Notes under the pieces: model-generated
What the model was told of the DNA's origin: nothing
Seen by the model: the letters and a program-made list of their open reading frames with translations, nothing else
The model's database searches: none
Position numbers and translations under genes: made by a program
Part shown: positions 1 to 64,000 of the stretch, in pieces
Layout of the letters: each line of letters opens with the position of its first letter
Position numbering within the stretch: position 1 is the first letter of the stretch
Source of the DNA: Desulfatibacillum sp.
GTDB lineage: Bacteria; Desulfobacterota; Desulfobacteria; Desulfobacterales; SpSt-501
Assembly: GCA_020725555.1 (NCBI GenBank)
Contig: DYEU01000005.1
Coordinates: forward strand, 1,756-65,755
Direction: 5' to 3'
DNA: 64,000 bases

Positions 1-979
1 GGGGGTCGCTGTCGAAGCCGACGATGAACCCCCCCTGGACCTGGAGTCCCGCGCGCTGCATGCTCTTCACGCTCGCCAGGAGGTCGCGGCGGTTCTGGGT
101 CTTGCGGCACTCCCGCAGGCTCTCGTCGGCCGGGGTTTCGATGCCGACGAAGACCGTGTTGAAGCCGGCCTGGACCATGAGCGCCATCAGCTCCGGGTCG
201 TCGGCGAGGTCGATCGAGACCTCGGTGTTGAAGGGCAGCCCCTTTTTCCCCCGGCGCCAGGCGATGAGGGCGGGAAGCAGCGCGGAGCGCAGGGAGGCGC
301 GGTTTCCGATGAGGTTGTCGTCCACGAAAAAGACCGGGCCCCGCCATCCCCGGCGGACGAGTTCGTCCAGTTCGGCGAGGACCTGGGCGGCGCTCTTCTG
401 CCGCGGCCGGTGGCCGAAGAGCGCGGTCACGTTGCAGAAGTCGCAGGAAAAGGGGCAGCCGCGCGAAAACTGGATGCTCAAGGTCGCATAGCGCCGCAGG
501 TCGATCAGGTCCCAGGCCGGCACGGGGGTCCGCTCGAGGGGGGGGAACCCCTCCGGGCGGTAGACCCGCTGCGGCTCCCCGCGCGCGAGATCCTCCAGGA
601 AGGGCGGCAGGGTCGCCTCGGCCTCCCCCAGGACCAGGTGGTCCGCCTGCGGGAAGGACTCCGGCTCGACCGTGAACAGCGGCCCGCCGCAGACCACCCG
701 CTTGCCGGCTCGGTGACCGCGGGCGATCACCTCTTCGGCCGAGCGGCGCTGCACGGCCATGGCGCCGATGAAGACGAGGTCCGCCCAGGCGAGATCCTCC
801 TCCTTGAGCGGCTCGACGTTGAGGTCGACGAGCCGTTTCGGCCAGGCCGCGGGCAGCATGGCGGCGACCGTGAGCAGTCCCAGGGGGGGGAGCGCGGCCC
901 GCTTGCGCACGAAGGGCAGCGCGTAGGCGAAGCTCCAGAACGTGGGGGGAAACGTGGGATAGACCAGCAGGGCCTTCAT
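1..979 (-). CDS. B12-binding domain radical SAM protein (3' end runs off the window)
   Basis: Read manually on the minus strand (absent from the ORF track): [17 protein letters not shown]...[12 protein letters not shown]...[11 protein letters not shown] (CxxxCxxC)...VDDNLIGN...FVGIET. Confidence 0.9.
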
Positions 980-1078
980 CGGTGATCGGTTCCTCGGCTG
1001 GGGGGAAGGGCGGATCCGGCCTGCGCGGCGTGGGGCGTCCGGAAACGCAAGGCCGACCCCGGACGCCGAAACGGAGTC

Positions 1079-1144
1079 AGCATACGCCGGATCGCCGGCG
1101 GTCGTCAAGAAGGTTCTTGACTTTCTTCGCCGTTCGGCTATGCT
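1079..1144. promoter_or_regulatory. Back-to-back sigma70-like promoters
   Basis: Plus strand TTGACT-N16-TATGCT (1117-1144); minus strand TTGACG-N18-TATGCT (1108-1079). Confidence 0.5.
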
Positions 1145-1179
1145 CGCGCGATTTTCCTTTCCCGAAAGGAGGGCTTGCC

Positions 1180-1752
1180 ATGAATGTCCGCTGGCTTCCC
1201 GCGCTCGGCGTCCTGGCCGCCGTCGCGCCCGCGGTCGCCGGGGAGGCGCCCCGGGTCGCGCTCGAGACCGACAAGGGCCGCATCGTGATCGAGCTCTACC
1301 CCGACAAGGCCCCGCGCACCGTCCGGAACTTTCTCGACTACGTCGATTCCGGCCACTACAACGGCACGATCTTTCACCGCGTGATCCCCGACTTCATGAT
1401 CCAGGGGGGCGGGCTCACCGTCTCCATGAAGGAAAAGCCCACCCGCGGCCCGATCCCGAACGAGGCCGACAACGGGCTGAAAAACCGCCGCGGCGCGATC
1501 GCCATGGCGCGCACGCAGGTCCCCGACAGCGCGACCGCCCAGTTCTTCATCAACACCGCCGACAACGACTTTCTCGACTTCAAGAGCCGGACCGTCCAGG
1601 GCTGGGGCTACGCCGTCTTCGGCCTCGTGGTGGAGGGGATGGAGGTCGTGGAGACGATCTCCCGCGTCAAGACCGGAAACCGCGCCGGCCACCAGGACGT
1701 CCCCGTCGACCCCGTGGTCATCCTCAAGGCCGAGCGGCTCGCCACCCCGTGA
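1180..1752 (+). CDS. ppiA: Cyclophilin-type peptidyl-prolyl isomerase with signal peptide
   Basis: [28 protein letters not shown] motifs; AAGGAGG RBS before ATG 1180; hydrophobic N-terminus. Confidence 0.93.
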
Positions 1753-1797
1753 GCGAGCCCCCGCCGGACCCGGCCTGGAAGGAGCCCTTTGCCTGCC

Positions 1798-3099
1798 ATG
1801 ATCTACAACGAGGAATTTGAAACCCTGCCGCGCGAAGCCCTCGAGGCGATCCAGCTGCGGCGCCTGCGGGCGACCGTCGCCCGGGTCTACCACGCCGTCC
1901 CCTTCTACCGCCGCCGCTTCGACGAGGTCGGCGTGAAGCCCGACGACATCGGCTCGCTTGCCGATCTCGCGCGGCTTCCCTTCACCACGAAGGCCGACCT
2001 GCGCGACAACTACCCCTACGGCCTCTTCGCAGTACCGCTCGACAACGTGACCCGCATCCACGCCTCCTCGGGGACGACCGGCAAGCCGACCGTCGTGGGC
2101 TACACCGGCCGCGACGTCCAGACCTGGGCCGAACTCATGGCGCGCTCGCTCACCGCCGCCGGCGCGCGAAAAGAGGACATCGTCCACAACGCCTACGGCT
2201 ACGGGCTCTTCACCGGCGGCCTCGGCGTGCACTACGGCGCCGAGAAGCTGGGCGCCTCGGTCATCCCCGTCTCCGGCGGCAACACGCGGCGGCAGATCCT
2301 GATCATGAAGGACTTCGGCCCGACCATCCTCACCTGCACGCCGAGCTACGCCCTGCATCTCGCCGAGGCGGCCGAGGAGATGGGGGTGAGCTTTCGCGAG
2401 CTGCGCTTCAAGTCCGGCCTCTTCGGCGCCGAGCCCTGGTCCGAGCGGATGCGCGCGGAGATCGAGGAGCGGCTCCACCTCAAGGCCATGGACATCTACG
2501 GCCTGAGCGAGATCATGGGGCCGGGGGTGGCGGTCGAGTGCCTGGAGGCTCAGAGGGGCCTGCACGTCTTCGAGGACCACTTCATCCCCGAGATCGTCCA
2601 CCCCGAGACCGGGCAACCCCTGCCCTACGGGACGCCGGGGGAGCTCGTCTTCACGACGATCACCAAAGAGGCCTTTCCCCTCATCCGCTACCGCACGCGC
2701 GATCTCTCCTCGCTCCACCCCGAGCCCTGCCGCTGCGGCCGGACCCTCGTGCGCATGTCGCGCGTGCAGGGGCGAAGCGACGACATGCTGATCATCCGCG
2801 GGGTGAACGTCTTTCCCTCGCAGATCGAAAGCGTGATTCTGGAAACGCGGCGCTTCACCCCCCACTACCAGCTCGTCGTGGAGCGCGTGGACAACCTCGA
2901 TCGCCTCACGGTCCTGGTGGAGATGCAGCCGGAGCTCTTCTCCGATGCGATCAAGAACCTGCAGGCCCTCGAGCGCGAGCTCGAGGGGGCCATCCGCGAA
3001 ACGCTCGGGGTCACGGTGCGCGTGCGCCTGGTCGAGCCGAAGACCCTCCAGCGCAGCGAGGGCAAGGCGGCCCGGGTGATCGACAAGCGCCGGCTTTAG
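1798..3099 (+). CDS. paaK: Phenylacetate-CoA ligase family protein
   Basis: [48 protein letters not shown]. Confidence 0.92.
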
Positions 3100-3122
3100 G
3101 GGGGCGCCGCAAGGAGGCTTCG

Positions 3123-3554
3123 ATGAACGTGGAGCAGATCTCGATCTTTCTCGAAAACCAGCCGGGGCGACTGGCCGAGGTGACCCGCCTCTTCGAAGAG
3201 GGCGGGATCAACATCCGGGCGCTCGCGCTCGCCGACACCTCCGAGTTCGGCATCCTGCGCCTGATCGTCAACGACAACGAGAAGGCACGGGAACTCCTCA
3301 AGAACCACGGCTACGCCGTGGGCGTGACCGAGGTGGTCGCGGTCGAGGTCGAGGACCGGCCGGGGGGCCTGCACCGCATCCTCACCGTGCTCGCCCGCCG
3401 GGGGATCAACGTGGAGTACATGTACGCCTTCGTGCGCCAGAGCGGCCGGAACGCGGTCATGATTTTCCGCTTCGACGACATTGCGGCCGCCGTGGGGGCG
3501 CTGGCGGAAGCCGGCATCCGGGTGATCGCGGGCGCCGAGCTCTACGCGATGTGA
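3123..3554 (+). CDS. Double ACT-domain protein (usual paaK neighbour)
   Basis: [21 protein letters not shown]...VEDRPGGL...NVEYMYAF; AAGGAGG RBS. Confidence 0.88.
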
Positions 3555-3590
3555 CCCGCGGGAAACCCGGCGCCCGCCGCCTCGGCCCCT

Positions 3591-5057
3591 TCAGAAAAAT
3601 CGATCCTGCAGCCCGAAGGGGTCCTTGAACTCGAGGGACGGATCGAAGCGCAGTTTTTTCTCCCCGCGCTGGTCCACGTACTTGAGAATCTCGAGATCGA
3701 CCTTCAGGGGAACCTCCACCCCCGCCTTCGCGAGCGCCTGGCGCAGATAGGCCTCGGCGCGGGTGCCGAAGGCGATCGCATCGCCCAGGATCCGCAAGCC
3801 CTCCGGCGGGTTGTGGAAGCCGACCGAGTTCTCCGCCCCCATGAATACCGTCCGGTAAAACGCCTCCTCGTAGAACTCCTTCGCCCGGTCGTAAAGGGCG
3901 GCGTCGATCGTCTTCCCCTCCGCCCGGGCCCGGTGCGCCGTCTCGAAGAGCTTCGCCACGGTCGCGCACTGGTAGCCCGCACGGATCAGGATCGACACCG
4001 TGCGGTCCTGGATCGAAAAGACCCGGTCCCGCAGCCACTGCGGGCTCTGGGCGTGGCACTGCTTGCAGGCCTTCATGTCCGCCTGGACGGGGCTCATCAC
4101 GCGGTGGTCGGAGACCTTGTGCACGCCGACCACGGTATAGGGCATGTGGCAATCGGCGCAGGAGGCGCCGGCCCGGAAATGGGTGCTTTGGTTCGTCCAG
4201 AACTCGTACTCCGGGTGCCGGATGAAGGCCATGCGGAAGCCGGTGACCGCCTGCTTCCATTCCAGGACCCGCGGGTCGCTGCGGATCTGCGCGATGATGG
4301 CCTCGATCGTGATCGCGCCGTAGTTCCCCTTCTGCCACGGGAAGTAGAGCCCGACCGATTGGCCTTCGGCGTCCTTGGGGATGTTGTAGGTCACGTGGCA
4401 TTGCGCGCAGACCGCCGAGCGCATCTCCTGGCGGGTGAGGCGGCCGGGGTCGACCCCCATCGCCCGGAAGGCCTCGAGCAGGGTGAAGCCGCGGGAGATG
4501 CGCAGGCCCATGTCGCGGTGGTCGTGGCAATCGATGCAGGCCACGCCGAGATCCCGGTTCTTCTCGGGGATCTTCGCCAGGACCTCCCGGAAGGGCTTGC
4601 GGTAGTAATCGGTCCCCAGCTCCTTCTGCAGCCCGGGGGCGTAGGGGCTCTTGCAGCTCAGGCAGACGCCGCCTGCGCCGAGGCGGGAGGAGTCGATCTC
4701 CAGCTGGTCCCGGACCATGTAGGCGTGCCCGCGGGGCTCGTTGTATTCGATGCCGAAGCCCCAGCCGTTGAAGAGGAGCGCCATGAAGGGGAAATGCGAC
4801 AGCTTGTCCATCGTCACCGGGCCGCTGTCCATGCCGGTCTTGTACTTGCTGCGGCGGGCGGAAATCGGCTCCTCGGTTTTTTTCCAGAGCTCGTATTCCT
4901 CGGGGTAGGCCTTGCCCCAGACCGCCGGGTCGATCTCGTTGTCGGGGATGGTCACCGTCTGCCGCGGCTGCGGCGCGGGAGGGGTGCAGGCGGCCGGGGC
5001 CAGGGCGAGGACCCCGGCCAGGAAGTACGCCAAGCCTCGGGCCAGCGACGGGTTCAT
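3591..5057 (-). CDS. nrfA: Ammonia-forming cytochrome c nitrite reductase NrfA
   Basis: CLSCK (CxxCK) plus four CxxCH (CIDCH, CAQCH, CADCH, CKQCH); YNEPRGH; AENSVGFHNP; lipoprotein-like signal. Confidence 0.95.
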   Translation of the reverse strand: MNPSLARGLAYFLAGVLALAPAACTPPAPQPRQTVTIPDNEIDPAVWGKAYPEEYELWKKTEEPISARRSKYKTGMDSGPVTMDKLSHFPFMALLFNGWGFGIEYNEPRGHAYMVRDQLEIDSSRLGAGGVCLSCKSPYAPGLQKELGTDYYRKPFREVLAKIPEKNRDLGVACIDCHDHRDMGLRISRGFTLLEAFRAMGVDPGRLTRQEMRSAVCAQCHVTYNIPKDAEGQSVGLYFPWQKGNYGAITIEAIIAQIRSDPRVLEWKQAVTGFRMAFIRHPEYEFWTNQSTHFRAGASCADCHMPYTVVGVHKVSDHRVMSPVQADMKACKQCHAQSPQWLRDRVFSIQDRTVSILIRAGYQCATVAKLFETAHRARAEGKTIDAALYDRAKEFYEEAFYRTVFMGAENSVGFHNPPEGLRILGDAIAFGTRAEAYLRQALAKAGVEVPLKVDLEILKYVDQRGEKKLRFDPSLEFKDPFGLQDRFF

Positions 5058-5079
5058 GGGTCTCTCCTCCTCGGCGGGT

Positions 5080-5544
5080 TCAGTTCGTCAGACGCACGCC
5101 GGCCAGGTGATGCTGCAGAAAGCGGTGGCACTCCCAGCAATCCCGGCTGCGGTCGATGCGCGCGACACGCTCGCCGTGGCAGCGGATGCAGTTTCGCTGC
5201 ACGAAGCGGCGGCCGCGATCGGAAAGGCGGATCGTCTCCGGGGTTTGGCCGGAGTAGAAGACGACGACGTCCTTGAGGCCGTCCAGGGATTTCCAGAGGA
5301 CATACGCGGGGAGGTTCTCGTGCGGCAGGTGGCAGTCGACGCACCGGATCGTGCGGTGCGCCCCCACCTGGAACCAGGCCTCGAACTGCGACGCCATCAC
5401 GTGGCAGGAGCCGCAAAAGAGGGGGGTCTCGGTGCGGGCCAGGAGCTGGGGGGGGCCGAAGGCAAGAAAGAGGCCGCCCGATCCCAGAACCGCAAGAAGC
5501 AGCGCCGGCTTCCAAAACGATCGCATCGTCCGCAGGAGGGCCAT
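5080..5544 (-). CDS. nrfH: Tetraheme NapC/NirT-family cytochrome NrfH
   Basis: N-terminal TM helix, four CxxCH motifs, CVDCHLPH; directly upstream of nrfA. Confidence 0.93.
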   Translation of the reverse strand: MALLRTMRSFWKPALLLAVLGSGGLFLAFGPPQLLARTETPLFCGSCHVMASQFEAWFQVGAHRTIRCVDCHLPHENLPAYVLWKSLDGLKDVVVFYSGQTPETIRLSDRGRRFVQRNCIRCHGERVARIDRSRDCWECHRFLQHHLAGVRLTN

Positions 5545-5651
5545 CGCCGGATTCCCCCGCTGACCCTTCGCCGGAAGACGAAGGGGAAGAGCTGCGCCCA
5601 GGGCCTTGCCGCCCCGCGGGCCCTTTCTATCCGCATGCGCCGCGAACGCAA

Positions 5652-5665
5652 TTGACTTAAGTCAA
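5652..5665. promoter_or_regulatory. CRP/FNR-family-like operator upstream of nrfHA
   Basis: Perfect palindrome TTGAC-TTAA-GTCAA about 108 bp upstream of nrfH; resembles FNR consensus TTGAT-N4-ATCAA. Confidence 0.55.
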
Positions 5666-5699
5666 GAGCGACAGGGCCCGCCGGTCCGGCGCCCGCGGC

Positions 5700-5987
5700 T
5701 TACCGAATCCTGTAGCGGGGGGGCTCGATGCGGGAGCGGCGGCAGCGGGGGCAGCGCCCCGGCCGGGTGAGGCGCCGGCGCTCCTCGAAGACGAAGCCGC
5801 AGAGCAGGCACTGGCTGGGGATCAGCGTGAACCGTTCGCCCGCGCCGGACGCCGTGCGCGCCACGTGCTCGAGATGAGCGAGCACCTCGGCTTCGCGGAT
5901 GCCGAGCGCGCGGGAGAGCTCGCGGGCGCCCATCTCCTGCCCGCGCAGCAATTCGAGGATCCGGCGCCGCAGGGTCATCGGCTCCAT
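5700..5987 (-). CDS. Small HTH plus Zn-ribbon predicted transcriptional regulator
   Basis: MTLRRRILELLRGQEMGARELSRALGI...CLLCGFVF...CPRCRR; start at 5987 or 5978. Confidence 0.8.
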   Translation of the reverse strand: MEPMTLRRRILELLRGQEMGARELSRALGIREAEVLAHLEHVARTASGAGERFTLIPSQCLLCGFVFEERRRLTRPGRCPRCRRSRIEPPRYRIR

Positions 5988-7021
5988 GGCGTCCCGCCCT
6001 CCCCCCGCTCCGCCGGCGGGGGGATCTCCTTCTTGATCAGGCAGCAGCCGATGCGGTAGGCGGGTGTTCCCTCCGGCGTGTAGCGCAGCGTGTCGGGCTG
6101 CACGAGACGGTTCATCACGCAGCCCTCGGGGATCTCGAGGGCGAAGAGATCCCGCTCGTTGAGCGACGGCCGCTCCTCCAGGCGGTCCTGGCGGAAGACG
6201 AGGCTGTGGATCGGGTAATCCGCGCCGAGAGGGCAGCGGTAGACGCGGCCGTTGGGGAAGACGAAATGGTTGTCGGCGGTGCGGCCGGCGCACACAAAAG
6301 GCTCGCCCGGATCGAGGAACACCTGGGGGGCGACCACGCGGATGCCGCGCGCGGCGATCGCAGCCGCGGCGGCGGGGACGCGCGCCCGCCACTGCTCCGG
6401 GGAGAGGCGCAGGCCGGCCCCCCCCCTCGGCGCGGCCGCGGCGGCCCGGCCCCGCAGCCCGAGCACCTGGAGAAAGAGGCGCGCAACCCCGAGCTTCTCC
6501 AGAAGCGGCCCCAGGGCGTCGAGCTCGCCCGCGTTCGCGGTCGAGACGGTGAAAATGAGGCTGGCGGCGAAACCGCGCGCCCGGGCCTTGCGGATGCCCT
6601 CGAGGCAGGTTGCCCAGGACCCCTTGCCCCGCAGGCGGTCGTTCGTCTCCGGGGCGGCGCCGTCGAGGCTGAAGCTGAAGGCGTCCACCTCGCCGGGTTC
6701 GAGCGCTTCGAGGATGTCGTGGAACAGGTAGCCGTTGGTGTCGATCGTGACGCTCGCGTAGCCCAGGCGGCGCGCGGCGCGGACGACGCGCGGCAGATCC
6801 GGGTGCAGCGTCGGCTCCCCTCCCAGGAGAACGAGGTTCGCCCCCGGGGAGCGCTCGGCCAGCACCGCGAGCCAGCGCTCGATGCGCTCGGCCGGAAGCC
6901 GCCTCCGGCCGTGGGCCGCGGGGTTGATGTAGCAGTAGCGGCAGCGCAGGTTGCAGCGCGTGAGCACGTGGAAGAAGACGTTTGCGGCGCGGGCCGAGAA
7001 ATCAACCGTCGCGTCGGGCAT
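5975..7021 (-). CDS. Radical SAM protein, function unknown
   Basis: CNLRCRYC, GGEPTL, DTNG, FSLDG, C-terminal NGRVYRC. Confidence 0.88.
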   Translation of the reverse strand: MPDATVDFSARAANVFFHVLTRCNLRCRYCYINPAAHGRRRLPAERIERWLAVLAERSPGANLVLLGGEPTLHPDLPRVVRAARRLGYASVTIDTNGYLFHDILEALEPGEVDAFSFSLDGAAPETNDRLRGKGSWATCLEGIRKARARGFAASLIFTVSTANAGELDALGPLLEKLGVARLFLQVLGLRGRAAAAAPRGGAGLRLSPEQWRARVPAAAAAIAARGIRVVAPQVFLDPGEPFVCAGRTADNHFVFPNGRVYRCPLGADYPIHSLVFRQDRLEERPSLNERDLFALEIPEGCVMNRLVQPDTLRYTPEGTPAYRIGCCLIKKEIPPPAERGEGGTPWSR

Positions 7022-7520
7022 GGAGAAGATCCCGGATCCGTTTCTTCGCCTCGGCGAGTTCGCGGTTCGCCACGCGCAGGCGCATCGCGAGGTACTCGGC
7101 GAAGATGCGGTGGAGCAGCAACAGAAAATCGAGGCGTTCCTCCTCGCTTGCCGTCCCCGCGAGGCGGTCGCGGGCCGCGGTGTTCACCGCGAGGCAGACC
7201 GTGCGGCCGAGCGCCACGGCCGAGGCCGAGCGCCGGCCGGCGTCGATCAGGCGCATCTCGCCGAAGAGTTCACCCTTCGTTGCCACCCGGCCGATCTCCT
7301 GGCCGTCCTTGAGGATGCGCACCCGGCCGGAGAGCAGGACGTAGAGCCAGGGGTCGCGGTCGCCCTCGCGGATGATTTCCTCGCCGTCGGCGTACTCGCG
7401 GATGCGGCTGAGCTTGAGCAGCCTCCCCAGGCTGCGCGTCTCGAAGCGGCGCAGCGTCGGCAGCTCGAGCAGCCGGCGGATGTTCTCGATGTTGTCCTGG
7501 AGGTACTTCGATTCGATCAT
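7002..7520 (-). CDS. Stand-alone cyclic nucleotide-binding domain protein
   Basis: IIREGD...YVLLSGRVRI...GELFGEMRLID...RSASAVA. Confidence 0.85.
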   Translation of the reverse strand: MIESKYLQDNIENIRRLLELPTLRRFETRSLGRLLKLSRIREYADGEEIIREGDRDPWLYVLLSGRVRILKDGQEIGRVATKGELFGEMRLIDAGRRSASAVALGRTVCLAVNTAARDRLAGTASEEERLDFLLLLHRIFAEYLAMRLRVANRELAEAKKRIRDLLHARRDG

Positions 7521-7615
7521 GGCCGCCCTCTCCGCGCCCCGCGGGCCGACCGCCCCCGCGTCGTCTTCTCATTTTATCCCGGGTTTGGCGGGCCGGCAAG
7601 GCGGCCGTGGCGGCC

Positions 7616-9064
7616 TCAGGGGCCTTCGAGGCACCCCTTGGAGAGGCTCTCCTCGAAGGCGACGGGGTAGCTGCCGTCGAAGCAGGCCTTGCAGAAGCGC
7701 TCCCCGGCTTGGGGGTCCCCGGTCGCGGCGAGCAGCCCCTCGATCGTGAGGTAGTGCAGGCTGTCCAGGCCGAGGAGCCCGCGCAGCTCCTCCTGGCTTC
7801 GGCCCGCGGCGACGAGCTCGCCGCGCGTCGAGAAGTCGATCCCGTAGTGGCAGGGAAAGCGGTGGGGCGGCCCGGAGATGCGCATGTGGACCCGCTTCAC
7901 GCCCAGTTCCCGGAGCGCCCGCACGCGGGTCTTCACCGTGGTGCCGCGGATGATCGAGTCGTCGACGATGACGATCTCCTTGCCCTGCAGCAGCTCCTTC
8001 ACAGGGTTCAGCTTCACCCGCGAGCCGAAGTCGCGCATGCTCTGGGTGGGCTGGATGAAGGTTCGTCCGACGTAGTGGTTGCGGATCATGCCGAGCTCGA
8101 AGGGAAGCCCGGCGGCCTGGGCGTAGCCGATCGCGGCGTAGGTGCCCGAGTCCGGGAAGGGCATCACGAAATCGGCCGGCGCCGGGGCCTCCTCGGCGAG
8201 CTTGCGGCCGAAGGCCTTGCGGACGAGGTAGACGGTCCGGCCGTCGAGGAGGCTGTCGGGCCGGGCGAAATAGATGAACTCGAAGATGCAGAGCGCCCGG
8301 CGCGGGGCGGGCGGGACGCGCAGGCTGCGGATCCCGTCGCCGTCCAGGATCACGATCTCGCCGGGTTCGACCTCGCGCACGAACTCCGCCTGCACGAGGT
8401 CGAGGGCGCAGGATTCGCTCGCCAGCACGAAGTGCCCGTTGATCCGCCCCAGGCAGAGCGGCCGGAAGCCGTACGGGTCGCGGATGCCGACGAGTTCGCC
8501 GCGGCTGGTGAGCATGACGAAGCAGAAGGCCCCCTCCAGCCGCTGCACGGTGCGGAGCAGGGCCTCCTCGAAGCCGTACCGCAGGTTCTTCACGAACAGG
8601 TGCAGCATGATCTCGCTGTCCATGGTGGACTGGAAGATCGAGCCCGCCTGTTCGAGTTCCTCCTTGAGGGTGGGGGCGTTGGTGATGTTGCCGTTGTGGG
8701 CGACGGCGTAGGCTTTCCGCCGGTGCCGCACCACGAAGGGCTGGGCGTTCATGAGGATCGAGCTGCCCGTCGTGGAGTAGCGCACGTGGCCGATGGCGCA
8801 GGGGCCCTGGAGCTCCTCGAGGTGGTCGACATCGAAGACCTCGTGGACGAGCCCCATGCCGCGGTGGGCGGTGAGGCAGCCCTCGTTCACGGCGGCGATG
8901 CCCGCGCTCTCCTGGCCCCGGTGCTGCAGGGCGTAGAGCCCGAAATAGGTGAGGGCGGCGGCGTCGGGATGCCCGCAGATGCCGAAGACCCCGCAGGACT
9001 CCCGCGGGGTTTCGTCCTCCCCGAAGGACCCGGGGCCGCCGCCGGCTTCAGTCAAGCGGGTCAT
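7616..9064 (-). CDS. purF: Amidophosphoribosyltransferase
   Basis: ESCGVFG, LQHRGQESAGI, GHVRYST, FEFIYFARPDS, VDDSIIRGTT, CHYGIDF; start set at ATG 9064. Confidence 0.95.
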   Translation of the reverse strand: MTRLTEAGGGPGSFGEDETPRESCGVFGICGHPDAAALTYFGLYALQHRGQESAGIAAVNEGCLTAHRGMGLVHEVFDVDHLEELQGPCAIGHVRYSTTGSSILMNAQPFVVRHRRKAYAVAHNGNITNAPTLKEELEQAGSIFQSTMDSEIMLHLFVKNLRYGFEEALLRTVQRLEGAFCFVMLTSRGELVGIRDPYGFRPLCLGRINGHFVLASESCALDLVQAEFVREVEPGEIVILDGDGIRSLRVPPAPRRALCIFEFIYFARPDSLLDGRTVYLVRKAFGRKLAEEAPAPADFVMPFPDSGTYAAIGYAQAAGLPFELGMIRNHYVGRTFIQPTQSMRDFGSRVKLNPVKELLQGKEIVIVDDSIIRGTTVKTRVRALRELGVKRVHMRISGPPHRFPCHYGIDFSTRGELVAAGRSQEELRGLLGLDSLHYLTIEGLLAATGDPQAGERFCKACFDGSYPVAFEESLSKGCLEGP

Positions 9065-11396
9065 TTTCCCTGAGGTTCCAGACCCCGCAGGGGCAGGCGC
9101 CGGCGCAAAAACCGCAGCCGATGCAGAGCGAATCGTCGACCTCGTAGGCATAACGCCCCCCCTCCCCTCCGGTTCTGCGGATCGCCCCCCGCGGGCAGAC
9201 CGCGACACAGGTGCCGCAGTCCCGGCAGGCGCCGCAGGAGAGGCACTGGCTGCCGCACTGGCGGACATCGGGGAATTCCACGATGCGCGGGTCGAAGTAC
9301 TCGGCCGTGACCCGCCGGCGGTCGATCACGGGACGCCGCCTCGCCTCCGCCCGCGCCCCGGCGATCGCCTCCGCGATCGCCTCGGCCGCCCTCCTCCCGG
9401 CGCCGATCGCCTCGGTGAGCAGCCCCGGCCGGACGGCGTCGCCGATGGCCCAGACGCGGGGGTCGCTCGTGCGGAACGCCTCGTCCACGCGGACGAAACC
9501 GCGCTCGCGCTCGATCGCCGCGGGGAGAAAGTCGAGGTCCGGCTGGTCGCCCACGGCGACGATCACCGTCTCCGCCGGGATCTCTTCGCCCGCCTCCAGG
9601 CGGACGCCGGCCGCGGTGATCTCCCGGATCCGGACCGGCCAGCGGAAGCGCGCCCCGGCCGCCTCGGCCGCCCGCCGCTCCTTGCCGAAGGCGGCGGGTC
9701 GTTGGATGTCGAGCAGCGTGACCTCCTGCGCACCCAGCCGGAAGGCCTCGGTGGCGGCGTCGCAGCCGACGTTGCCCGCCCCGATCACGGCGACGCGGCG
9801 GCCGACGGAGGCCTCGCCGGCCTTCGCCGCCTCGAGGAAGGCGAGCGCCGAGACCGCCCGCTCGATGCCGGCAAGCGGCAGGCTGCGGGGCTTGCGGGCG
9901 CCGACGGCGATCACGACGGCGTCGAACTCCTCGCGGAGGCGGAGAAACTCCTCCCGGCCGAGCGGCTGCCGGAGCGCAACCAGCGGGAGCACCCGGCGCA
10001 CGCGCTCGAGCTCGGTGGCGATCACCTCGCTGGGGATGCGGCTTTCGGGGATCACCCGGGAGAACTTGCCCCCGAGCCTTCCCTCGAGCTCGTAGAGGAC
10101 GGCCTCGATCCCCCGGCGGCGCAGTTGCCAGGCGACCGAGATCCCGGCCGGGCCGCCGCCGACGACGGCGACCCGCCCCCCCCGCAGGGGGGGCAGCTCG
10201 GGCGTCCGCGCGCGCAGGCTCGCCTGGCCGAGCTTCGTCGTGTCGACGGGCGCCATGCCGAGCGTGCCCCGGGTGCAGGATTGCATGCAGAGGTTGGGGC
10301 ACAGGTAGCCGCAAACCGCCGCCGGAAACGGGGTGTAGGCGAGTGCGAGATCCACGGCCTCGTCGAGCCGGCCCTCGCGGATCAGCTGCCAGCGCCGCTG
10401 CACGGGGATGCCCGTGGGGCAGCTCGCCTCGCACGGGGGGGCGTAGACCTCGTGTTCCCACACGGGAACGAAGCGCCGCAGCTCGCCCGTCGTGATCACG
10501 GGGATGCGGCTGCGGTCGGCGAGGCTCAGGTCCCCGATCAGGCCGCCCGTCCCCAGCTCGGCGTCCCAGCGCTCGCGGTGGAATTCGCGGATGCCGCGGG
10601 CGGGAAGGAGCCGTTTTTCCCCCGGCCCTCGGGCGATGAGGAGCTGCCAGTCCTCGCGCACCGCGAGAAGCCGCAGGAGCTCGCTCCGGCCCACGGCCCG
10701 GAGGAAGCGCTCCAGGCCGGTCTCGAGCCACCGCCAGTCGTCGTCGCCGATCGGCGCCGGGCGGGCGTCGGCCGTGCTGTAGCCCCCGTGCGGGCCGCGG
10801 AAAAAGACCCTCCCGCCCACCATGCCGACGAGGGGCCGGTGGCCGAGGACGTTGTCGGGCCGCTGGGCCTCGTGGCCGCAGACGACGGCGATGCCGCCCG
10901 CCATGAACTCGCCGAAGTAGTCTCCCACCGAGCCCAGCACCCACAGCTCCGGCGGTTCGAAGCGCGGGTTGTGCTTGGTCATGGTCATCGCCCGCGCGCC
11001 GAGGTTGCCGCCCACATAGATGCGGCCCTGGGCCATGGCGTTGGCCACGCCGTTGCCGGCGTTGCCGCGGACGACGATCTCGGCGCCGGCGTTGAGCCAG
11101 CCGACGTCGTCCGAGGCCGGGCCGTCCACCTCGATGCGGGTCCCGGGAAAGCCCATGCCGCCCAGGCGCTGGCCGGGGTGCCCGCTCACGTGCACCAGCA
11201 GCGCGGCGCCCTCGGGGCTGCGCAGGCGGCCGCCGATGCCGTGCTGGCCGAAGGCCTCGATGTGGAGCCGGCGGTGCCCTTCGGCCACGGCGGCCTGGAT
11301 CGCCTCCTCGAGGAGGCGCGAAGGAAGGCGCTCCCCCTGCACGCGGCCGGGGATGCGGTGGAAGGTTGCGGATCCGGGTTGCGGGATGTCGCTCAT
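9048..11396 (-). CDS. Glutamate synthase GXGXG (GltB3) domain fused to a GltD-like FAD/NAD(P)H oxidoreductase and C-terminal 2x[4Fe-4S]
   Basis: GDYFGEFMAGG, PCEASCPTGIP, VVGGGPAG, VIGAGNVGCD, CLSCGACRDCGTC, CIGCGFCAGACP. Confidence 0.88.
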   Translation of the reverse strand: MSDIPQPGSATFHRIPGRVQGERLPSRLLEEAIQAAVAEGHRRLHIEAFGQHGIGGRLRSPEGAALLVHVSGHPGQRLGGMGFPGTRIEVDGPASDDVGWLNAGAEIVVRGNAGNGVANAMAQGRIYVGGNLGARAMTMTKHNPRFEPPELWVLGSVGDYFGEFMAGGIAVVCGHEAQRPDNVLGHRPLVGMVGGRVFFRGPHGGYSTADARPAPIGDDDWRWLETGLERFLRAVGRSELLRLLAVREDWQLLIARGPGEKRLLPARGIREFHRERWDAELGTGGLIGDLSLADRSRIPVITTGELRRFVPVWEHEVYAPPCEASCPTGIPVQRRWQLIREGRLDEAVDLALAYTPFPAAVCGYLCPNLCMQSCTRGTLGMAPVDTTKLGQASLRARTPELPPLRGGRVAVVGGGPAGISVAWQLRRRGIEAVLYELEGRLGGKFSRVIPESRIPSEVIATELERVRRVLPLVALRQPLGREEFLRLREEFDAVVIAVGARKPRSLPLAGIERAVSALAFLEAAKAGEASVGRRVAVIGAGNVGCDAATEAFRLGAQEVTLLDIQRPAAFGKERRAAEAAGARFRWPVRIREITAAGVRLEAGEEIPAETVIVAVGDQPDLDFLPAAIERERGFVRVDEAFRTSDPRVWAIGDAVRPGLLTEAIGAGRRAAEAIAEAIAGARAEARRRPVIDRRRVTAEYFDPRIVEFPDVRQCGSQCLSCGACRDCGTCVAVCPRGAIRRTGGEGGRYAYEVDDSLCIGCGFCAGACPCGVWNLRENDPLD

Positions 11397-11455
11397 GGCC
11401 TGCCGTCCTTGCCGCCCCCGGGGGGGATCCCCCGGGGGCCGGGCCTGCGCCGCGA

Positions 11456-13090
11456 TCACACGACATAGGCGATCTTGAGCCTCTCGGCGATGTGGGGGTC
11501 GTCGACGCCCAGGGCGTCGGACATGCCGATCGGGAGCGAGGTGGAGCGGCCCAGGGGGGCGACGATCTTCTTGAGCTCGGTGTCGAAGGCGACAACGCAG
11601 TCGACCACCCGCTGGGCGACGTCGTCCACGTCCAGGCGGCGGTAGAGGCGCGGGTCCTGCGAGGTGATCCCCTTCGGGCACAGGCCGATGTTGCAGATGT
11701 TGCAGCGGTCGGTCTCGGAGCCGAGGCAGCCGGCGGCGGCCTGCATGAGGTATTTGCCGACCTGGACGGCGCTCGCCCCCAGCATGATGAGGGCCGCGGC
11801 GTTGGCGGCGAGGTTGCCGGTCTTGCCGATCCCGCCGGCCGCGAAGAGCGGCAGCTCGTTTTGCATGCCGAGGCGCACGAGCGTGAGGTAGGCGTCGCGG
11901 ATGTTGGCGGCGATGGGGTGACCCATGTGGTTCATGGAGACATGGTAGGCCGCGCCGGTGCCGCCGTCCTCGCCGTCGATCGCCAACCCGGCGGCGTAGG
12001 GGTTGCGCGTGAGGTTGTTCAGCACCGCAAGGGCGGTCGAGGTGCCGGAGATCTTCGGGTAGACCGGCACGCGGAACCCCCAGGCCATGCCCATCGACTG
12101 GATCATCTTGGCCACCGACTCCTCGATCGAATACTGCGTCTGGTGCGTCGGCGGGCTGGGCAGGCTCACCCCGGGGGGGACCCCGCGGATCGCGGCGATC
12201 AACCGGTTCACCTTGTGCCCCATGAGCAGCCCGCCGTCGCCGGGCTTGGCGCCCTGCCCGTACTTGATCTCGATCGCGCAGGGGTCGGCCTTCATTTCCG
12301 GGATGGCGTGGAGGATCTCGTCCCAGCCGAAGTAGCCGCTGGCGATCTGCAGAATCACATACTCCAGGAAGCGCGAGCGCAACAGCCGCGGCGGGCATCC
12401 CCCCTCGCCGGTCGAGATGCGCACGGGCATCCCCAGTTCCTCGTTCAGGTAGGCGACCCCGAGCTGGAGCCCCTCCCACATGTTCGGGGAGAGGGCGCCG
12501 AAGGACATCCCGCCGATCACCAGGGGGTAGATCTCGCGCACCGGCGGCACCCAGCCGTGCTCGCGCTCGTGGCGCAGGGCCGCCTCCGGCGGCAGCACCC
12601 GCCCGAGCAGCGTGCGCAGCTCGAACTCGTGCCGGCCGGCGTCGAGCGCCGGGTCCGTCAGCATGGAGATGCGGATGAACTTGATCCGGTCGAGCACCGT
12701 CCCGGGCACGTTGCGCCGGCCGCCGCGACGCCGCGGCTGGCCCCCGCGGTCGATGTGAAACCGCAGCTTGTCGGCCTCGTCGGTCCGCAGCGGCAGGATG
12801 GCGTGGTTCGGGCAGACGAGATTGCACATGGCGCAGCCGATGCAGGCGTAGGCCGGGTCGGTGCGCTGGCGGATCCCGTAGTAGGCGCGGGTGACGCCCG
12901 CCGTGGCCGCCCCGAGATCGGCCGGCGGCTCGAGCAGCCGCTTGCGGAAAACGGCCAGCTCGATCGCCTGCACCGGGCAGACGGCCGTGCAGCGGCCGCA
13001 GAGGGTGCAGGCCTCGCGGCTCCAGGCGATCTGCCAGGGCAGGTCCTTGACGCTCAGTGTGGAAGGGGCAATGGGTCTTTCTGACTGCAT
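11456..13090 (-). CDS. Glutamate synthase FMN-binding subunit (GltB2-type) with N-terminal ferredoxin
   Basis: CTLCGRCTAVCP, GGMSFGALS, TGEGG, EIKYGQGAKPGDGG, CPKGITSQDP. Confidence 0.92.
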   Translation of the reverse strand: MQSERPIAPSTLSVKDLPWQIAWSREACTLCGRCTAVCPVQAIELAVFRKRLLEPPADLGAATAGVTRAYYGIRQRTDPAYACIGCAMCNLVCPNHAILPLRTDEADKLRFHIDRGGQPRRRGGRRNVPGTVLDRIKFIRISMLTDPALDAGRHEFELRTLLGRVLPPEAALRHEREHGWVPPVREIYPLVIGGMSFGALSPNMWEGLQLGVAYLNEELGMPVRISTGEGGCPPRLLRSRFLEYVILQIASGYFGWDEILHAIPEMKADPCAIEIKYGQGAKPGDGGLLMGHKVNRLIAAIRGVPPGVSLPSPPTHQTQYSIEESVAKMIQSMGMAWGFRVPVYPKISGTSTALAVLNNLTRNPYAAGLAIDGEDGGTGAAYHVSMNHMGHPIAANIRDAYLTLVRLGMQNELPLFAAGGIGKTGNLAANAAALIMLGASAVQVGKYLMQAAAGCLGSETDRCNICNIGLCPKGITSQDPRLYRRLDVDDVAQRVVDCVVAFDTELKKIVAPLGRSTSLPIGMSDALGVDDPHIAERLKIAYVV

Positions 13091-14184
13091 AGCCGGACCT
13101 CCCGCCGCTCGGGGTCGACCACGGCGGTCTCCAGGTTCATGGGTTGGACGTCGCGGCTCTTGTCGCGGAGCGGGATCGCCGCATCCAGGCCGCAGATCTC
13201 GGAGGAAAAGGCGAAGAGGCCGGGCCGCCCGCCGACGACGCCGGGGCGAAGCTTCTTGCGGTCCTGGACGAGAAAGAGGCTCCCGTCGGGGAGGCAGCCG
13301 ATCACGCAGTTGGGGCCGTCGATGATCAGGGGGCGGCAGCTCTGCTTGAGCCGCCGCAGCCAGGGCGCGTGGGGGTGCTCGGCGAGCTCCTCGTCCGGCA
13401 GCGGGGTGATCACGTGCTTGTAGGCCTCGATGCCGAGTCCCAGCACCTTGTGGGTGTAGTGCAGGATGTGGGTGAAGACCTCGGAATCCGAGCGATAGCC
13501 CGTGTAGCCCGGGAACCCGCGCGATTCGAGGAACGTGCGGATGGGCACGAAGGCGGTGTTCTCGCCGTTGGTCATGGTCGCAAAGCCCTGCAGGAAGAAG
13601 GGGTGGCAGGCGTAGAGATCGATGCTGTAGTTCGTGTTCTGGCGCCCCTGGGCGAGCAGGATGCGCGCGCGGAGCTCCTTGCGGTCGAGCTGGAGATGGC
13701 GGGCGACGGTGAGCGGGTCGCCGATCTCCTTGATCAGGATCACGTCGGGCCAAAAGGAGAAGACGATCATGTCCTGGGACTCCTCCCCCATGGCCCGCAG
13801 CCGCAGGCGGATCCTCATCAGCCGGTCCTCGATCTCCTCCCGGGCGAGCCCCTCCCATTCCTCCGGCAGCTCGTAGGCCCGGATGAGGTAGATGTCGCGC
13901 CGCGGCACCCCCGGGGGAGGGGTCTTGGGGACCTTGATCGAGATCTTGTACTTGGTCATGAAGCCGAGATCCATCATCGTGGCGTCGAGGCGCTTCAGGC
14001 CCGCGTCGCTGAAGATCCCCGAGAGGATGGGGGCGTCCTTCAATTCCTCGAACGGCCCGCTCAGGTCCCGCAGGAGCAGGCCGACGCCGGAGCCGTCATG
14101 CCCCTCGCGCATGACCTCCAGCGCCTGGATCGCCATCATGGGGGAGACGGGCTCCCGGCTGGTGACGGCAAACAGACGGCACAT
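13054..14184 (-). CDS. Glutamate synthase glutamine amidotransferase subunit (GltB1-type, class II GATase)
   Basis: N-terminal MCRLF (catalytic Cys), GHDGSG, MTNGEN, SDSEV, DRKKLRP; GAAAGGAG RBS. Confidence 0.9.
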   Translation of the reverse strand: MCRLFAVTSREPVSPMMAIQALEVMREGHDGSGVGLLLRDLSGPFEELKDAPILSGIFSDAGLKRLDATMMDLGFMTKYKISIKVPKTPPPGVPRRDIYLIRAYELPEEWEGLAREEIEDRLMRIRLRLRAMGEESQDMIVFSFWPDVILIKEIGDPLTVARHLQLDRKELRARILLAQGRQNTNYSIDLYACHPFFLQGFATMTNGENTAFVPIRTFLESRGFPGYTGYRSDSEVFTHILHYTHKVLGLGIEAYKHVITPLPDEELAEHPHAPWLRRLKQSCRPLIIDGPNCVIGCLPDGSLFLVQDRKKLRPGVVGGRPGLFAFSSEICGLDAAIPLRDKSRDVQPMNLETAVVDPERREVRLCSQKDPLPLPH

Positions 14185-14372
14185 CGCAAAGGCTCCTTTC
14201 CGCGCCCCCTCTCCGGGAGAGGGACCGGCGCGGCCGCGGCACGGATCACCGGGTGGCGGCGGACTCGAGCGGGTTCGGTTGCTGGAGCGCGGGGCCCGTC
14301 GGACGGCGGTGCGATCGCTGGCGGCGCCGGCGTTGGCGGTGTCGCCGCCGCCCCGGCCTGCCCGAGAGGAGG

Positions 14373-14388
14373 AGCAAAAGACGTGCCG
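14373..14388 (-). promoter_or_regulatory. Sigma54 -24/-12 promoter of the glutamate synthase operon
   Basis: Minus strand CGGCAC-GTCTT-TTGCT matches TGGCAC-N5-TTGCW with one mismatch. Confidence 0.7.
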
Positions 14389-14673
14389 CAAGGAGACGCG
14401 GACGCCTTGACGCCCCGCTTCGGCTCCGGCCGCAGCGGCTCCGGGGCTCGGCCCGGAAGGCGAAACCGGCACTTCGCTCTATGAAGGAAAAAAAACGGCC
14501 GGTCAAGCCCCGTCCCACAGCGTCGCATGCGGGAGCGCGCGTCACGACAAAAGTGTAGGATCTTTGCGGTCCGCCGGGGCCGCCGCGGCCGTTTGACAGG
14601 CCCGGGGCATTTTTTTAAGCTGCGGGCAATTTCGGGCCCCCGCCGCCGGGGCCGACCCCCGCAGGAGTTCGCC

Positions 14674-16008
14674 ATGGATGTCCCCATTGCCGCGATCGCC
14701 TCCGCCGCCCTCACGCGGCGGCGCTTTCTCCAGGCGGGCGGGCTTGCGGCCGCTGGCCTTCTCGCCGGCTGCGCAACCAACCCCGTCACCGGGCGAAGCC
14801 AGTTCATGACCGTCTCCGAGGACGAGGAGATCCAGATCGACCGGCAGTACTCGCCGCGCCAGTTCTCCGAGGATTACGGGACGGTCCAAGACGCCGCCCT
14901 GAACGCCTACGTGGACCGCGTCGGGCGCTCGCTCGCCGGCCGCAGCCATCGCCCCCAGATGCCCTTTTCGTTCCGCGTGGTGAACGCGACCTACATCAAC
15001 GCCTACGCCTTCCCCGGCGGCAGCATCGCCTGCACGCGGGGGATTCTCCTCAAGCTCCACAACGAGGCCGAGCTCGCCGCGCTTCTCGGCCACGAGATCG
15101 GCCACGTCGCCGCCCGCCACACCGCCGAGCAGCTCTCCAAGGGTCAGCTCTCCAACCTCGTGGTCGGCGGGCTTTCGATCCTCGCCGATCTGACCGCCCC
15201 CGGCCTGGGCCAGGTGGCCTCGACCCTGGGCGGGCTCGGGGCGGGCGCATTTCTGGCGAGTTACAGCCGGGACAACGAGCGCCAGGCGGACGCCCTGGGA
15301 ACCGAGTACAGCGTGCGCGCCGGCTACAGCCCCGAGGGCATGGTGGGGCTGATGGAGATGTTGAACGGCCTGAACAAGTCGCGGCCGAACGCGATCGAGC
15401 TCATGTTCTCCACCCACCCCATGAGCGAGGAGCGCTATCGCACCGCGGTGCAGACGGCCCGCAGCGAGTATGCCGCGGCGCGCGGCAACCCCCTCCAGCG
15501 CGAGCGGTTCATGGACCAGACGGCGGGGCTGCGCGCCATCCAGGGCGCCATCGAGGAGATGCAAAAGGGGGACGACGCCCTGGGGAAAAAGAGCTACGAT
15601 CAGGCCGAAACCCACTTCCGCGCCGCGCTGAAAGCGGCACCGGGCGATTACGCGGGGCTGCTCTCCCTGGCCCGCTGCCTGCTCCTGCAGAAGAAATTCG
15701 CCGAGGGCGAGCGCTACGGCCGCGAGGCGGTCGCCGCCTACCCCCAGGAGGCCCAGGGCCACTTCCTGAGCGGGATCGCCGCGCTCCAGCTCAAGCGCTA
15801 CGATGCGGCGCTCGCCGATTTCCAGACCTACCGCCGCATCCTGCCCGGCAACCCCACGAGCGTCTTCTTCACCGGCTACGCCTACGAGGGCCTGGCCCGC
15901 AGAAACGAAGCGGCCCAGGAGTACCGCCGCTACCTGCAGCAGGTCCGGCAGGGTCCCTACGCCCAGCACGCCGCGCAGCGGCTGCGCGAGTGGGGCTACC
16001 TGCGCTGA
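14674..16008 (+). CDS. M48 metalloprotease with TPR repeats (BepA/YfgC-like), Tat-lipoprotein signal
   Basis: TRRRFL and LLAGC lipobox; NAYAFPGG; HEIGH; SRDNERQAD; STHP; C-terminal TPR-like repeats. Confidence 0.88.
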   Translation: MDVPIAAIASAALTRRRFLQAGGLAAAGLLAGCATNPVTGRSQFMTVSEDEEIQIDRQYSPRQFSEDYGTVQDAALNAYVDRVGRSLAGRSHRPQMPFSFRVVNATYINAYAFPGGSIACTRGILLKLHNEAELAALLGHEIGHVAARHTAEQLSKGQLSNLVVGGLSILADLTAPGLGQVASTLGGLGAGAFLASYSRDNERQADALGTEYSVRAGYSPEGMVGLMEMLNGLNKSRPNAIELMFSTHPMSEERYRTAVQTARSEYAAARGNPLQRERFMDQTAGLRAIQGAIEEMQKGDDALGKKSYDQAETHFRAALKAAPGDYAGLLSLARCLLLQKKFAEGERYGREAVAAYPQEAQGHFLSGIAALQLKRYDAALADFQTYRRILPGNPTSVFFTGYAYEGLARRNEAAQEYRRYLQQVRQGPYAQHAAQRLREWGYLR

Positions 16009-16097
16009 GAACGGCAAACACCCCCGCCGGGAAGGGTCCGCGGAATTCCAGGCGCCGGGCCCCGGCGGGCCGGCGCCTGCCGCGCCCGAGGAGGCCT

Positions 16098-19004
16098 TTG
16101 CGCGACGTGCCCCGCCTCGATCCCCTCCCCGCCGATCTCGCCGAGGAAGCCGCGGCCAGGCGGGGCGCCCTCCTCCAGGCCGCGGCGGAAGCCGGGGTGG
16201 CGGTGAGGCTCGCCCCCGGGCTGGAGGCCGAGCTCGCGCGCGTTCTTCTTCTAAGCGACTTTCTTTACGAATCCCTCCTTCGCGACCCCCCCGCGCTCGC
16301 CGCCCTCCTCGGCGGGGGCGATCTTGATCGCCCCCGCACCGCCGAGGAAGCCGAGGCCCGGGTCGCCCGATCCCTCGCCCAGGCCGGCGACGAGGAGGAG
16401 GCCGGCCGCCGGCTGCGCCGGCTGCGGCGCCGGGAGCTCTGCCGCATCGCCTGGCGCGACCTCGCCGGCCGGGCCGGTTTCGAGGAGACGGTCCGCGAGC
16501 TCTCCGACTTCGCCGACGCCTGCCTGCACCAGGCCCACGCCTGGCTCCACCCCCGCCTCTGCCGCGAGGCGGGGACGCCCGAGGGCCCCGGCGGGAGGCC
16601 GGCCGGCCTGGTCGTGATCGCCCTCGGCAAGCTCGGCGGCCGGGAGCTCAACTTCTCCTCCGACGTGGACCTCCTCTTCGCCTACGCCGCCGCCGGGGAA
16701 ACCCGCGGGGCCGCCACCTCCGTCTCGCACGAGGAGTTCTTCACCCGCCTCGCGCGGCGCCTCGTCCGCCTGCTCGACACCCCCACGGCCGAGGGGATCG
16801 TCTTCCGCGTCGACCTGCGGCTCAGGCCCTTCGGCGATTCCGGGCCCCTCGTCCTGAGCTTCGACGGCCTGGAGCAGTACTACCAGGAACAGGGCCGGGA
16901 ATGGGAGCGCTATGCCTGGATCAAGGCCCGGCCGGCCGCGGGCGACCGCGCCGCGGGCGAAGAGCTCCTCCGGCGGCTGCAGCCCTTCGTCTTCCGCCGC
17001 TACCTCGACTACGGGGCCTTCGAGTCGCTGCGCGAGATGAAGCGCATGATCGCCCGCGAGGTCGCCCGCCGCACCCTCGAGAGGAACATCAAGATCGGCC
17101 GCGGCGGGATCCGCGAGATCGAGTTCTTCGGCCAGTGTTTCCAGCTCATCCGCGGCGGCCTGGAGCCGGCCCTGCGGGAGCGCGACATCCGGCGCGTGCT
17201 GGAGGCGCTCGCCCATGCGGGGATCCTCACCGAGGCGGCGCGGGGCGAGCTCGACGCCGCCTACGTCTTCCTGCGCACGCTGGAGCACCGGCTGCAGCAG
17301 CGCTTCGACCGCCAGACGCACGAGATCCCCCGGGACGATCGCGAGTTGCGGATCCTCGCCGCGGGGACGGGGCACGCGGAGCCGGCGCGCCTGCTGGAGG
17401 AGCTCGAGCGCCACCGCGAGCGGGTGCACGGCCATTTCCGCCTGCTGCTCGGCCCGGCCGAGGGGGCGGAGGCGGCCGCGGCGGGGGTCGAGGGCGAGCT
17501 CGCCGCCCTCTGGGAGATGCGCCTCGATCCCGCCGAGGCCGTGGCGCTCCTGCAGCGCACGGGGCACCCCGCCGCCGCCGAGGCCCTGGGGGCCCTGCAG
17601 GCCCTGCAGGAGGACCCCGAGATTCGGGCCCTCAGCCCGGCCGGCCGCCGCCGTCTCGACCGCCTCATCCCGCGGGTCCTGCTCGCTTCAGGCAGCTCCC
17701 CCGCCCCTCTGGAGGCCCTGCGCCGCACCTGCGACATCCTGCGCGCCATCGGACGCCGCACGACCTACCTCGCCCTCTTGCAGGAGTCCCCCGCCGCGCT
17801 CGGCCGTCTCGTCGCCCTCGCCGGGGCGAGCCCCTTTCTCGCCTCCTTCATCGCCCGTCACCCGGTCGTCCTCGACGAGCTGCTCGGCCCCGGCGGCCGC
17901 TACCGGCCGCCCGGCCGCGAGGCGCTGCTGGAGGAGGTGCGCCGGCGCCTGGCGCGCACGGACCCCGAGGATCTCGAAGCCCAGATCGAGGCCCTCTGCG
18001 TCTTCCAGCAGACCCAGGTGCTCCAGGCCGCCGCCGCCGACGTGAGCGGCGAGCTCGCGCTGATGCGGGTGAGCGACGTGCTCTCCGACATCGCCGAGAC
18101 CCTCCTGGCGGCCGTGGTCGATCTCGCCTGGGGGCACCTCGTCGCCCGCCACGGCGCCCCGCTCGCCGTGCTGGAGGGCGAGGCCTGCCGGCCGGGCTTC
18201 GCCGTCGTCGCCTACGGCAAGCTGGGCGGTCTCGAGCTCGGCTACCGCGCCGATCTCGATCTCGTCTTCCTCCACGCGGGGGCGGGGGAGACGACCGCAG
18301 GCGGCCCGCGGCCGATCGACCCGGCGCAGTTCTACAACCGGCTCGGCCAGCGGGTGATCCACATCCTGACGACCCCCACCCGCGCGGGCCGCCTCTACGA
18401 GATCGACACCCGCCTGCGGCCGAGCGGCATCGCCGGCATCCTCGTGCAGCACGTCGAGGCCTTCCGCGACTACCTTCTCCACGAGGCCTGGACCTGGGAA
18501 CACCAGGCGCTGATCAAGGCGCGGCCGGTGGCGGGCGACCCCGCCGTCGCCCGGCGTTTCCAGGCGGTGCGCCGCGAGGTGCTCGCCCGGCCGCGGCCCC
18601 CCGGGGAGCTCCGCCGGGAGGTCTTCGCCATGCGCGAGCGCATGCGCCGCGGCGCGCCGGCCGTACCGGAGAACGAATTCGACCTCAAGCAGGGGCCCGG
18701 CGGCATCGTGGACATCGAGTTCCTGGTCCAGCTGCTCACCCTGCGGCACGCGCGGCGCATCCCGGAGCTCTGCCGCTGGACCGACACCGTGCGGCTGATC
18801 CAGACCCTCAACGCCGCCCGCATCCTGGGGGAAATCGAGGCCCACATCCTCAAGCACGCCTACCTGATCTACCGCGCCGCCGCCCACCGGCTCGCCCTTC
18901 AGGAAAAGCCCGCCCGCGTCCCGGCGGAGCGCTTCGCCCCAGTTAGGTCGCGCGTGCTGGGAATCTGGCGGCAGGTGATGGGCGCGGCGGAAGCGGGAAA
19001 ATAA
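16098..19004 (+). CDS. glnE: Glutamine synthetase adenylyltransferase/deadenylase
   Basis: Two NT domains (GKLGGRELNFSSDVDL; GKLGGLELGYRADLDL), VDLRLRP, WERYAWIKAR; start uncertain (TTG 16098 or GTG 16107 after GAGGAGG). Confidence 0.93.
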   Translation: MRDVPRLDPLPADLAEEAAARRGALLQAAAEAGVAVRLAPGLEAELARVLLLSDFLYESLLRDPPALAALLGGGDLDRPRTAEEAEARVARSLAQAGDEEEAGRRLRRLRRRELCRIAWRDLAGRAGFEETVRELSDFADACLHQAHAWLHPRLCREAGTPEGPGGRPAGLVVIALGKLGGRELNFSSDVDLLFAYAAAGETRGAATSVSHEEFFTRLARRLVRLLDTPTAEGIVFRVDLRLRPFGDSGPLVLSFDGLEQYYQEQGREWERYAWIKARPAAGDRAAGEELLRRLQPFVFRRYLDYGAFESLREMKRMIAREVARRTLERNIKIGRGGIREIEFFGQCFQLIRGGLEPALRERDIRRVLEALAHAGILTEAARGELDAAYVFLRTLEHRLQQRFDRQTHEIPRDDRELRILAAGTGHAEPARLLEELERHRERVHGHFRLLLGPAEGAEAAAAGVEGELAALWEMRLDPAEAVALLQRTGHPAAAEALGALQALQEDPEIRALSPAGRRRLDRLIPRVLLASGSSPAPLEALRRTCDILRAIGRRTTYLALLQESPAALGRLVALAGASPFLASFIARHPVVLDELLGPGGRYRPPGREALLEEVRRRLARTDPEDLEAQIEALCVFQQTQVLQAAAADVSGELALMRVSDVLSDIAETLLAAVVDLAWGHLVARHGAPLAVLEGEACRPGFAVVAYGKLGGLELGYRADLDLVFLHAGAGETTAGGPRPIDPAQFYNRLGQRVIHILTTPTRAGRLYEIDTRLRPSGIAGILVQHVEAFRDYLLHEAWTWEHQALIKARPVAGDPAVARRFQAVRREVLARPRPPGELRREVFAMRERMRRGAPAVPENEFDLKQGPGGIVDIEFLVQLLTLRHARRIPELCRWTDTVRLIQTLNAARILGEIEAHILKHAYLIYRAAAHRLALQEKPARVPAERFAPVRSRVLGIWRQVMGAAEAGK

Positions 19005-19123
19005 CAATTACGTAACTTTATTGCCGTTCAATATCACAAAATTGTTTTCTTTCCCTGGCCGGGGCGAACGGGCGCTCCCCGCGGGGGGCGGATTCCGCGG
19101 GCCTTTCCCCGCCCGGGAGCCTC

Positions 19124-19139
19124 TGGCACCCTCCTTGCT
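19124..19139 (+). promoter_or_regulatory. Sigma54 -24/-12 promoter of glnD-amtB-glnB-glnA
   Basis: TGGCAC-CCTCC-TTGCT, a consensus match, downstream of an AT-rich island at 19000-19050. Confidence 0.82.
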
Positions 19140-19154
19140 TCTTTCCACCCGGCG

Positions 19155-21827
19155 ATGGAGCCTCTGACCACGATCCCCCCGCCGCCTTCCGGCCGCGAAC
19201 CCCGGGGCGCCGCCCAGGCCCTGAAGGAGACGTTCGGCGCGATCGCCGCCGAGCTGCTCGCGGCGGGGGCGCCCGAGGACATCGCGAAGCTGAGCCGCGC
19301 GGTGGACGAGTATTTCGAGGAGGCCTTCGCGGCCAGCCCGAGCGGGCCTTTCCTCGAGCTCAACCGCAACCCCTACGCCATCATCGCCCTCGGCGGCTAC
19401 GGCCGCGAGGAGCTCAACCTGCGCTCGGACATCGACCTCCTGTTTCTCTTCCGCCGCAAGACCCCCCGCGGCGCCGAGGCCCTCATCCGCGAAATGGTCT
19501 ACCCCCTCTGGGACCTCGGCCTCGAGGTGGGCTATGCCGTCCGTTCGCTCAAGGAGTGCCTCCGGCTCGCCGCCCGCGATTTCCAGGTGCTCACCCCGCT
19601 GCTCGACGCGCGGTTCGTCTGCGGGGTCTCGGTCCTCTTCTCCGAGCTTCTCGAAGCGCTGCGGGCGGAGCTGCTCGAGCGGCGCCGGGCCTGGGTGATC
19701 GAGAACCTCGTGGAGCAGACGCGGCTGCGGCACGAGCGCTTCGGCGACTCCGCCCACCTGCTGGAGCCGCACCTGAAGGAGGGCCAGGGGGGGCTGCGCG
19801 ACTACCACGGCCTGCGCTGGGCCGCGCGGCTCGACCACGAGGTGCTGCAGGCGCGGGATCTCGAATACGCGGGGTGGCTCTCCCACGGGGAGTTCGAGGA
19901 GCTCTGGGGCGCGCTGCGCTTCGTCTGGCGGGTGCGCGACCACCTGCACGACCTCGCGCGCCGGCGGGTCGACCGGCTTCATTTCGAACACCAGATCGCC
20001 ATCGCCGAGCGCCTGGGTTACCCCGCCGAAGGGGGGCAGCAGCCGGTCGAGCGCTTCCTCGGGGAGCTGCACCGCCACATGGGCGTCATCAAGCGGCTGC
20101 ACCTCGCCTGCATGCGCGAGCTCGCCGCACCCCGGGTGCGGCGCCGCGGCGCCTCGCCCGTTCTGCCCGAGGGGATCGCCGCCGTGCCGGGCGGGTTTCT
20201 CACCTTCGCGGGGCCCGAGGCGATCCTGGCGCGGCCGGAGATCCTCGTCCGCATCTTCACCGAAAGCGCCCGGTTGGGGTGGCCGCTCGCCGGCGAGGCC
20301 CGGCGGCTGATCCGCGAATTTCTCCATCTCGTCGACGGCCGCCTGCGCACGGCCCCGGCGGTCGTGCGCGCCCTCGAATCGCTGCTCGTCCACCCCCAGG
20401 CCGGGGAGGCGCTTCTCGACGACCTCCTGGCCACGGGGCTTCTCGAGGCCCTGATCCCCGAGTTCCGGGGGGTCGCCCACCGCATCCAGTACGACGAGTA
20501 CCACGTCTACCCCGTGGACCGGCATCTCCTGCACACGGTGATCGCCCTGCAGGCCCTCGCCGCGCGGCCGCCGGGGGGGGTGGACGACCTTCCCGGCCGG
20601 CTCTACCGGGAGCTGCCGCGCAAAGGGCTCCTCCACTGGGCGGCCCTGCTGCACGACATCGGCAAGGCCGAGCCCGCCCCCGGGCACGCCGCCCGTGGGG
20701 CCGAGATCGTCCGCCGCATCCTCGCCGAGCGGGGGTTTTCCGAGGCGGACCGCGAGACGGCGGCTTTCCTCGTGCGCGAGCACCTGCTGCTGATCCAGAC
20801 GGCGACCCGCCGCGACATCCACGACGAGGAAACGGCGCTCGTCTGCGCCCGGGCCATCCCCGACGCCGAGTCCCTCAAGATGCTCTACCTCCTCACCGTC
20901 GCCGACGCCCAGGCGACCGGACCCGCGGCCTGGTCCGACTGGACGGCTCACCTTCTGGAGGAGTTCTTCCTCAAGGTGCTCAACGTCCTCGAGCAGGGCG
21001 ATCTCGCCAGCCGCCGGACCCAGGAAACGATCGCGCGCAAGGAGCAGGCCCTCCTCGCCTCGGCCGCCTCGGAGGAGGAGCGCCGGCGCTTCCGGGAGGT
21101 CTTTCCCCTCCTCAGCCCGCGCTACCTCCTCGCCATGGAACCCGGGGAGATCGCGGCCCACGTCGCCCTCGCCGCGCGCCTCGGGGGGCGGGGCTTCGTT
21201 TGGGAGATCCAGCCCGCATCCGGCGGGAAAACCCGCCGCCTCACGGTCTGCGCCAAGGACCGGCCGGGGCTGGTCGCCAGCCTGGCCGGCGTCTTCACCC
21301 TGAACGGGATCCACATTCTCGACGTTCTCGTCTTCACCTGGAAAAACGGCGTCGCCCTCGACCGCTTCGAGCTCCGGCCGCCGCCGGACCCGATCTTCGA
21401 GGAGGAGCGCTGGGAGCGCGTCGCCCGGCATCTCGAGGAAGTCCTCGCCGGAAGGCTCGATCTCGCCTCGGCGCTCGCCCCGCGGCTCGATGCCGCCCGC
21501 GCCGCGGCCCGGCCCCGCGCCGGCCGGAAACCCCACCGCGTGCGCATCGACAACACGAGCTCGAGCTTCTTCACCCTCGTCGAGGTCTTCACCTACGACT
21601 TCCCGGGCCTGCTCTACTGCATCGCCGATGCCCTCTACCGCGCCGGCCTCGACATCCGCGTCGCCAAGATCGCCACCCAGGTGGACCAGGTGCTGGATGT
21701 CTTCTACGTCCGCGATCTCGCGGGCGGAAAACTCTTGGAACCGGAGCGGGTCGCCGCGCTCGAGCGGGAGATTCTCAAGCGCCTCGCCCCCCCGGAATCT
21801 TCGCGGAAAGGAGAACCCACCCCATGA
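19155..21827 (+). CDS. glnD: PII uridylyltransferase/uridylyl-removing enzyme
   Basis: ALGGYGR...SDIDL, KEGQGGLRD, LLHDIGK (HD), two ACT domains (DRPGL; DFPGLL...KIATQVDQVLDVFY). Confidence 0.94.
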   Translation: MEPLTTIPPPPSGREPRGAAQALKETFGAIAAELLAAGAPEDIAKLSRAVDEYFEEAFAASPSGPFLELNRNPYAIIALGGYGREELNLRSDIDLLFLFRRKTPRGAEALIREMVYPLWDLGLEVGYAVRSLKECLRLAARDFQVLTPLLDARFVCGVSVLFSELLEALRAELLERRRAWVIENLVEQTRLRHERFGDSAHLLEPHLKEGQGGLRDYHGLRWAARLDHEVLQARDLEYAGWLSHGEFEELWGALRFVWRVRDHLHDLARRRVDRLHFEHQIAIAERLGYPAEGGQQPVERFLGELHRHMGVIKRLHLACMRELAAPRVRRRGASPVLPEGIAAVPGGFLTFAGPEAILARPEILVRIFTESARLGWPLAGEARRLIREFLHLVDGRLRTAPAVVRALESLLVHPQAGEALLDDLLATGLLEALIPEFRGVAHRIQYDEYHVYPVDRHLLHTVIALQALAARPPGGVDDLPGRLYRELPRKGLLHWAALLHDIGKAEPAPGHAARGAEIVRRILAERGFSEADRETAAFLVREHLLLIQTATRRDIHDEETALVCARAIPDAESLKMLYLLTVADAQATGPAAWSDWTAHLLEEFFLKVLNVLEQGDLASRRTQETIARKEQALLASAASEEERRRFREVFPLLSPRYLLAMEPGEIAAHVALAARLGGRGFVWEIQPASGGKTRRLTVCAKDRPGLVASLAGVFTLNGIHILDVLVFTWKNGVALDRFELRPPPDPIFEEERWERVARHLEEVLAGRLDLASALAPRLDAARAAARPRAGRKPHRVRIDNTSSSFFTLVEVFTYDFPGLLYCIADALYRAGLDIRVAKIATQVDQVLDVFYVRDLAGGKLLEPERVAALEREILKRLAPPESSRKGEPTP

Positions 21828-23125
21828 TGCGCCGCACCCTGTCCCGAGCCGCGCTGGCGGCCGGGCTTCTCGTCCCGGGCTCGCTCGCCTGGGCGGGAGA
21901 TCCCGTCCTGAACTCCGGCGACACGGCCTGGATGATCGTCGCCACCGCTCTCGTCATGGTGATGACGCCCGCCGGCCTCGCCCTGTTCTACGGCGGCATG
22001 TCGCGCTACAAGAACCTCCTGAACACGCTGGCCATGACCTTCGCGGCCTATTGCCTGGCGAGCCTGGTCTGGGTCGCCTGGGGCTACAGCCTCGCCTTCG
22101 GCCCGGATCTCGGAGGCGTGATCGGCGGGACAAGCCGCCTGTTTCTCTCCGGGATCACCCCGGCGGATCTGGAGGGCACCATCCCGGCCAACGTCTTCGC
22201 CCTCTTTCAGATGACCTTCGCCGCGATCACCGTCGCCCTGGTGCTCGGCTCCGTCGTGGATCGCATGAAGTTTTCGGCCTGGCTCGTCTTCTGCGTCCTC
22301 TGGGTGAGCCTCGTCTACTGCCCGGTCGCGCACTGGGTGTGGGGCAAGGGGTGGATGGCCGGCCTGGGGGCGCTCGACTTCGCCGGCGGGACCGTCGTGC
22401 ACATCAACGCCGGGGTCGCCGGTCTCGTCCTGGCCCTCCGGCTCGGCCCGCGGATCGGCTACGGCAAAGAGGCGATGTTCCCCTCGAGCATCGCCCTCAC
22501 GGCCATCGGGGCGGCGCTCCTGTGGTTCGGCTGGTTCGGCTTCAACGCGGGCAGCGCGCTCGTCGCCGACGGCCTGGCGGGGTCGGCCTTTCTGGTGACC
22601 AACACCTCGGCCGCCGCCGCGGCCCTCTGCTGGATGTTCACCGAGTGGGCCGTCAACCGCAAGCCCACGGTGCTCGGCATCGCCTCGGGCGTCGTGGCCG
22701 GGTTGGTCGCCATCACCCCCGCGGCCGGCTTCGTCGGGCTGGGCGCCTCGATCCTGATCGGGGCCGCGGCGGGTTGCCTGGGCTTCTTCGCGGTCGCGCG
22801 GGTCAAGGCGCGGCTGGGGTACGACGACACGCTCGACGCCTTCGGGGTGCACGGCGTCTGCGGCGCCCTGGGGGCGCTGGCGACCGGCCTGTTCGCCGAC
22901 CCGGCCGTGAACCCCGCGGGCGCCGGGCTTTTCTTCGGCAACCCTGCCCAGCTCGGCATCCAGGCGCTCTCCATCGCGGCGACGGCCCTCTACACCGCGG
23001 TGGCGACCTGGCTGCTGGCCAGGTTCACCGGCCTGCTCACGGGCGGGCTGCGGGTCGACGAGGAAAACGAACGCATCGGCCTGGACGGCGCCGTGCACGG
23101 CGAACGGGCTTTTGAAATCGAATGA
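21824..23125 (+). CDS. amtB: Ammonium transporter
   Basis: GDTAWM, FQMTFAAIT, DFAGGTVVH, WFGWFGFNAGS, DDTLDAFGVHG; ATGA overlap with glnD. Confidence 0.95.
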   Translation: MMRRTLSRAALAAGLLVPGSLAWAGDPVLNSGDTAWMIVATALVMVMTPAGLALFYGGMSRYKNLLNTLAMTFAAYCLASLVWVAWGYSLAFGPDLGGVIGGTSRLFLSGITPADLEGTIPANVFALFQMTFAAITVALVLGSVVDRMKFSAWLVFCVLWVSLVYCPVAHWVWGKGWMAGLGALDFAGGTVVHINAGVAGLVLALRLGPRIGYGKEAMFPSSIALTAIGAALLWFGWFGFNAGSALVADGLAGSAFLVTNTSAAAAALCWMFTEWAVNRKPTVLGIASGVVAGLVAITPAAGFVGLGASILIGAAAGCLGFFAVARVKARLGYDDTLDAFGVHGVCGALGALATGLFADPAVNPAGAGLFFGNPAQLGIQALSIAATALYTAVATWLLARFTGLLTGGLRVDEENERIGLDGAVHGERAFEIE

Positions 23126-23497
<372 letters not shown>

Positions 23498-23561
23498 ACG
23501 CGCTCGGCCAAACGACGGCTCTCAACCCGGTGGATTCTCCCTATCCACGAAAAGGAGGAAA

Positions 23562-24977
23562 ATGATGAAACCCAAAGAGGTACTGGCGTTCGCCAAGGAA
23601 CAGGGCGCCCGCATGCTCGATCTGCGCTTCATGGATTTTCCCGGGCTGTGGCAGCACTTCTCCGTCCCCATCCACCAGCTCGACGAGGGAAGCTTCGAGG
23701 ACGGCTTCGGCTTCGACGGCTCGAGCATCCGCGGCTGGCAGCCGATCAACGCCAGCGACATGCTGGTCATCCCCGACCCGGCGACGGCGCGCATGGACCC
23801 CTTCACCCAGGAGCCGACGCTCGTCATGATCTGCGACATCGTCGACCCGGTCACCCGCGCGCCCTACACGCGGGACCCGCGCCACATCGCCCGCAAGGCC
23901 GAGGCCTACCTCAAGAGCACGGGGATCGCCGACATCGCCTACATGGGGCCGGAGGCCGAGTTTTTCATCTTCGACGACATCCGCTACGAGTCGAACTCCT
24001 ACGGCGCCTTCTACGAGATCGACTCGATCGAGGGGACCTGGAACACGGGGCGTGAGGAGGGGCCGAACCTCGGCTACAAGCCGCGGCCCAAGGAGGGCTA
24101 TTTCCCCGTGCCGCCGATGGACAAGTTCCAGGACCTGCGCACGGAGATGGTGCTCGTGCTCGAGCGGCTCGGCATCGAGGTCGAGGCCCAGCACCACGAG
24201 GTCGCCACCGCCGGTCAGGCCGAAATCGACATGAAGTTCAAGCCCCTGCTCCAGATGGCCGACCAGCTCATGTGGTTCAAGTACGTGCTCAAGAACGTGG
24301 CCTACCGCCGCAACCACACCGTGACCTTCATGCCCAAGCCCCTCTTCGGCGACAACGGCTCGGGCATGCACACCCACGTGAGCCTCTGGAAGGACGGGAA
24401 AAACCTCTTCGCCGGGGACAAGTACGCGGGGGTCTCGCAGACGACGCTCTACGCCATCGGCGGCATCCTCAAACACTGCCGCGCCCTCTGCGCGATCACC
24501 AACCCCACGACGAACTCCTACAAGCGGCTCGTCCCGGGATACGAGGCGCCCGTCAACCTCGCCTACTCCAGCCGCAACCGCAGCGCGGCGATCCGCATCC
24601 CGATGTACTCGACCTCGCCCAAGGCGAAGCGAATCGAGTTCCGCACCCCGGACCCCTCCTGCAACGGCTACCTCGCCTTCGCCGCGATCCTGATGGCCGT
24701 GATCGACGGCATCCAGAACAAGATCGACCCCGGGGACCCCCTCGACAAGAACATCTACGATCTGCCTCCCGAGGAGCTCGCCCAGGTGCCCTCGGCCCCG
24801 GGATCGCTCGAGGAGGCGCTCGCCTGCCTGAAGGCCGACCCGGACTTTTTGCTCAAGGGCGATGTCTTCACCCGGGATGCGCTCGAGATGTGGATCGAGT
24901 ACAAGACCCGCACCGAGGTCGACGCCGTGCGCCTGCGGCCGCACCCCCACGAGTTCTTCCTCTACTTCGACATCTGA
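23562..24977 (+). CDS. glnA: Type I glutamine synthetase
   Basis: [46 protein letters not shown], adenylylation-site region [10 protein letters not shown]. Confidence 0.97.
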
Positions 24978-25005
24978 GGCGCACGGCGCGGCTCTGCCGC
25001 GGCCG

Positions 25006-25043
25006 GGGCCCCCGGGCGGATTTCCCCGCCCGGGGGCCCTTTT
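25006..25043 (+). terminator. Intrinsic terminator after glnA
   Basis: 14-bp stem GGGCCCCCGGGCGG / CCGCCCGGGGGCCC followed by TTTT. Confidence 0.7.
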
Positions 25044-25124
25044 CGCTTGGCGGGGATGCGGGGGGCAAGGCGGCCCCGGGAGGGGGGGATCCCTCGGGCC
25101 GGGTCCGGGGCGGCCCCCCGCCCG

Positions 25125-26660
25125 CTAGGGCCGGTAGATGCGGTAGTCGATCCCGTGGCGGCGCGCCTTGTAGGCGAACTTGCGCACGGTCGTGCGCAGG
25201 AGCGCCGCCGCGGCGGTGATGTTGCCGCGGGTGTTCTTGAGGGCGTCGATCAGCATCTCGCGCTCGAGCTTGGCGACGGCCTCGTCGAGTGCGACCGCGG
25301 GCAGGGTCCCGGACTCGGTGCCGGTCTGCAGCGTGGGGGGGAGATGGTAGCTGTGGATCACGCCCTCCTCGCACAGCAGGACGGCGCGCTCGATGCAGTT
25401 TTCGAGCTCGCGCACGTTTCCCGGCCAGTGGTACTGCATGAGCATGTCGATCGCCGGGGTGGAGAACCGCCGGATGTCCTTTCCGTTCTCGCGGGCGTAC
25501 TTCTCGAGAAAATAATCCGCGAGCAGCAGGATGTCGGTCTTGCGCTCGCGAAGCGGCGGCATGTAGATTGGAAAGACGTTCAGCCGGTAGTAGAGGTCGC
25601 CGCGGAAGTCCCCCTTCTCCACCGCCTGCTCGAGGTTCGAGTTCGTCGCCGCGATCACGCGCACGTCCACCCGGATCGTGCGCTGCCCGCCCACGCGGTC
25701 GAACTCCTTCTCCTGCAGGATCCGGAGCAGGTTCGCCTGCACGTCGAGGTTGAGCGAGCCGATCTCGTCGAGAAAGATGGTGCCGCGGTGGGCGAGCTCG
25801 AACTTGCCGATCTTCTGGCGGATCGCGCCCGTGAAGGCGCCCTTTTCGTGGCCGAAGAGCTCGCTTTCGATCAGGTTCTGGGGGAGCGCGGCGCAGTTCA
25901 CCTTGACGAAGGGGCCGTTGGCCCGCGGGCTGTTGTAGTGGATGGAGTTGGCGACCAGCTCCTTGCCGGTCCCGCTCTCGCCGCGGATGAGGACCGTCGC
26001 GTTGCTGCGGCAGACGCGGGAGATCATCTGAAAGACCTCCCGCATGCGGTTGGAGCTGCCGATGATGTGGCCGAAGCTGTACTTGTTCTGGAGCTCCGAC
26101 TGCAGCCTGCGGTTCTCCTCGCGCAACCGCTCGTGCTCGAGGCGGATGGTCTCGAGCTTGCTCACGTGGCTGGCGAGCATCGTGGCGACGACCGAAAGCA
26201 GCCGCTTGCCCTCCTCCAGGGGGTAGTCCGGGTCGAAGGGGCGGTCGACGCTCAGGGCGCCGATCACCTGGCTGCCCTTCTTGATCGGGACGCAGAAAAA
26301 GGAGAGCTCGGCCGTCTTCTTGCCGCGGCGGCTCGCCGTGCGGTCGAGGAAGCGGGGCTCCTCGCTGATCCGCGCCACGGCCACGGCCTTGCCGCTCTGG
26401 ATCACCTCGCCCGTCACCCCCTCCCCCAGCTTGTAGCGCACGCGCGCGATCGCCGCCGGGGCGATGCCGTGGGCGACCTCGATGCGGATCTCCTCCTTCA
26501 GGGGGTCGAGCAGCGTGATCGTCCCGCGCACCATGTTCATCGAGCCGGAGAGGATGTCGAGGACCTTGTAGAGCGAGCGCCGCAGGTCGAGGTGCTCGTT
26601 CAAGGCCTTGGAGATCTCGTAGAGGAGGGCGATGTGCTCGACACGCTCGATTTTCATCAC
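25125..26660 (-). CDS. Sigma54-dependent activator, GAF-AAA+-HTH (NifA-like architecture)
   Basis: N-terminal [37 protein letters not shown]-terminal Fis-type HTH. Confidence 0.92.
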
Positions 26661-26758
26661 TGTTTTGAATCCGACTTGATCGTTTTTTACAATTTTGTGA
26701 AATTATACCCCATCCCCCGGCGCGGCGCAAGCGCCGCGCCGGGCGGCGGAGGGCGGCG

Positions 26759-27970
26759 GTGATCCTGCACGTCGACATGGATGCCTTCTACGCCGCGGTC
26801 GAGCAGCGCGACCGGCCGGAGCTTCGCGGCCGGCCGGTCGTGGTCGGCGGGATGGGGGGCCGGGGGGTCGTGGCCGCGGCGAGCTACGAGGCCCGCGCCT
26901 TCGGGGTGCGCTCGGCCCTGCCCACGGCCGAGGCGCGCCGGCTTTGCCCGCAAGCCGTCTTTCTCGCCCCCCGACCGGAGCGCTACCGCGAGGTCTCCCG
27001 CCGCATCCGCGAGGTGCTCGCCTCCTTCAGCCCGATCGTCGAGCCCGTCTCGATCGACGAGGCCTTCCTCGACCTCGCCGGCACCGAACGCCTTTACGGC
27101 CCGCCGCCGGCGGCCGGGCGGCTGCTCAAAGAGCGGATCTTCGCCGCGGTCGGGCTGACCGCCTCGGTCGGCATCGCCCCCAACCGGTTTCTCGCCAAGG
27201 CCGCCTCGGATTTCGCCAAACCCGACGGCCTGACCGTGATCGCCCCCGGCGAGGAGGCCGCGTTCCTTGCGGTCCTCCCGCTCGAGAAGGCGCCGGGCGT
27301 GGGCCCCCGGATGCGGGAGCGGCTTGCGCGCTTCGGGGTGCGCTTTCTGGGCGAGCTCGCCCGCATCCCCGAGGGGGAGCTCGTCGCCCTCCTCGGCGCG
27401 GCCGGCCAAAGGCTGGCCGCGCTCGCCCGCGGCATCGACCCGACCCCCGTGACCCCGCCTTCGCCCCCGCGCTCCTTGGGCAGCGAGTGCACGCTCGACC
27501 GCGACACGCGCGACCGGGACCTGCTCGCGCGGCTGCTGCTCGCCCACGCCGAGGCCGTGGCCGCCGAGCTGCGCGCGGCGGACGCGGCCGCGCGCACGGT
27601 CGTGCTCAAGATCCGGCTTGCGGATTTCTCGCTCAAGACCCGGCGGCGCACGTGGGCCGCTGCGGCCTCCTCCTCGCGCGAGCTGTACCGCCGGGCGCTC
27701 GCCCTGCTCGAGGGGTTTCCGCTCGGCCAGCCGGTGCGGTTGATCGGCCTGGCGGCGGCCGGCCTGGTCGCGGCGGGCCTTCCCCGCCAGCCGCCCCTCT
27801 TCGGCGAGCAGGGGCGCCGGTCCGCGGAGTGGGAGCGGGTCGACCGCGCCATGGCCTCGATTCAGGAGCGGTTCGGGGACGGGGCGGTCGGCCGGGCGAG
27901 CCTCAGGGAGCCGCGAAAGACGCCGGCCCCAGGACCGCGAGGAGGCGGCCGACGACCTGGTCGGGGGTGA
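26759..27970 (+). CDS. dinB: DNA polymerase IV
   Basis: ILHVDMDAFYAAVE, AASYEAR, SIDEAFLD, KAASDFAKPDG. Confidence 0.93.
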   Translation: MILHVDMDAFYAAVEQRDRPELRGRPVVVGGMGGRGVVAAASYEARAFGVRSALPTAEARRLCPQAVFLAPRPERYREVSRRIREVLASFSPIVEPVSIDEAFLDLAGTERLYGPPPAAGRLLKERIFAAVGLTASVGIAPNRFLAKAASDFAKPDGLTVIAPGEEAAFLAVLPLEKAPGVGPRMRERLARFGVRFLGELARIPEGELVALLGAAGQRLAALARGIDPTPVTPPSPPRSLGSECTLDRDTRDRDLLARLLLAHAEAVAAELRAADAAARTVVLKIRLADFSLKTRRRTWAAAASSSRELYRRALALLEGFPLGQPVRLIGLAAAGLVAAGLPRQPPLFGEQGRRSAEWERVDRAMASIQERFGDGAVGRASLREPRKTPAPGPRGGGRRPGRG

Positions 27971-28427
27971 GGCCGTCGGTGGCGACCACGAGGTCCGCGG
28001 CACGGCGGTAGAGGGGGTCGCGCTCCGCCCAGAGCTCTTCGAGGCCCCGGCCGGGGGCGATCACGACCCCGCGGGCATCGAGGTCCGCAAGCCGCTCCTT
28101 CAGGCGTTCGGCCGAGAGCATCAGGTAGACGGAGATCCCCCCTTGCCGCAGGTGGCGCATCGCCGCCTCGCGGTAGACGACGCTTCCGCCGGGGGCGACC
28201 ACGCAGCCCGCAAAGGAAAGCGACAGGACGTGGCGTTCCTCGAGCCGGCAGAAGCCCTCGGGGCCGTGCTCGCGGATCAGCTCCCGGAGGCTCTTGCCCT
28301 CGCGGCGATGGATCACGAGGTCGGTGTCGAGAAAGGAGAAGTTGAGGCGCTTGGCGAGGAGCACGCCGACGGTGCTTTTCCCGGCGGCGGGCATGCCGAT
28401 CAGGACGACGTGGCCGAAGGGCGGCAT
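27903..28427 (-). CDS. aroK: Shikimate kinase
   Basis: LIGMPAAGKSTVG, FLDTD, PGGSVV, ERDPLY. Confidence 0.9.
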   Translation of the reverse strand: MPPFGHVVLIGMPAAGKSTVGVLLAKRLNFSFLDTDLVIHRREGKSLRELIREHGPEGFCRLEERHVLSLSFAGCVVAPGGSVVYREAAMRHLRQGGISVYLMLSAERLKERLADLDARGVVIAPGRGLEELWAERDPLYRRAADLVVATDGLTPDQVVGRLLAVLGPASFAAP

Positions 28428-28500
28428 GGCCGCATCCCGAAAAGAGCGCCGCGGCCGAACGGCCGCGGCGTCCCGCCTCCGGGGGGAACGGGGGCCCGGC

Positions 28501-29529
28501 TCACGGCGTGCGCCGCCGGACCGCGGCAAACGCGAGAAGCCCGGCGGCCATGAGGGCGAGCGTTCCCGGCTCCGGGACCGGCCTGGCCGGGAGACGTCCC
28601 GCGAAGAGCTCGTTGTGCGCTTCCCCGGTTCCGAAGAGCGAGCGTGCGATCAGCCCGCCCTCGATGTGGCCGTCGAAGAAGCGCACCTTCGCCCAGGGGG
28701 CGAGGACCGTCCCGTGCACCTCGATGCCGGCGATCTTGAGCGCGGTCGCCTCGTAGAAGTTGTAGAGGATGCGGTCGTCGGGGAAACGGCCCTCCGTGTC
28801 CTGGTCGCCGTAGAGGCCGTTGAACCAGAAGCCGAAGCCTTCCATGCGGCCGATCTTCCCCGCGATGTTGACCAGGACCGTGGAGCCTTCGGGGGCCTCG
28901 ATCCGGAAATCGCCGATGCGCACGAGGTCCCAGGCGGAGAGGGTGAAGATGTTGAGCCGGGGATCGGACCCCTTGAGGGTGAGGTTCGGCTTGAGGTCTG
29001 GCCGTCCGGGGTCCCCGCCCGCCTTTTCGACCGTGCCGTTTGGCGCTAGATTTCCCCAATAAGAGGACAGTTCCCGCAACTGGTCGCGCTCGCGATGGAA
29101 ATCGATCGGCGGCGGGGTCTTTTCCCTCAGGGTGTCGTAGGTGAAGGTCGGGTAGCCGCCGGCGTCCTTGCCGATGAAGGCCCTGCCGCCGACGACGATG
29201 TCGCCCTTTTTGTAGGCGGGGTCCCCGGAGTTCTCCTGGGGGAAGTAGCCGACACTGCCGCGCCGAGCGAAGAGGCTTCCGCCCACGATCAGCTCCGGGT
29301 CGGTGTCGTTGCCGTCCCGCTCGCGGATGAGCCGCGCAACCGACATGTCCGAGTAGAAGACGTTTCCGCCGGCGGCGACACGGCCCTCGGTGTCCGTCCT
29401 CCACTGCACAAGGTCCTCGAAGACGAAGACGTTGAACGCGGAGGCGACCCCCAGGGCCGAGGCAAGGGCGAGTGCCGGGAAACCGGATAACAAAAAAACC
29501 AAGGCACCCGCTACGGCCGTTCTTTTCAT
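28501..29529 (-). CDS. Choice-of-anchor A family secreted protein with PEP-CTERM tail
   Basis: Signal peptide; FNVFVF...DTEGRVAAGGN...ILYNFYEAT...GTVLAPWA; ends VPEPGTLALMAAGLLAFAAVRRR. Confidence 0.85.
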   Translation of the reverse strand: MKRTAVAGALVFLLSGFPALALASALGVASAFNVFVFEDLVQWRTDTEGRVAAGGNVFYSDMSVARLIRERDGNDTDPELIVGGSLFARRGSVGYFPQENSGDPAYKKGDIVVGGRAFIGKDAGGYPTFTYDTLREKTPPPIDFHRERDQLRELSSYWGNLAPNGTVEKAGGDPGRPDLKPNLTLKGSDPRLNIFTLSAWDLVRIGDFRIEAPEGSTVLVNIAGKIGRMEGFGFWFNGLYGDQDTEGRFPDDRILYNFYEATALKIAGIEVHGTVLAPWAKVRFFDGHIEGGLIARSLFGTGEAHNELFAGRLPARPVPEPGTLALMAAGLLAFAAVRRRTP

Positions 29530-29585
29530 CTTCCCCCCTTTTTCCTTGCGGGTTGGCGGCGGCGACAATACGGTGAAGTTTAGTT

Positions 29586-29614
29586 AAATTATCAGCGCCG
29601 GGCGCGGCTGTCAA
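29586..29614 (-). promoter_or_regulatory. Sigma70-like promoter of the PEP-CTERM gene
   Basis: Minus strand TTGACA-N17-TAATTT. Confidence 0.45.
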
Positions 29615-29722
29615 TAGACGGATCCACAACCTGCAAGAATCAATGACAAATTGCCGGGGCCAACCCGCGGGAAACTCCCTTTGGGCAATGATCCGTACAT
29701 ATTGATCGAATTGCAGGTTGAC

Positions 29723-29738
29723 ACACAATATGTTGTGT
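29723..29738. promoter_or_regulatory. NrdR box
   Basis: ACACAATATGTTGTGT fits the NrdR consensus acaCwAtATaTwGtgt, lies upstream of nrdJ and overlaps TTGACA at 29718-29723. Confidence 0.8.
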
Positions 29739-29918
29739 GCAAAATGAAATACCAGATGCCGGCCTGCGGGCTGCCGGCCGCATGACCTACGCCGCATTTC
29801 ATTCCCGGACAGGCTCCCCATGCTTATCTTGACGAGTCAAAGCCCGTGAAACGGCGGCCTGCAGGCGCCGCCGCAACCTGAAACCCCGTTTCCCGCCCAG
29901 CGGACGAGGACCCTCACC

Positions 29919-32168
29919 ATGGAAGACGCCCTCATTGCGCCAGCGGCCTCCCTGCCGCAGCAGCCGGCCCCGGCGAAGCCGCGGCTTGTGCTCTCCGAAA
30001 ACGCGCTCACGGTGCTGCGCAAGCGCTACCTGAAAAAAGACCCCCAGGGCAAACCGCTCGAAACCCCCGAGAGGATGTTCCGGCGGGTCGCGCACCACAT
30101 CGCGCGCGCGGAAAGGAACTACGGCGCCGACGAGCGCCGTGTGGCCGAGATCGAGGAGGCCTTCTACGATTTCATGACCTCGTTTCGCTTCCTCCCCAAT
30201 TCGCCCACGCTGATGAACGCCGGCCGGCGTCTGGGCCAGCTCGCGGCCTGCTTCGTGCTCCCCGTCGAGGACAGCATGGAGGGGATCTTCGATGCGCTGC
30301 GCAACGCGGCCCTCATCCACAAGTCGGGCGGCGGGACGGGCTTTTCCTTTTCGCGCCTGCGGCCCAAGAACAGCAACGTGGGCTCGACCGGCGGGGTCGC
30401 CTCCGGGCCCGTCTCCTTCATGAAGATCTTCAACACCGCCACCGAGCAGGTGAAACAGGGCGGCACCCGGCGCGGGGCCAACATGGCCATCCTGCGCGTC
30501 GATCACCCCGACATCCTCGAGTTCATCCACTGCAAGAGCAGCGGCCGCGAGCTCAACAACTTCAACATCTCCGTCGCCGTGACCGACGCCTTCATGCGCG
30601 CGGCCGCCTCCGGCGAGGACTACGATCTCCTCGACCCGCGGGACCGCCGCGCGGTCGCCCGGCTGAACGCGGCCGAGGTCTACGCCGCCCTCGTCTCCCA
30701 GGCCTGGAAGACGGGCGACCCGGGGATCATTTTCCTCGACCGCATGAACGCCGACAACCCGACCCCGGAGCTGGGCGAGATCGAGTCCACCAACCCCTGC
30801 GGCGAGCAGCCCCTTCTTCCCATGGAGGCCTGCAACCTGGGCTCCATCAACCTCGCCCGCTTCGTGCGGCCGGGCGCCGGGATCGACTGGGAGGGGCTGC
30901 GCGAAACCGTCGCCCTCGCGGTGCGCTTCCTCGACGACACGATCGACATGTCCCGCTACCCCCTGCCCGAGATCACGGCCATGGTGCAGGGAAACCGCAA
31001 GGTGGGCCTGGGCGTCATGGGCTTCGCCGACCTGCTCTTCGAGCTCGGCGTCCCCTACGACTCCGAGGAGGCCCTGCAGACGGCCGAGTCGGTCATGGGC
31101 TTCATCCAGAAGACCGCCCACGCGGCCTCGGAGGCGCTCGCCGAGGAGCGCGGGGTCTTCCCCAACTGGGAACGGAGCCTCTACGGCAAGCGGGGGCTCA
31201 AGCGCCGCAACGCGACGCTCACGACGATCGCCCCCACGGGGACGCTGAGCATCATCGCCGGCTGCTCAAGCGGCATCGAGCCCCTCTTCGCGCTCAGCTT
31301 CGTGCGCCGCGTCATGGACAACGACCGGCTGCTCGAGGTGAACCCGGTCTTCGAGCGCACCGCCCGCGAGCGCGGCTTCTACAGCGCCGAGCTCATGGAC
31401 CGGATCGCCCGCGAGGGCTCGATCCGGAACATGGAGGAGATCCCCGCGGATGTCCGCCGCGTCTTCGTGACCGCCCACGACATCTCCCCCGAGTGGCACG
31501 TGCGCATGCAGGCCGCCTTCCAGAAGCACACCGACAACGCGGTCTCCAAGACCGTGAACCTCCCGCGGCAGGCCACGGTCGACGACGTCCGGCGCGTCTA
31601 CGACCTCGCCTTCGAGCTCGGCTGCAAGGGGGTGACGATCTACCGCGACGGCAGCAAGGAGAACCAGGTGCTCTCCGTCGGGGCCGCCCCGGGGGCGCCG
31701 CCGGGCGGGGTGCTCGAGCGGCCCGAGACCCTCTTCGGCTTCACCACCAAGATCAAGACCGGCTACGGCCACCTCTACGTCACCGTCACCGAGCTCGACG
31801 GCCGGCCCTTCGAGGTCTTCGCCACCATCGGCAAATCGGGCCGCTCGACCACGGCCAAGACCGAGGCGATCGGGCGGCTCGTTTCGCTTGCGCTGCGCTC
31901 GGGCGTCACCGTGGACAAGATCGTTGATCAGCTCAAGGGGATCTGCGGCGAGCACCCGATCTTCCAGAACGGAGGGCTCGTTCTCTCCATCCCCGATGCG
32001 ATCGCCCGCGTGCTCGAAAATCGCTACCTCACAAAGGAGGGCAAGCCGCGGATCGCCAAGACCGAGCACAGCCTGAGCGGGGAGAAGTGCCCCGAGTGCG
32101 GCCAGAAGGTGAGCTTCGAGGAAGGCTGCCTGATCTGCCACTTCTGCGGCTACAACAAGTGCAGCTGA
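29919..32168 (+). CDS. nrdJ: Class II (B12-dependent) ribonucleotide reductase
   Basis: PNSPTLMNAG, ACFVL, TNPCGEQ, ACNLGSINL, IAPTGT, GCKGVTIYRDGS; C-terminal SIPD-type domain and Zn ribbon. Confidence 0.95.
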   Translation: MEDALIAPAASLPQQPAPAKPRLVLSENALTVLRKRYLKKDPQGKPLETPERMFRRVAHHIARAERNYGADERRVAEIEEAFYDFMTSFRFLPNSPTLMNAGRRLGQLAACFVLPVEDSMEGIFDALRNAALIHKSGGGTGFSFSRLRPKNSNVGSTGGVASGPVSFMKIFNTATEQVKQGGTRRGANMAILRVDHPDILEFIHCKSSGRELNNFNISVAVTDAFMRAAASGEDYDLLDPRDRRAVARLNAAEVYAALVSQAWKTGDPGIIFLDRMNADNPTPELGEIESTNPCGEQPLLPMEACNLGSINLARFVRPGAGIDWEGLRETVALAVRFLDDTIDMSRYPLPEITAMVQGNRKVGLGVMGFADLLFELGVPYDSEEALQTAESVMGFIQKTAHAASEALAEERGVFPNWERSLYGKRGLKRRNATLTTIAPTGTLSIIAGCSSGIEPLFALSFVRRVMDNDRLLEVNPVFERTARERGFYSAELMDRIAREGSIRNMEEIPADVRRVFVTAHDISPEWHVRMQAAFQKHTDNAVSKTVNLPRQATVDDVRRVYDLAFELGCKGVTIYRDGSKENQVLSVGAAPGAPPGGVLERPETLFGFTTKIKTGYGHLYVTVTELDGRPFEVFATIGKSGRSTTAKTEAIGRLVSLALRSGVTVDKIVDQLKGICGEHPIFQNGGLVLSIPDAIARVLENRYLTKEGKPRIAKTEHSLSGEKCPECGQKVSFEEGCLICHFCGYNKCS

Positions 32169-32193
32169 GCGGGCGGCCCCCGGCGGCGCCCCC

Positions 32194-32628
32194 TCAGGCC
32201 CGGCTCAGGCAGTTCGCGCAGAGCCCCTCCAGGCGGACCTCGACCTCGCGGATTTCGCCCGCGAACACGCGCCGCACGCCGCCGAGATCCACGCGCACCC
32301 CGCCGGGGGGGAGGCACTGCACGGCGCCGCATCGCGCGCAGCGGAAGTGCGGGTGCGGCGGGTGGTGCTCGCTCGGGGCCATGCCGTAGAGGCGCCTGCG
32401 GCCCCCGAGCGAAAGCTCCTGGAGGATCTTTTCCCGCACCAGCCGGTCGAGAATGCGGTAGACCGTGACCCGGTCGAGCCTCCCCGTGCGGTTGACCGTG
32501 CGGTGGATGTCCGCCGCGCTGAGAGGCGCGGGGTGGCCGCCGACGACCTCGAGCACGCGCAGCCGGCCCGGGGTCGCCTCCAGGCCGGCCCGCTCAAGGA
32601 TCTCGCGGTAGTTGCAGCGCGAACACAC
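32194..32628 (-). CDS. zur: Fur-family regulator, probably Zur
   Basis: TPGRLRVL, DRVTVYRIL, HPHFRCARCG, CANC; GTG start with GGAGG RBS; last gene of the znu operon. Confidence 0.82.
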   Translation of the reverse strand: MCSRCNYREILERAGLEATPGRLRVLEVVGGHPAPLSAADIHRTVNRTGRLDRVTVYRILDRLVREKILQELSLGGRRRLYGMAPSEHHPPHPHFRCARCGAVQCLPPGGVRVDLGGVRRVFAGEIREVEVRLEGLCANCLSRA

Positions 32629-32663
32629 GGCGGCCTCCGCCCCCCCGCGCCCGGAAGCGCCCC

Positions 32664-33488
32664 TCAGCCGGCCTGCACCGGCCGTCCGGGAAAGAGGCGG
32701 CGCCACAGGAGCGCCCCCCCGAAGCCGGCCGCGGCGACGAGAATGATGGTCGCCCCCGAGGTGAGATCGAGGGCGTAGGAAAGAAGGAGCCCGCTCACGG
32801 TGAAGAGGGCGCTCAAGACGCTCGCCCGCACCATCATCCCCCGGAGCGACCCGCTGAAGGACTCGGCGATGAACGGCGGGATCGTGAGGAGCGCGATCAC
32901 GAGAATGAGCCCCACGACCCGGATCACGATCACGACACTCGCCGCGATCAGGGCCAGCATGAGAACGTAGAGGGCGGCCACGGGGACGCCCCGGATGCGG
33001 GCGAACTCGGGGTCGTAGGACATGGCGAGAAACCCCGGGTAGCCCGCGGCGACGACCGCGACGACCAGGGCCGCGACCGCCGCCATCTCGGCGAGCTCGG
33101 CGGCCGGGACCGCGAGGATGCTCCCGAAGAGGTAGCTCATGAGGTCGCTGCGGTAGCCCGGGGTGAGGTCGATCAGCACGACCCCCGCCGCCATCCCGAC
33201 CGCCCAGATCACCCCCACCACGGCGTCCGCCCGGTGCCGCGCGCGGAGCGTGACCGCAGCCATGGCGGCGGCGGCGGCGAGCGCGACCCCGAGGGTCCCG
33301 GCCAGGAAGGGCCAGCCCAGGAAGATCGCCAGGCCGATGCCGCCGTAGGCCGCGTGCGCGATCCCGCCCGCCAGGAAAACGATCCGGTTCACCACCACGA
33401 GCGTGCCGATCACGCCGCAGACCAGGCTCACGAGCAGCCCGGCGAGGAGCGCATGGCGCATGAACTCCATCTGCAGGGCATCGATCAT
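32664..33488 (-). CDS. znuB: Zn/Mn ABC transporter permease
   Basis: GIAHAAYGG, MSYLFGSIL, VVGLILVIALL. Confidence 0.9.
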   Translation of the reverse strand: MIDALQMEFMRHALLAGLLVSLVCGVIGTLVVVNRIVFLAGGIAHAAYGGIGLAIFLGWPFLAGTLGVALAAAAAMAAVTLRARHRADAVVGVIWAVGMAAGVVLIDLTPGYRSDLMSYLFGSILAVPAAELAEMAAVAALVVAVVAAGYPGFLAMSYDPEFARIRGVPVAALYVLMLALIAASVVIVIRVVGLILVIALLTIPPFIAESFSGSLRGMMVRASVLSALFTVSGLLLSYALDLTSGATIILVAAAGFGGALLWRRLFPGRPVQAG

Positions 33489-33489
33489 C

Positions 33490-34269
33490 TCAGTCCTCCC
33501 GGTGCATCTCGAAGACCCGGTGGGGGATGCCGTGGGCCACGAGATCGACGGGGCAGCGGTAGGCAGCCTCGAGCAGCTCCGGGGTGATTTCCCCCGCGTC
33601 GTGGTGGTGGAGGCGGCGGTTCACGCAGGCGACCGATTTCACCCGCGGCGAGAGCATCATCGTGTCGTGGGTCACGGCGACGATCGTCGCGCTGCGGTTG
33701 AGTTCGGCCAGGAGGTCGTAGAACTCCGCCCGGCCCTGGGCGTCGATGCTCGCCATGGCCTCGTCGAGGAGCAGGATCTCGGGCCGCGAGACGAGCGCGC
33801 GGGCGATGAAGACCCGCTGGAGCTGCCCCCCGGAGAGCTGCCCGATCCGTTTCCGGCGCAGCTCCCAGACGCCCATCTCCTCCATCGCCGCCCGCACGGC
33901 GGCCTCCGCCGTCGGGCTCCGCCGGAAAAACCGCCCCCCCGCGCCGAGGCTTCCCAGGCGCACGACGTCGTGCACCGAGATCGGGAAACTCCGGTTCACG
34001 TGGACGTTCTGCGGCACGTAGCCGACGCGGCGCGCCGCCCGGCGGGGCGAGGTCCCCAGGACGACGATCTCGCCCCGGCCCGGGGGCAACAGCCCGAGGA
34101 TCAGCTTGAGCAGGGTCGTCTTGCCCCCGCCGTTGGGCCCGATCAGGACGAGGAAGTCCCCGCGCCGGACCCGGAGGTTCACCTCCTCGAGCACGGGGTG
34201 CCCGTCGAAGGAGAACCCCAGGCCGCGGACCTCGATGACCGTCTCGGGACTCTGCGGTTCCGGTTCCAT
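33490..34269 (-). CDS. znuC: Zn/Mn ABC transporter ATPase
   Basis: GPNGGGKT, GYVPQ, LSGGQLQR, LLLDE. Confidence 0.92.
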   Translation of the reverse strand: MEPEPQSPETVIEVRGLGFSFDGHPVLEEVNLRVRRGDFLVLIGPNGGGKTTLLKLILGLLPPGRGEIVVLGTSPRRAARRVGYVPQNVHVNRSFPISVHDVVRLGSLGAGGRFFRRSPTAEAAVRAAMEEMGVWELRRKRIGQLSGGQLQRVFIARALVSRPEILLLDEAMASIDAQGRAEFYDLLAELNRSATIVAVTHDTMMLSPRVKSVACVNRRLHHHDAGEITPELLEAAYRCPVDLVAHGIPHRVFEMHRED

Positions 34270-34275
34270 CGCGCC

Positions 34276-35235
34276 TCAGGGCAGGGCCTCGCGCAGGCGC
34301 CGGGCCGCCCGCCTCAGGTTCTGCGCCCAGTCGGCGGCCAGCGGATCGACGGGGATCACCGCGCCGTCGATCCCGCGCGCCACCGCCTCGGCGCTGCGCG
34401 TCGAGAACTGCGGCTGGACGAAGACCGCGCGGATGCCCTCCCGGCGGGCGAAGCGGATCAGCTCCTCGAGCCGGGCGGGCTTGGGTTCCTTGCCCTCGAT
34501 CTCGATCGCCCGCTGCTCGAGCCCGTAGTCGCGGGCGAAGTAGCCCCAGGAGGGGTGAAACACGAGGAAACGCGAGCCCTCTTTGCCGGCGAAGAGCGCG
34601 CGCAGCTCGGCGTCCAGGGCGTCGATCTCCTCGAGAAACGCCGCATGGCCCGCTTCATAGCGCGCGCGGTGCTCGGGATCAACCGCGATCAGCCCGTCGC
34701 GGATGTGGCCGGCCTGCACCCGGACGAGGGCGGGGGAAAGCCAGATGTGGGGGTCGAGCCCCTCCCCGTGGGCATGGCCATGCTTGTGCGCGTGGTCGTG
34801 GGCAGGGCGTTTGCCCCCCTGCGCGCGGGTCCGGCCCGCGTCCGCCTCCCGCGCGGGCGTCTTGAGATCATCGTGGGCCGGCAGCGGGATCTTCTCGATC
34901 CCCCGGTCGGTGGGCACGATGCGCATGGCGGGGTTCGCGGCCGCGATCTTCTCCATCCAGGCGGCCTCGAAATCGATCCCCACGGAGAAGTAGACCGCGG
35001 CGCGGGAAAGCGCGGCCATCACCCGCGGCTTGGGCTCCCAGGTGTGCGGGTCCGCGCCCGCGGGCACGAGCACCGCGACCGCGACGCGCTCCCCGCCGAT
35101 TCGTTCCACGAAGTAACGCTGCGGCTCGATGCTCACGAAGGCGGTGAGCGGGGCGCCCCCCGCCGCGGCCCCCTCGAAGCCGAAGGCGAACAGGCAGGCG
35201 GCCGTCGCCGCAAGACGTTGAATCCGGTGTTTCAT
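34276..35235 (-). CDS. znuA: Zn ABC transporter substrate-binding protein
   Basis: DPHTWEP, His-rich loop HDHAHKHGHAH, DPHIWLSP, HPSWGYF. Confidence 0.92.
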   Translation of the reverse strand: MKHRIQRLAATAACLFAFGFEGAAAGGAPLTAFVSIEPQRYFVERIGGERVAVAVLVPAGADPHTWEPKPRVMAALSRAAVYFSVGIDFEAAWMEKIAAANPAMRIVPTDRGIEKIPLPAHDDLKTPAREADAGRTRAQGGKRPAHDHAHKHGHAHGEGLDPHIWLSPALVRVQAGHIRDGLIAVDPEHRARYEAGHAAFLEEIDALDAELRALFAGKEGSRFLVFHPSWGYFARDYGLEQRAIEIEGKEPKPARLEELIRFARREGIRAVFVQPQFSTRSAEAVARGIDGAVIPVDPLAADWAQNLRRAARRLREALP

Positions 35236-35257
35236 GGCTCCCTCCGCGGCAGCGTTT

Positions 35258-35273
35258 TGCCATTCGGTTGCAT
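35258..35273. promoter_or_regulatory. Weaker second Zur-type box
   Basis: TGCCATTCGGTTGCAT, a degenerate copy of the 35329 palindrome near the znuA RBS. Confidence 0.5.
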
Positions 35274-35328
35274 CCCCGACTCAAGCGCTGGAGTGCGGTT
35301 TATGATCGAATCCGGGAAACTCGGCGCC

Positions 35329-35344
35329 TGCAACTATGTTGCAT
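35329..35344. promoter_or_regulatory. Zur box overlapping the znuA -10 element
   Basis: TGCAAC-TAT-GTTGCAT matches the deltaproteobacterial Zur motif ATGCAACnnnGTTGCAT; overlaps minus-strand TTGACA-N17-CATAGT. Confidence 0.78.
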
Positions 35345-35399
35345 AAGGGGGCCGTTGTCAACCGCCTCGAGGCGGGGGCGTCCGGAGAGGGGCTTTGCT

Positions 35400-36788
35400 T
35401 CAGGATTTGAGGAGCTTCATCCCCTCGCGGGTGTCCTTCACGGTGTAGCCGAGCTTCTGGATCGCGGCGCGCAGCCGGTCCGCCTCGGCCCAGTCTTTCG
35501 CCTCCCGCGCGGCCTTGCGCGCCGCAACCAGCCGCCGCACGTCCTCGGGCAGCTCCTCCGGCCGGTCGAGGCGGTCGAGATCGAGCCCCAGCACGCGATC
35601 GAAATCGAGCACCGTCGCGCGCTTCACGGCGGGGGGGAGGTCGCTTTTCAGCAGCTCCTGCACCACGGCCATGGCCCGCGGCATGTTGAGGTCGTCGTTC
35701 ACCTCCTGCAGGAACTTCTCGCGGAAGGAGGCGTCGGCTGCGGCCCCCGGCGCTCCGGGGCCGAGGTCGCGCACCTGGTTGTGGAGGTGCTCGAGCCCGC
35801 CGCGGGCCGCCTCCATCGAGGCTTCGCTGTACTCCATGGGCTTGCGGTAGTGGGAGAGAAAGGCGGCGAAGCGGAAGGCGAGCGGCGGGATGCCCTTGCG
35901 GACGAGGGCGTTTTCCAGGGTGAGGAAGTTTTCCTCGCTCTTGGCCATCTTTTTTCCGCCCTGGATGTTGAGGAAGGCGCCGTGCATCCAGAACCGGAAG
36001 AAGGGCTTTCCCGTCGCCGCCTCGGACTGGGCGATCTCGTTGGTGTGGTGGATGTCGATGTGGTCGATCCCGCCGCAGTGGATGTCGAGCCGCTCCCCCA
36101 GGTATTTCAGGCTCATCGCCGAGCACTCGATGTGCCAGCCCGGGAACCCCCTCCCCCAGGGCGAATCCCACTCCATCTGCCGCTTCACCCCGGGGGGCGA
36201 GAATTTCCAGAGCGCGAAATCGGTCGGGTTGCGCTTCTCGGGGTTCCTCTCCACCCGCGCCCCCTCGCGCAGCGCCTCGAGGTTCTGGCTCGACAGGCGT
36301 CCGTACTCGGGAAACCGCGCGGTGTCGAAGTAGATCCCGTCGCTCGTGCGGTAGGTGAAGCCCTTGTCCTCGAGGACGCGGATGAGGGCGATCTGCTCGG
36401 GGATGTTCTCCGTCGCCCGGCACCAGACCGTGGGCTCGAGGATGTTCAGCCGCGCCATGTCCTCGCGGAAGGCGCGCGTGTAGAACGCGGCGATCTCCCA
36501 GGCGCTCTTGCCCTCCCGGCGCGAGCCGGCCTCGATCTTGTCCTCGCCGAGGTCGCGGTCGCCGGTCAGGTGCCCCACGTCGGTGATGTTCATCACGTGG
36601 CGCACGCGGAACCCGTTGTAGAGGAGCACACGCTTGAGCACGTCCTCGAAGAGGAAGGTGCGCAGGTTGCCGAGATGGGCGTAGTTGTAGACCGTCGGCC
36701 CGCAGGTGTAGAGGCCGACCTCGTCCGGGAAGAGCGGGGCGAAAGGCTCCTTGCTCCGGGTGCGCGTGTTGTAGAGAAGAAGCGGCAT
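35400..36788 (-). CDS. cysS: Cysteine--tRNA ligase
   Basis: [44 protein letters not shown]. Confidence 0.96.
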
Positions 36789-36805
36789 GCGGGCGGCGCG
36801 TGGCT

Positions 36806-37171
36806 TCAGGAGGACTTCTTCGCCCCGGCGCGGGGGCGGGCCGCGGAGGGTTTCCGGGAAGCGGGGGCCGGCCGGGCGGCCTGGAGCTGCTTCTTGAGCT
36901 GCTGGATTTCGCGCTGCAACCCCTTCACGTCCTCGCGCGTGGCGACGTCGGCCTTGCGCAGCACCTCCTTCGCCAGACGGTTCACCCGCTTCTCGAGGCC
37001 CTGCTGCGCCCGGTCGTAGGCCTCCCGCAGGCTCTTCAGGAACTGTCCCGCCTCCGCCTCCGAAAGCCGGGATTTGCGGGCGATCTCGCGGCCGGCGGCC
37101 TCGACCTCGCGCCAGGTCTTGAGCGCAAGGCCCACGCCGGTGTTCAACGCCTTCTTGAGGGACTCGATCAT
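36806..37171 (-). CDS. Phasin (PhaF/PhaI)-like coiled-coil protein
   Basis: [17 protein letters not shown]...[10 protein letters not shown]...VATREDV; basic Ala/Lys/Pro tail. Confidence 0.7.
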
Positions 37172-37212
37172 CGTCTCTTCTTCCTTTCTCCGCCCTCTGC
37201 GGCGGGGGAGGC

Positions 37213-38367
<1,155 letters not shown>

Positions 38368-38623
38368 GGCGATCCTCCGGTGGCGGAAGGGGCGGCAAGC
38401 GCCGGCAGCGGGGCCGGGGGCCCCCGAAGCCTTTTGGGGGCCGCGGGAGGCCTTGGCGGATGCGGCGTATTTCCGCGAAGCGCTTACCACAAGGCCGGGG
38501 GGGTTTGCAAGGCGCGGCGGGCGCGGGCGATCGCCTTGACTGGGCCCCCGTTCTGCCCTAAAGCAAAAGCACACGGCGCGGCCTCAACCCCCGCCGGACT
38601 CCCCGCAAGCGAGACCTTCTCCG

Positions 38624-39373
38624 ATGGCCTTCCAGATCGCCATGGCCGGCAAGGGCGGAACCGGCAAGACCACCCTCGCCGGGCTCTTGATCCGTTACCT
38701 GATCTCCCGCAACCGCAAGCCGATCCTCGCCGTCGACGCCGACAGCAACGCCAACCTGAACGAGGTGCTCGGCGTCCCGCTCGCGGAGACGGTGGGCGAG
38801 GCGCGCGAAGACATGAAGCGCGGCCAGGTCCCGAGCGGCATGACCAAGGACCTCTTCCTCGAGATGAAGCTCGGCCAGGCCGTGGTCGAGGCCGGGGACT
38901 TCGACCTGATCGCCATGGGGCGGCCGGAGGGCCCCGGCTGCTACTGCGCGGCGAACGCGATCCTGGTCACCTGCCTCGAGAAGCTCGTCGCGAACTACCC
39001 CTGGGTGGTCATGGACAACGAGGCCGGCATGGAGCACATCAGCCGGCTGACCACGAAGAACGTCGACACGCTCCTCGTGGTCTCGGACTCCTCGCGGCGG
39101 GGCCTCGAGGCGGCCCTGCGCATCGCCCGGCTCGCCCGGGAGCTGAACATCGGGGTGGGGGAAAGCCACCTCATCGTCAACCGCGCCCAGGAGCCCCCCG
39201 CCGAGGACGCCTTGCGGCCGCTGCTCGAGGCCGGCCTGCGCTTCGCCGGCACCGTCCCCGAGGACCGCCGCATCACCGAGTCCGACGCCCGGGGCCGGCC
39301 GATCTTCGATCTTCCCGCAGACGCCCCGTCGCTGCGGGCGGCGGTGGCGATCTTCGAGCGCCTGTTCCCCTGA
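38624..39373 (+). CDS. cooC: CooC/AcsF-type nickel-insertion ATPase
   Basis: GKGGTGKTT, VDADSNANL, GRPEGPGCYC (CxC), DNEAGMEHISR. Confidence 0.9.
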   Translation: MAFQIAMAGKGGTGKTTLAGLLIRYLISRNRKPILAVDADSNANLNEVLGVPLAETVGEAREDMKRGQVPSGMTKDLFLEMKLGQAVVEAGDFDLIAMGRPEGPGCYCAANAILVTCLEKLVANYPWVVMDNEAGMEHISRLTTKNVDTLLVVSDSSRRGLEAALRIARLARELNIGVGESHLIVNRAQEPPAEDALRPLLEAGLRFAGTVPEDRRITESDARGRPIFDLPADAPSLRAAVAIFERLFP

Positions 39374-39437
39374 AGCCCTCGCGGATGAGCCCGAACCGCC
39401 GGGACGGGGGAGGCCGCTTGGGCGACAAGGAAGACCC

Positions 39438-40388
39438 ATGAGACGCACCGGCTTGGTCTACGACGAGCGCTTCCTGCGGCACCGGACCGGCCCCTACCAC
39501 CCCGAAATCCCCGAGCGGCTCACCGCCGTGATGCAGGGGATCGCGGAAGGCGGGCTGCTCGACCGCCTGGTGCGCATCCCCGCGGCCCCGGCGGAGCTCG
39601 CCTGGGTGCACGCCGTCCACAGCCCGGAGTACGTGCGGCGCTTCGAGGCGGCCTGCCGCAAGGGGGAGACCCTCTTCGACTCGCCCGACAACCAGATGTG
39701 CCGCGAGACCTACGAGGTGGCCCTCCTCGCCGCGGGGGGGGTGATCGCCGCCTGCCACGAGGTGCTGGAAGGCCGACTCGACAACGCCTTCTGCGCCGTC
39801 CGTCCCCCCGGCCACCACGCCGAGGCGAACCGCGCCATGGGGTTCTGCTATTTCAACAACGTCGCCATCGCCGCGCGCTACCTCCAGCGGCGCTTCGGCG
39901 TCGAGCGCATCGGCATCGTCGACTTCGACGTCCATCACGGCAACGGCACCCAGCACATCTTCGAGGACGACCCGCAGGTTTATTACTACAGCATCCACCA
40001 GCACCCCTCCTTCGCCTACCCGGGCACCGGCCGCGAGTTCGAATACGGCCGCGGCGGCGGCTACGGTTACACGAAGAACTCGCCCGCCCTGCCCGGCCAG
40101 GGCGACGAGGAGTACCGCCGGCTGATCGAGCGCGACCTCCTGCCGGCCTTCGCGGAGTTCCGGCCCCAGGTCATCCTGGTCTCGGCCGGCTTCGACGGCC
40201 ACCGCGACGACGACATGTCCGACATTGCCCTCTCGACGGAGGGCTACACCTGGATCATCGAGCGCATCCTCGAGCTGGCCGCGGCGCACAGCGGGCACCG
40301 CCTCGTCTCGGTGCTCGAAGGCGGCTACTGCCTCGCCCGGCTGCCCGAGCTCGCCCGCAACCACGTGCAGGCCCTGCTGGGGGGCTGA
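39438..40388 (+). CDS. Zn-dependent histone deacetylase family protein (AcuC-like)
   Basis: HPEIPERL, RPPGHHA, GFCYFNN, DFDVHHGNGTQ, SAGFD, LEGGY. Confidence 0.93.
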   Translation: MRRTGLVYDERFLRHRTGPYHPEIPERLTAVMQGIAEGGLLDRLVRIPAAPAELAWVHAVHSPEYVRRFEAACRKGETLFDSPDNQMCRETYEVALLAAGGVIAACHEVLEGRLDNAFCAVRPPGHHAEANRAMGFCYFNNVAIAARYLQRRFGVERIGIVDFDVHHGNGTQHIFEDDPQVYYYSIHQHPSFAYPGTGREFEYGRGGGYGYTKNSPALPGQGDEEYRRLIERDLLPAFAEFRPQVILVSAGFDGHRDDDMSDIALSTEGYTWIIERILELAAAHSGHRLVSVLEGGYCLARLPELARNHVQALLGG

Positions 40389-40421
40389 AGGGGTGAATTC
40401 CATCGCATCGAGGGGGAGACC

Positions 40422-41123
40422 ATGTTCGTCAGCCGATCCATGACCCGGGGGGTCGTCACCGCCGCCCCGGAGACATCCCTGTTCGACCTCCAGGAACTCA
40501 TGGCCGCCCACCGCATCCGGCACATCCCCATCGTGGACGGGGAGAGAAAGGTGGTCGGGATCGTCAGCGACCGCGACATCCGCAGCGCGCTGCCCTTCCG
40601 GTTCTTCAAGGAGGGCCTCCGCGAGGAGGAGCGGGTGAAGTTCCAGGACATCCGCGCGCGGGATATCATGACCTCGCCGGTGATCACGATCTCGCCCGGC
40701 TACACGATCCAGGACGCGCTGCTCATGATCCAGAACGCCAAGGTGGGGGCCCTCCCGGTCGTGGACGAGGAGGGCCGGCTGCGCGGGATCCTCTCGGTGC
40801 GCGACCTGCTGCGGGCCTTCATCAATGTGCTCGGCATCGGCGAGCCCGGGACCCTGCTGTGCATCCTCGTGGAGGAGAAGGTCGGGCAGCTCAAGAAGAT
40901 CGTCGATGCGATCACCGAGATGGGCATCTCCTTCGGCAGCGTGCTCGTCGCCCGCTACTGGGAAGAGGACAAGCGCGCCGTCTTTCCCTACCTGCTCACC
41001 CAGAACGTGGCCCCGGTGAAGAAAAAACTGGCCGAAATGGGCTACACGCTGATCGACCCCATGCAGTGGTATCTCGACCGGCTGCCGGAAGAGGAAAATC
41101 CGTCCGCCCCGCCCCGCCCATGA
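40422..41123 (+). CDS. CBS-pair plus ACT domain protein (AcuB-like)
   Basis: IRHIPIVD..VGIVSDRDI, VGALPVVD..GILSVRDL, followed by an ACT-like C-terminus. Confidence 0.85.
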   Translation: MFVSRSMTRGVVTAAPETSLFDLQELMAAHRIRHIPIVDGERKVVGIVSDRDIRSALPFRFFKEGLREEERVKFQDIRARDIMTSPVITISPGYTIQDALLMIQNAKVGALPVVDEEGRLRGILSVRDLLRAFINVLGIGEPGTLLCILVEEKVGQLKKIVDAITEMGISFGSVLVARYWEEDKRAVFPYLLTQNVAPVKKKLAEMGYTLIDPMQWYLDRLPEEENPSAPPRP

Positions 41124-41989
41124 ACCGCGGTACCGCCTGCCCGTACGGGGAACTCCACATCTACGAAATCGCCGGCCGGCCGCCGGCTTTCGCCGAGCCG
41201 CAAGCGGAAGGCTTCCTCGGCGGCTGGTGCGAGGAGGACGCCTGCTTTTTCTTCTTCTCCGCACCCGCCGCGGGCGAGATGGCGGAGTTTCTCTCCCGGC
41301 ACCCCGGCCTGCGCCTGCGCGACACCCACCGCATGGCTTACGCCGACTGGCAGGGAGGCCCCCCGGAGCCCTTCCGCGTCGGCCGCTTCCGCTTCCTGCC
41401 CCCCTGGCACGAGGCGGAGGGGGCGGGCCCGGGGGAGGACCCCCCGCTCCTTCTCGACCCGGGCCTGGTCTTCGGCAACGGCCGCCACCCCACGACGCGC
41501 GACTGCCTTAAGGCGCTCGAGGCCGCCGCCCGGGAATCCCCGCCGGGCCGCGTTCTCGACCTGGGTACGGGGACCGGGGTGCTCGCGCTCGCCGCCGCCT
41601 CCCTCGGCGGCCGCGTGCTCGCCGTCGACGCCAACGTCCTCGCCGCGCGGACGGCCCGCCGCAACGTGCGTCTGAACGGCCTCGAACACCGCGTCCTCGT
41701 CGTCGCCGGGCGGGCCGAGGATTTCGCCGGGACCGCCGCCGACCTCGCGCTCGCCAACCTGAACGGCGGCGTGCTCCTCGGGTTGCTTGCGGACTCCGCC
41801 TGGCGGCGCACGCCGCGGTGGGTCCTCTCGGGGCTGTTGCGCGGGGAGGTGCGGGAAGTGCGCCGCCGGCTCGGCTTGGCCGGCTACCTCGTCGAGGAGG
41901 CCTGGGTCCACGAGGGCCTCTGGCACACGCTCCTCGCCCGCAGGGCCCAGGAGCGCCCGCTTCCGGAGGAGGCCCCATGCAGGAGCTGA
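41120..41989 (+). CDS. PrmA-like SAM-dependent protein methyltransferase
   Basis: LDPGLVFGNGRHPTT, VLDLGTGTGVL, ALANL, VLSGL; N-terminus divergent; ATGA overlap. Confidence 0.8.
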   Translation: MNRGTACPYGELHIYEIAGRPPAFAEPQAEGFLGGWCEEDACFFFFSAPAAGEMAEFLSRHPGLRLRDTHRMAYADWQGGPPEPFRVGRFRFLPPWHEAEGAGPGEDPPLLLDPGLVFGNGRHPTTRDCLKALEAAARESPPGRVLDLGTGTGVLALAAASLGGRVLAVDANVLAARTARRNVRLNGLEHRVLVVAGRAEDFAGTAADLALANLNGGVLLGLLADSAWRRTPRWVLSGLLRGEVREVRRRLGLAGYLVEEAWVHEGLWHTLLARRAQERPLPEEAPCRS

Positions 41990-42723
41990 TCGCCCGGGCC
42001 GTCGAACGGCTGCGGGGGGCGAGACGCGCGGTCGCCCTCACCGGGGCCGGCATCTCGATCGCCAGCGGCATCCCCCCCTTCCGCGGCAAGGGGGGCCTGT
42101 GGGAAAGCTACGACCCGATGGAGATCGCGAGCATCGAGGCCCTGCTCGCCGACCCCGCCCGGGTCTGGAAGGTGCTCGTCAAGGACCTCAAGGCGGTCAT
42201 CGAGCGCGCGCGGCCGAACGCCGGGCACCTGGGGCTGGCCCGGCTCGAGGCGCTCGGCATCCTCGCAACCGTCATCACCCAGAACATCGACGGCCTCCAC
42301 CAGAAGGCCGGCAACACGGACGTGATCGAGTTCCACGGCACCTTCGCCTGGCAGCGGTGCATGGGCTGCGGGGCGCGGATCGAGACGCACCGCGTGGACG
42401 ACTCCGTGCTGCCCCCGCGCTGCGCCTGCGGCGGCGTCCTCCGGCCGGACGCCGTCTTCTTCGGCGAGATGATCCCGATCGAGGCCCTCGTCCGCGCGCG
42501 CGAGGCGGCCGAGCGCTGCGACGTCATGCTCGTGGTCGGCACCTCGGCCGTGGTCCAGCCTGCGGCGAGCGTGCCCGTGATCGCCCGGCAACGCGGCGCG
42601 GCGGTGATCGAGATCAACCCGGAGCCGACCCCGCTCACCGGGGTCGTGAGCGAGCTTCGGCTCCCCGCCGCGGCCGACGAGGTCCTGCCCCTGCTCCTTG
42701 CGGAGCTGGAGAGCCGACGGTGA
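41977..42723 (+). CDS. cobB: NAD-dependent protein deacylase (sirtuin)
   Basis: LTGAGIS..SGIPPFRG, TQNIDGLHQKAG, FHG, CMGC...CACGG, VGTSAVVQPAA. Confidence 0.93.
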   Translation: MQELIARAVERLRGARRAVALTGAGISIASGIPPFRGKGGLWESYDPMEIASIEALLADPARVWKVLVKDLKAVIERARPNAGHLGLARLEALGILATVITQNIDGLHQKAGNTDVIEFHGTFAWQRCMGCGARIETHRVDDSVLPPRCACGGVLRPDAVFFGEMIPIEALVRAREAAERCDVMLVVGTSAVVQPAASVPVIARQRGAAVIEINPEPTPLTGVVSELRLPAAADEVLPLLLAELESRR

Positions 42724-44261
42724 GCGTCTCCTCCTGGGTCCTGCCCCTGACGCTCACCCCGCCCAGCCTGCGCGACAACACGGCGGACGCCGACCGCCTG
42801 GCCGCCGCGCTGCGCCGCCGGACGGGCGGCGCCCCCGTCGCGCTCCCGCTCGAGCTCCTGCGCGAGCTCCCCGATGCCTTGCGCGCGGCCGACTGGCGCG
42901 TGCGCTGCGCCCTCTTCGGGGACGGCGAGGGCTGGGTCGCCACCGGGGTCTTCCCCGGCGAGGCGGGGGCCTCGCCGCTCGGCGCCGCCGTGGATTTGGG
43001 GACGACCCGCGTCGCGCTGCGGCTGCTCGAGCTCGCCTCCGGCCGCGTGCTCGCCGAGTCCGGCTTCGACAACCCCCAGGCGGCGGTTGGGCCCGACGTC
43101 CTCACCCGCATCCACCACGCGGCCACCCCGGCCGGCTTGGAAGAGCTCGCGGTCGCCGTCCGGCGGGCGCTTCACCGCGAGCTGAGCGCGCTTCTCGCCG
43201 CCCACGGCCGGGAGAGCCGTGAGCTCACCCACCTCGCGGTCGCCGGCAACACGGCCATGACCCACCTCTTCCTCGGCCTCGAGCCCGGCCGGATGATCCG
43301 CGAGCCCTACATCCCCGTGGTGAACCGGCCGGGGCTGGTCGCCGCGCGCGACGTGGGGCTTTCGTTCGCCCCCGCGGCGCGCGTGTTCGTCTTCCCCAAC
43401 ATCGGCAGCTACTTCGGCGGCGACCTGATCGCCGGCATCCTGTATGCCGGGTTGCACCGCGCCTCCGAGCCGGCGATCCTCATCGACGTGGGAACCAACG
43501 CCGAGGTCGTGCTCGGCACCCGCGACTGGATGATCGGCTGCGCGGGCGCGGCCGGTCCGGCCCTCGAGGGCGGCATGAGCCGCGTCGGCATGACCGCCGC
43601 CCCGGGTGCGATCGACCGCGTCGCGCTCGAGCCGGCGACGGGACGCCTGTCGTTTCACACGATCGGCGGTCTGCCGCCCCGGGGCTTCTGCGGCTCGGGG
43701 ATGATCGACCTCGCCGCCTGCCTCTTCCGCGCCGGGATGATCGATGCCCGCGGCCGGTTCGTCCCCGCGGCCTGCGGCGGCCGCTTGACGACGGACGGCG
43801 CGCGCCTGGTCCTCGTCCCGGCCGCCGCCTCGGCGACCGGCGAAGACCTCAGCCTCGAGCAGGCCGAGCTCGACAGCCTCCTGCGCTCCAAGGCCGCCAT
43901 GTACACGATCCTCGAAACCCTCTGCCTGAGCGTCGGGCTGCGCCTCGAGGACATCGGCACCTTCTACGTCGCCGGGAGCTTCGGCTGCCTGATCGACCCC
44001 CGCTCGGCCGCCACGATCGGCATGCTGCCCGACCTGCCGCCCGAGCGTTTCGTCCCGCTGGGCAACAGCTCGCTCGAGGGCGCAACCCTCCTGCTCGCGC
44101 AACCGGGGTGCCTCGAAGAGATCCCGCGCATCCGCGACCGCATCACCTACCTCGAGTTGAACGTGAACGCCGATTTCATGAGCCGCTTCAGCGCGGCGAA
44201 GTTTCTCCCGCACACCGACGCCGCGCGCTTTCCCAACCGCCCCCGTGGAGGGACCCCGTGA
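42720..44261 (+). CDS. ASKHA ATPase, RACo/DUF4445-like reductive activator of corrinoid proteins, without N-terminal 2Fe-2S
   Basis: VDLGTT, NPQ..GPDVLTRI, GNTAMTHLFLG, DVGTNAE, AAGPALEG, GFCGSG, AGSFG, GNSSLEGA; GTG start overlapping cobB stop. Confidence 0.87.
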   Translation: MSVSSWVLPLTLTPPSLRDNTADADRLAAALRRRTGGAPVALPLELLRELPDALRAADWRVRCALFGDGEGWVATGVFPGEAGASPLGAAVDLGTTRVALRLLELASGRVLAESGFDNPQAAVGPDVLTRIHHAATPAGLEELAVAVRRALHRELSALLAAHGRESRELTHLAVAGNTAMTHLFLGLEPGRMIREPYIPVVNRPGLVAARDVGLSFAPAARVFVFPNIGSYFGGDLIAGILYAGLHRASEPAILIDVGTNAEVVLGTRDWMIGCAGAAGPALEGGMSRVGMTAAPGAIDRVALEPATGRLSFHTIGGLPPRGFCGSGMIDLAACLFRAGMIDARGRFVPAACGGRLTTDGARLVLVPAAASATGEDLSLEQAELDSLLRSKAAMYTILETLCLSVGLRLEDIGTFYVAGSFGCLIDPRSAATIGMLPDLPPERFVPLGNSSLEGATLLLAQPGCLEEIPRIRDRITYLELNVNADFMSRFSAAKFLPHTDAARFPNRPRGGTP

Positions 44262-45445
44262 ACCGGCCGATCTACCTCGACTACAACGGCACCACCCCCC
44301 ACCACCCCGAAGTCATCGCCGCGATGCGGCCTTTTCTCGAGGAAGAGTTCGGCAACCCCTCGAGCGGCCATCTCTACGCCGTCCGGCCCCGCCAGGCCGT
44401 CGCCCGCGCGCGCCGGCAGCTCGCCGACCTCCTCGGCTGCACCCCCGCCGAGGTCGTTTTCACGAGCGGCGGGACCGAGGCGAACAACTGGGCCATCCTC
44501 GGGAGCGCCCTCGGCCTCGCCGAGCGCGGCCGGCACATCGTGACGAGTTGCGTCGAGCACCCCGCCGTGCTCAACGTCTGCCGCTTCCTCGAGGAGCGCC
44601 ACGGCTTCGCGGTGACCCGGGTCGCCGTGGACGGCCACGGCCGGGTCGACCCCGCGGCCGTGGCCGCGGCCCTGCGGCCGGACACCGTGCTCGTGAGCAT
44701 CATGCACGCCAACAACGAGGTCGGCACGATCCAGCCGATCGCCGCCATCGCCCGCCTGGCCCGCGAGCGCGGCGTGCGCGTGCACACCGACGCCGCCCAG
44801 TCGGTGGGGAAGATCCCCGTGCTCGTCGAGGATCTGGGCGTCGATCTGCTCTCCGTCGCCGGCCACAAGCTCTACGCCCCCAAGGGGGTGGGCGCGCTCT
44901 ACGTGCGGCGCGGGATCGCCCTCGGGCCCTTGCTCCACGGCGCCGGCCAGGAGGGGGGGCTGCGCGCCGGAACCGAAAACGTGCTCGAGATCGTGGGCCT
45001 CGGCCAGGCCTGTGAGATCGCCCGGCGCGACCTCGCCGAGACCGGGGCCCGCCTGCGCGTCCTGCGCGACCGGCTCGAAGCCGCCCTCGCCGCGGCCGTC
45101 CCGGAGATGCGGGTGAACGGCCATCCCGAGGAACGGCTGCCCAACACGCTCAACGTCTCCTTCCGCGGCCTCGCCGCCCACCGCCTCCTCGAGGCGATCG
45201 GCCTCGAGGTGGCGGCCTCGGCCGGGGCCGCCTGCCACGCCGACCGCACCGAGATCTCGCACGTGCTCGCGGCCATGGGGGTTCCCGAGGCGTGGGCGGC
45301 GGGAACCCTCCGGCTCACCGTCGGCCGCATGACCACGGCCGCGGAGGTCGATGCCGCCGCGGCCGTGATCGCCCGCGAGGTCGCCGCCCTGCGGGATGGC
45401 GCATCCCGCCGCCCCGAGGGAGCCCCCGGCCGCCCGGCGTCTTGA
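44258..45445 (+). CDS. Group I cysteine desulfurase (IscS/NifS family, possibly selenocysteine lyase-like)
   Basis: IYLDYNGTTP, FGNPSS, FTSGGTEANN, HANNEVG, HTDAAQ, GHKLYAPKG, SAGAACH. Confidence 0.9.
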   Translation: MNRPIYLDYNGTTPHHPEVIAAMRPFLEEEFGNPSSGHLYAVRPRQAVARARRQLADLLGCTPAEVVFTSGGTEANNWAILGSALGLAERGRHIVTSCVEHPAVLNVCRFLEERHGFAVTRVAVDGHGRVDPAAVAAALRPDTVLVSIMHANNEVGTIQPIAAIARLARERGVRVHTDAAQSVGKIPVLVEDLGVDLLSVAGHKLYAPKGVGALYVRRGIALGPLLHGAGQEGGLRAGTENVLEIVGLGQACEIARRDLAETGARLRVLRDRLEAALAAAVPEMRVNGHPEERLPNTLNVSFRGLAAHRLLEAIGLEVAASAGAACHADRTEISHVLAAMGVPEAWAAGTLRLTVGRMTTAAEVDAAAAVIAREVAALRDGASRRPEGAPGRPAS

Positions 45446-45574
45446 AAATTTCCACCGGATCGTTACTTTCTTTCCTTCGCTTCGACCGGGGCGACTTCCG
45501 CCGCCGAACCGGCCGGGGCCGTTTTCGCTTCCGGAATTTCCGATGACACCGCTCTTCCCCCAGGAGGCCGCGAC

Positions 45575-46753
45575 ATGGAATGCGCTTGGGGTGCAGAGCC
45601 GCCGCTCGATCCGCTAGCGGCACCGCTCAAGGCCTGCGGCCGCGCCGCCGCCGAACTCGTTAAGCGGGCCGACCGCCTGGCACGATCCTGCGGCGTGCCG
45701 GCTGGGGACGCGGCCCGCCGCGCCGCGGCCCGCATTCTCGAACACGCGGGCGACCCGGTCGCGGCCGCGGCGGCCCTTCTCGGCGCGGCCCGCGGGCGAA
45801 GCGAGGCGCCGGCGAGCCCCGAGGCCCTGCGGCGGGAATTCGGCCCGCTCCTCGCCGGCCTGGCCGAGGCCGACCCCGGGGGGTTCACGCCGCCCTCCGA
45901 CGGGGAAGGCGACCGCCGGGCGCGCCTCGAGGCCGTGCTTTCCGCCTTCGCCGAGCGGCCGCGCCTTGCGCTGCTCCGGCTCGCCTATCGCCTGATCGAG
46001 CTCGAGGACGCCTGCGACGGCCGGCGCGGGGACGGCGCCGCGCTCGCCCGCGAGACGCTCGCCTTCTGGGTCCCGATCGCCGACCGCCTGAGCCTCGGCG
46101 GCCTGCGCCGCAGGCTCGAGGACCTCTGCTTCCGGCTGATCGACCCCGCGGGCTACGAGGCGCTGCGCCGGCGGATCGCCCCGATCCAGGCCGGCGACGA
46201 CCGCTACCTCGCCGCGCTGAGGGGCCACGTGCAGGAGCTGCTCGCGGGAAACGGCATCCGCGCCGAGATCCAGACGCGCACGAAGAGCCTCCACGCCATC
46301 CGGCGCAAGATGCTCCGCACCGGCAAGAAACCCGAGGAGATCATGGACCGGCTCGGCGTCCGGGTCATCGTCGAGACCGTGCCCGAGTGCTACGCGGTCC
46401 TCGGCCTGATCCACACCGCCTTCACGCCGGTCCCGGGGACCTTCGACGACTACATCGGCCGGCCCAAGGAGAACGGCTACCAGTCGCTGCACACGGTGGT
46501 GATCCCCTTGCGCGAGCTCTCCCACAAGCCGGTCGAGTTCCAGATCCGCACCCGGCGCATGCACCTCGTCGCCGAGTTGGGCTCCGCCGCCCACTGGCTC
46601 TACAAGAACGAGGTGCCGCCCGCGGAGGAGGATCCCGCGGCGCGGCGTCGCCTGGGGATGCTGCTCGAGGAGGGGCGGCTCGCCGAGAGCGTGGAGGCCT
46701 TCCTCGAGCGGCTCGGAGGCGGCGCGCCGCAACCCGGGGAGGTCGCACGATGA
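45575..46753 (+). CDS. RelA/SpoT-family (p)ppGpp synthetase with degenerate HD domain and no TGS/ACT
   Basis: RTKSLHAI..KM, MDRLGVRVIV, FDDYIGRPKENGYQSLHT, EFQIRT..MH..AELGSAAHWLYK; HD motif absent; GGAGG RBS. Confidence 0.85.
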   Translation: MECAWGAEPPLDPLAAPLKACGRAAAELVKRADRLARSCGVPAGDAARRAAARILEHAGDPVAAAAALLGAARGRSEAPASPEALRREFGPLLAGLAEADPGGFTPPSDGEGDRRARLEAVLSAFAERPRLALLRLAYRLIELEDACDGRRGDGAALARETLAFWVPIADRLSLGGLRRRLEDLCFRLIDPAGYEALRRRIAPIQAGDDRYLAALRGHVQELLAGNGIRAEIQTRTKSLHAIRRKMLRTGKKPEEIMDRLGVRVIVETVPECYAVLGLIHTAFTPVPGTFDDYIGRPKENGYQSLHTVVIPLRELSHKPVEFQIRTRRMHLVAELGSAAHWLYKNEVPPAEEDPAARRRLGMLLEEGRLAESVEAFLERLGGGAPQPGEVAR

Positions 46754-49059
46754 ACGCCATGACCGGCGGGGCCCCCGCCTTCCAGATCGCCCTGGTCGGC
46801 ACCTACCTGCCGCGGCAGTGCGGGATCGCCACCTTCACGAGCGACCTGCTGCGGGCGATCGCGCAGGAAATGCCGGAGGGGCGTTGCTGGGCGGTGGCCA
46901 TGAACGACGTCGCCGGCGGGCTTCCCTACCCGCCGGAGGTGCGCTTCGAGATCAACCAGCGGGTGCTCGCGGAGTACCGGCTCGCGGCCGACTACCTGAA
47001 CGTGAAGCGCGTGGACGCGGTCTGCCTGCAGCACGAGTACGGCATCTTCGGCGGCGAGCACGGCCATTACGTGCTCGACCTCTTGAACGCCCTGCGCATG
47101 CCGCTCGTCACCACGCTGCACACCGTGCTCCACCGGCCGGACCCGGGCCAGCAGGCGGTCCTCCGGCGCATCGCCCGCATCTCGGACCGGCTGGTCGTCA
47201 TGAGTCGCCGGAGCGCCGAGGTCCTAGAACGCGTCTACGACGTGCCCCGCCGCAAGATCGCCTTCATCCCCCACGGCATCCCCGACGTGCCCTTCGTGGA
47301 CCCCAACTTCTACAAGGACCAGTACGGGGTGGAGGGCCGCAAGGTCATCCTCACCTTCGGGCTGCTCTCCCCGGGGAAGGGGATCGAGGTCATGATCGAG
47401 GCCCTCCCGGCCGTGGTCCGCCGGCACCCCGACGTGGTCTACCTGGTGCTGGGGGCGACCCACCCCCACGTGCGCCGCGAGCAGGGCGAGTCCTACCGCC
47501 TCGGCCTGCAGCGCCGCGCGCGCGATCTCGGCGTGGGCGACCACGTCGTCTTCCACAACCGCTTCGTCGACCTCGAGGAGCTCTGCCAGGTCCTCGGCGC
47601 GGCCGACATCTACGTCACCCCCTACCTCAACCCGGAGCAATCGACCTCCGGCACCCTCGCCTACGCGCTGGGGTGCGGCAAGGCGGTGGTCTCGACCCCC
47701 TACGGCTACGCCGAGGAAATGCTCGCCGACGGCCGCGGCCGGCTGGTCCCCTTCCGCGACCCCGAGGCCCTCGCCGCGGCGATCCTCGATCTCCTCGACA
47801 ACGAACGGGAGCGCCACGCCATGCGCAAGCTCGCCTACACCTCCTGCCGCGGCATGGTCTGGCGGGAGGTCGCCCGGAGCTACCTCGAGCTCTTCGCCGA
47901 GGTGCGCGCGGAGCGCGAGCGCTTCCCGCGGCCGGTCTTCCGCGCGCGCACGGCGGAGGAGTTCCCGCGCGAGGCGCCCCAGCCCCGGATCGACCACATC
48001 CTGCGGCTGACCGACGACGTGGGCATCCTCCAGCACGCCCGCTACGGCATCCCCGACCGCCGCCACGGCTACTGCACGGACGACAACGCCCGCGCCCTGA
48101 TCGCCGTGCTCAAGGCGCGGGAGATGATCGCCGACGGCGCCCCCCTCGACGACCTCGCCGTGCGCTACCTGAGCTTCCTGCAGCACGCCTTCCACCCCGA
48201 AACGGGGCGCTTCCGCAACTTCATGGGCTACGACCGCAGCTGGGCGGAGGAGGTCGGCTCCGAGGAAAGCCACGGCCGGGCCGTCTGGGGCCTGGGCGAG
48301 GCGATCGCGCTCGCGCCCGCCGAGGACTTCGCCGCCGCCGCGCGCACGCTCTTCGAGGCCGCCCTGCCGGCGCTCGAGGGCTTCACCTCGCCGCGGGCGT
48401 GGGCCTACGCGCTGGCGGGCCTGGAGAGCTACCTGCGGCTCTTCCCCGGGGCGAGCGAGGTGCGGCGCCTGCGGGAGGCGCTCGCCCTCAAGCTCTTCGA
48501 GCTCCACCGCGCCGCCTCGACCCCCGACTGGCCCTGGATCGAGCCGCTCTTGGCCTACGCGAACGGCCGCATCCCGCAGGCGCTCATCCTCTGCGGCCGC
48601 CGCCTCGGCCATGCGGAGATGCTCGCCGCCGGGCTGGAGAGCCTGCGCTGGCTCTTCGCCGTCCAGACCGACCCCCGCGGTCACCTCGTGCCGGTCGGCA
48701 ACAACGGCTGGTACCCCCGGGGCGGGGAGCGCGCCCGCTTCGACCAGCAGCCGATCGAGGCGGCCGAGCTGATCGAGGCCGCGCGGGAGGCCTGGGAGGC
48801 CACCCGCGCCCCCGAGTGGCTGCAGGCCGCGCAGCGCTGCCTGGAATGGTTCCTGGGCGGAAACGACCTCAACGTCCCCCTCTACGACCACCGCAGCGGC
48901 GGCTGCTACGACGGCCTGACCCCGACGGGCCCCAACCGCAACCAGGGTGCGGAGTCGACGCTCGTCTGCTTCCTTTCGCTGCTCAACCTGAACCAGCTCC
49001 GCGGTCGCGAAATCGCCTCCGAGGAGGAGGCGGCGCGGGGGGAGACGGTCCATGGCTAA
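46750..49059 (+). CDS. GT4 glycosyltransferase fused to a C-terminal helical, probably (alpha/alpha)6 glycosidase-like domain
   Basis: YLPRQCGIATF, QHEYGIFGG, TFGLLSPGKG, STSGTL; then GILQHA..GYCTDDNARAL, FRNFM, FDQQPIE, NQGAEST. Confidence 0.87.
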   Translation: MNAMTGGAPAFQIALVGTYLPRQCGIATFTSDLLRAIAQEMPEGRCWAVAMNDVAGGLPYPPEVRFEINQRVLAEYRLAADYLNVKRVDAVCLQHEYGIFGGEHGHYVLDLLNALRMPLVTTLHTVLHRPDPGQQAVLRRIARISDRLVVMSRRSAEVLERVYDVPRRKIAFIPHGIPDVPFVDPNFYKDQYGVEGRKVILTFGLLSPGKGIEVMIEALPAVVRRHPDVVYLVLGATHPHVRREQGESYRLGLQRRARDLGVGDHVVFHNRFVDLEELCQVLGAADIYVTPYLNPEQSTSGTLAYALGCGKAVVSTPYGYAEEMLADGRGRLVPFRDPEALAAAILDLLDNERERHAMRKLAYTSCRGMVWREVARSYLELFAEVRAERERFPRPVFRARTAEEFPREAPQPRIDHILRLTDDVGILQHARYGIPDRRHGYCTDDNARALIAVLKAREMIADGAPLDDLAVRYLSFLQHAFHPETGRFRNFMGYDRSWAEEVGSEESHGRAVWGLGEAIALAPAEDFAAAARTLFEAALPALEGFTSPRAWAYALAGLESYLRLFPGASEVRRLREALALKLFELHRAASTPDWPWIEPLLAYANGRIPQALILCGRRLGHAEMLAAGLESLRWLFAVQTDPRGHLVPVGNNGWYPRGGERARFDQQPIEAAELIEAAREAWEATRAPEWLQAAQRCLEWFLGGNDLNVPLYDHRSGGCYDGLTPTGPNRNQGAESTLVCFLSLLNLNQLRGREIASEEEAARGETVHG

Positions 49060-50278
49060 CCGGCCGATCGTGCTCGTGAGCTCCTACCCGCCGCGGCTGT
49101 GCGGGATCGCCACCTTCTGCGAGGAGGCGCGCGAGTTCATCCAGAAGGCGAACCCCGAGCGCGAGGTGCTGGTGATCAGCCACACCGACGGCCGCGGCGA
49201 GGGGGTCTATCCTATGATCGACCTCGCACGGCGCGACTGGTGGGTGCCCGTGGCGCGGCGCATCGAAAAGCTCGACCCCTACGCCGTGCACATCGAGCAC
49301 GAGTACGGGCTCTACGAGTACCGCGACCCCCGGGGCGTGGGCGACGGCAACGAGGGCTTCCTCGACCTCCTCGAGGCGATCGGCACCTTCCCCGTCGTGG
49401 TCGAGCCGCACACGGTGCACGGCCGCCTGAGCGATTTCGAGGCCGACTTCATCTTCCGCCTCTGCCAGCGGAGCCACGTGGTCCTCTTCAAGTGCCATTA
49501 CCAGAAGTGGCGGCTCGAATGGACCTTCCAGGGGCGAAACTGGGCCGTGCCGCGCAACATCATGGTCGTGCCCCACGGCGCGCGGCCCGACAAGCGCTGG
49601 GGCATCCACGAGATCCCGCGCATCCGCCGCGAGCTGGGGCTCGACCGGGCGGGGCTCGCCGACCACGTCGTGGGGATGATCGGCTGGATCCAGAGCAACA
49701 AGCGCTGGGACATCCTGCTCTCCCTGTGGGAGGAGCTTCACGAGGAGATCCTCCGGCGCACGGGGCAGCCGTGGGATCTGCTCGCCGCCGGGGCGATGCG
49801 CGACCCCCACCACCGCCGCGACTTCGAGGAATGGAAATCGGAGGTGCTCACGCTCGAGCGCAAGGGGATCGCGCACTACCGGGAGTTCATCCCGCGTGGC
49901 GACACCTACTACAAGATGATGGCCGTCTGCGACTTCATCGTCCTGCCGACGATCGACGAGACCCAGTCGGGGACGCTCGCGCGCATCATCGCCCTCAACA
50001 AGCCCTACGTCACGACCGCCCCCATGGAGGGGCTGACCGCGCAGACCCTCGAGAGCGAGGGCGGTCTGCTCTTCACGACCAAGGCCATGCTGCGCCAGAA
50101 GGTGCTCAAGCTCGCCTGCGACGAGCGGCTGCGGCTGGAGCTGGGCGAGAACCTGCGGCGCTACCTCGACGAGGTGGTCTCCTGGGAGCGGATCGCGCGG
50201 CAGTACAACGAAGCCTACCGGCTCGCGCGGAGGGCCGCCCGCACCGGCGAGCCGGTCGCGCTGGAGCCGGAATTCTGA
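49052..50278 (+). CDS. GT4-like glycosyltransferase
   Basis: YPPRLCGIATF, EHEYGL, PHG, TQSGTLAR, SWERIARQY. Confidence 0.82.
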   Translation: MANRPIVLVSSYPPRLCGIATFCEEAREFIQKANPEREVLVISHTDGRGEGVYPMIDLARRDWWVPVARRIEKLDPYAVHIEHEYGLYEYRDPRGVGDGNEGFLDLLEAIGTFPVVVEPHTVHGRLSDFEADFIFRLCQRSHVVLFKCHYQKWRLEWTFQGRNWAVPRNIMVVPHGARPDKRWGIHEIPRIRRELGLDRAGLADHVVGMIGWIQSNKRWDILLSLWEELHEEILRRTGQPWDLLAAGAMRDPHHRRDFEEWKSEVLTLERKGIAHYREFIPRGDTYYKMMAVCDFIVLPTIDETQSGTLARIIALNKPYVTTAPMEGLTAQTLESEGGLLFTTKAMLRQKVLKLACDERLRLELGENLRRYLDEVVSWERIARQYNEAYRLARRAARTGEPVALEPEF

Positions 50279-50305
50279 CGACGCCGGCAAGGAGTCCTGA
50301 TCCGT

Positions 50306-51271
50306 ATGAGCGACGCCCGTTTCCGCGAACTCTTCCGGCGGCACCCCGCCAACCCCATCCTGCAGACCCGGGATCTCCCCTATCCGGCGAACTCGGTCTT
50401 CAACGCCGGGGCGACGCGCTGCGGCGAGGAGACGCTCCTGCTCCTGCGCGTCGAGGACCGCCGCGGGATGTCCCACCTCACCGTCGCGCGCAGCCGCAAC
50501 GGGGTCGACGGCTGGGCGATCGACCCGCATCCGACCCTGCTCCCCGACCCCGAGCACCACCCCGAGGAGCTCTGGGGCATCGAAGACCCGCGCCTCACGC
50601 GCATCGAGGAGCTCGACCTCTGGGCCGTGCTCTACACCTCCTACTCGCGCGGCGGCCCACTCGTGTCGCTCGCCACCACGCGCGACTTTCGCACCTTCGA
50701 GCGCAAGGGCGTCGTCATGCCCCCCGAAGACAAGGACGCGGCCCTCTTCCCGGTCCGCTTCCGCGGCCGCTGGGCCATGCTGCACCGGCCCGTCACCGCC
50801 TTCGCCGGGGTCGGCGCCCACATCTGGATCTCCTTCAGCCCGGACATGAAGCACTGGGGCGACCACCAGATCCTGATCCCGGCGCGGCAGGGCGGCTGGT
50901 GGGATGCGAACAAGATCGGCCTCTCCCCCCCGCCCCTGGCCACCGAGCGCGGCTGGCTGATCCTCTACCACGGCGTGCGGCAGACGGCCGGCGGGTGCAT
51001 CTACCGCCTGGGGCTTGCGCTGCTGGACCTCGAGGAGCCGACCCGCGTGACGGCCCGCGCCGACGAGTGGGTCTTCGCCCCCGAGGAGCCCTACGAGGTC
51101 ACGGGCGACGTGGACAAGGTCGTCTTTCCCTGCGGGTGGGTGGTCGAGGGCGACGCGGTGCGGCTCTACTACGGCGGGGCCGACAAGTGCATCGCGCTCG
51201 CCACCGCGAGCGTGCGCGAGCTTCTCGACTGGCTCGAGGCCCACAAGCACTGGGACCGCCGCGTCTGCTGA
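50306..51271 (+). CDS. GH130 mannoside phosphorylase/glycosidase
   Basis: NPIL, VFNAGA, GIEDPR, KDAALFP, HRP, YHGV, VVFPCG, YYGGAD. Confidence 0.9.
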   Translation: MSDARFRELFRRHPANPILQTRDLPYPANSVFNAGATRCGEETLLLLRVEDRRGMSHLTVARSRNGVDGWAIDPHPTLLPDPEHHPEELWGIEDPRLTRIEELDLWAVLYTSYSRGGPLVSLATTRDFRTFERKGVVMPPEDKDAALFPVRFRGRWAMLHRPVTAFAGVGAHIWISFSPDMKHWGDHQILIPARQGGWWDANKIGLSPPPLATERGWLILYHGVRQTAGGCIYRLGLALLDLEEPTRVTARADEWVFAPEEPYEVTGDVDKVVFPCGWVVEGDAVRLYYGGADKCIALATASVRELLDWLEAHKHWDRRVC

Positions 51272-51281
51272 GGAGGCGCCC

Positions 51282-52337
51282 ATGCGTGTCGCGATGCTCT
51301 CGCCCATCGCCTGGCGCACCCCGCCGCGCCACTACGGCCCGTGGGAGACCGTGGTCTCGCTGCTGACCGAGGGGCTGATCGACCGCGGGATCGAGGTGAC
51401 CCTCTTTGCGACCGCGGACTCGATCACCCGCGCCCGGCTCGCCGCGGTCTGCCCCCGCGGCTACGAGGAGGACCCCGCCCTCATCCCCAAGGTCTGGGAG
51501 TGCCTGCACATCGCCTCGCTCTTCGAGCGCGGCGACGAGTTCGACCTGATCCACAACCACTTCGACTTCCTGCCCCTCACCTACTCGGCGATGACGCGCA
51601 CGCCGGTCGTGACCACGATCCACGGCGTTTCCTCGCCCGGCATCCTCCCCGTCTACCGCGCCTACAACGGCCGGGTCTTCTACGTGGCGATCAGCGCGGC
51701 CGACCGCCGGCCGGAACTCGACTACCTGGCCGTCATCCACCACGGGATCGACCTTGCCGGCTTCACCTTCCGGCCCGAAGCCGGGGAGTATCTTCTCTTC
51801 TTCGGCCGCATCCACCCCGAGAAGGGGACCCGCGAGTGCATCGCGGTGGCCCGCCGCACGGGCCTGCCCCTCGTCATCGCGGGCATCGTCCAGGATCCGG
51901 CCTACTTCGAATCCGCGGTGCGGCCGCACCTGGACGGCGAGCGGATCCGCTACGTGGGCAGCGTCGGCCCCGCGCGGCGCGATGCGCTCCTCGGCGGGGC
52001 GCGCGCGCTGCTGCACCCGATCGCCTTCGAGGAGCCCTTCGGCCTCTCCGTGGTCGAGGCCATGGCCTGCGGCACCCCGGTCATCGCCTTCCGCCGCGGC
52101 AGCATGCCCGAGATCGTCGCCGACGGGGAAACGGGGTTTCTCGTGGAGGACCTGGAGGGCATGGTCGAGGCCGTCTTCGCCCTCCCCCGGATCGAGCGCG
52201 CCGCCTGCCGCCGCCGTGTCGAGGCGCACTTCACGGCCGGCCGCATGGTTGACGACTACCTGAGGGTCTACGGGGAGGTCCTCCGCCGCCGGGTCCGCCG
52301 CGGCGAAGACACCGCAAGAGGAAACGGAGGTGCGTGA
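51282..52337 (+). CDS. GT4 glycosyltransferase
   Basis: PPRHYGPWE, GRIHPEKG, EPFGLSVVEAMACGTPV (E-X7-E). Confidence 0.9.
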   Translation: MRVAMLSPIAWRTPPRHYGPWETVVSLLTEGLIDRGIEVTLFATADSITRARLAAVCPRGYEEDPALIPKVWECLHIASLFERGDEFDLIHNHFDFLPLTYSAMTRTPVVTTIHGVSSPGILPVYRAYNGRVFYVAISAADRRPELDYLAVIHHGIDLAGFTFRPEAGEYLLFFGRIHPEKGTRECIAVARRTGLPLVIAGIVQDPAYFESAVRPHLDGERIRYVGSVGPARRDALLGGARALLHPIAFEEPFGLSVVEAMACGTPVIAFRRGSMPEIVADGETGFLVEDLEGMVEAVFALPRIERAACRRRVEAHFTAGRMVDDYLRVYGEVLRRRVRRGEDTARGNGGA

Positions 52338-53281
52338 TGGGCGCATCGGCCGGGCCGCTCGTGCGGCGCCATCCCAAGAACCCCATTCTCACCCGCGACG
52401 ACGTCCCCTATCCCGTCGTCACCGTGCACAACGCGGGGGCGGTGCGCTTCCGCGACCGCTACCTTCTCGTCTTCCGCTCCCATCTCCGCAACGGCCGCTC
52501 CATCCTGGGGCTCGCCGAAAGCGGGGACGGCTTCACCTTCCGCGTGCGGCCGACGCCCTTCCTCACCCCGGCGGCGGAGGGGCCGTTTGCCGCCTACGAG
52601 GAATACGGCGTCGAGGACGCCCGCATCTGCGCCCTCGAGGGCGCCTTCTGGATCACCTACAGCGCCTACTCGCGCCACGGGGTGCGCATCGGGCTCGCCC
52701 GCACCGAGGACTTCGAGCGCGTCGAGCGGATCGCCCTCATCACCCAGGCCGACTGCCGCAACGTGGTTCTCTTCCCGGAGCGCTTCGGCGGCCGCTACGC
52801 CCGCCTCGACCGCCCGCACTCGCAGATCGCGCCCTGGTCGATCTGGATCTCCTGGTCCCCGGACCTCGTCCACTGGGGCGACGCACAGATCCTCCTGCGG
52901 CCGGCCCCCTACCATTGGGACGAGATGAAGGTGGGCCCCGGCGCGACCCCCGTGCGCACCCCCCGCGGCTGGCTGAACCTCTTCCACGGGGTCTTCCAGA
53001 CCATGGACGGCGCCATTTACCGCCTGGGCGCGGCCCTCCACGCCCTCGAGGACCCCGGCCGCCTCCTGGGGGTGGCCGACGAATGGATCCTCCAGCCCGA
53101 GGACCCCTGGGAGGTCGCGGGCTACGTCCACAACGTCGTCTTCACCTGCGGGGCGATCCCCGAGGAAGACGGGACGATCAAGATCTACTGGGGCGGGGCG
53201 GACACGGTGCTCTGCGCGGGCGAGGCCCGGATCGACGACCTGGTCGACCTGTGCCTGGAGCGGCCGCGGCCGCCGCTCTGA
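52334..53281 (+). CDS. GH130 mannoside phosphorylase/glycosidase (second subtype)
   Basis: NPIL, HNAGA, GVEDAR, RNVVLFP, DRP, FHGV, NVVFTCG, YWGGAD. Confidence 0.9.
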   Translation: MMGASAGPLVRRHPKNPILTRDDVPYPVVTVHNAGAVRFRDRYLLVFRSHLRNGRSILGLAESGDGFTFRVRPTPFLTPAAEGPFAAYEEYGVEDARICALEGAFWITYSAYSRHGVRIGLARTEDFERVERIALITQADCRNVVLFPERFGGRYARLDRPHSQIAPWSIWISWSPDLVHWGDAQILLRPAPYHWDEMKVGPGATPVRTPRGWLNLFHGVFQTMDGAIYRLGAALHALEDPGRLLGVADEWILQPEDPWEVAGYVHNVVFTCGAIPEEDGTIKIYWGGADTVLCAGEARIDDLVDLCLERPRPPL

Positions 53282-53361
53282 GGCGGCCGCGGAGGACTGT
53301 CCGGCCCCCCCCGGCCGCGATCGGGCGGGGGCCGTCGAGGGGGGGGACCCGGGAAGAGGCC

Positions 53362-54411
53362 ATGCCGTTTCTCCGACCGATCGCCGCGTCGCTCGCTTTT
53401 CTTTCCGCCGCGGGGTGCCTTGCGCCCCCTGCGCCGTTTGCACCCGAGACCCCCGCCTGGCGCGTGGCCCCCCTGTTCGCCGCGCCGCCCGTCGACGGCC
53501 GGGGGCGCTTCCGGGAAATCCTCTGCCTCCTCGCGGCCGGCCTTCCGGAGGGGGAGGCCGGGGAGGCGTGCGCGGATCTCCTCTGGCGCCTCGGCGACGA
53601 GGCCCCCGCCGCCTCGACCCCGCGGCCCCTGCCCCCCCACGACCCGCGGCTGCGCATCCTCATCGTCCCCGGCGCCTTCACCGAGTGTTTCCCCGGCTTC
53701 GGGCGGCCCTTCGAGGACGCCGCGCCGTCGCTCGCCGCCGCAGGCTATCGGATCGATTGGATCCCCGTCGCCGGACGCTCGGGAAGCGAGGAAAACGCCG
53801 CCCGCATCGCCGCCTTCCTGCGCGAGTTTCCGCCGCAGGAGGGCGAGCGCCTCGTGCTGCTCGGCCACTCCAAGGGGGCGGTCGACATCCTCGATTTTCT
53901 CGCCCGGTACCCGGCGGAGGCCCGCCGCGTCCGCGCCGCGGTCGCGGTCGCCGGCCCGGTCGCGGGGTCCCGGCTCGCCGAGCGCTGGGAGCGCCTCGAG
54001 GATCTCCTGCTTTCCCGGTTTCCGCTGGCGCACTGCCCGGCAGGCGACGGCAGGGTGCTCGCCGACCTCGGCCGGGAGCACCGGCTCCGCCGGCTGGCGC
54101 AGGATCCTCCCGCCCCCGGGGTCCTCCTCGTTTCGCTCGGCGCCTTCACCCGGCGCCAGGCGATCCACCCGCTTCTTCTCGCCACCTACGATCTGCTTGC
54201 GTCCTGGGACCCGCGAAACGACGGGCTCGTCACCCACGCCGAGCAGGTCATCCCCGGCTCACTCCTGCTCGGCTGGGCGAACCTCGACCACTGGGACATC
54301 GCGCTGCCGGTGCGCGAGCGGCTGAACGTGGGCGGCGCCGGAAGCCGCAAGGCCGAACGCCGGCTCCTCTTCGAGGCCCTGCTGCGGATGCTCGCGGAAC
54401 AGCTGCCATGA
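53362..54411 (+). CDS. Alpha/beta hydrolase lipoprotein
   Basis: SAAGC lipobox, GHSKG nucleophile motif, NDGLV, DHW. Confidence 0.75.
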   Translation: MPFLRPIAASLAFLSAAGCLAPPAPFAPETPAWRVAPLFAAPPVDGRGRFREILCLLAAGLPEGEAGEACADLLWRLGDEAPAASTPRPLPPHDPRLRILIVPGAFTECFPGFGRPFEDAAPSLAAAGYRIDWIPVAGRSGSEENAARIAAFLREFPPQEGERLVLLGHSKGAVDILDFLARYPAEARRVRAAVAVAGPVAGSRLAERWERLEDLLLSRFPLAHCPAGDGRVLADLGREHRLRRLAQDPPAPGVLLVSLGAFTRRQAIHPLLLATYDLLASWDPRNDGLVTHAEQVIPGSLLLGWANLDHWDIALPVRERLNVGGAGSRKAERRLLFEALLRMLAEQLP

Positions 54412-54526
54412 CCTGAGGTGAGGGGGCTCGCGCCATCCGCGCCCGGCCATGAGGCCCTGGGAAATCTCGCGCGGCCTGCGGCCGGCGCGTCGGGGTAAGC
54501 CGGGTGCCGGGGAGCGATCGGCCCGC

Positions 54527-54934
54527 TCAGCGGCCGGCGGTCGCGAGGAAGCAGCTCACGTAGACGCGGGTTGCGTCTTCCTCCTCGTCGCTGCAGGCGA
54601 AGACGGCGTCGCCGACGCGGATGCAGGTCGAGGCAAAGAGGCCGCCTTCGGTGCCGTCGCCGTAGAGGGAGGCGGCGGCGAGCCAGTAGGTCGCGCCGGG
54701 GGAAAGGCCGGTGACGACAACGGCGGGGTGCCCGGGGTCGTCGAGCGCGGCGAGCGGCAACTCGTCGATTTTCTCCCAGTCGGCCCCGCCCGTGCGGCGA
54801 TAGACGGCGTAGCCGGTGACGGCCGGGTCCGGGTCGGCCGGCCAGGAAAAGAGAACATCGATCGCCGCGGCCGCCGGAGGCAACACGAGGGCGACGAGAG
54901 CGGCGGCGAGCAAGCTGCGGCGGCTTCGTCTCAT
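54527..54934 (-). CDS. Small secreted fibronectin type III-like protein with CFLATA C-terminus
   Basis: Signal peptide; W...VTGYAVYR...VTGLSPGATYW; ends SCFLATAGR; ATGA overlap with the upstream gene. Confidence 0.7.
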   Translation of the reverse strand: MRRSRRSLLAAALVALVLPPAAAAIDVLFSWPADPDPAVTGYAVYRRTGGADWEKIDELPLAALDDPGHPAVVVTGLSPGATYWLAAASLYGDGTEGGLFASTCIRVGDAVFACSDEEEDATRVYVSCFLATAGR

Positions 54935-56709
54935 GCGTTGCTCAGCAGGAAAAGAAGGACGAAGCGCGCGTCCAGGTTCTCGGGGGCGACGCGGCCGTAC
55001 TCCGCCTCGAGCTCGGCGAAGAGCTCCTCGAAGATCTCCCCCCAGGTGCCGCGGACCTCCTCCTCGTCGATCCCCGCCGCCGCGGCGAGAAAGGAGACGA
55101 AATCGGATCGCCGCGCCGCGGGGATCCGCCGCGGGGCCTCCGCCGGGGCGTGGGCGGCCGGTGCGAAGAGCCCCTCGAAAAAGGGCCGGAAGGCCGAAAG
55201 CGGAAGCGGCGCGAGCACCTCGCCCATCCGGCCCAGGCGGTCGGCGGCCCAGGCGGTGAGCAGGAGATTCTTCCAGGTGAGGAAGCGGTATCCGCCGGCG
55301 GGCCCCAGCCGTGGGGAAAGCCGTGCCAGCAGCCGGTCGACCCGGCGGATGCGCTCGAGCACGGTCTCGGTCGCCGCGATGTCCTCGCGGGAGTGGAACT
55401 CGCGGTAGAGGAGCCCCGTGCGGTAGTTGTCGTAGAACAGGGGCTTCTTGAGCAGGATCCCGCCCAGCACCCCCATCCACCGTTCCCCCCAGAAGCTGAG
55501 CTTGAGCCCCTCGCGGGCGAACCAGCTGCCGGCAAGCCAGGCCTCGGTCCGCCACTTGAGCCGCAAGGCCTCCCCGAAGCCGAGGCGGAAGAGGTCGACC
55601 AGCGGGTGGCGCAGCAGCAGGGCCGCCGCGCGTGCGGGGTCGGGGGCCGCGGTCTCCCCCTCCTTCCCCGCAAGCGTCTCCAGGGCGATCCCGAGGTAGC
55701 CGCAGGCCTTGGCGACCACCTCGCGCAGGTCGTCGCGGCTGCGGACCTCCCGGCGATCGGCCACGATGAGCCGGTTGCAGAGGTTGGCGAACTCCCATTG
55801 CAGGTACAGCCGCTGCTCGCCGGGCTCGATGCGCGCGAGCGCCCGGTGGAAGGGTGCGGCCTCCGGGAGCTCGCGCCAGGGGAAGGCCGGGACCGGCAAA
55901 AGCCCGCCCCCCTCCTCGACCTCGCCGCGGGGGACGCGTTTCGGCCGGCTGCGGCCGAGCTGCCCGGGGGTGACCGGTTGATAGACGCCGATCGCCTCGT
56001 CGAAGGGCACGAACCCCTTTTCCGCCAGGCGCACGTTCCGCCAGCGGTACTCCTCCTCCTCGGCCTCCGCCGGGATCACGTGGGCCGCCTCGAGCAGGAC
56101 GCTCTGGTAGACGAGATGGTCCTCCGCGGCGATTTTCTCGAGGAGGCGGTGGAGAAAGCGGCGGCGGCGATCCTCGTCGAGGTCCGAGCCCCCCGGGATC
56201 CGCGGCAGGTCGAGGATGCGCACGTAGTAGACCTGGTCGAGGGTGAAGAAGCCCTCGCCGAATTCCGAGGGGTCCTGGTCGTGTTCGCGGATGCGCACCT
56301 CGACGTTGTGAAAGAGATAGAGCTCGCCGAAGGCGAGCCGCTCCTTCAGAAACCAGCGCACGAAGCGCCCCGGGTCGGCCTCGAGGAGGAGATCCATCCA
56401 GCGCGTGGCGCGGTGCACCTCGAGGCGCTCCCCGGCCCAGGCCTCGACGTCGAGCACGTGGTCCCACTGGCGGTCGGAGGCGAGCTTGAGCAGCGGCAGC
56501 GCATCCTCGGGACCGATGTCCCGGACGAGGAGGTGGAAGTCGCTCTCGGGGATCGCGTGCACGAGGGCCGGCGCCTGGGGCTCGGCGAGAATGCGCTCGA
56601 GGGCCTCCTCGGCGGGAAGCGCGAGGATCTCGGCCCGCTTGCGCGCGAGTTCCCGCAGCCGCTCGCGCACGGGGGCGGCCGGGGGCGTGTGCGGCGGGTG
56701 CTCAGCCAT
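54931..56709 (-). CDS. Conserved deltaproteobacterial protein (DUF6178-like)
   Basis: 592-aa ORF with typical codon usage, coupled to both neighbours; IGPEDALPLL..ASDRQWDHVLDVEAW, EEEEYRWRNVRLAEKGF, LFRLGF. Confidence 0.7.
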   Translation of the reverse strand: MAEHPPHTPPAAPVRERLRELARKRAEILALPAEEALERILAEPQAPALVHAIPESDFHLLVRDIGPEDALPLLKLASDRQWDHVLDVEAWAGERLEVHRATRWMDLLLEADPGRFVRWFLKERLAFGELYLFHNVEVRIREHDQDPSEFGEGFFTLDQVYYVRILDLPRIPGGSDLDEDRRRRFLHRLLEKIAAEDHLVYQSVLLEAAHVIPAEAEEEEYRWRNVRLAEKGFVPFDEAIGVYQPVTPGQLGRSRPKRVPRGEVEEGGGLLPVPAFPWRELPEAAPFHRALARIEPGEQRLYLQWEFANLCNRLIVADRREVRSRDDLREVVAKACGYLGIALETLAGKEGETAAPDPARAAALLLRHPLVDLFRLGFGEALRLKWRTEAWLAGSWFAREGLKLSFWGERWMGVLGGILLKKPLFYDNYRTGLLYREFHSREDIAATETVLERIRRVDRLLARLSPRLGPAGGYRFLTWKNLLLTAWAADRLGRMGEVLAPLPLSAFRPFFEGLFAPAAHAPAEAPRRIPAARRSDFVSFLAAAAGIDEEEVRGTWGEIFEELFAELEAEYGRVAPENLDARFVLLFLLSNA

Positions 56710-58000
56710 GGGGTCCGGGGGCGACTCTATCAGGGCCTGCGGCTTCTGGCAAACCGCCCGCCTCGGGGGGCTCGGCGCCGGGCAGCCCGCGCAGCAACCA
56801 CAGGCCGGGCGCCGCGGCGAGGGTGCAGGCGAGGAAGAAGGTGGGCCAGCCGAGGTGGGCCGCGGCCCAGCCCGTCGGGGCGGCGGCGAGAACGCGCGGC
56901 AGGCCCATAAGGCCGGTGAGCAGCGCGTACTGGGTGGCGGTGAATTCGCGGCGGGTTTGGCTCGCCATGAAGGCGACGAACGCGCTCGTCCCCATGCCGG
57001 CCGTCAGGTTCTCGAAGGCGATCACCGCGGCGAGCAGCGCCAGGCGATCGCCGGCGAGCGCGAGTGCCGCGAACCCGGCGGTCGAGAGGGCCTGGAGCAG
57101 GCCGAAGACCCAGAGGCTGCGGCGGATCCCGAGCCGCAGGATCCACAGGCCGCCGAGCAGCGCCCCGGCGATCGTCGCCCAGGAGCCGAAGAGCTTGACG
57201 ACCGCGCCGATCTCGGATTTCGAGAAGCCGAGCTCGAGGTAGAAGGGGGTGGTGATCGCGGCCGCAAGCGTGTCGCCGATCTTGTAGAGGACGATGAATG
57301 CGAGGAGCCTGAGCGCCTTGCGCCGACGCAGGAAATCGGCGAGCGGCCCCCAGGCCGCGGCGGCGAGCGTCCGCGGGGCGGCCGGCGCCCCTGCGGGCTC
57401 GGGGGCGAGCAGCGTGGTGGCGATCCCGGGGATCATCCCTGCGGCGAGCAGCAGGTAGACCTGCGAGAAGGGCAGGACGTCGGCGAGGATGAACCCGCCG
57501 CCGCCCGAGGCCCACATCCCGACGCGGTAGCCGTAGACGTAGAGCGAGGAGCCGAGCCCCAGCTCGCGTTCGGGCAGGTCCTCGCGGCGGTAGGCGTCGA
57601 CCACGGTGTCCTGGGTGGCGCTGAAGAAGGCGACGACGGAGGCGGCGAGCGCCAGGCCCAGGGCCTGCCGGCCGGGGTCGAAGAAGGCCATGGCGGCGAT
57701 CGCGAGCGCCAGCCCCGTCTGCGCCAGCAGGAGCCAGCCGCGCCGCCGGCCGAGGATCGGCGGCGTGAAGCGGTCGAGGAACGGGGCCCAGAGGACCTTC
57801 CAGGCGTAGGGCGCCTGGACGAGGCTCACCAGCCCCAGCAGCGCCAGATCGACCCCGCCCTCCTTCATCCAGGCCTGGAGCAGCCCCATCGTGAGCGGAA
57901 GCGGAAGCCCGCAGGAGAGGCCCATGAGGAAGGCGACCGTCATGCGCCGGCTGAAAAGCACCGCGGCCAAGGCGGCGCATCGGGCGGGCTCGGGCTTCAC
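56702..58000 (-). CDS. ampG: AmpG-family MFS muropeptide permease
   Basis: GLSCGLPL, KVLWAPFLDR, GRRRGW, SATQDTVVDAYR, YKIGD, TATQYALL; GTG start overlapping rdgB stop. Confidence 0.9.
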   Translation of the reverse strand: MKPEPARCAALAAVLFSRRMTVAFLMGLSCGLPLPLTMGLLQAWMKEGGVDLALLGLVSLVQAPYAWKVLWAPFLDRFTPPILGRRRGWLLLAQTGLALAIAAMAFFDPGRQALGLALAASVVAFFSATQDTVVDAYRREDLPERELGLGSSLYVYGYRVGMWASGGGGFILADVLPFSQVYLLLAAGMIPGIATTLLAPEPAGAPAAPRTLAAAAWGPLADFLRRRKALRLLAFIVLYKIGDTLAAAITTPFYLELGFSKSEIGAVVKLFGSWATIAGALLGGLWILRLGIRRSLWVFGLLQALSTAGFAALALAGDRLALLAAVIAFENLTAGMGTSAFVAFMASQTRREFTATQYALLTGLMGLPRVLAAAPTGWAAAHLGWPTFFLACTLAAAPGLWLLRGLPGAEPPEAGGLPEAAGPDRVAPGPHG

Positions 58001-58641
58001 GGGTTCCAGGGGTCGCCGGGGGGCATGCGGCTGCGGATCCAGCGCATCACGCGTTCGAACTCCGCGCCCAACTCGGCCATGGCACGGCCGCGGTGGCTCA
58101 CGCGGTGTTTTTCCTCGGCGCTGAGCTGCGCGAAGGTCCGGCCGAGCGGGGGATAGAAAAAGACCGGGTCGTAGCCGAAGCCCATCTCGCCCGCCGGCTC
58201 CTCGGCGATCAGGCCCTCGCAGCGCCCCTGGTAGGTGAGGGCCGCGCCCGAGGGCACCGCAAGCGAGAGCACGCAGACGAATGACGCACGGCGGTCGCTG
58301 CGGCCCTTCATCGCCGCCAGCAGCCGCGCCACGCGCTCGGCGTCGGAGAGGCCCGGTCCCCCGTAGCGCGCCGAGTGGACGCCGGGGGCGCCCCCCAGGG
58401 CGGCGACGCAGAGGCCGGAGTCGTCGGCGAGCGCGGGAACCCCGAGGATGCGCGCCGTGAAGCTCGATTTCTTGTAGGCGTTTTCCTCGAAGCTCGTGCC
58501 GTCCTCCTCGACCTCGGGCAGCGGCCCGAACCGGCCGAGATCGCGCACCTCGACCGGGAAGCCGGCGAGCAGCGCCTGCAGCTCGCGGGTCTTGCCGGGG
58601 TTGCGCGTGGCGACGACGAGCAGGGGGGGGCGCGGGCTCAC
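57997..58641 (-). CDS. rdgB: Non-canonical purine NTP pyrophosphatase (XTP/dITP)
   Basis: ATRNPGK, EDGTSFEENA, ADDSGL, PGVHSARY, GFGYDPVF, SHRG. Confidence 0.93.
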   Translation of the reverse strand: MSPRPPLLVVATRNPGKTRELQALLAGFPVEVRDLGRFGPLPEVEEDGTSFEENAYKKSSFTARILGVPALADDSGLCVAALGGAPGVHSARYGGPGLSDAERVARLLAAMKGRSDRRASFVCVLSLAVPSGAALTYQGRCEGLIAEEPAGEMGFGYDPVFFYPPLGRTFAQLSAEEKHRVSHRGRAMAELGAEFERVMRWIRSRMPPGDPWNP

Positions 58642-58715
58642 GGCGAAGGCCTCCTGAACGGGGATCGGGGTTCTTGTACGCGCTCCGGCGGGGGGTTGCA
58701 AGCGGCGCGCCCCGC

Positions 58716-58743
58716 TTTACAAGGTCCCTCCCCCGTGTATAAT
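58716..58743 (+). promoter_or_regulatory. Sigma70 promoter of recN
   Basis: TTTACA-N16-TATAAT. Confidence 0.6.
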
Positions 58744-58798
58744 TGCGGCCGCGATCCGGACGCCTTCCGGAGACCGCCGTGCGCCGAGGCCGCCCGCG

Positions 58799-60502
58799 AT
58801 GCTCAGGGAACTCGCCATCCGCAACTTCGCGATCATCGACGATCTCCGGGTGGGCTTTGCCCCGGGCTTCACGGTGATCACCGGCGAGACCGGGGTCGGC
58901 AAATCGATCCTCGTGAACGCCCTGAACCTCGTCCTCGGCGGCCGCGCCTCGGCGGAGATGGTCCGCACCGGCGCCGAGGCGGCCGAGGTGGAAGCCTTCT
59001 TCGAGGTCCCCCCCGATTCGCCCGCGGCCCAGGTCCTGTCGCAGGCGGGCTACGAGGCCGGCGAGGGTCTCCTCGTGCGGCGGGTCGTCTCCCGCGCCGA
59101 GGGCAACCGCGTCTACCTGAACGGCCGGCTCGCCACCCTCCAGGTGCTCGCCGCCGCGGTCGAGCCGCTCGCCAGCATCTCCGGCCAGCACGCCCACCAG
59201 GCGCTCCTCAAGGAGGAGCGCCACCTGCTCCTTCTCGACCAGTTCGGGGGGCTCCTTGCCGCGCGCGCCGCGGTCGCCGCGCGCGTGCGCGAGCTCGCCC
59301 CGCTGCTCGAGCGCCTGCACGGCCTGCGCGAGCGGAGCGCACGGCGCGCCGAGCGCGAGGAGCTGCTCTCCTTCCAGGTGCGCGAGATCGACGAGGCCGC
59401 CCCGCGGCCCGGCGAGGACGAGGCGCTCGAGGCCGAGCGGCTGCGGCTCAAGAACGCCGGCGCGCTCGTGGCGGCCGTGGAGGCCGCCCTCGAGGCGCTT
59501 CACGGCGGGGAGGGCTCGGCGACCGAGCGGGTCGGCGCGGTGCGCCGCAGCCTGGAGAAAATGGGGCGCATCGACCCCGCGCTCGCCGCCGAGGCCGAGG
59601 CCGCCGCCGATCTCCTCTACCGCCTCGAGGAACGCTGCGAGCGCTTGCGGCACTACCTCAAGACGGTCGAATTCGAACCCGGCCGCCTGGAGGAGATCGA
59701 GGTGCGCCTCGACCGGTTGAACCGCCTCAAGCGGAAATACGGCGGAAGCCTGGCCGCCGTGCTCGCGGAGCGCGCGCGCGCCGCATCCGAGCTCGCGGCC
59801 GTCGAGCGGCTGGAGGAGGAAATCCGCGCAAGCGAGGAGACGATCCGGGGGCTCACGGAGGCGTTGCGGCGGGAGGCGCTCGCCCTCTCCGCGCGGCGCC
59901 GCGAGGCGGCCCGGCGGCTCGAGGAGGAAGTCGCCCGCGAGCTCGCCTCGCTCAAGATGAAAGGCACCCGCTTCGGGGTGGAATGGCTTTCCCCCGCCGG
60001 CGAGCCGGCCGCCGACGGCCTCGCCCCCCCGGTCGAGGACCGGCCGGTCGCCGAAAGCGGCATCGACCGCATCCGCTTCACGATCGCCCCCAACGTGGGC
60101 GAGGCGCTGAAGCCGCTTGCGGCGATCGCCTCCGGGGGGGAGCTCTCGCGGGTCGTGCTCGCCCTCAAGTCGCTCCTCGCCCGCCACGAGGCACTCGCGA
60201 CGATCGTCTTCGACGAGGTCGACGCCGGCATCGGGGGGGCGGTCGCCGAGGGGGTGGGCCGCAAGCTCGCCCGGCTCGCCCGGCACCACCAGGTGATCTG
60301 CATCACGCATCTGCCGCAGATCGCGCGCTTCGGGACCCATCACCTGCGGATCACGAAGGAGGTGCGGGAGGGCCGCACCCGCAGCCGGCTCGAGCCCCTC
60401 GACGCGGAGGAGCGCACGCGCGAGATCGCCCGCATGCTGGGCGGGGAAAAGATCACGAAGCTCACCCTCGAGCACGCGCGCGAGCTGCTCGCCAAGGCAT
60501 GA
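58799..60502 (+). CDS. recN: DNA repair protein RecN
   Basis: NFAIID, TGETGVGKS, GQHAHQ, ASGGELSR, FDEVDAGIGG, ITHLPQIA. Confidence 0.96.
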   Translation: MLRELAIRNFAIIDDLRVGFAPGFTVITGETGVGKSILVNALNLVLGGRASAEMVRTGAEAAEVEAFFEVPPDSPAAQVLSQAGYEAGEGLLVRRVVSRAEGNRVYLNGRLATLQVLAAAVEPLASISGQHAHQALLKEERHLLLLDQFGGLLAARAAVAARVRELAPLLERLHGLRERSARRAEREELLSFQVREIDEAAPRPGEDEALEAERLRLKNAGALVAAVEAALEALHGGEGSATERVGAVRRSLEKMGRIDPALAAEAEAAADLLYRLEERCERLRHYLKTVEFEPGRLEEIEVRLDRLNRLKRKYGGSLAAVLAERARAASELAAVERLEEEIRASEETIRGLTEALRREALALSARRREAARRLEEEVARELASLKMKGTRFGVEWLSPAGEPAADGLAPPVEDRPVAESGIDRIRFTIAPNVGEALKPLAAIASGGELSRVVLALKSLLARHEALATIVFDEVDAGIGGAVAEGVGRKLARLARHHQVICITHLPQIARFGTHHLRITKEVREGRTRSRLEPLDAEERTREIARMLGGEKITKLTLEHARELLAKA

Positions 60503-60532
60503 AAAAAGCCCCCGCCGGGGCGGGGGCTTCTC
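60502..60532. terminator. Likely bidirectional terminator between recN and the csp genes
   Basis: AAAAAAGCCCCCGCC-GG-GGCGGGGGCTTCT between convergent genes. Confidence 0.75.
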
Positions 60533-60581
60533 GTCTTCGGCGCCGCGGGTCCGGCCGTTTTCGGGCCCGGGCGACGGCGGG

Positions 60582-60785
60582 TCAGACGAGCTTTTCCACT
60601 TCCGAGGCCGCGGGCCCCTTGGCGCCCTGCTGGATCTCGAAGCGCACCTTGTCGCCCTCGACCAGCGAGCGGAACCCCTTGCCCTTGATGGCGGAGTAGT
60701 GGACGAAAATGTCCTGCCCGTCGTCTTTCTTGATGAACCCGTAGCCCTTCTTCTCGTTAAACCACTTCACGACTCCTTCCGGCAT
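60582..60785 (-). CDS. Cold-shock protein
   Basis: [29 protein letters not shown]. Confidence 0.95.
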
Positions 60786-60811
60786 GACCTCTTCTCCTCC
60801 CCTGTGGTGTG

Positions 60812-61018
60812 TTATCCGACGACCTTTTCGACGTTGACGGCGGACGGGCCTTTTTCGCCCTGCTCGACATCAAAACGAACCCGGTCGCCTTCGGCCAGCG
60901 ACTTGTAGCCTTCCCCGCGGATGGCGGAGTAGTGGACGAAGATGTCCTTGCCGCCCTCCTGCTGGATGAAGCCCCACCCCTTCTTGTTGTTGAACCACTT
61001 GACGATGCCTTCCTGCAT
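60812..61018 (-). CDS. Cold-shock protein
   Basis: [32 protein letters not shown]. Confidence 0.95.
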
Positions 61019-61120
61019 GCCGCTCTGCATCCTCCCCTGCGCGAGATCCCGGCCGCCCCGTATCCCTGTCCCCCCGCGGACCGGATCCCGGCGGGGGATG
61101 GGCTTGCGGCCGTCGACAAT

Positions 61121-61154
61121 AAAAAAAAGGCAGAGCCCGCAAGAGCTCTGCCTT
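61121..61154 (-). terminator. Intrinsic terminator upstream of the csp genes
   Basis: Minus strand AAGGCAGAGC-tcttgcgg-GCTCTGCC-TTTTTTTT. Confidence 0.75.
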
Positions 61155-61253
61155 GATCGATCACGATCCGCGAAACAAAACCATTCGGAACACGCTGCCG
61201 CTCGAACCGGAGCCCGCGCCGCGAAATCCCGCGCAAGCGGCGCGATGGGACGT

Positions 61254-61282
61254 ATCATCCCGAAAACCCCCATGAATGTCAA
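61254..61282 (-). promoter_or_regulatory. Sigma70-like promoter pointing toward the csp genes
   Basis: Minus strand TTGACA-N17-GATGAT preceded by a T-tract. Confidence 0.55.
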
Positions 61283-61417
61283 CAAAAAAAAACGCGCCCG
61301 GCGCGCCGGGCGCAGGCTTCGGAAGGGGGATTCCCACATCTTGTGGCCGACTCCCCTTCCCCGCTCAAGGGAAAGCGGCCGCTTGCGGGCCGGAAATCCC
61401 GTGCTATCCTGGACGTC

Positions 61418-62970
61418 ATGGAGCGCCTCTCCTTTTCCCAAGCCGCGGCGGGCGCCGACGCCCTCGCGCTCCAAACGCCCGGCCCGGCCGCGATCCGCCG
61501 CGAGCTTCGCGCAAGCCTCGTTCTCGCAGCGCTTTGCGCCGCGGCGTTTCTCGGCCTTCTGCTCGTGCGCCTCGATTTCCCCGGGCGCCCGGCGGCGGGC
61601 CCCCCGGCCCCGCCGGAGCCGGCGGCCGCGCCCAGTTTCGCGCGCCAGTCCTGGATGACGGTCTACCAGCAGGAGCGGCGCATCGGGTTCGCGGCCGGCC
61701 GGATCGCGCGGCGGCTGAAGGGCTGGGAGCTGGAGGAGACGATTCTTTTGGGATCCGTGCGCTCGGCCTGGTGCAGCCGCTGCGGCTGGAGACCCGCGCC
61801 GAGCTCGCGCCCGATCTGGCCCTGCGCCGCTTCCGCTTCGAGGCCGGCTCGGGCGGCCTGCGCTTCCGGGCCGAGGGGGAAAAGGAGGGCGAGCGGCTCC
61901 GCGCCGTGCTCGACTCCGGCTCGGGCCCGCAGACGGTCGAGATCCGGGTCCCCGGCCGCACGACCCTTTCCGCCGCGATCCTCCCCGCGCTCGCCGGGCG
62001 GCCCCTGCGGCCGGGGGAGCGCTTCGCCTTCGACGTCTTCGACCCCGCCGCCCTCGCCGCGATCCCCGCCGAGGCCGAGGTGCTCGAGCGCGAGGAGCTC
62101 GCCCTTCCCGGCGGGCCGACCCCCGCCTGGCGCCTCCGGCTCTCGCTCCGCGGGGTCTCGCAGACCCTCTGGGTGGACGATGCCGGGGAGCTCCTGCGGG
62201 CGCGCGGCGTTCTCGGCCTGCGCCTCGAGCGCGCCTCGCGGCAGGAACCCCGCGAGCGGCTCGACGCCCTCGTCGGCGAGGACTGGGCCGAGCTCGCCGC
62301 GATCCCCGCCGGCCGCGAGATCGCCGACCCCACGGCCCTGGCGCGCCTGCGGGTGCGCATCCGCGGCCTCCCCCCCGGGAACCTCGCCCTTCACGGCGGG
62401 AGGCAGCGCCTGGAGGGAGAGGTCCTGACGGTCGAGCGGGAAACCCTCGAGGAGCCTCCGGCGGCGCTTTCGCCGACGGCCCGCGGCGCTCTCGAGCAGG
62501 CCTTCCTCCGGCCCGAGCCCTTCATCCAGGCCGACCACCCGCGCATCCGGGAGGCCGCCGCGGAGATCCTCCGCGGGGCCGAGGGGGAAAGCGAGCTCGC
62601 GCGGGCGCGACGGCTGGTGCGCTGGGTCTACGAACAGATCGAAAAGCGGCCGGTCCTTTCGCTGCCGGATGCGCTGGCGACCCTCGAGCGCCGCCGGGGC
62701 GACTGCAACGAGCACGCCGTGCTGCTGACCGCGCTCGCGCGCGCGGCCGGCATCCCGGCGCGCGTCGAGGTCGGCCTGGTGTACCTGCGGGGGCGCTTCT
62801 ACTACCACGCCTGGACGCTCCTGCACGCGGGGCGCTGGGTCACGGCCGACGCCGCCCTGGGGCAGATGCCCGCGGATGCGACCCACATCCGCCTCGTGAG
62901 CGGAAGCCTCGCCCAGCAGGCCGACGTGGCCGCGGTGATCGGGGCGCTCGCGCTCGAAATCCTGGAGTGA
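61418..62970 (+). pseudogene. Membrane-anchored transglutaminase-like protein, frameshifted near 61750 (real lesion or sequencing error)
   Basis: N-terminal TM part in one frame (..ELEETILLG) continues in another ([24 protein letters not shown]); junction CTTTTGGGATC. Confidence 0.7.
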
Positions 62971-62999
62971 GGGGCGAAGCCCGGGGCGGGAGAAACGGC

Positions 63000-63755
63000 A
63001 TGATCGAGCTTTGCGAGGTGAGCAAGCGCTACGGGGGACACCTCGCGGTCGACCGCCTGAGCCTCAGGGTCGAGCGTGGCGAGATCTTCGGCTTCATCGG
63101 CCCGAACGGCGCGGGCAAGACGACGACCCTGCGCATGCTGGGAGGGATTCTCCTTCCCGACGCGGGCGACATCCGCATCGCGGGGATCCCGCTTTCCCGC
63201 TTCCCCGAGGAGGCCAAGCGCCGTGTGGGCTTCGTCCCCGACCGCCCCGCCCTCTACGAGAGGCTCACCGCGCGCGAGTTTCTCGAGTTCATCGCCCGCC
63301 TCTACGGGGTTCCCCGGCCGCTCTTCGAGGAGCGGGCGCAGAGGCTGCTCGCGGAGTTCTCGCTCACCCGCCACGCCGAGGCGCCGATCGGCTCCTTCTC
63401 GCACGGGATGAAACAGCGGCTCGCCTTCGCGGCCGCCCTGCTGCACGCGCCCGAGGCGCTCATCGTGGACGAGCCCCTCGTGGGGCTGGACCCGCTCGCC
63501 GTGCGCGGGCTCAAGGCGCTCTTCCGCCGCCTCGCCGCCTCCGGGGTCACGATCTTTCTCTCCACCCACAGCCTGCACCTCGCCGAGGAGCTCTGCCCGC
63601 GCATCGGGGTCATCCACCGCGGCCGGCTGGTCGCGACCGGAAGCCCCGCCGCGCTGCGGCGCCGCGCCGGGGACCGCGCGGTCGACCTCGAGGACGCCTT
63701 CCTCGCCCTCGTCGCCGGGGACGAAGGCGAGCAGGCGGCGGGGGGGGCGCGATGA
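63000..63755 (+). CDS. ABC transporter ATP-binding protein
   Basis: GPNGAGKT, FSHGMKQR, IVDEP, STH. Confidence 0.92.
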   Translation: MIELCEVSKRYGGHLAVDRLSLRVERGEIFGFIGPNGAGKTTTLRMLGGILLPDAGDIRIAGIPLSRFPEEAKRRVGFVPDRPALYERLTAREFLEFIARLYGVPRPLFEERAQRLLAEFSLTRHAEAPIGSFSHGMKQRLAFAAALLHAPEALIVDEPLVGLDPLAVRGLKALFRRLAASGVTIFLSTHSLHLAEELCPRIGVIHRGRLVATGSPAALRRRAGDRAVDLEDAFLALVAGDEGEQAAGGAR

Positions 63756-64000
63756 GCGGCTGGGCGGGCCAGACCCTCGCGCTGCTCTCCCCGCGGTGGC
63801 TTCCGCTGGCGCGGCGCGGCCCGGCGGGCGGCCGGGCCCGGCTCGCCGTCACCGCCGGCGCCGGGGGCGGCTTCGCGGCCGGCCTCTTCTGGGTGAGCCG
63901 CCGGGTGCTGCTCCACGCCCTCGGCGTCGAGGGCATCGGCGACCTCCTCGCCTACCGGCTGCTCGCCATGATTTTCGGCGTCTGCTTCGCCCTGCTCCTC
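63752..64000 (+). CDS. Putative ABC permease (runs off the window)
   Basis: ATGA overlap with the ATPase; hydrophobic open frame MSGWAGQTLALL...GIGDLLAYRLLAMIFGVCFALLL. Confidence 0.65.
   Translation, partial: MSGWAGQTLALLSPRWLPLARRGPAGGRARLAVTAGAGGGFAAGLFWVSRRVLLHALGVEGIGDLLAYRLLAMIFGVCFALLL

What the first reader, a model, noticed from the sequence alone, without database searches (positions are those of the whole stretch)
45575..53281. Alarmone synthetase at the head of a GT4x3 / GH130x2 operon: candidate stress-coupled mannoside synthesis and turnover system
Seen: six same-strand genes, overlapping or under 30 bp apart (RSH/GT4 ATGA overlap at 46750-46753), in the order RelA-like synthetase, GT4-helical fusion, GT4, GH130, GT4, GH130. 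None has an obvious signal peptide and no flippase, polymerase or exporter is present. Known: characterised GH130 enzymes are beta-mannoside phosphorylases or mannosidases, and GT4 enzymes are retaining NDP-sugar transferases. Inference: a cytoplasmic cycle that builds and remobilises a mannose-containing oligosaccharide or compatible solute and is tied to (p)ppGpp signalling. I know of no characterised system with this linkage.
Basis: partly seen in the sequence, partly recalled or inferred. Interest (0 to 1): 0.78.

Follow-up and report, generated by a model that had tools for sequence, protein, structure and literature searches.

The report
Alarmone synthetase heading a mannoside operon
A stripped-down stress-alarm (ppGpp) synthetase gene sits at the head of, and is inherited together with, a set of cytoplasmic sugar-building and sugar-phosphorolysing genes whose product nobody has identified, which suggests that these sulfate-reducer relatives switch on an alarm signal and an internal mannose-sugar pool as one unit.

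Summary
Six tightly packed + strand genes (45575-53281) encode a 392-aa RelA/SpoT homologue, a GT4-like enzyme fused to an (alpha/alpha)6 barrel, a second GT4-like enzyme, a GH130, a canonical GT4 and a second GH130. The ATGA overlap at 46750-46753 is real.

The RSH has a dead hydrolase domain, an intact RelA-type synthetase domain and no ribosome-sensing C-terminal region. A full-length Rel lies elsewhere in the genome.

Of 15 genomes carrying this short RSH, 12 have it directly upstream of the GT4 fusion on the same strand. They span several GTDB families and two orders, with different upstream genes, and RSH and GT4-fusion divergence track each other (r = 0.94).

Seen from the sugar genes the link is local. 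The GT4-barrel + GH130 pair occurs in more than 600 loci across many phyla, and only 2 of 71 informative loci carry the RSH.

The product and the alarmone activity are inferred, not shown. I found no transcript data and no paper linking the two. I read it as a new RSH subfamily dedicated to an uncharacterised, widespread cytoplasmic mannoside module.

The parts
45442..45475 (+). Promoter-like box (TTGAAAATTTCC ... TACTTT) in the 129-nt gap between the upstream aminotransferase gene and the RSH
   Evidence: Read from the sequence. Equivalent TTGAAA(T/A)TTTxCC ... GTTAT boxes stand at the same place in G010 and G020. The simple sigma-70 scan did not call it. Function not tested.
45575..46753 (+). 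Short RelA/SpoT homologue (392 aa): degenerate hydrolase-like domain plus intact RelA-type synthetase domain; no TGS, helical, zinc-finger or ACT domains
   Evidence: Pfam and NCBIfam. PDB phmmer best match is E. coli RelA, E 8e-47. HD and ED motifs are missing where the genome's own long Rel has them. Synthetase residues are invariant in 47 family members.
46750..47934 (+). GT4-like GT-B glycosyltransferase domain of the fusion protein (residues 1-395); atypical, with no canonical EX7E motif
   Evidence: Pfam. AF2 model pLDDT 87 and Foldseek matches to MshA, PimA and BshA, target TM 0.75-0.80. QSTSGTLAY stands in place of EX7E.
47962..49059 (+). (alpha/alpha)6 barrel domain of the fusion protein (residues 405-769), YPO2471-like, function unknown
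   Evidence: AF2 pLDDT 93.9, pTM 0.92. VIA-align Z 39.4 to 7tem; Z 28-30 to cellobiose 2-epimerase/AGE enzymes; Z 27-28 to GH76. Profile search finds only 7tem, E 2.8e-16. No Pfam family.
49052..50278 (+). GT4b: divergent GT4-like paralogue of the fusion's transferase domain (shares the N-terminal PRxCGIATF motif)
   Evidence: Pfam 29.6 bits. About 25% identity to the fusion's GT4 domain. Motifs. Follows the fusion in 13 of 79 related loci.
50306..51271 (+). GH130a: GH130 phosphorylase-type enzyme with the K-D ... H-R-P phosphate-site pattern seen in beta-1,2-mannoside phosphorylases
   Evidence: Pfam 195 bits. PDB matches to TM1225, RaMP2, UhgbMP, Lin0857 and Teth514_1788 at E 1e-56 to 1e-46, with alignments.
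51282..52337 (+). GT4c: canonical GT4 retaining glycosyltransferase (EX7E present: EPFGLSVVE)
   Evidence: Pfam 82 bits. Motif. Travels with GH130b: in 11 of the 14 loci that have a GT4c.
52334..53281 (+). GH130b: second GH130 phosphorylase-type enzyme (about 44% identical to GH130a) with the R-N ... R-P pattern of TM1225 and UhgbMP
   Evidence: Pfam 162 bits. Alignments. GH130a versus GH130b identity.
53362..54411 (+). Possible seventh gene: lipoprotein-type alpha/beta hydrolase (local add-on, not part of the conserved unit)
   Evidence: Frame found by codon-position GC. Lipobox and GHSKG motif. Only weak Pfam hits. 75% identical copy in G020, a remnant in G010, and a 53% copy upstream of the RSH in G019.

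Best explanation
The locus is a self-contained, promoter-headed and translationally coupled operon that produces two things together.

(1) A hydrolase-dead RelA-type (p)ppGpp synthetase with no C-terminal regulatory region. It cannot sense the ribosome, so its output should follow its expression level, as with small alarmone synthetases. The alarmone would be cleared by the bifunctional long Rel encoded on another contig.

(2) A cytoplasmic mannoside module. Its core is a GT4-like/(alpha/alpha)6-barrel fusion plus a GH130 phosphorylase, extended here by a GT4-like paralogue and a second GT4 + GH130 pair. The retaining GT4 enzymes would add alpha-linked sugars from nucleotide sugars. The GH130 enzymes would add or remove beta-mannose reversibly against phosphate and mannose-1-phosphate. 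Together they would build and remobilise a soluble mannose-containing oligosaccharide or glycoside, as a reserve or protectant.

The result would be that raising (p)ppGpp and filling or draining this sugar pool are switched on by one signal, probably a stress signal.

Shown: gene content, intact catalytic motifs, absence of export signals, and conservation and co-inheritance of the RSH with the module. Inferred: that the RSH makes (p)ppGpp, which sugars are involved, the direction of flux and the inducing signal.
For: Operon anatomy: overlaps of 4, 8 and 4 nt and gaps of 27 and 10 nt, with a Shine-Dalgarno-like stretch before each gene.

RSH: the synthetase motifs RTKSLHAIRRKM, DRLGVRVIV, TFDDYIGRPKENGYQSLHT and EFQIRT are present. 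52 columns are invariant across 47 family members, nearly all in the synthetase domain, and mean identity is 62.5% there against 35.6% in the N-terminal domain. The HD and ED hydrolase motifs are absent, while the genome's own 713-aa Rel has them.

Linkage: 12 of 15 genomes with this RSH have it directly upstream of the GT4 fusion on the same strand. The genes upstream of the unit differ: cysteine-desulfurase-like, LOG, tRNA methyltransferase, type I restriction subunit, HNH, alpha/beta hydrolase. Pairwise RSH and GT4-fusion identities correlate at r = 0.94 over 55 pairs of 11 loci, though the pairs are not independent. Two genomes of different GTDB families share the cassette at 96% (RSH) and 98% (GT4 fusion) identity next to transposase, HNH and restriction genes, so it seems to move as a unit. 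A roughly 32-nt box is conserved directly 5' of the RSH across families.

Module: the fusion is conserved at 43-71% identity in 36 aligned loci from many phyla. A GH130 gene lies in 58 of 79 loci, usually the next gene. Both GH130 copies keep the catalytic Asp (EDPR, EDAR) and the basic phosphate-site residues. None of the six proteins has a signal peptide or membrane helix. A ManC-like gene scoring 362 bits is on contig C20.

Stress flavour: HSP20 and Cpn60 genes lie downstream of the block in one genome, Cpn60 follows the RSH in another, and a universal stress protein gene follows the RSH-ABC unit in a third.
Against: No activity was measured and no RNA data exist for this organism, so co-transcription is inferred from spacing only.

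The RSH is absent from almost all copies of the module: 2 of 71 loci with at least 1.5 kb upstream, and G013 in the same genus. The module therefore does not need it.

Three RSH orthologues are coupled to other genes, so the RSH is not strictly tied to this module.

The RSH evolves faster than the sugar genes (49% against 69-82% identity with G004). The window's clade has lost the TGS-like domain that other members keep, which could mean relaxed constraint.

The GT4 fusion and GT4b lack the canonical EX7E motif, so even transferase activity is not certain. GH130 specificity cannot be assigned: the best PDB matches, at roughly 150-195 bits, include both beta-1,4 and beta-1,2 enzymes.
Confidence: 0.55

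Rival explanations
1. The RSH is a working part of the pathway, not just a co-expressed alarm. It might convert the GDP released by GDP-mannose-dependent transfer into ppGpp, so that flux is reported directly. It might pyrophosphorylate a nucleotide sugar or another non-canonical acceptor. Or its product might act locally as an allosteric effector of the GT4 fusion or the GH130 enzymes.
For: The RSH stop and the GT4-fusion start are translationally coupled or within a few nucleotides in most linked loci. The motif at the RXKD/EXDD position is TFDD, the acidic RelA-like class, whereas the genome's own Rel has KFKD; from recalled literature this class prefers GDP. The best PDB sequence match of the GT4 domain is the GDP-mannose-dependent PimA. 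RSH-fold enzymes with non-canonical acceptors are known (recalled).
Against: The guanine-binding motif PKxNGYQSLHT is invariant and identical in form to RelA's, which points to ordinary GDP or GTP acceptors. The same RSH works beside an ABC importer or a chaperonin in three genomes. Most modules have no RSH.
Confidence: 0.15
2. The RSH is a carbohydrate-status sensor. Its degenerate N-terminal domain (and, in most relatives, the TGS-like beta-grasp domain) would bind a sugar, a sugar phosphate or a partner from whichever carbohydrate system it is coupled to, and would set alarmone synthesis accordingly. On this reading the sugar genes are the input rather than a parallel output.
For: In G008 and G019 the orthologue is coupled to a CUT1 sugar-type ABC importer (UgpA, UgpC, MalE and MalF-like), with a 4-nt overlap in G008. 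The common theme is therefore carbohydrate supply, not this particular module. The catalytically dead N-terminal domain is retained in all 47 aligned members.
Against: No ligand-binding motif was identified. The window's clade has lost the TGS-like domain yet keeps the linkage. In G308 the next gene is a chaperonin, not a sugar gene.
Confidence: 0.15
3. The glycosyl genes build a cell-envelope or secreted glycan (glycolipid, glycoprotein or exopolysaccharide), and the RSH is merely co-regulated with envelope remodelling.
For: GT4 enzymes commonly work in envelope glycan synthesis; the weak NCBIfam hits include EpsE and PEP-CTERM-associated transferases. A lipoprotein hydrolase gene follows the block, and an MFS gene lies nearby on the other strand.
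Against: No flippase, polymerase, priming phosphotransferase or exporter lies in the unit. All six proteins lack membrane segments. The lipoprotein and MFS genes are not conserved with the block outside the closest relatives. Across phyla the core is a bare two-gene pair with variable neighbours. GH130 phosphorylases need cytoplasmic phosphate and mannose-1-phosphate (established family knowledge).
Confidence: 0.08
4. Chance juxtaposition or passive hitch-hiking: the RSH landed next to the block once and has stayed there without any functional tie. A variant of this reading is that the RSH is the toxin of a toxin-antitoxin pair.
For: The linkage is confined to one phylum. The cassette looks mobile. 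A small XRE-type HTH gene with weak similarity to antitoxin HTH domains precedes the RSH in four linked genomes.
Against: Adjacency and tight coupling persist down to about 45% RSH identity, in at least 8 distinct lineages with different flanks. The synthetase domain is under clear constraint. The window and its close relatives have no HTH gene. The RSH derives from long RSHs (dead-hydrolase, synthetase and TGS-like domains), not from the single-domain toxic alarmone synthetases.
Confidence: 0.05

Closest known systems
E. coli RelA (monofunctional long RSH)
   Same: Degenerate hydrolase domain followed by an active-looking synthetase domain. It is the best PDB sequence match (E 8e-47). The motif at the EXDD/RXKD position is acidic (TFDD), and the GYQSLHT guanine-site motif is the same.
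   Different: It lacks the whole ribosome- and tRNA-sensing C-terminal half. The window protein has 392 aa; relatives of 465-504 aa keep only a TGS/ThiS-like beta-grasp domain. It is a second copy beside a bifunctional Rel and is encoded at the head of a sugar operon.
RshC and RshD groups of Atkinson et al. 2011 (PMC3153485; passages read)
   Same: RshD is described as a second-copy long RSH in delta-proteobacteria, including Desulfotalea and Syntrophobacter. RshC is described as truncated after the TGS domain. Both traits match this family.
   Different: In that paper both groups are written [HS], meaning the hydrolase is predicted active; here the hydrolase motifs are gone. No RshC or RshD sequence was available to compare, so membership is untested. 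The passages I read mention no gene context.
Small alarmone synthetases RelP and RelQ
   Same: Probably works like them: no ribosome sensing, output set by transcription, and reliance on a separate hydrolase (inference from the domain content).
   Different: It is not a single-domain protein. It keeps a roughly 200-residue degenerate hydrolase-like domain and descends from long RSHs; the PDB matches to RelP and RelQ are weak (E 1e-9 to 1e-6).
Thermoanaerobacter sp. X-514 cluster Teth514_1785-1796 (PMC4264767; passages read)
   Same: Two adjacent GH130 phosphorylases next to a GT4 alpha-mannosyltransferase, with mannose-1-phosphate as the hub metabolite. GH130a shares the K-D ... H-R phosphate-site pattern with Teth514_1788.
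   Different: That cluster is an import-and-salvage system, with an ABC importer, a GH5 enzyme and a guanylyltransferase, and it has no RSH. Here there is no importer or ManC in the unit, there are three GT4-type genes and a fused barrel, and the GH130 proteins match the Teth514 enzymes only at about 150-165 bits.
Leishmania mannogen cycling and the dual-activity GH130 enzymes (PMC12814180, abstract and passages read; PMC10913872, abstract only, in the listing)
   Same: The concept is the same: a cytoplasmic beta-mannoside pool built and broken by phosphorylase-type enzymes, serving as a reserve.
   Different: The Leishmania enzymes are GT108, not GH130. Nothing here shows beta-1,2-mannan. PMC12814180 states that the physiological relevance of GH130 transferase activity in bacteria is unproven.
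Mycobacterial methylmannose polysaccharide system (ManT GT4 plus the MmpH barrel hydrolase; PDB 7qsg and 7qsj)
   Same: A GT4 mannosyltransferase working with an (alpha/alpha)6 enzyme on an intracellular mannose polymer. Both structures appear among the fold matches (7qsg; 7qsj at Z 25.6).
   Different: The resemblance is in fold only, with no sequence-level relation. That system has no GH130 and no RSH. How it works is recalled, not read here.
YPO2471 of Yersinia pestis (PDB 7tem)
   Same: The only solved homologue of the barrel domain: profile E 2.8e-16, Z 39.4, rmsd 2.5 A over 336 residues, with the DDxxRA and NxN-GAEST motifs shared.
   Different: It is a stand-alone 'putative exported protein' of unknown function, so it explains nothing about activity.

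Membership tests
RelA/SpoT homologue superfamily, synthetase-active | RelA_SpoT synthetase domain with the catalytic and nucleotide-binding motifs (RxKxxxSxxxK, DxxxxR, PKxNGYQSxH, ExQIRT) | tested here: met
   Pfam PF04607 at 122 bits against a cut-off of 27. The motifs are visible in the RelA alignment and invariant in 47 family members. The assignment of functions to the motifs is recalled.
Long bifunctional Rel/SpoT | HD hydrolase domain with the His-Asp and Glu-Asp catalytic motifs | tested here: not met
   In the alignment with the genome's own Rel, SGEPYLLHP is deleted and LLHDVLEDT is replaced by LLGAARGRSE. All six short orthologues aligned with it lack both motifs as well.
Long RSH (Rel, RelA, SpoT) | C-terminal TGS, helical, zinc-finger/CC and ACT/RRM domains | tested here: not met
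   The protein ends at residue 392, about 45 residues after the synthetase domain. Relatives keep only a weak TGS/ThiS-like domain.
Small alarmone synthetase (SAS) | Single synthetase domain only, about 200-250 aa | tested here: not met
   A roughly 200-residue HD_4-like domain precedes the synthetase. The best matches are long RSH N-terminal halves, not RelP or RelQ.
RshD (second-copy RSH of delta-proteobacteria, Atkinson 2011) | Clusters with the RshD sequences of Desulfotalea, Syntrophobacter and Pelobacter | not tested
   No RshD sequences were at hand; only the paper's description was read.
GH130 phosphorylases | Five-bladed propeller GH130 domain with the catalytic Asp (xDPR / xDAR) | tested here: met
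   Pfam PF04041 at 195 and 162 bits. EDPR in GH130a and EDAR in GH130b align with YDPR of TM1225 and UhgbMP and with EDAR / EDPR of Lin0857 / Teth514_1788. The role of this Asp is recalled.
GH130 phosphorylases (as against GH130 hydrolases) | Basic phosphate-site residues (R/K-N/D ... R-P ... H-G) | tested here: met
   GH130a has KD ... HRP ... YHGV and GH130b has RN ... DRP ... FHGV, aligned with the same positions of characterised phosphorylases. Matches to the GH130 hydrolase structures are far weaker (E 1e-8 to 1e-22). The functional meaning of these residues is recalled.
A defined GH130 specificity (beta-1,2, beta-1,3 or beta-1,4) | Membership of a characterised GH130 subfamily | tested here: inconclusive
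   Scores lie far below the NCBIfam equivalog cut-offs (238 and 218 bits against 550). The PDB matches to beta-1,4 and beta-1,2 enzymes are of similar strength.
CAZy GT4 retaining glycosyltransferases | GT-B fold with a Glycos_transf_1 C-terminal domain | tested here: met
   Pfam hits for the fusion and GT4c; GT4b is weak. The AF2 model of the fusion matches MshA, PimA and BshA at target TM 0.75-0.80.
CAZy GT4 retaining glycosyltransferases | EX7E motif in the donor-binding domain | tested here: not met
   This verdict is for the fusion (QSTSGTLAY) and for GT4b (ETQSGTLAR). GT4c does have the motif (EPFGLSVVE). The fusion and GT4b are therefore filed as GT4-like, not as typical GT4.
AGE superfamily (cellobiose 2-epimerase, mannose isomerase) | (alpha/alpha)6 barrel with the catalytic histidines of the family | tested here: inconclusive
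   The fold matches at Z 28-30. No sequence-level match to any AGE chain at E up to 1. The only invariant histidines of the domain lie in its first 25 residues. No residue-level superposition was available.
GH76 alpha-mannanases | (alpha/alpha)6 barrel with a consecutive catalytic Asp-Asp pair | tested here: inconclusive
   The fold matches at Z 27-28. A nearly invariant Asp-Asp pair (CTDDNARAL, residues 444-445) exists and is shared with YPO2471. Whether it superposes on the GH76 pair was not tested; the GH76 feature itself is recalled.

The most novel reading that the evidence does not exclude
This RSH subfamily is a ribosome-independent alarmone synthetase that reads carbohydrate flux. It would be driven directly by the module it is coupled to, for example by the GDP released from GDP-mannose-dependent transfer, or it would act on a nucleotide sugar itself. 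(p)ppGpp, or a new derivative, would then report and control the filling of a previously unknown cytoplasmic mannoside pool. That would be a new input route into stringent signalling and the first physiological role for the pan-phylum GT4-barrel/GH130 module.
Probability: 0.15. Interest if true: 0.85.

Novelty: new variant of a known kind. Interest (0 to 1): 0.62.

Why it matters
Alarmone synthetases are known to be driven by ribosomes, by acyl carrier protein or by transcription under envelope stress. A subfamily that is inherited, and apparently transferred horizontally, as the first gene of a sugar operon would add a carbohydrate-linked branch to stringent signalling in anaerobic sulfate-reducer relatives.

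It also gives the first regulatory clue to the GT4-barrel/GH130 module. That module occurs in hundreds of genomes across bacterial and some archaeal phyla and has no known product. If its output is a stress-induced mannoside reserve or protectant, the RSH-linked version is a natural place to find out, because it offers a promoter, a candidate regulator and a signalling read-out in one cassette.

Tried and rejected
**Complex prediction.** RSH (alignment of 47) with the GT4 domain of the fusion (residues 1-400): no verdict, score 0.00 against a mark of 0.32. This is no evidence either way, and the barrel domain was not tested.

**Expression.** No RNA holder is listed for window 44900-54500, so read laying was not used and co-transcription stays untested.

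**Promoter and terminator scans.**
- The sigma-70 scan of 44000-55500 found 0 promoter-like sites. It found 6 terminator-like sites against 3.0 +/- 1.8 expected, none at a gene junction of the operon; one lies inside GT4c.
- Sigma-54 and CIRCE consensus patterns gave no convincing site upstream of the RSH in 13 loci.

**ORF choice.** The ORF 53415-54416 (+), which I first took as a downstream gene, is a wrong-frame Arg/Pro-rich artefact. The real gene is 53362-54411 in another frame.

**Barrel domain.** Pfam gives no family; 37 members yield only scattered weak hits to six-hairpin families. The ESM Atlas finds only unnamed 'glycosyltransferase' clusters of about 370 aa, a lead that stand-alone barrels exist.

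**Earlier notes of this scan.** Nothing by place or by sequence. A word search returned related module notes, which I used as leads only.

**Literature.**
- GH130 + 'mannoside synthase'.
- GH130 + glycosyltransferase / gene cluster / GDP-mannose.
- GH130 + GT4.
- RSH superfamily terms.
- GH130 + ppGpp: one coincidental hit.
- RshD / RelA / Desulfobacter.

None of the listed titles and abstracts, nor the passages I read, describes an RSH linked to GH130 or GT4 genes, or the GT4-barrel fusion. The library is not complete and supplements were not read.

**Toxin-antitoxin reading of HTH + RSH.** Rejected for the window, which has no HTH gene and whose RSH derives from long RSHs.

**Upstream same-strand genes.** ParA, HDAC-like, CBS, PrmA, RACo-like and aminotransferase genes (38540-45445) are syntenic only in the three closest genomes. 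They are absent upstream in all other linked loci, so they are not part of the unit.


Full report
**1. What is there**

The window is part of contig C29 of a 3.59-Mb, 35-contig genome with about 71% G+C. Its closest named relatives carry Desulfobacterales labels.

On the + strand, 45575-53281 holds six ORFs with the predicted domains:
- an RSH of 392 aa;
- a 769-aa GT4-like fusion;
- a 408-aa GT4-like protein (GT4b);
- a 321-aa GH130 (GH130a);
- a 351-aa GT4 (GT4c);
- a 315-aa GH130 (GH130b).

Codon-position GC supports these frames. The ATGA overlap at 46750-46753 is present. The other junctions are an 8-nt overlap, gaps of 27 and 10 nt, and a 4-nt overlap. Each start is preceded by a Shine-Dalgarno-like stretch, and none of the six proteins has a hydrophobic segment that would suggest export or membrane insertion.

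A seventh same-strand gene follows after 80 nt. It encodes a 349-aa lipoprotein-type alpha/beta hydrolase (53362-54411).

The unit ends against a convergent minus-strand operon: a small secreted FN3-like protein, DUF6178, an MFS transporter and Ham1.

**2. The RSH**

The genome has two RSH genes: a 713-aa Rel on contig C27 and this one. Aligned with that Rel, the short protein and its orthologues lack the hydrolase motifs. SGEPYLLHP is deleted, and LLHDVLEDT is replaced by unrelated residues. All synthetase motifs are retained.

The best solved match is E. coli RelA (E 8e-47), aligned from residue 119 onward. At the position where the genome's Rel has KFKD, the short RSH has TFDD, the acidic RelA-like form.

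A database search restricted to 215-686 aa found 135 clusters at E <= 1e-40. Most are 400-545 aa, carry only generic names, and are labelled Desulfobacterales, Thermodesulfobacteriota, Syntrophales, Syntrophorhabdaceae or CSSED10-310.

In an alignment of 47 members, the invariant columns lie almost entirely in the synthetase domain. Against the 43 distant members, mean identity is 62.5% in the synthetase domain and 35.6% in the N-terminal domain.

Most members are 465-504 aa and end in a weak TGS/ThiS-like beta-grasp domain. The window's clade (392 aa) has lost it.

The protein is thus a long-RSH derivative of the form dead-hydrolase + synthetase (+ TGS-like domain). It is neither a classical long RSH nor a small alarmone synthetase. 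Atkinson et al. 2011 describe second-copy RSHs in delta-proteobacteria (RshD) and a group truncated after TGS (RshC) (PMC3153485, passages). Whether this family is one of those could not be tested.

**3. Is the linkage real?**

I searched for the short RSH in three draws:
- 41 genomes of relatives;
- 401 genomes of the order;
- 401 genomes of the phylum.

Each draw includes G000. Fifteen distinct genomes carry an orthologue at 44-84% identity; every other RSH match in these searches was to the long Rel.

I fetched the flanks of all of them and compared them with the window's proteins. In 12 of 15 genomes the RSH lies directly upstream of the GT4 fusion on the same strand: G000, G010, G020, G017, G004, G341, G096, G135, G281, G413, G604 and G747. 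In most of them the RSH stop lies within a few nucleotides of, or overlaps, the fusion's start.

These 12 are not independent. Four are close relatives of the window with whole-region synteny, and G135 and G281 are nearly identical over the cassette. About eight distinct lineages remain, from several GTDB families and two orders.

The genes upstream of the unit differ between lineages: cysteine-desulfurase-like here, then LOG, tRNA methyltransferase, a type I restriction subunit, HNH and an alpha/beta hydrolase elsewhere.

Pairwise identities of RSH and GT4 fusion across 11 loci correlate at r = 0.94. This fits inheritance as one unit, with the RSH always the faster-evolving partner.

G135 and G281 belong to different GTDB families yet share 96% (RSH) and 98% (fusion) identity, beside transposase, HNH and restriction genes. 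This suggests horizontal transfer of the whole cassette.

There are three exceptions:
- In G008 and G019 the RSH is followed by a CUT1 sugar-type ABC importer (overlapping by 4 nt in G008), and in G019 a universal stress protein gene comes after it.
- In G308 the RSH is followed by a Cpn60 chaperonin.

The view from the sugar genes is the reverse. The GT4 fusion has more than 623 relatives in the genome collection. Of the 79 loci kept, 71 have at least 1.5 kb upstream, and only 2 of those carry the RSH; both are genomes already counted. Within the genus, 6 of 27 genomes have the fusion. One of them, G013, has only the fusion plus GH130a and no short RSH.

So the RSH is largely dedicated to the module, but the module does not depend on the RSH.

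**4. Regulatory signals**

A roughly 32-nt box (GTTGACAT-N-TTGTTGATTCTGGA-N-ATTTCGGG) ends 5-8 nt before the RSH start codon in G004, G281, G096, G135 and G413. Weaker copies stand in G341, G308 and G747. G308 is the genome where a chaperonin follows the RSH, so the same box precedes the RSH whatever comes after it.

The window's clade has a different element, about 100 nt upstream of the ATG: a promoter-like TTGAAAATTTCC ... TACTTT at 45442-45475, also present in G010 and G020. Both place a transcription start in front of the RSH, so the RSH heads the unit. Function is untested.

In four linked genomes (G096, G135, G281, G413) a 74-aa XRE-type HTH gene sits just upstream of the box. The window has none.

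**5. The sugar genes**

*The fusion.* It is conserved at 43-71% identity in 36 loci from Desulfobacterota, Planctomycetota, Verrucomicrobiota, Acidobacteriota, Chloroflexota, Ignavibacteria, Cyanobacteriota and archaeal bins.

*Its transferase domain.* The N-terminal domain models as a GT-B fold matching MshA, PimA and BshA, but it lacks the canonical EX7E motif. So does GT4b, with which it shares an N-terminal PRxCGIATF motif. GT4c is canonical.

*Its barrel domain.* The C-terminal 365 residues model with pLDDT 93.9 as an (alpha/alpha)6 barrel.
- The one real homologue is the uncharacterised YPO2471: Z 39.4, profile E 2.8e-16.
- Next come cellobiose 2-epimerases and other AGE enzymes (Z 28-30), GH76 alpha-mannanases (Z 27-28) and the mycobacterial MmpH (Z 25.6).
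- Most of these act on mannose-type sugars, but a shared fold shows no function.
- A nearly invariant Asp-Asp pair (residues 444-445) is shared with YPO2471.

*GH130 next to the fusion.* A GH130 gene is found in 58 of the 79 loci, usually as the next gene. In distant phyla it is a roughly 485-aa form with an N-terminal extension. The pan-phylum core is therefore the fusion plus one GH130. GT4b follows the fusion in 13 loci. GT4c occurs in 14 loci and is followed by a GH130b-type gene in 11 of them.

*Are the GH130 enzymes phosphorylases?* Both copies keep the catalytic Asp and the phosphate-site residues of phosphorylases. GH130a shows K-D ... H-R-P, as in the beta-1,2 enzymes Lin0857 and Teth514_1788. 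GH130b shows R-N ... R-P, as in TM1225 and UhgbMP. TM1225 and UhgbMP are described as beta-1,4-specific in PMC12814180. Scores to all characterised enzymes are similar and far below the equivalog cut-offs, so specificity cannot be assigned.

*Mannose supply.* A ManC-like gene elsewhere in the genome (362 bits) makes GDP-mannose supply plausible.

**6. How it most likely works**

The best reading (about 0.55) is one stress- or nutrient-responsive transcription unit with two outputs.

The first output is a constitutively competent, hydrolase-less alarmone synthetase. Its output follows its expression, and its product would be cleared by the separate Rel.

The second output is a cytoplasmic mannoside pool. 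The GT4-type enzymes add alpha-linked sugars. The GH130 enzymes add or remove beta-mannose against phosphate, which conserves the glycosidic bond energy as mannose-1-phosphate. The barrel domain trims, primes or isomerises.

Three things give a stress flavour: HSP20, Cpn60 and universal stress protein genes near RSH units in other genomes, and hot-spring labels on most runs that hold this DNA (a habitat hint only).

Earlier notes of this scan describe the same three parts (GT4-like, barrel, GH130) in other fusion orders, and in one case behind general-stress promoters in Alphaproteobacteria. These are AI leads, not evidence. I confirmed only the pan-phylum pairing myself.

The rivals are that the RSH is embedded in the pathway or in its local control (0.15), that the RSH is a carbohydrate-status sensor (0.15), that the product is an envelope glycan (0.08), and that the RSH is a hitch-hiker or a toxin-antitoxin component (0.05).

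**7. Novelty**

Six literature searches turned up no paper, among the listed titles, abstracts and the passages I read, that links an RSH to GH130 or GT4 genes or characterises the GT4-barrel fusion. The closest published cluster, Teth514_1785-1796, is an import-and-salvage system without an RSH (PMC4264767). PMC12814180 leaves the physiological role of GH130 synthesis in bacteria open.

I rate this as a new variant of known kinds: a new RSH subfamily defined by its architecture and its dedicated gene context, attached to an uncharacterised but widespread module.

What remains open:
- the product of the module;
- the alarmone activity of the RSH;
- co-transcription of the genes;
- the inducing signal.

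No RNA data were available, and the single complex prediction gave no verdict.

Noticed in passing
window 53362-54411 (+): Unannotated-looking 349-aa lipoprotein-type alpha/beta hydrolase (lipobox LSAAGC, GHSKG motif), 80 nt after GH130b. It is hidden behind a wrong-frame ORF. A 53% identical copy lies upstream of the RSH in G019 (L008 4789-5793), a 75% copy is in G020, and only a remnant remains in G010.
   Followed up: partly
L092 10785-10816, L093 10858-10889, L094 10851-10882, L095 10653-10684, L010 6933-6964, L097 3350-3381: A roughly 32-nt box (GTTGACAT-N-TTGTTGATTCTGGA-N-ATTTCGGG, with a GAAATTTC palindrome-like core) is conserved directly 5' of the RSH start across families whose RSH proteins are only 58-77% identical to one another. 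It is a candidate promoter/operator of unknown regulator.
   Followed up: partly
L093 10925-11149 (-); also L011 6185-6406, L092 10861-11076, L095 10725-10934: A 74-aa XRE-type HTH gene lies immediately upstream of the RSH in four linked genomes (89-96% identical to one another). It is a candidate regulator of the cassette and is absent from the window.
   Followed up: partly
L008 8416-12265 and L009 8391-12359: In G019 and G008 the RSH orthologue is followed by a CUT1-type ABC importer in which the solute-binding protein is fused to a permease (UgpA, MalE and MalF-like), then a second permease and a UgpC-like ATPase. In G019 a universal stress protein gene follows.
   Followed up: partly
L093 versus L094 (G135, G281): Two genomes placed in different GTDB families share the HTH-RSH-GT4-fusion cassette at 96-98% protein identity. 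Its flanks carry a type I restriction subunit, an HNH endonuclease and a DDE transposase (L011 3124-4707). This points to recent horizontal transfer of the cassette.
   Followed up: no
L011 14238-16750; L096 7188-8825: HSP20 and Cpn60-family chaperonin genes lie downstream of the sugar block in G281. In G308 a Cpn60-family gene directly follows the RSH, and a MoxR AAA ATPase gene comes next.
   Followed up: no
window 46750-47934 and 49052-50278: The fusion's transferase domain and GT4b share an N-terminal PRxCGIATF motif and both lack the canonical GT4 EX7E motif. They look like a distinct GT-B subfamily.
   Followed up: partly
window 41787-45445 (+): A RACo-like protein (corrinoid reductive-activase domains, 294 bits) and a class-V aminotransferase (cysteine-desulfurase-like) lie directly upstream. 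Their ORFs overlap by about 150 nt as listed, so one start is probably further in. They are syntenic only in the closest relatives.
   Followed up: no
window 54527-57980 (-): Convergent minus-strand run: Ham1, an MFS transporter (56730-57980), DUF6178 (523 bits) and a 135-aa secreted FN3-like protein. A 1257-aa ORF listed over this region (56702-60475) is an artefact that spans several real genes.
   Followed up: no
window 44900-54500: Of the 6 sequencing runs that hold half or more of this stretch, 4 are labelled hot-spring metagenomes and 1 sediment; the six come from six studies, and the best holder may be the source sample. This suggests a thermal habitat. The genus as sampled spans roughly 55-71% G+C over these loci.
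   Followed up: no
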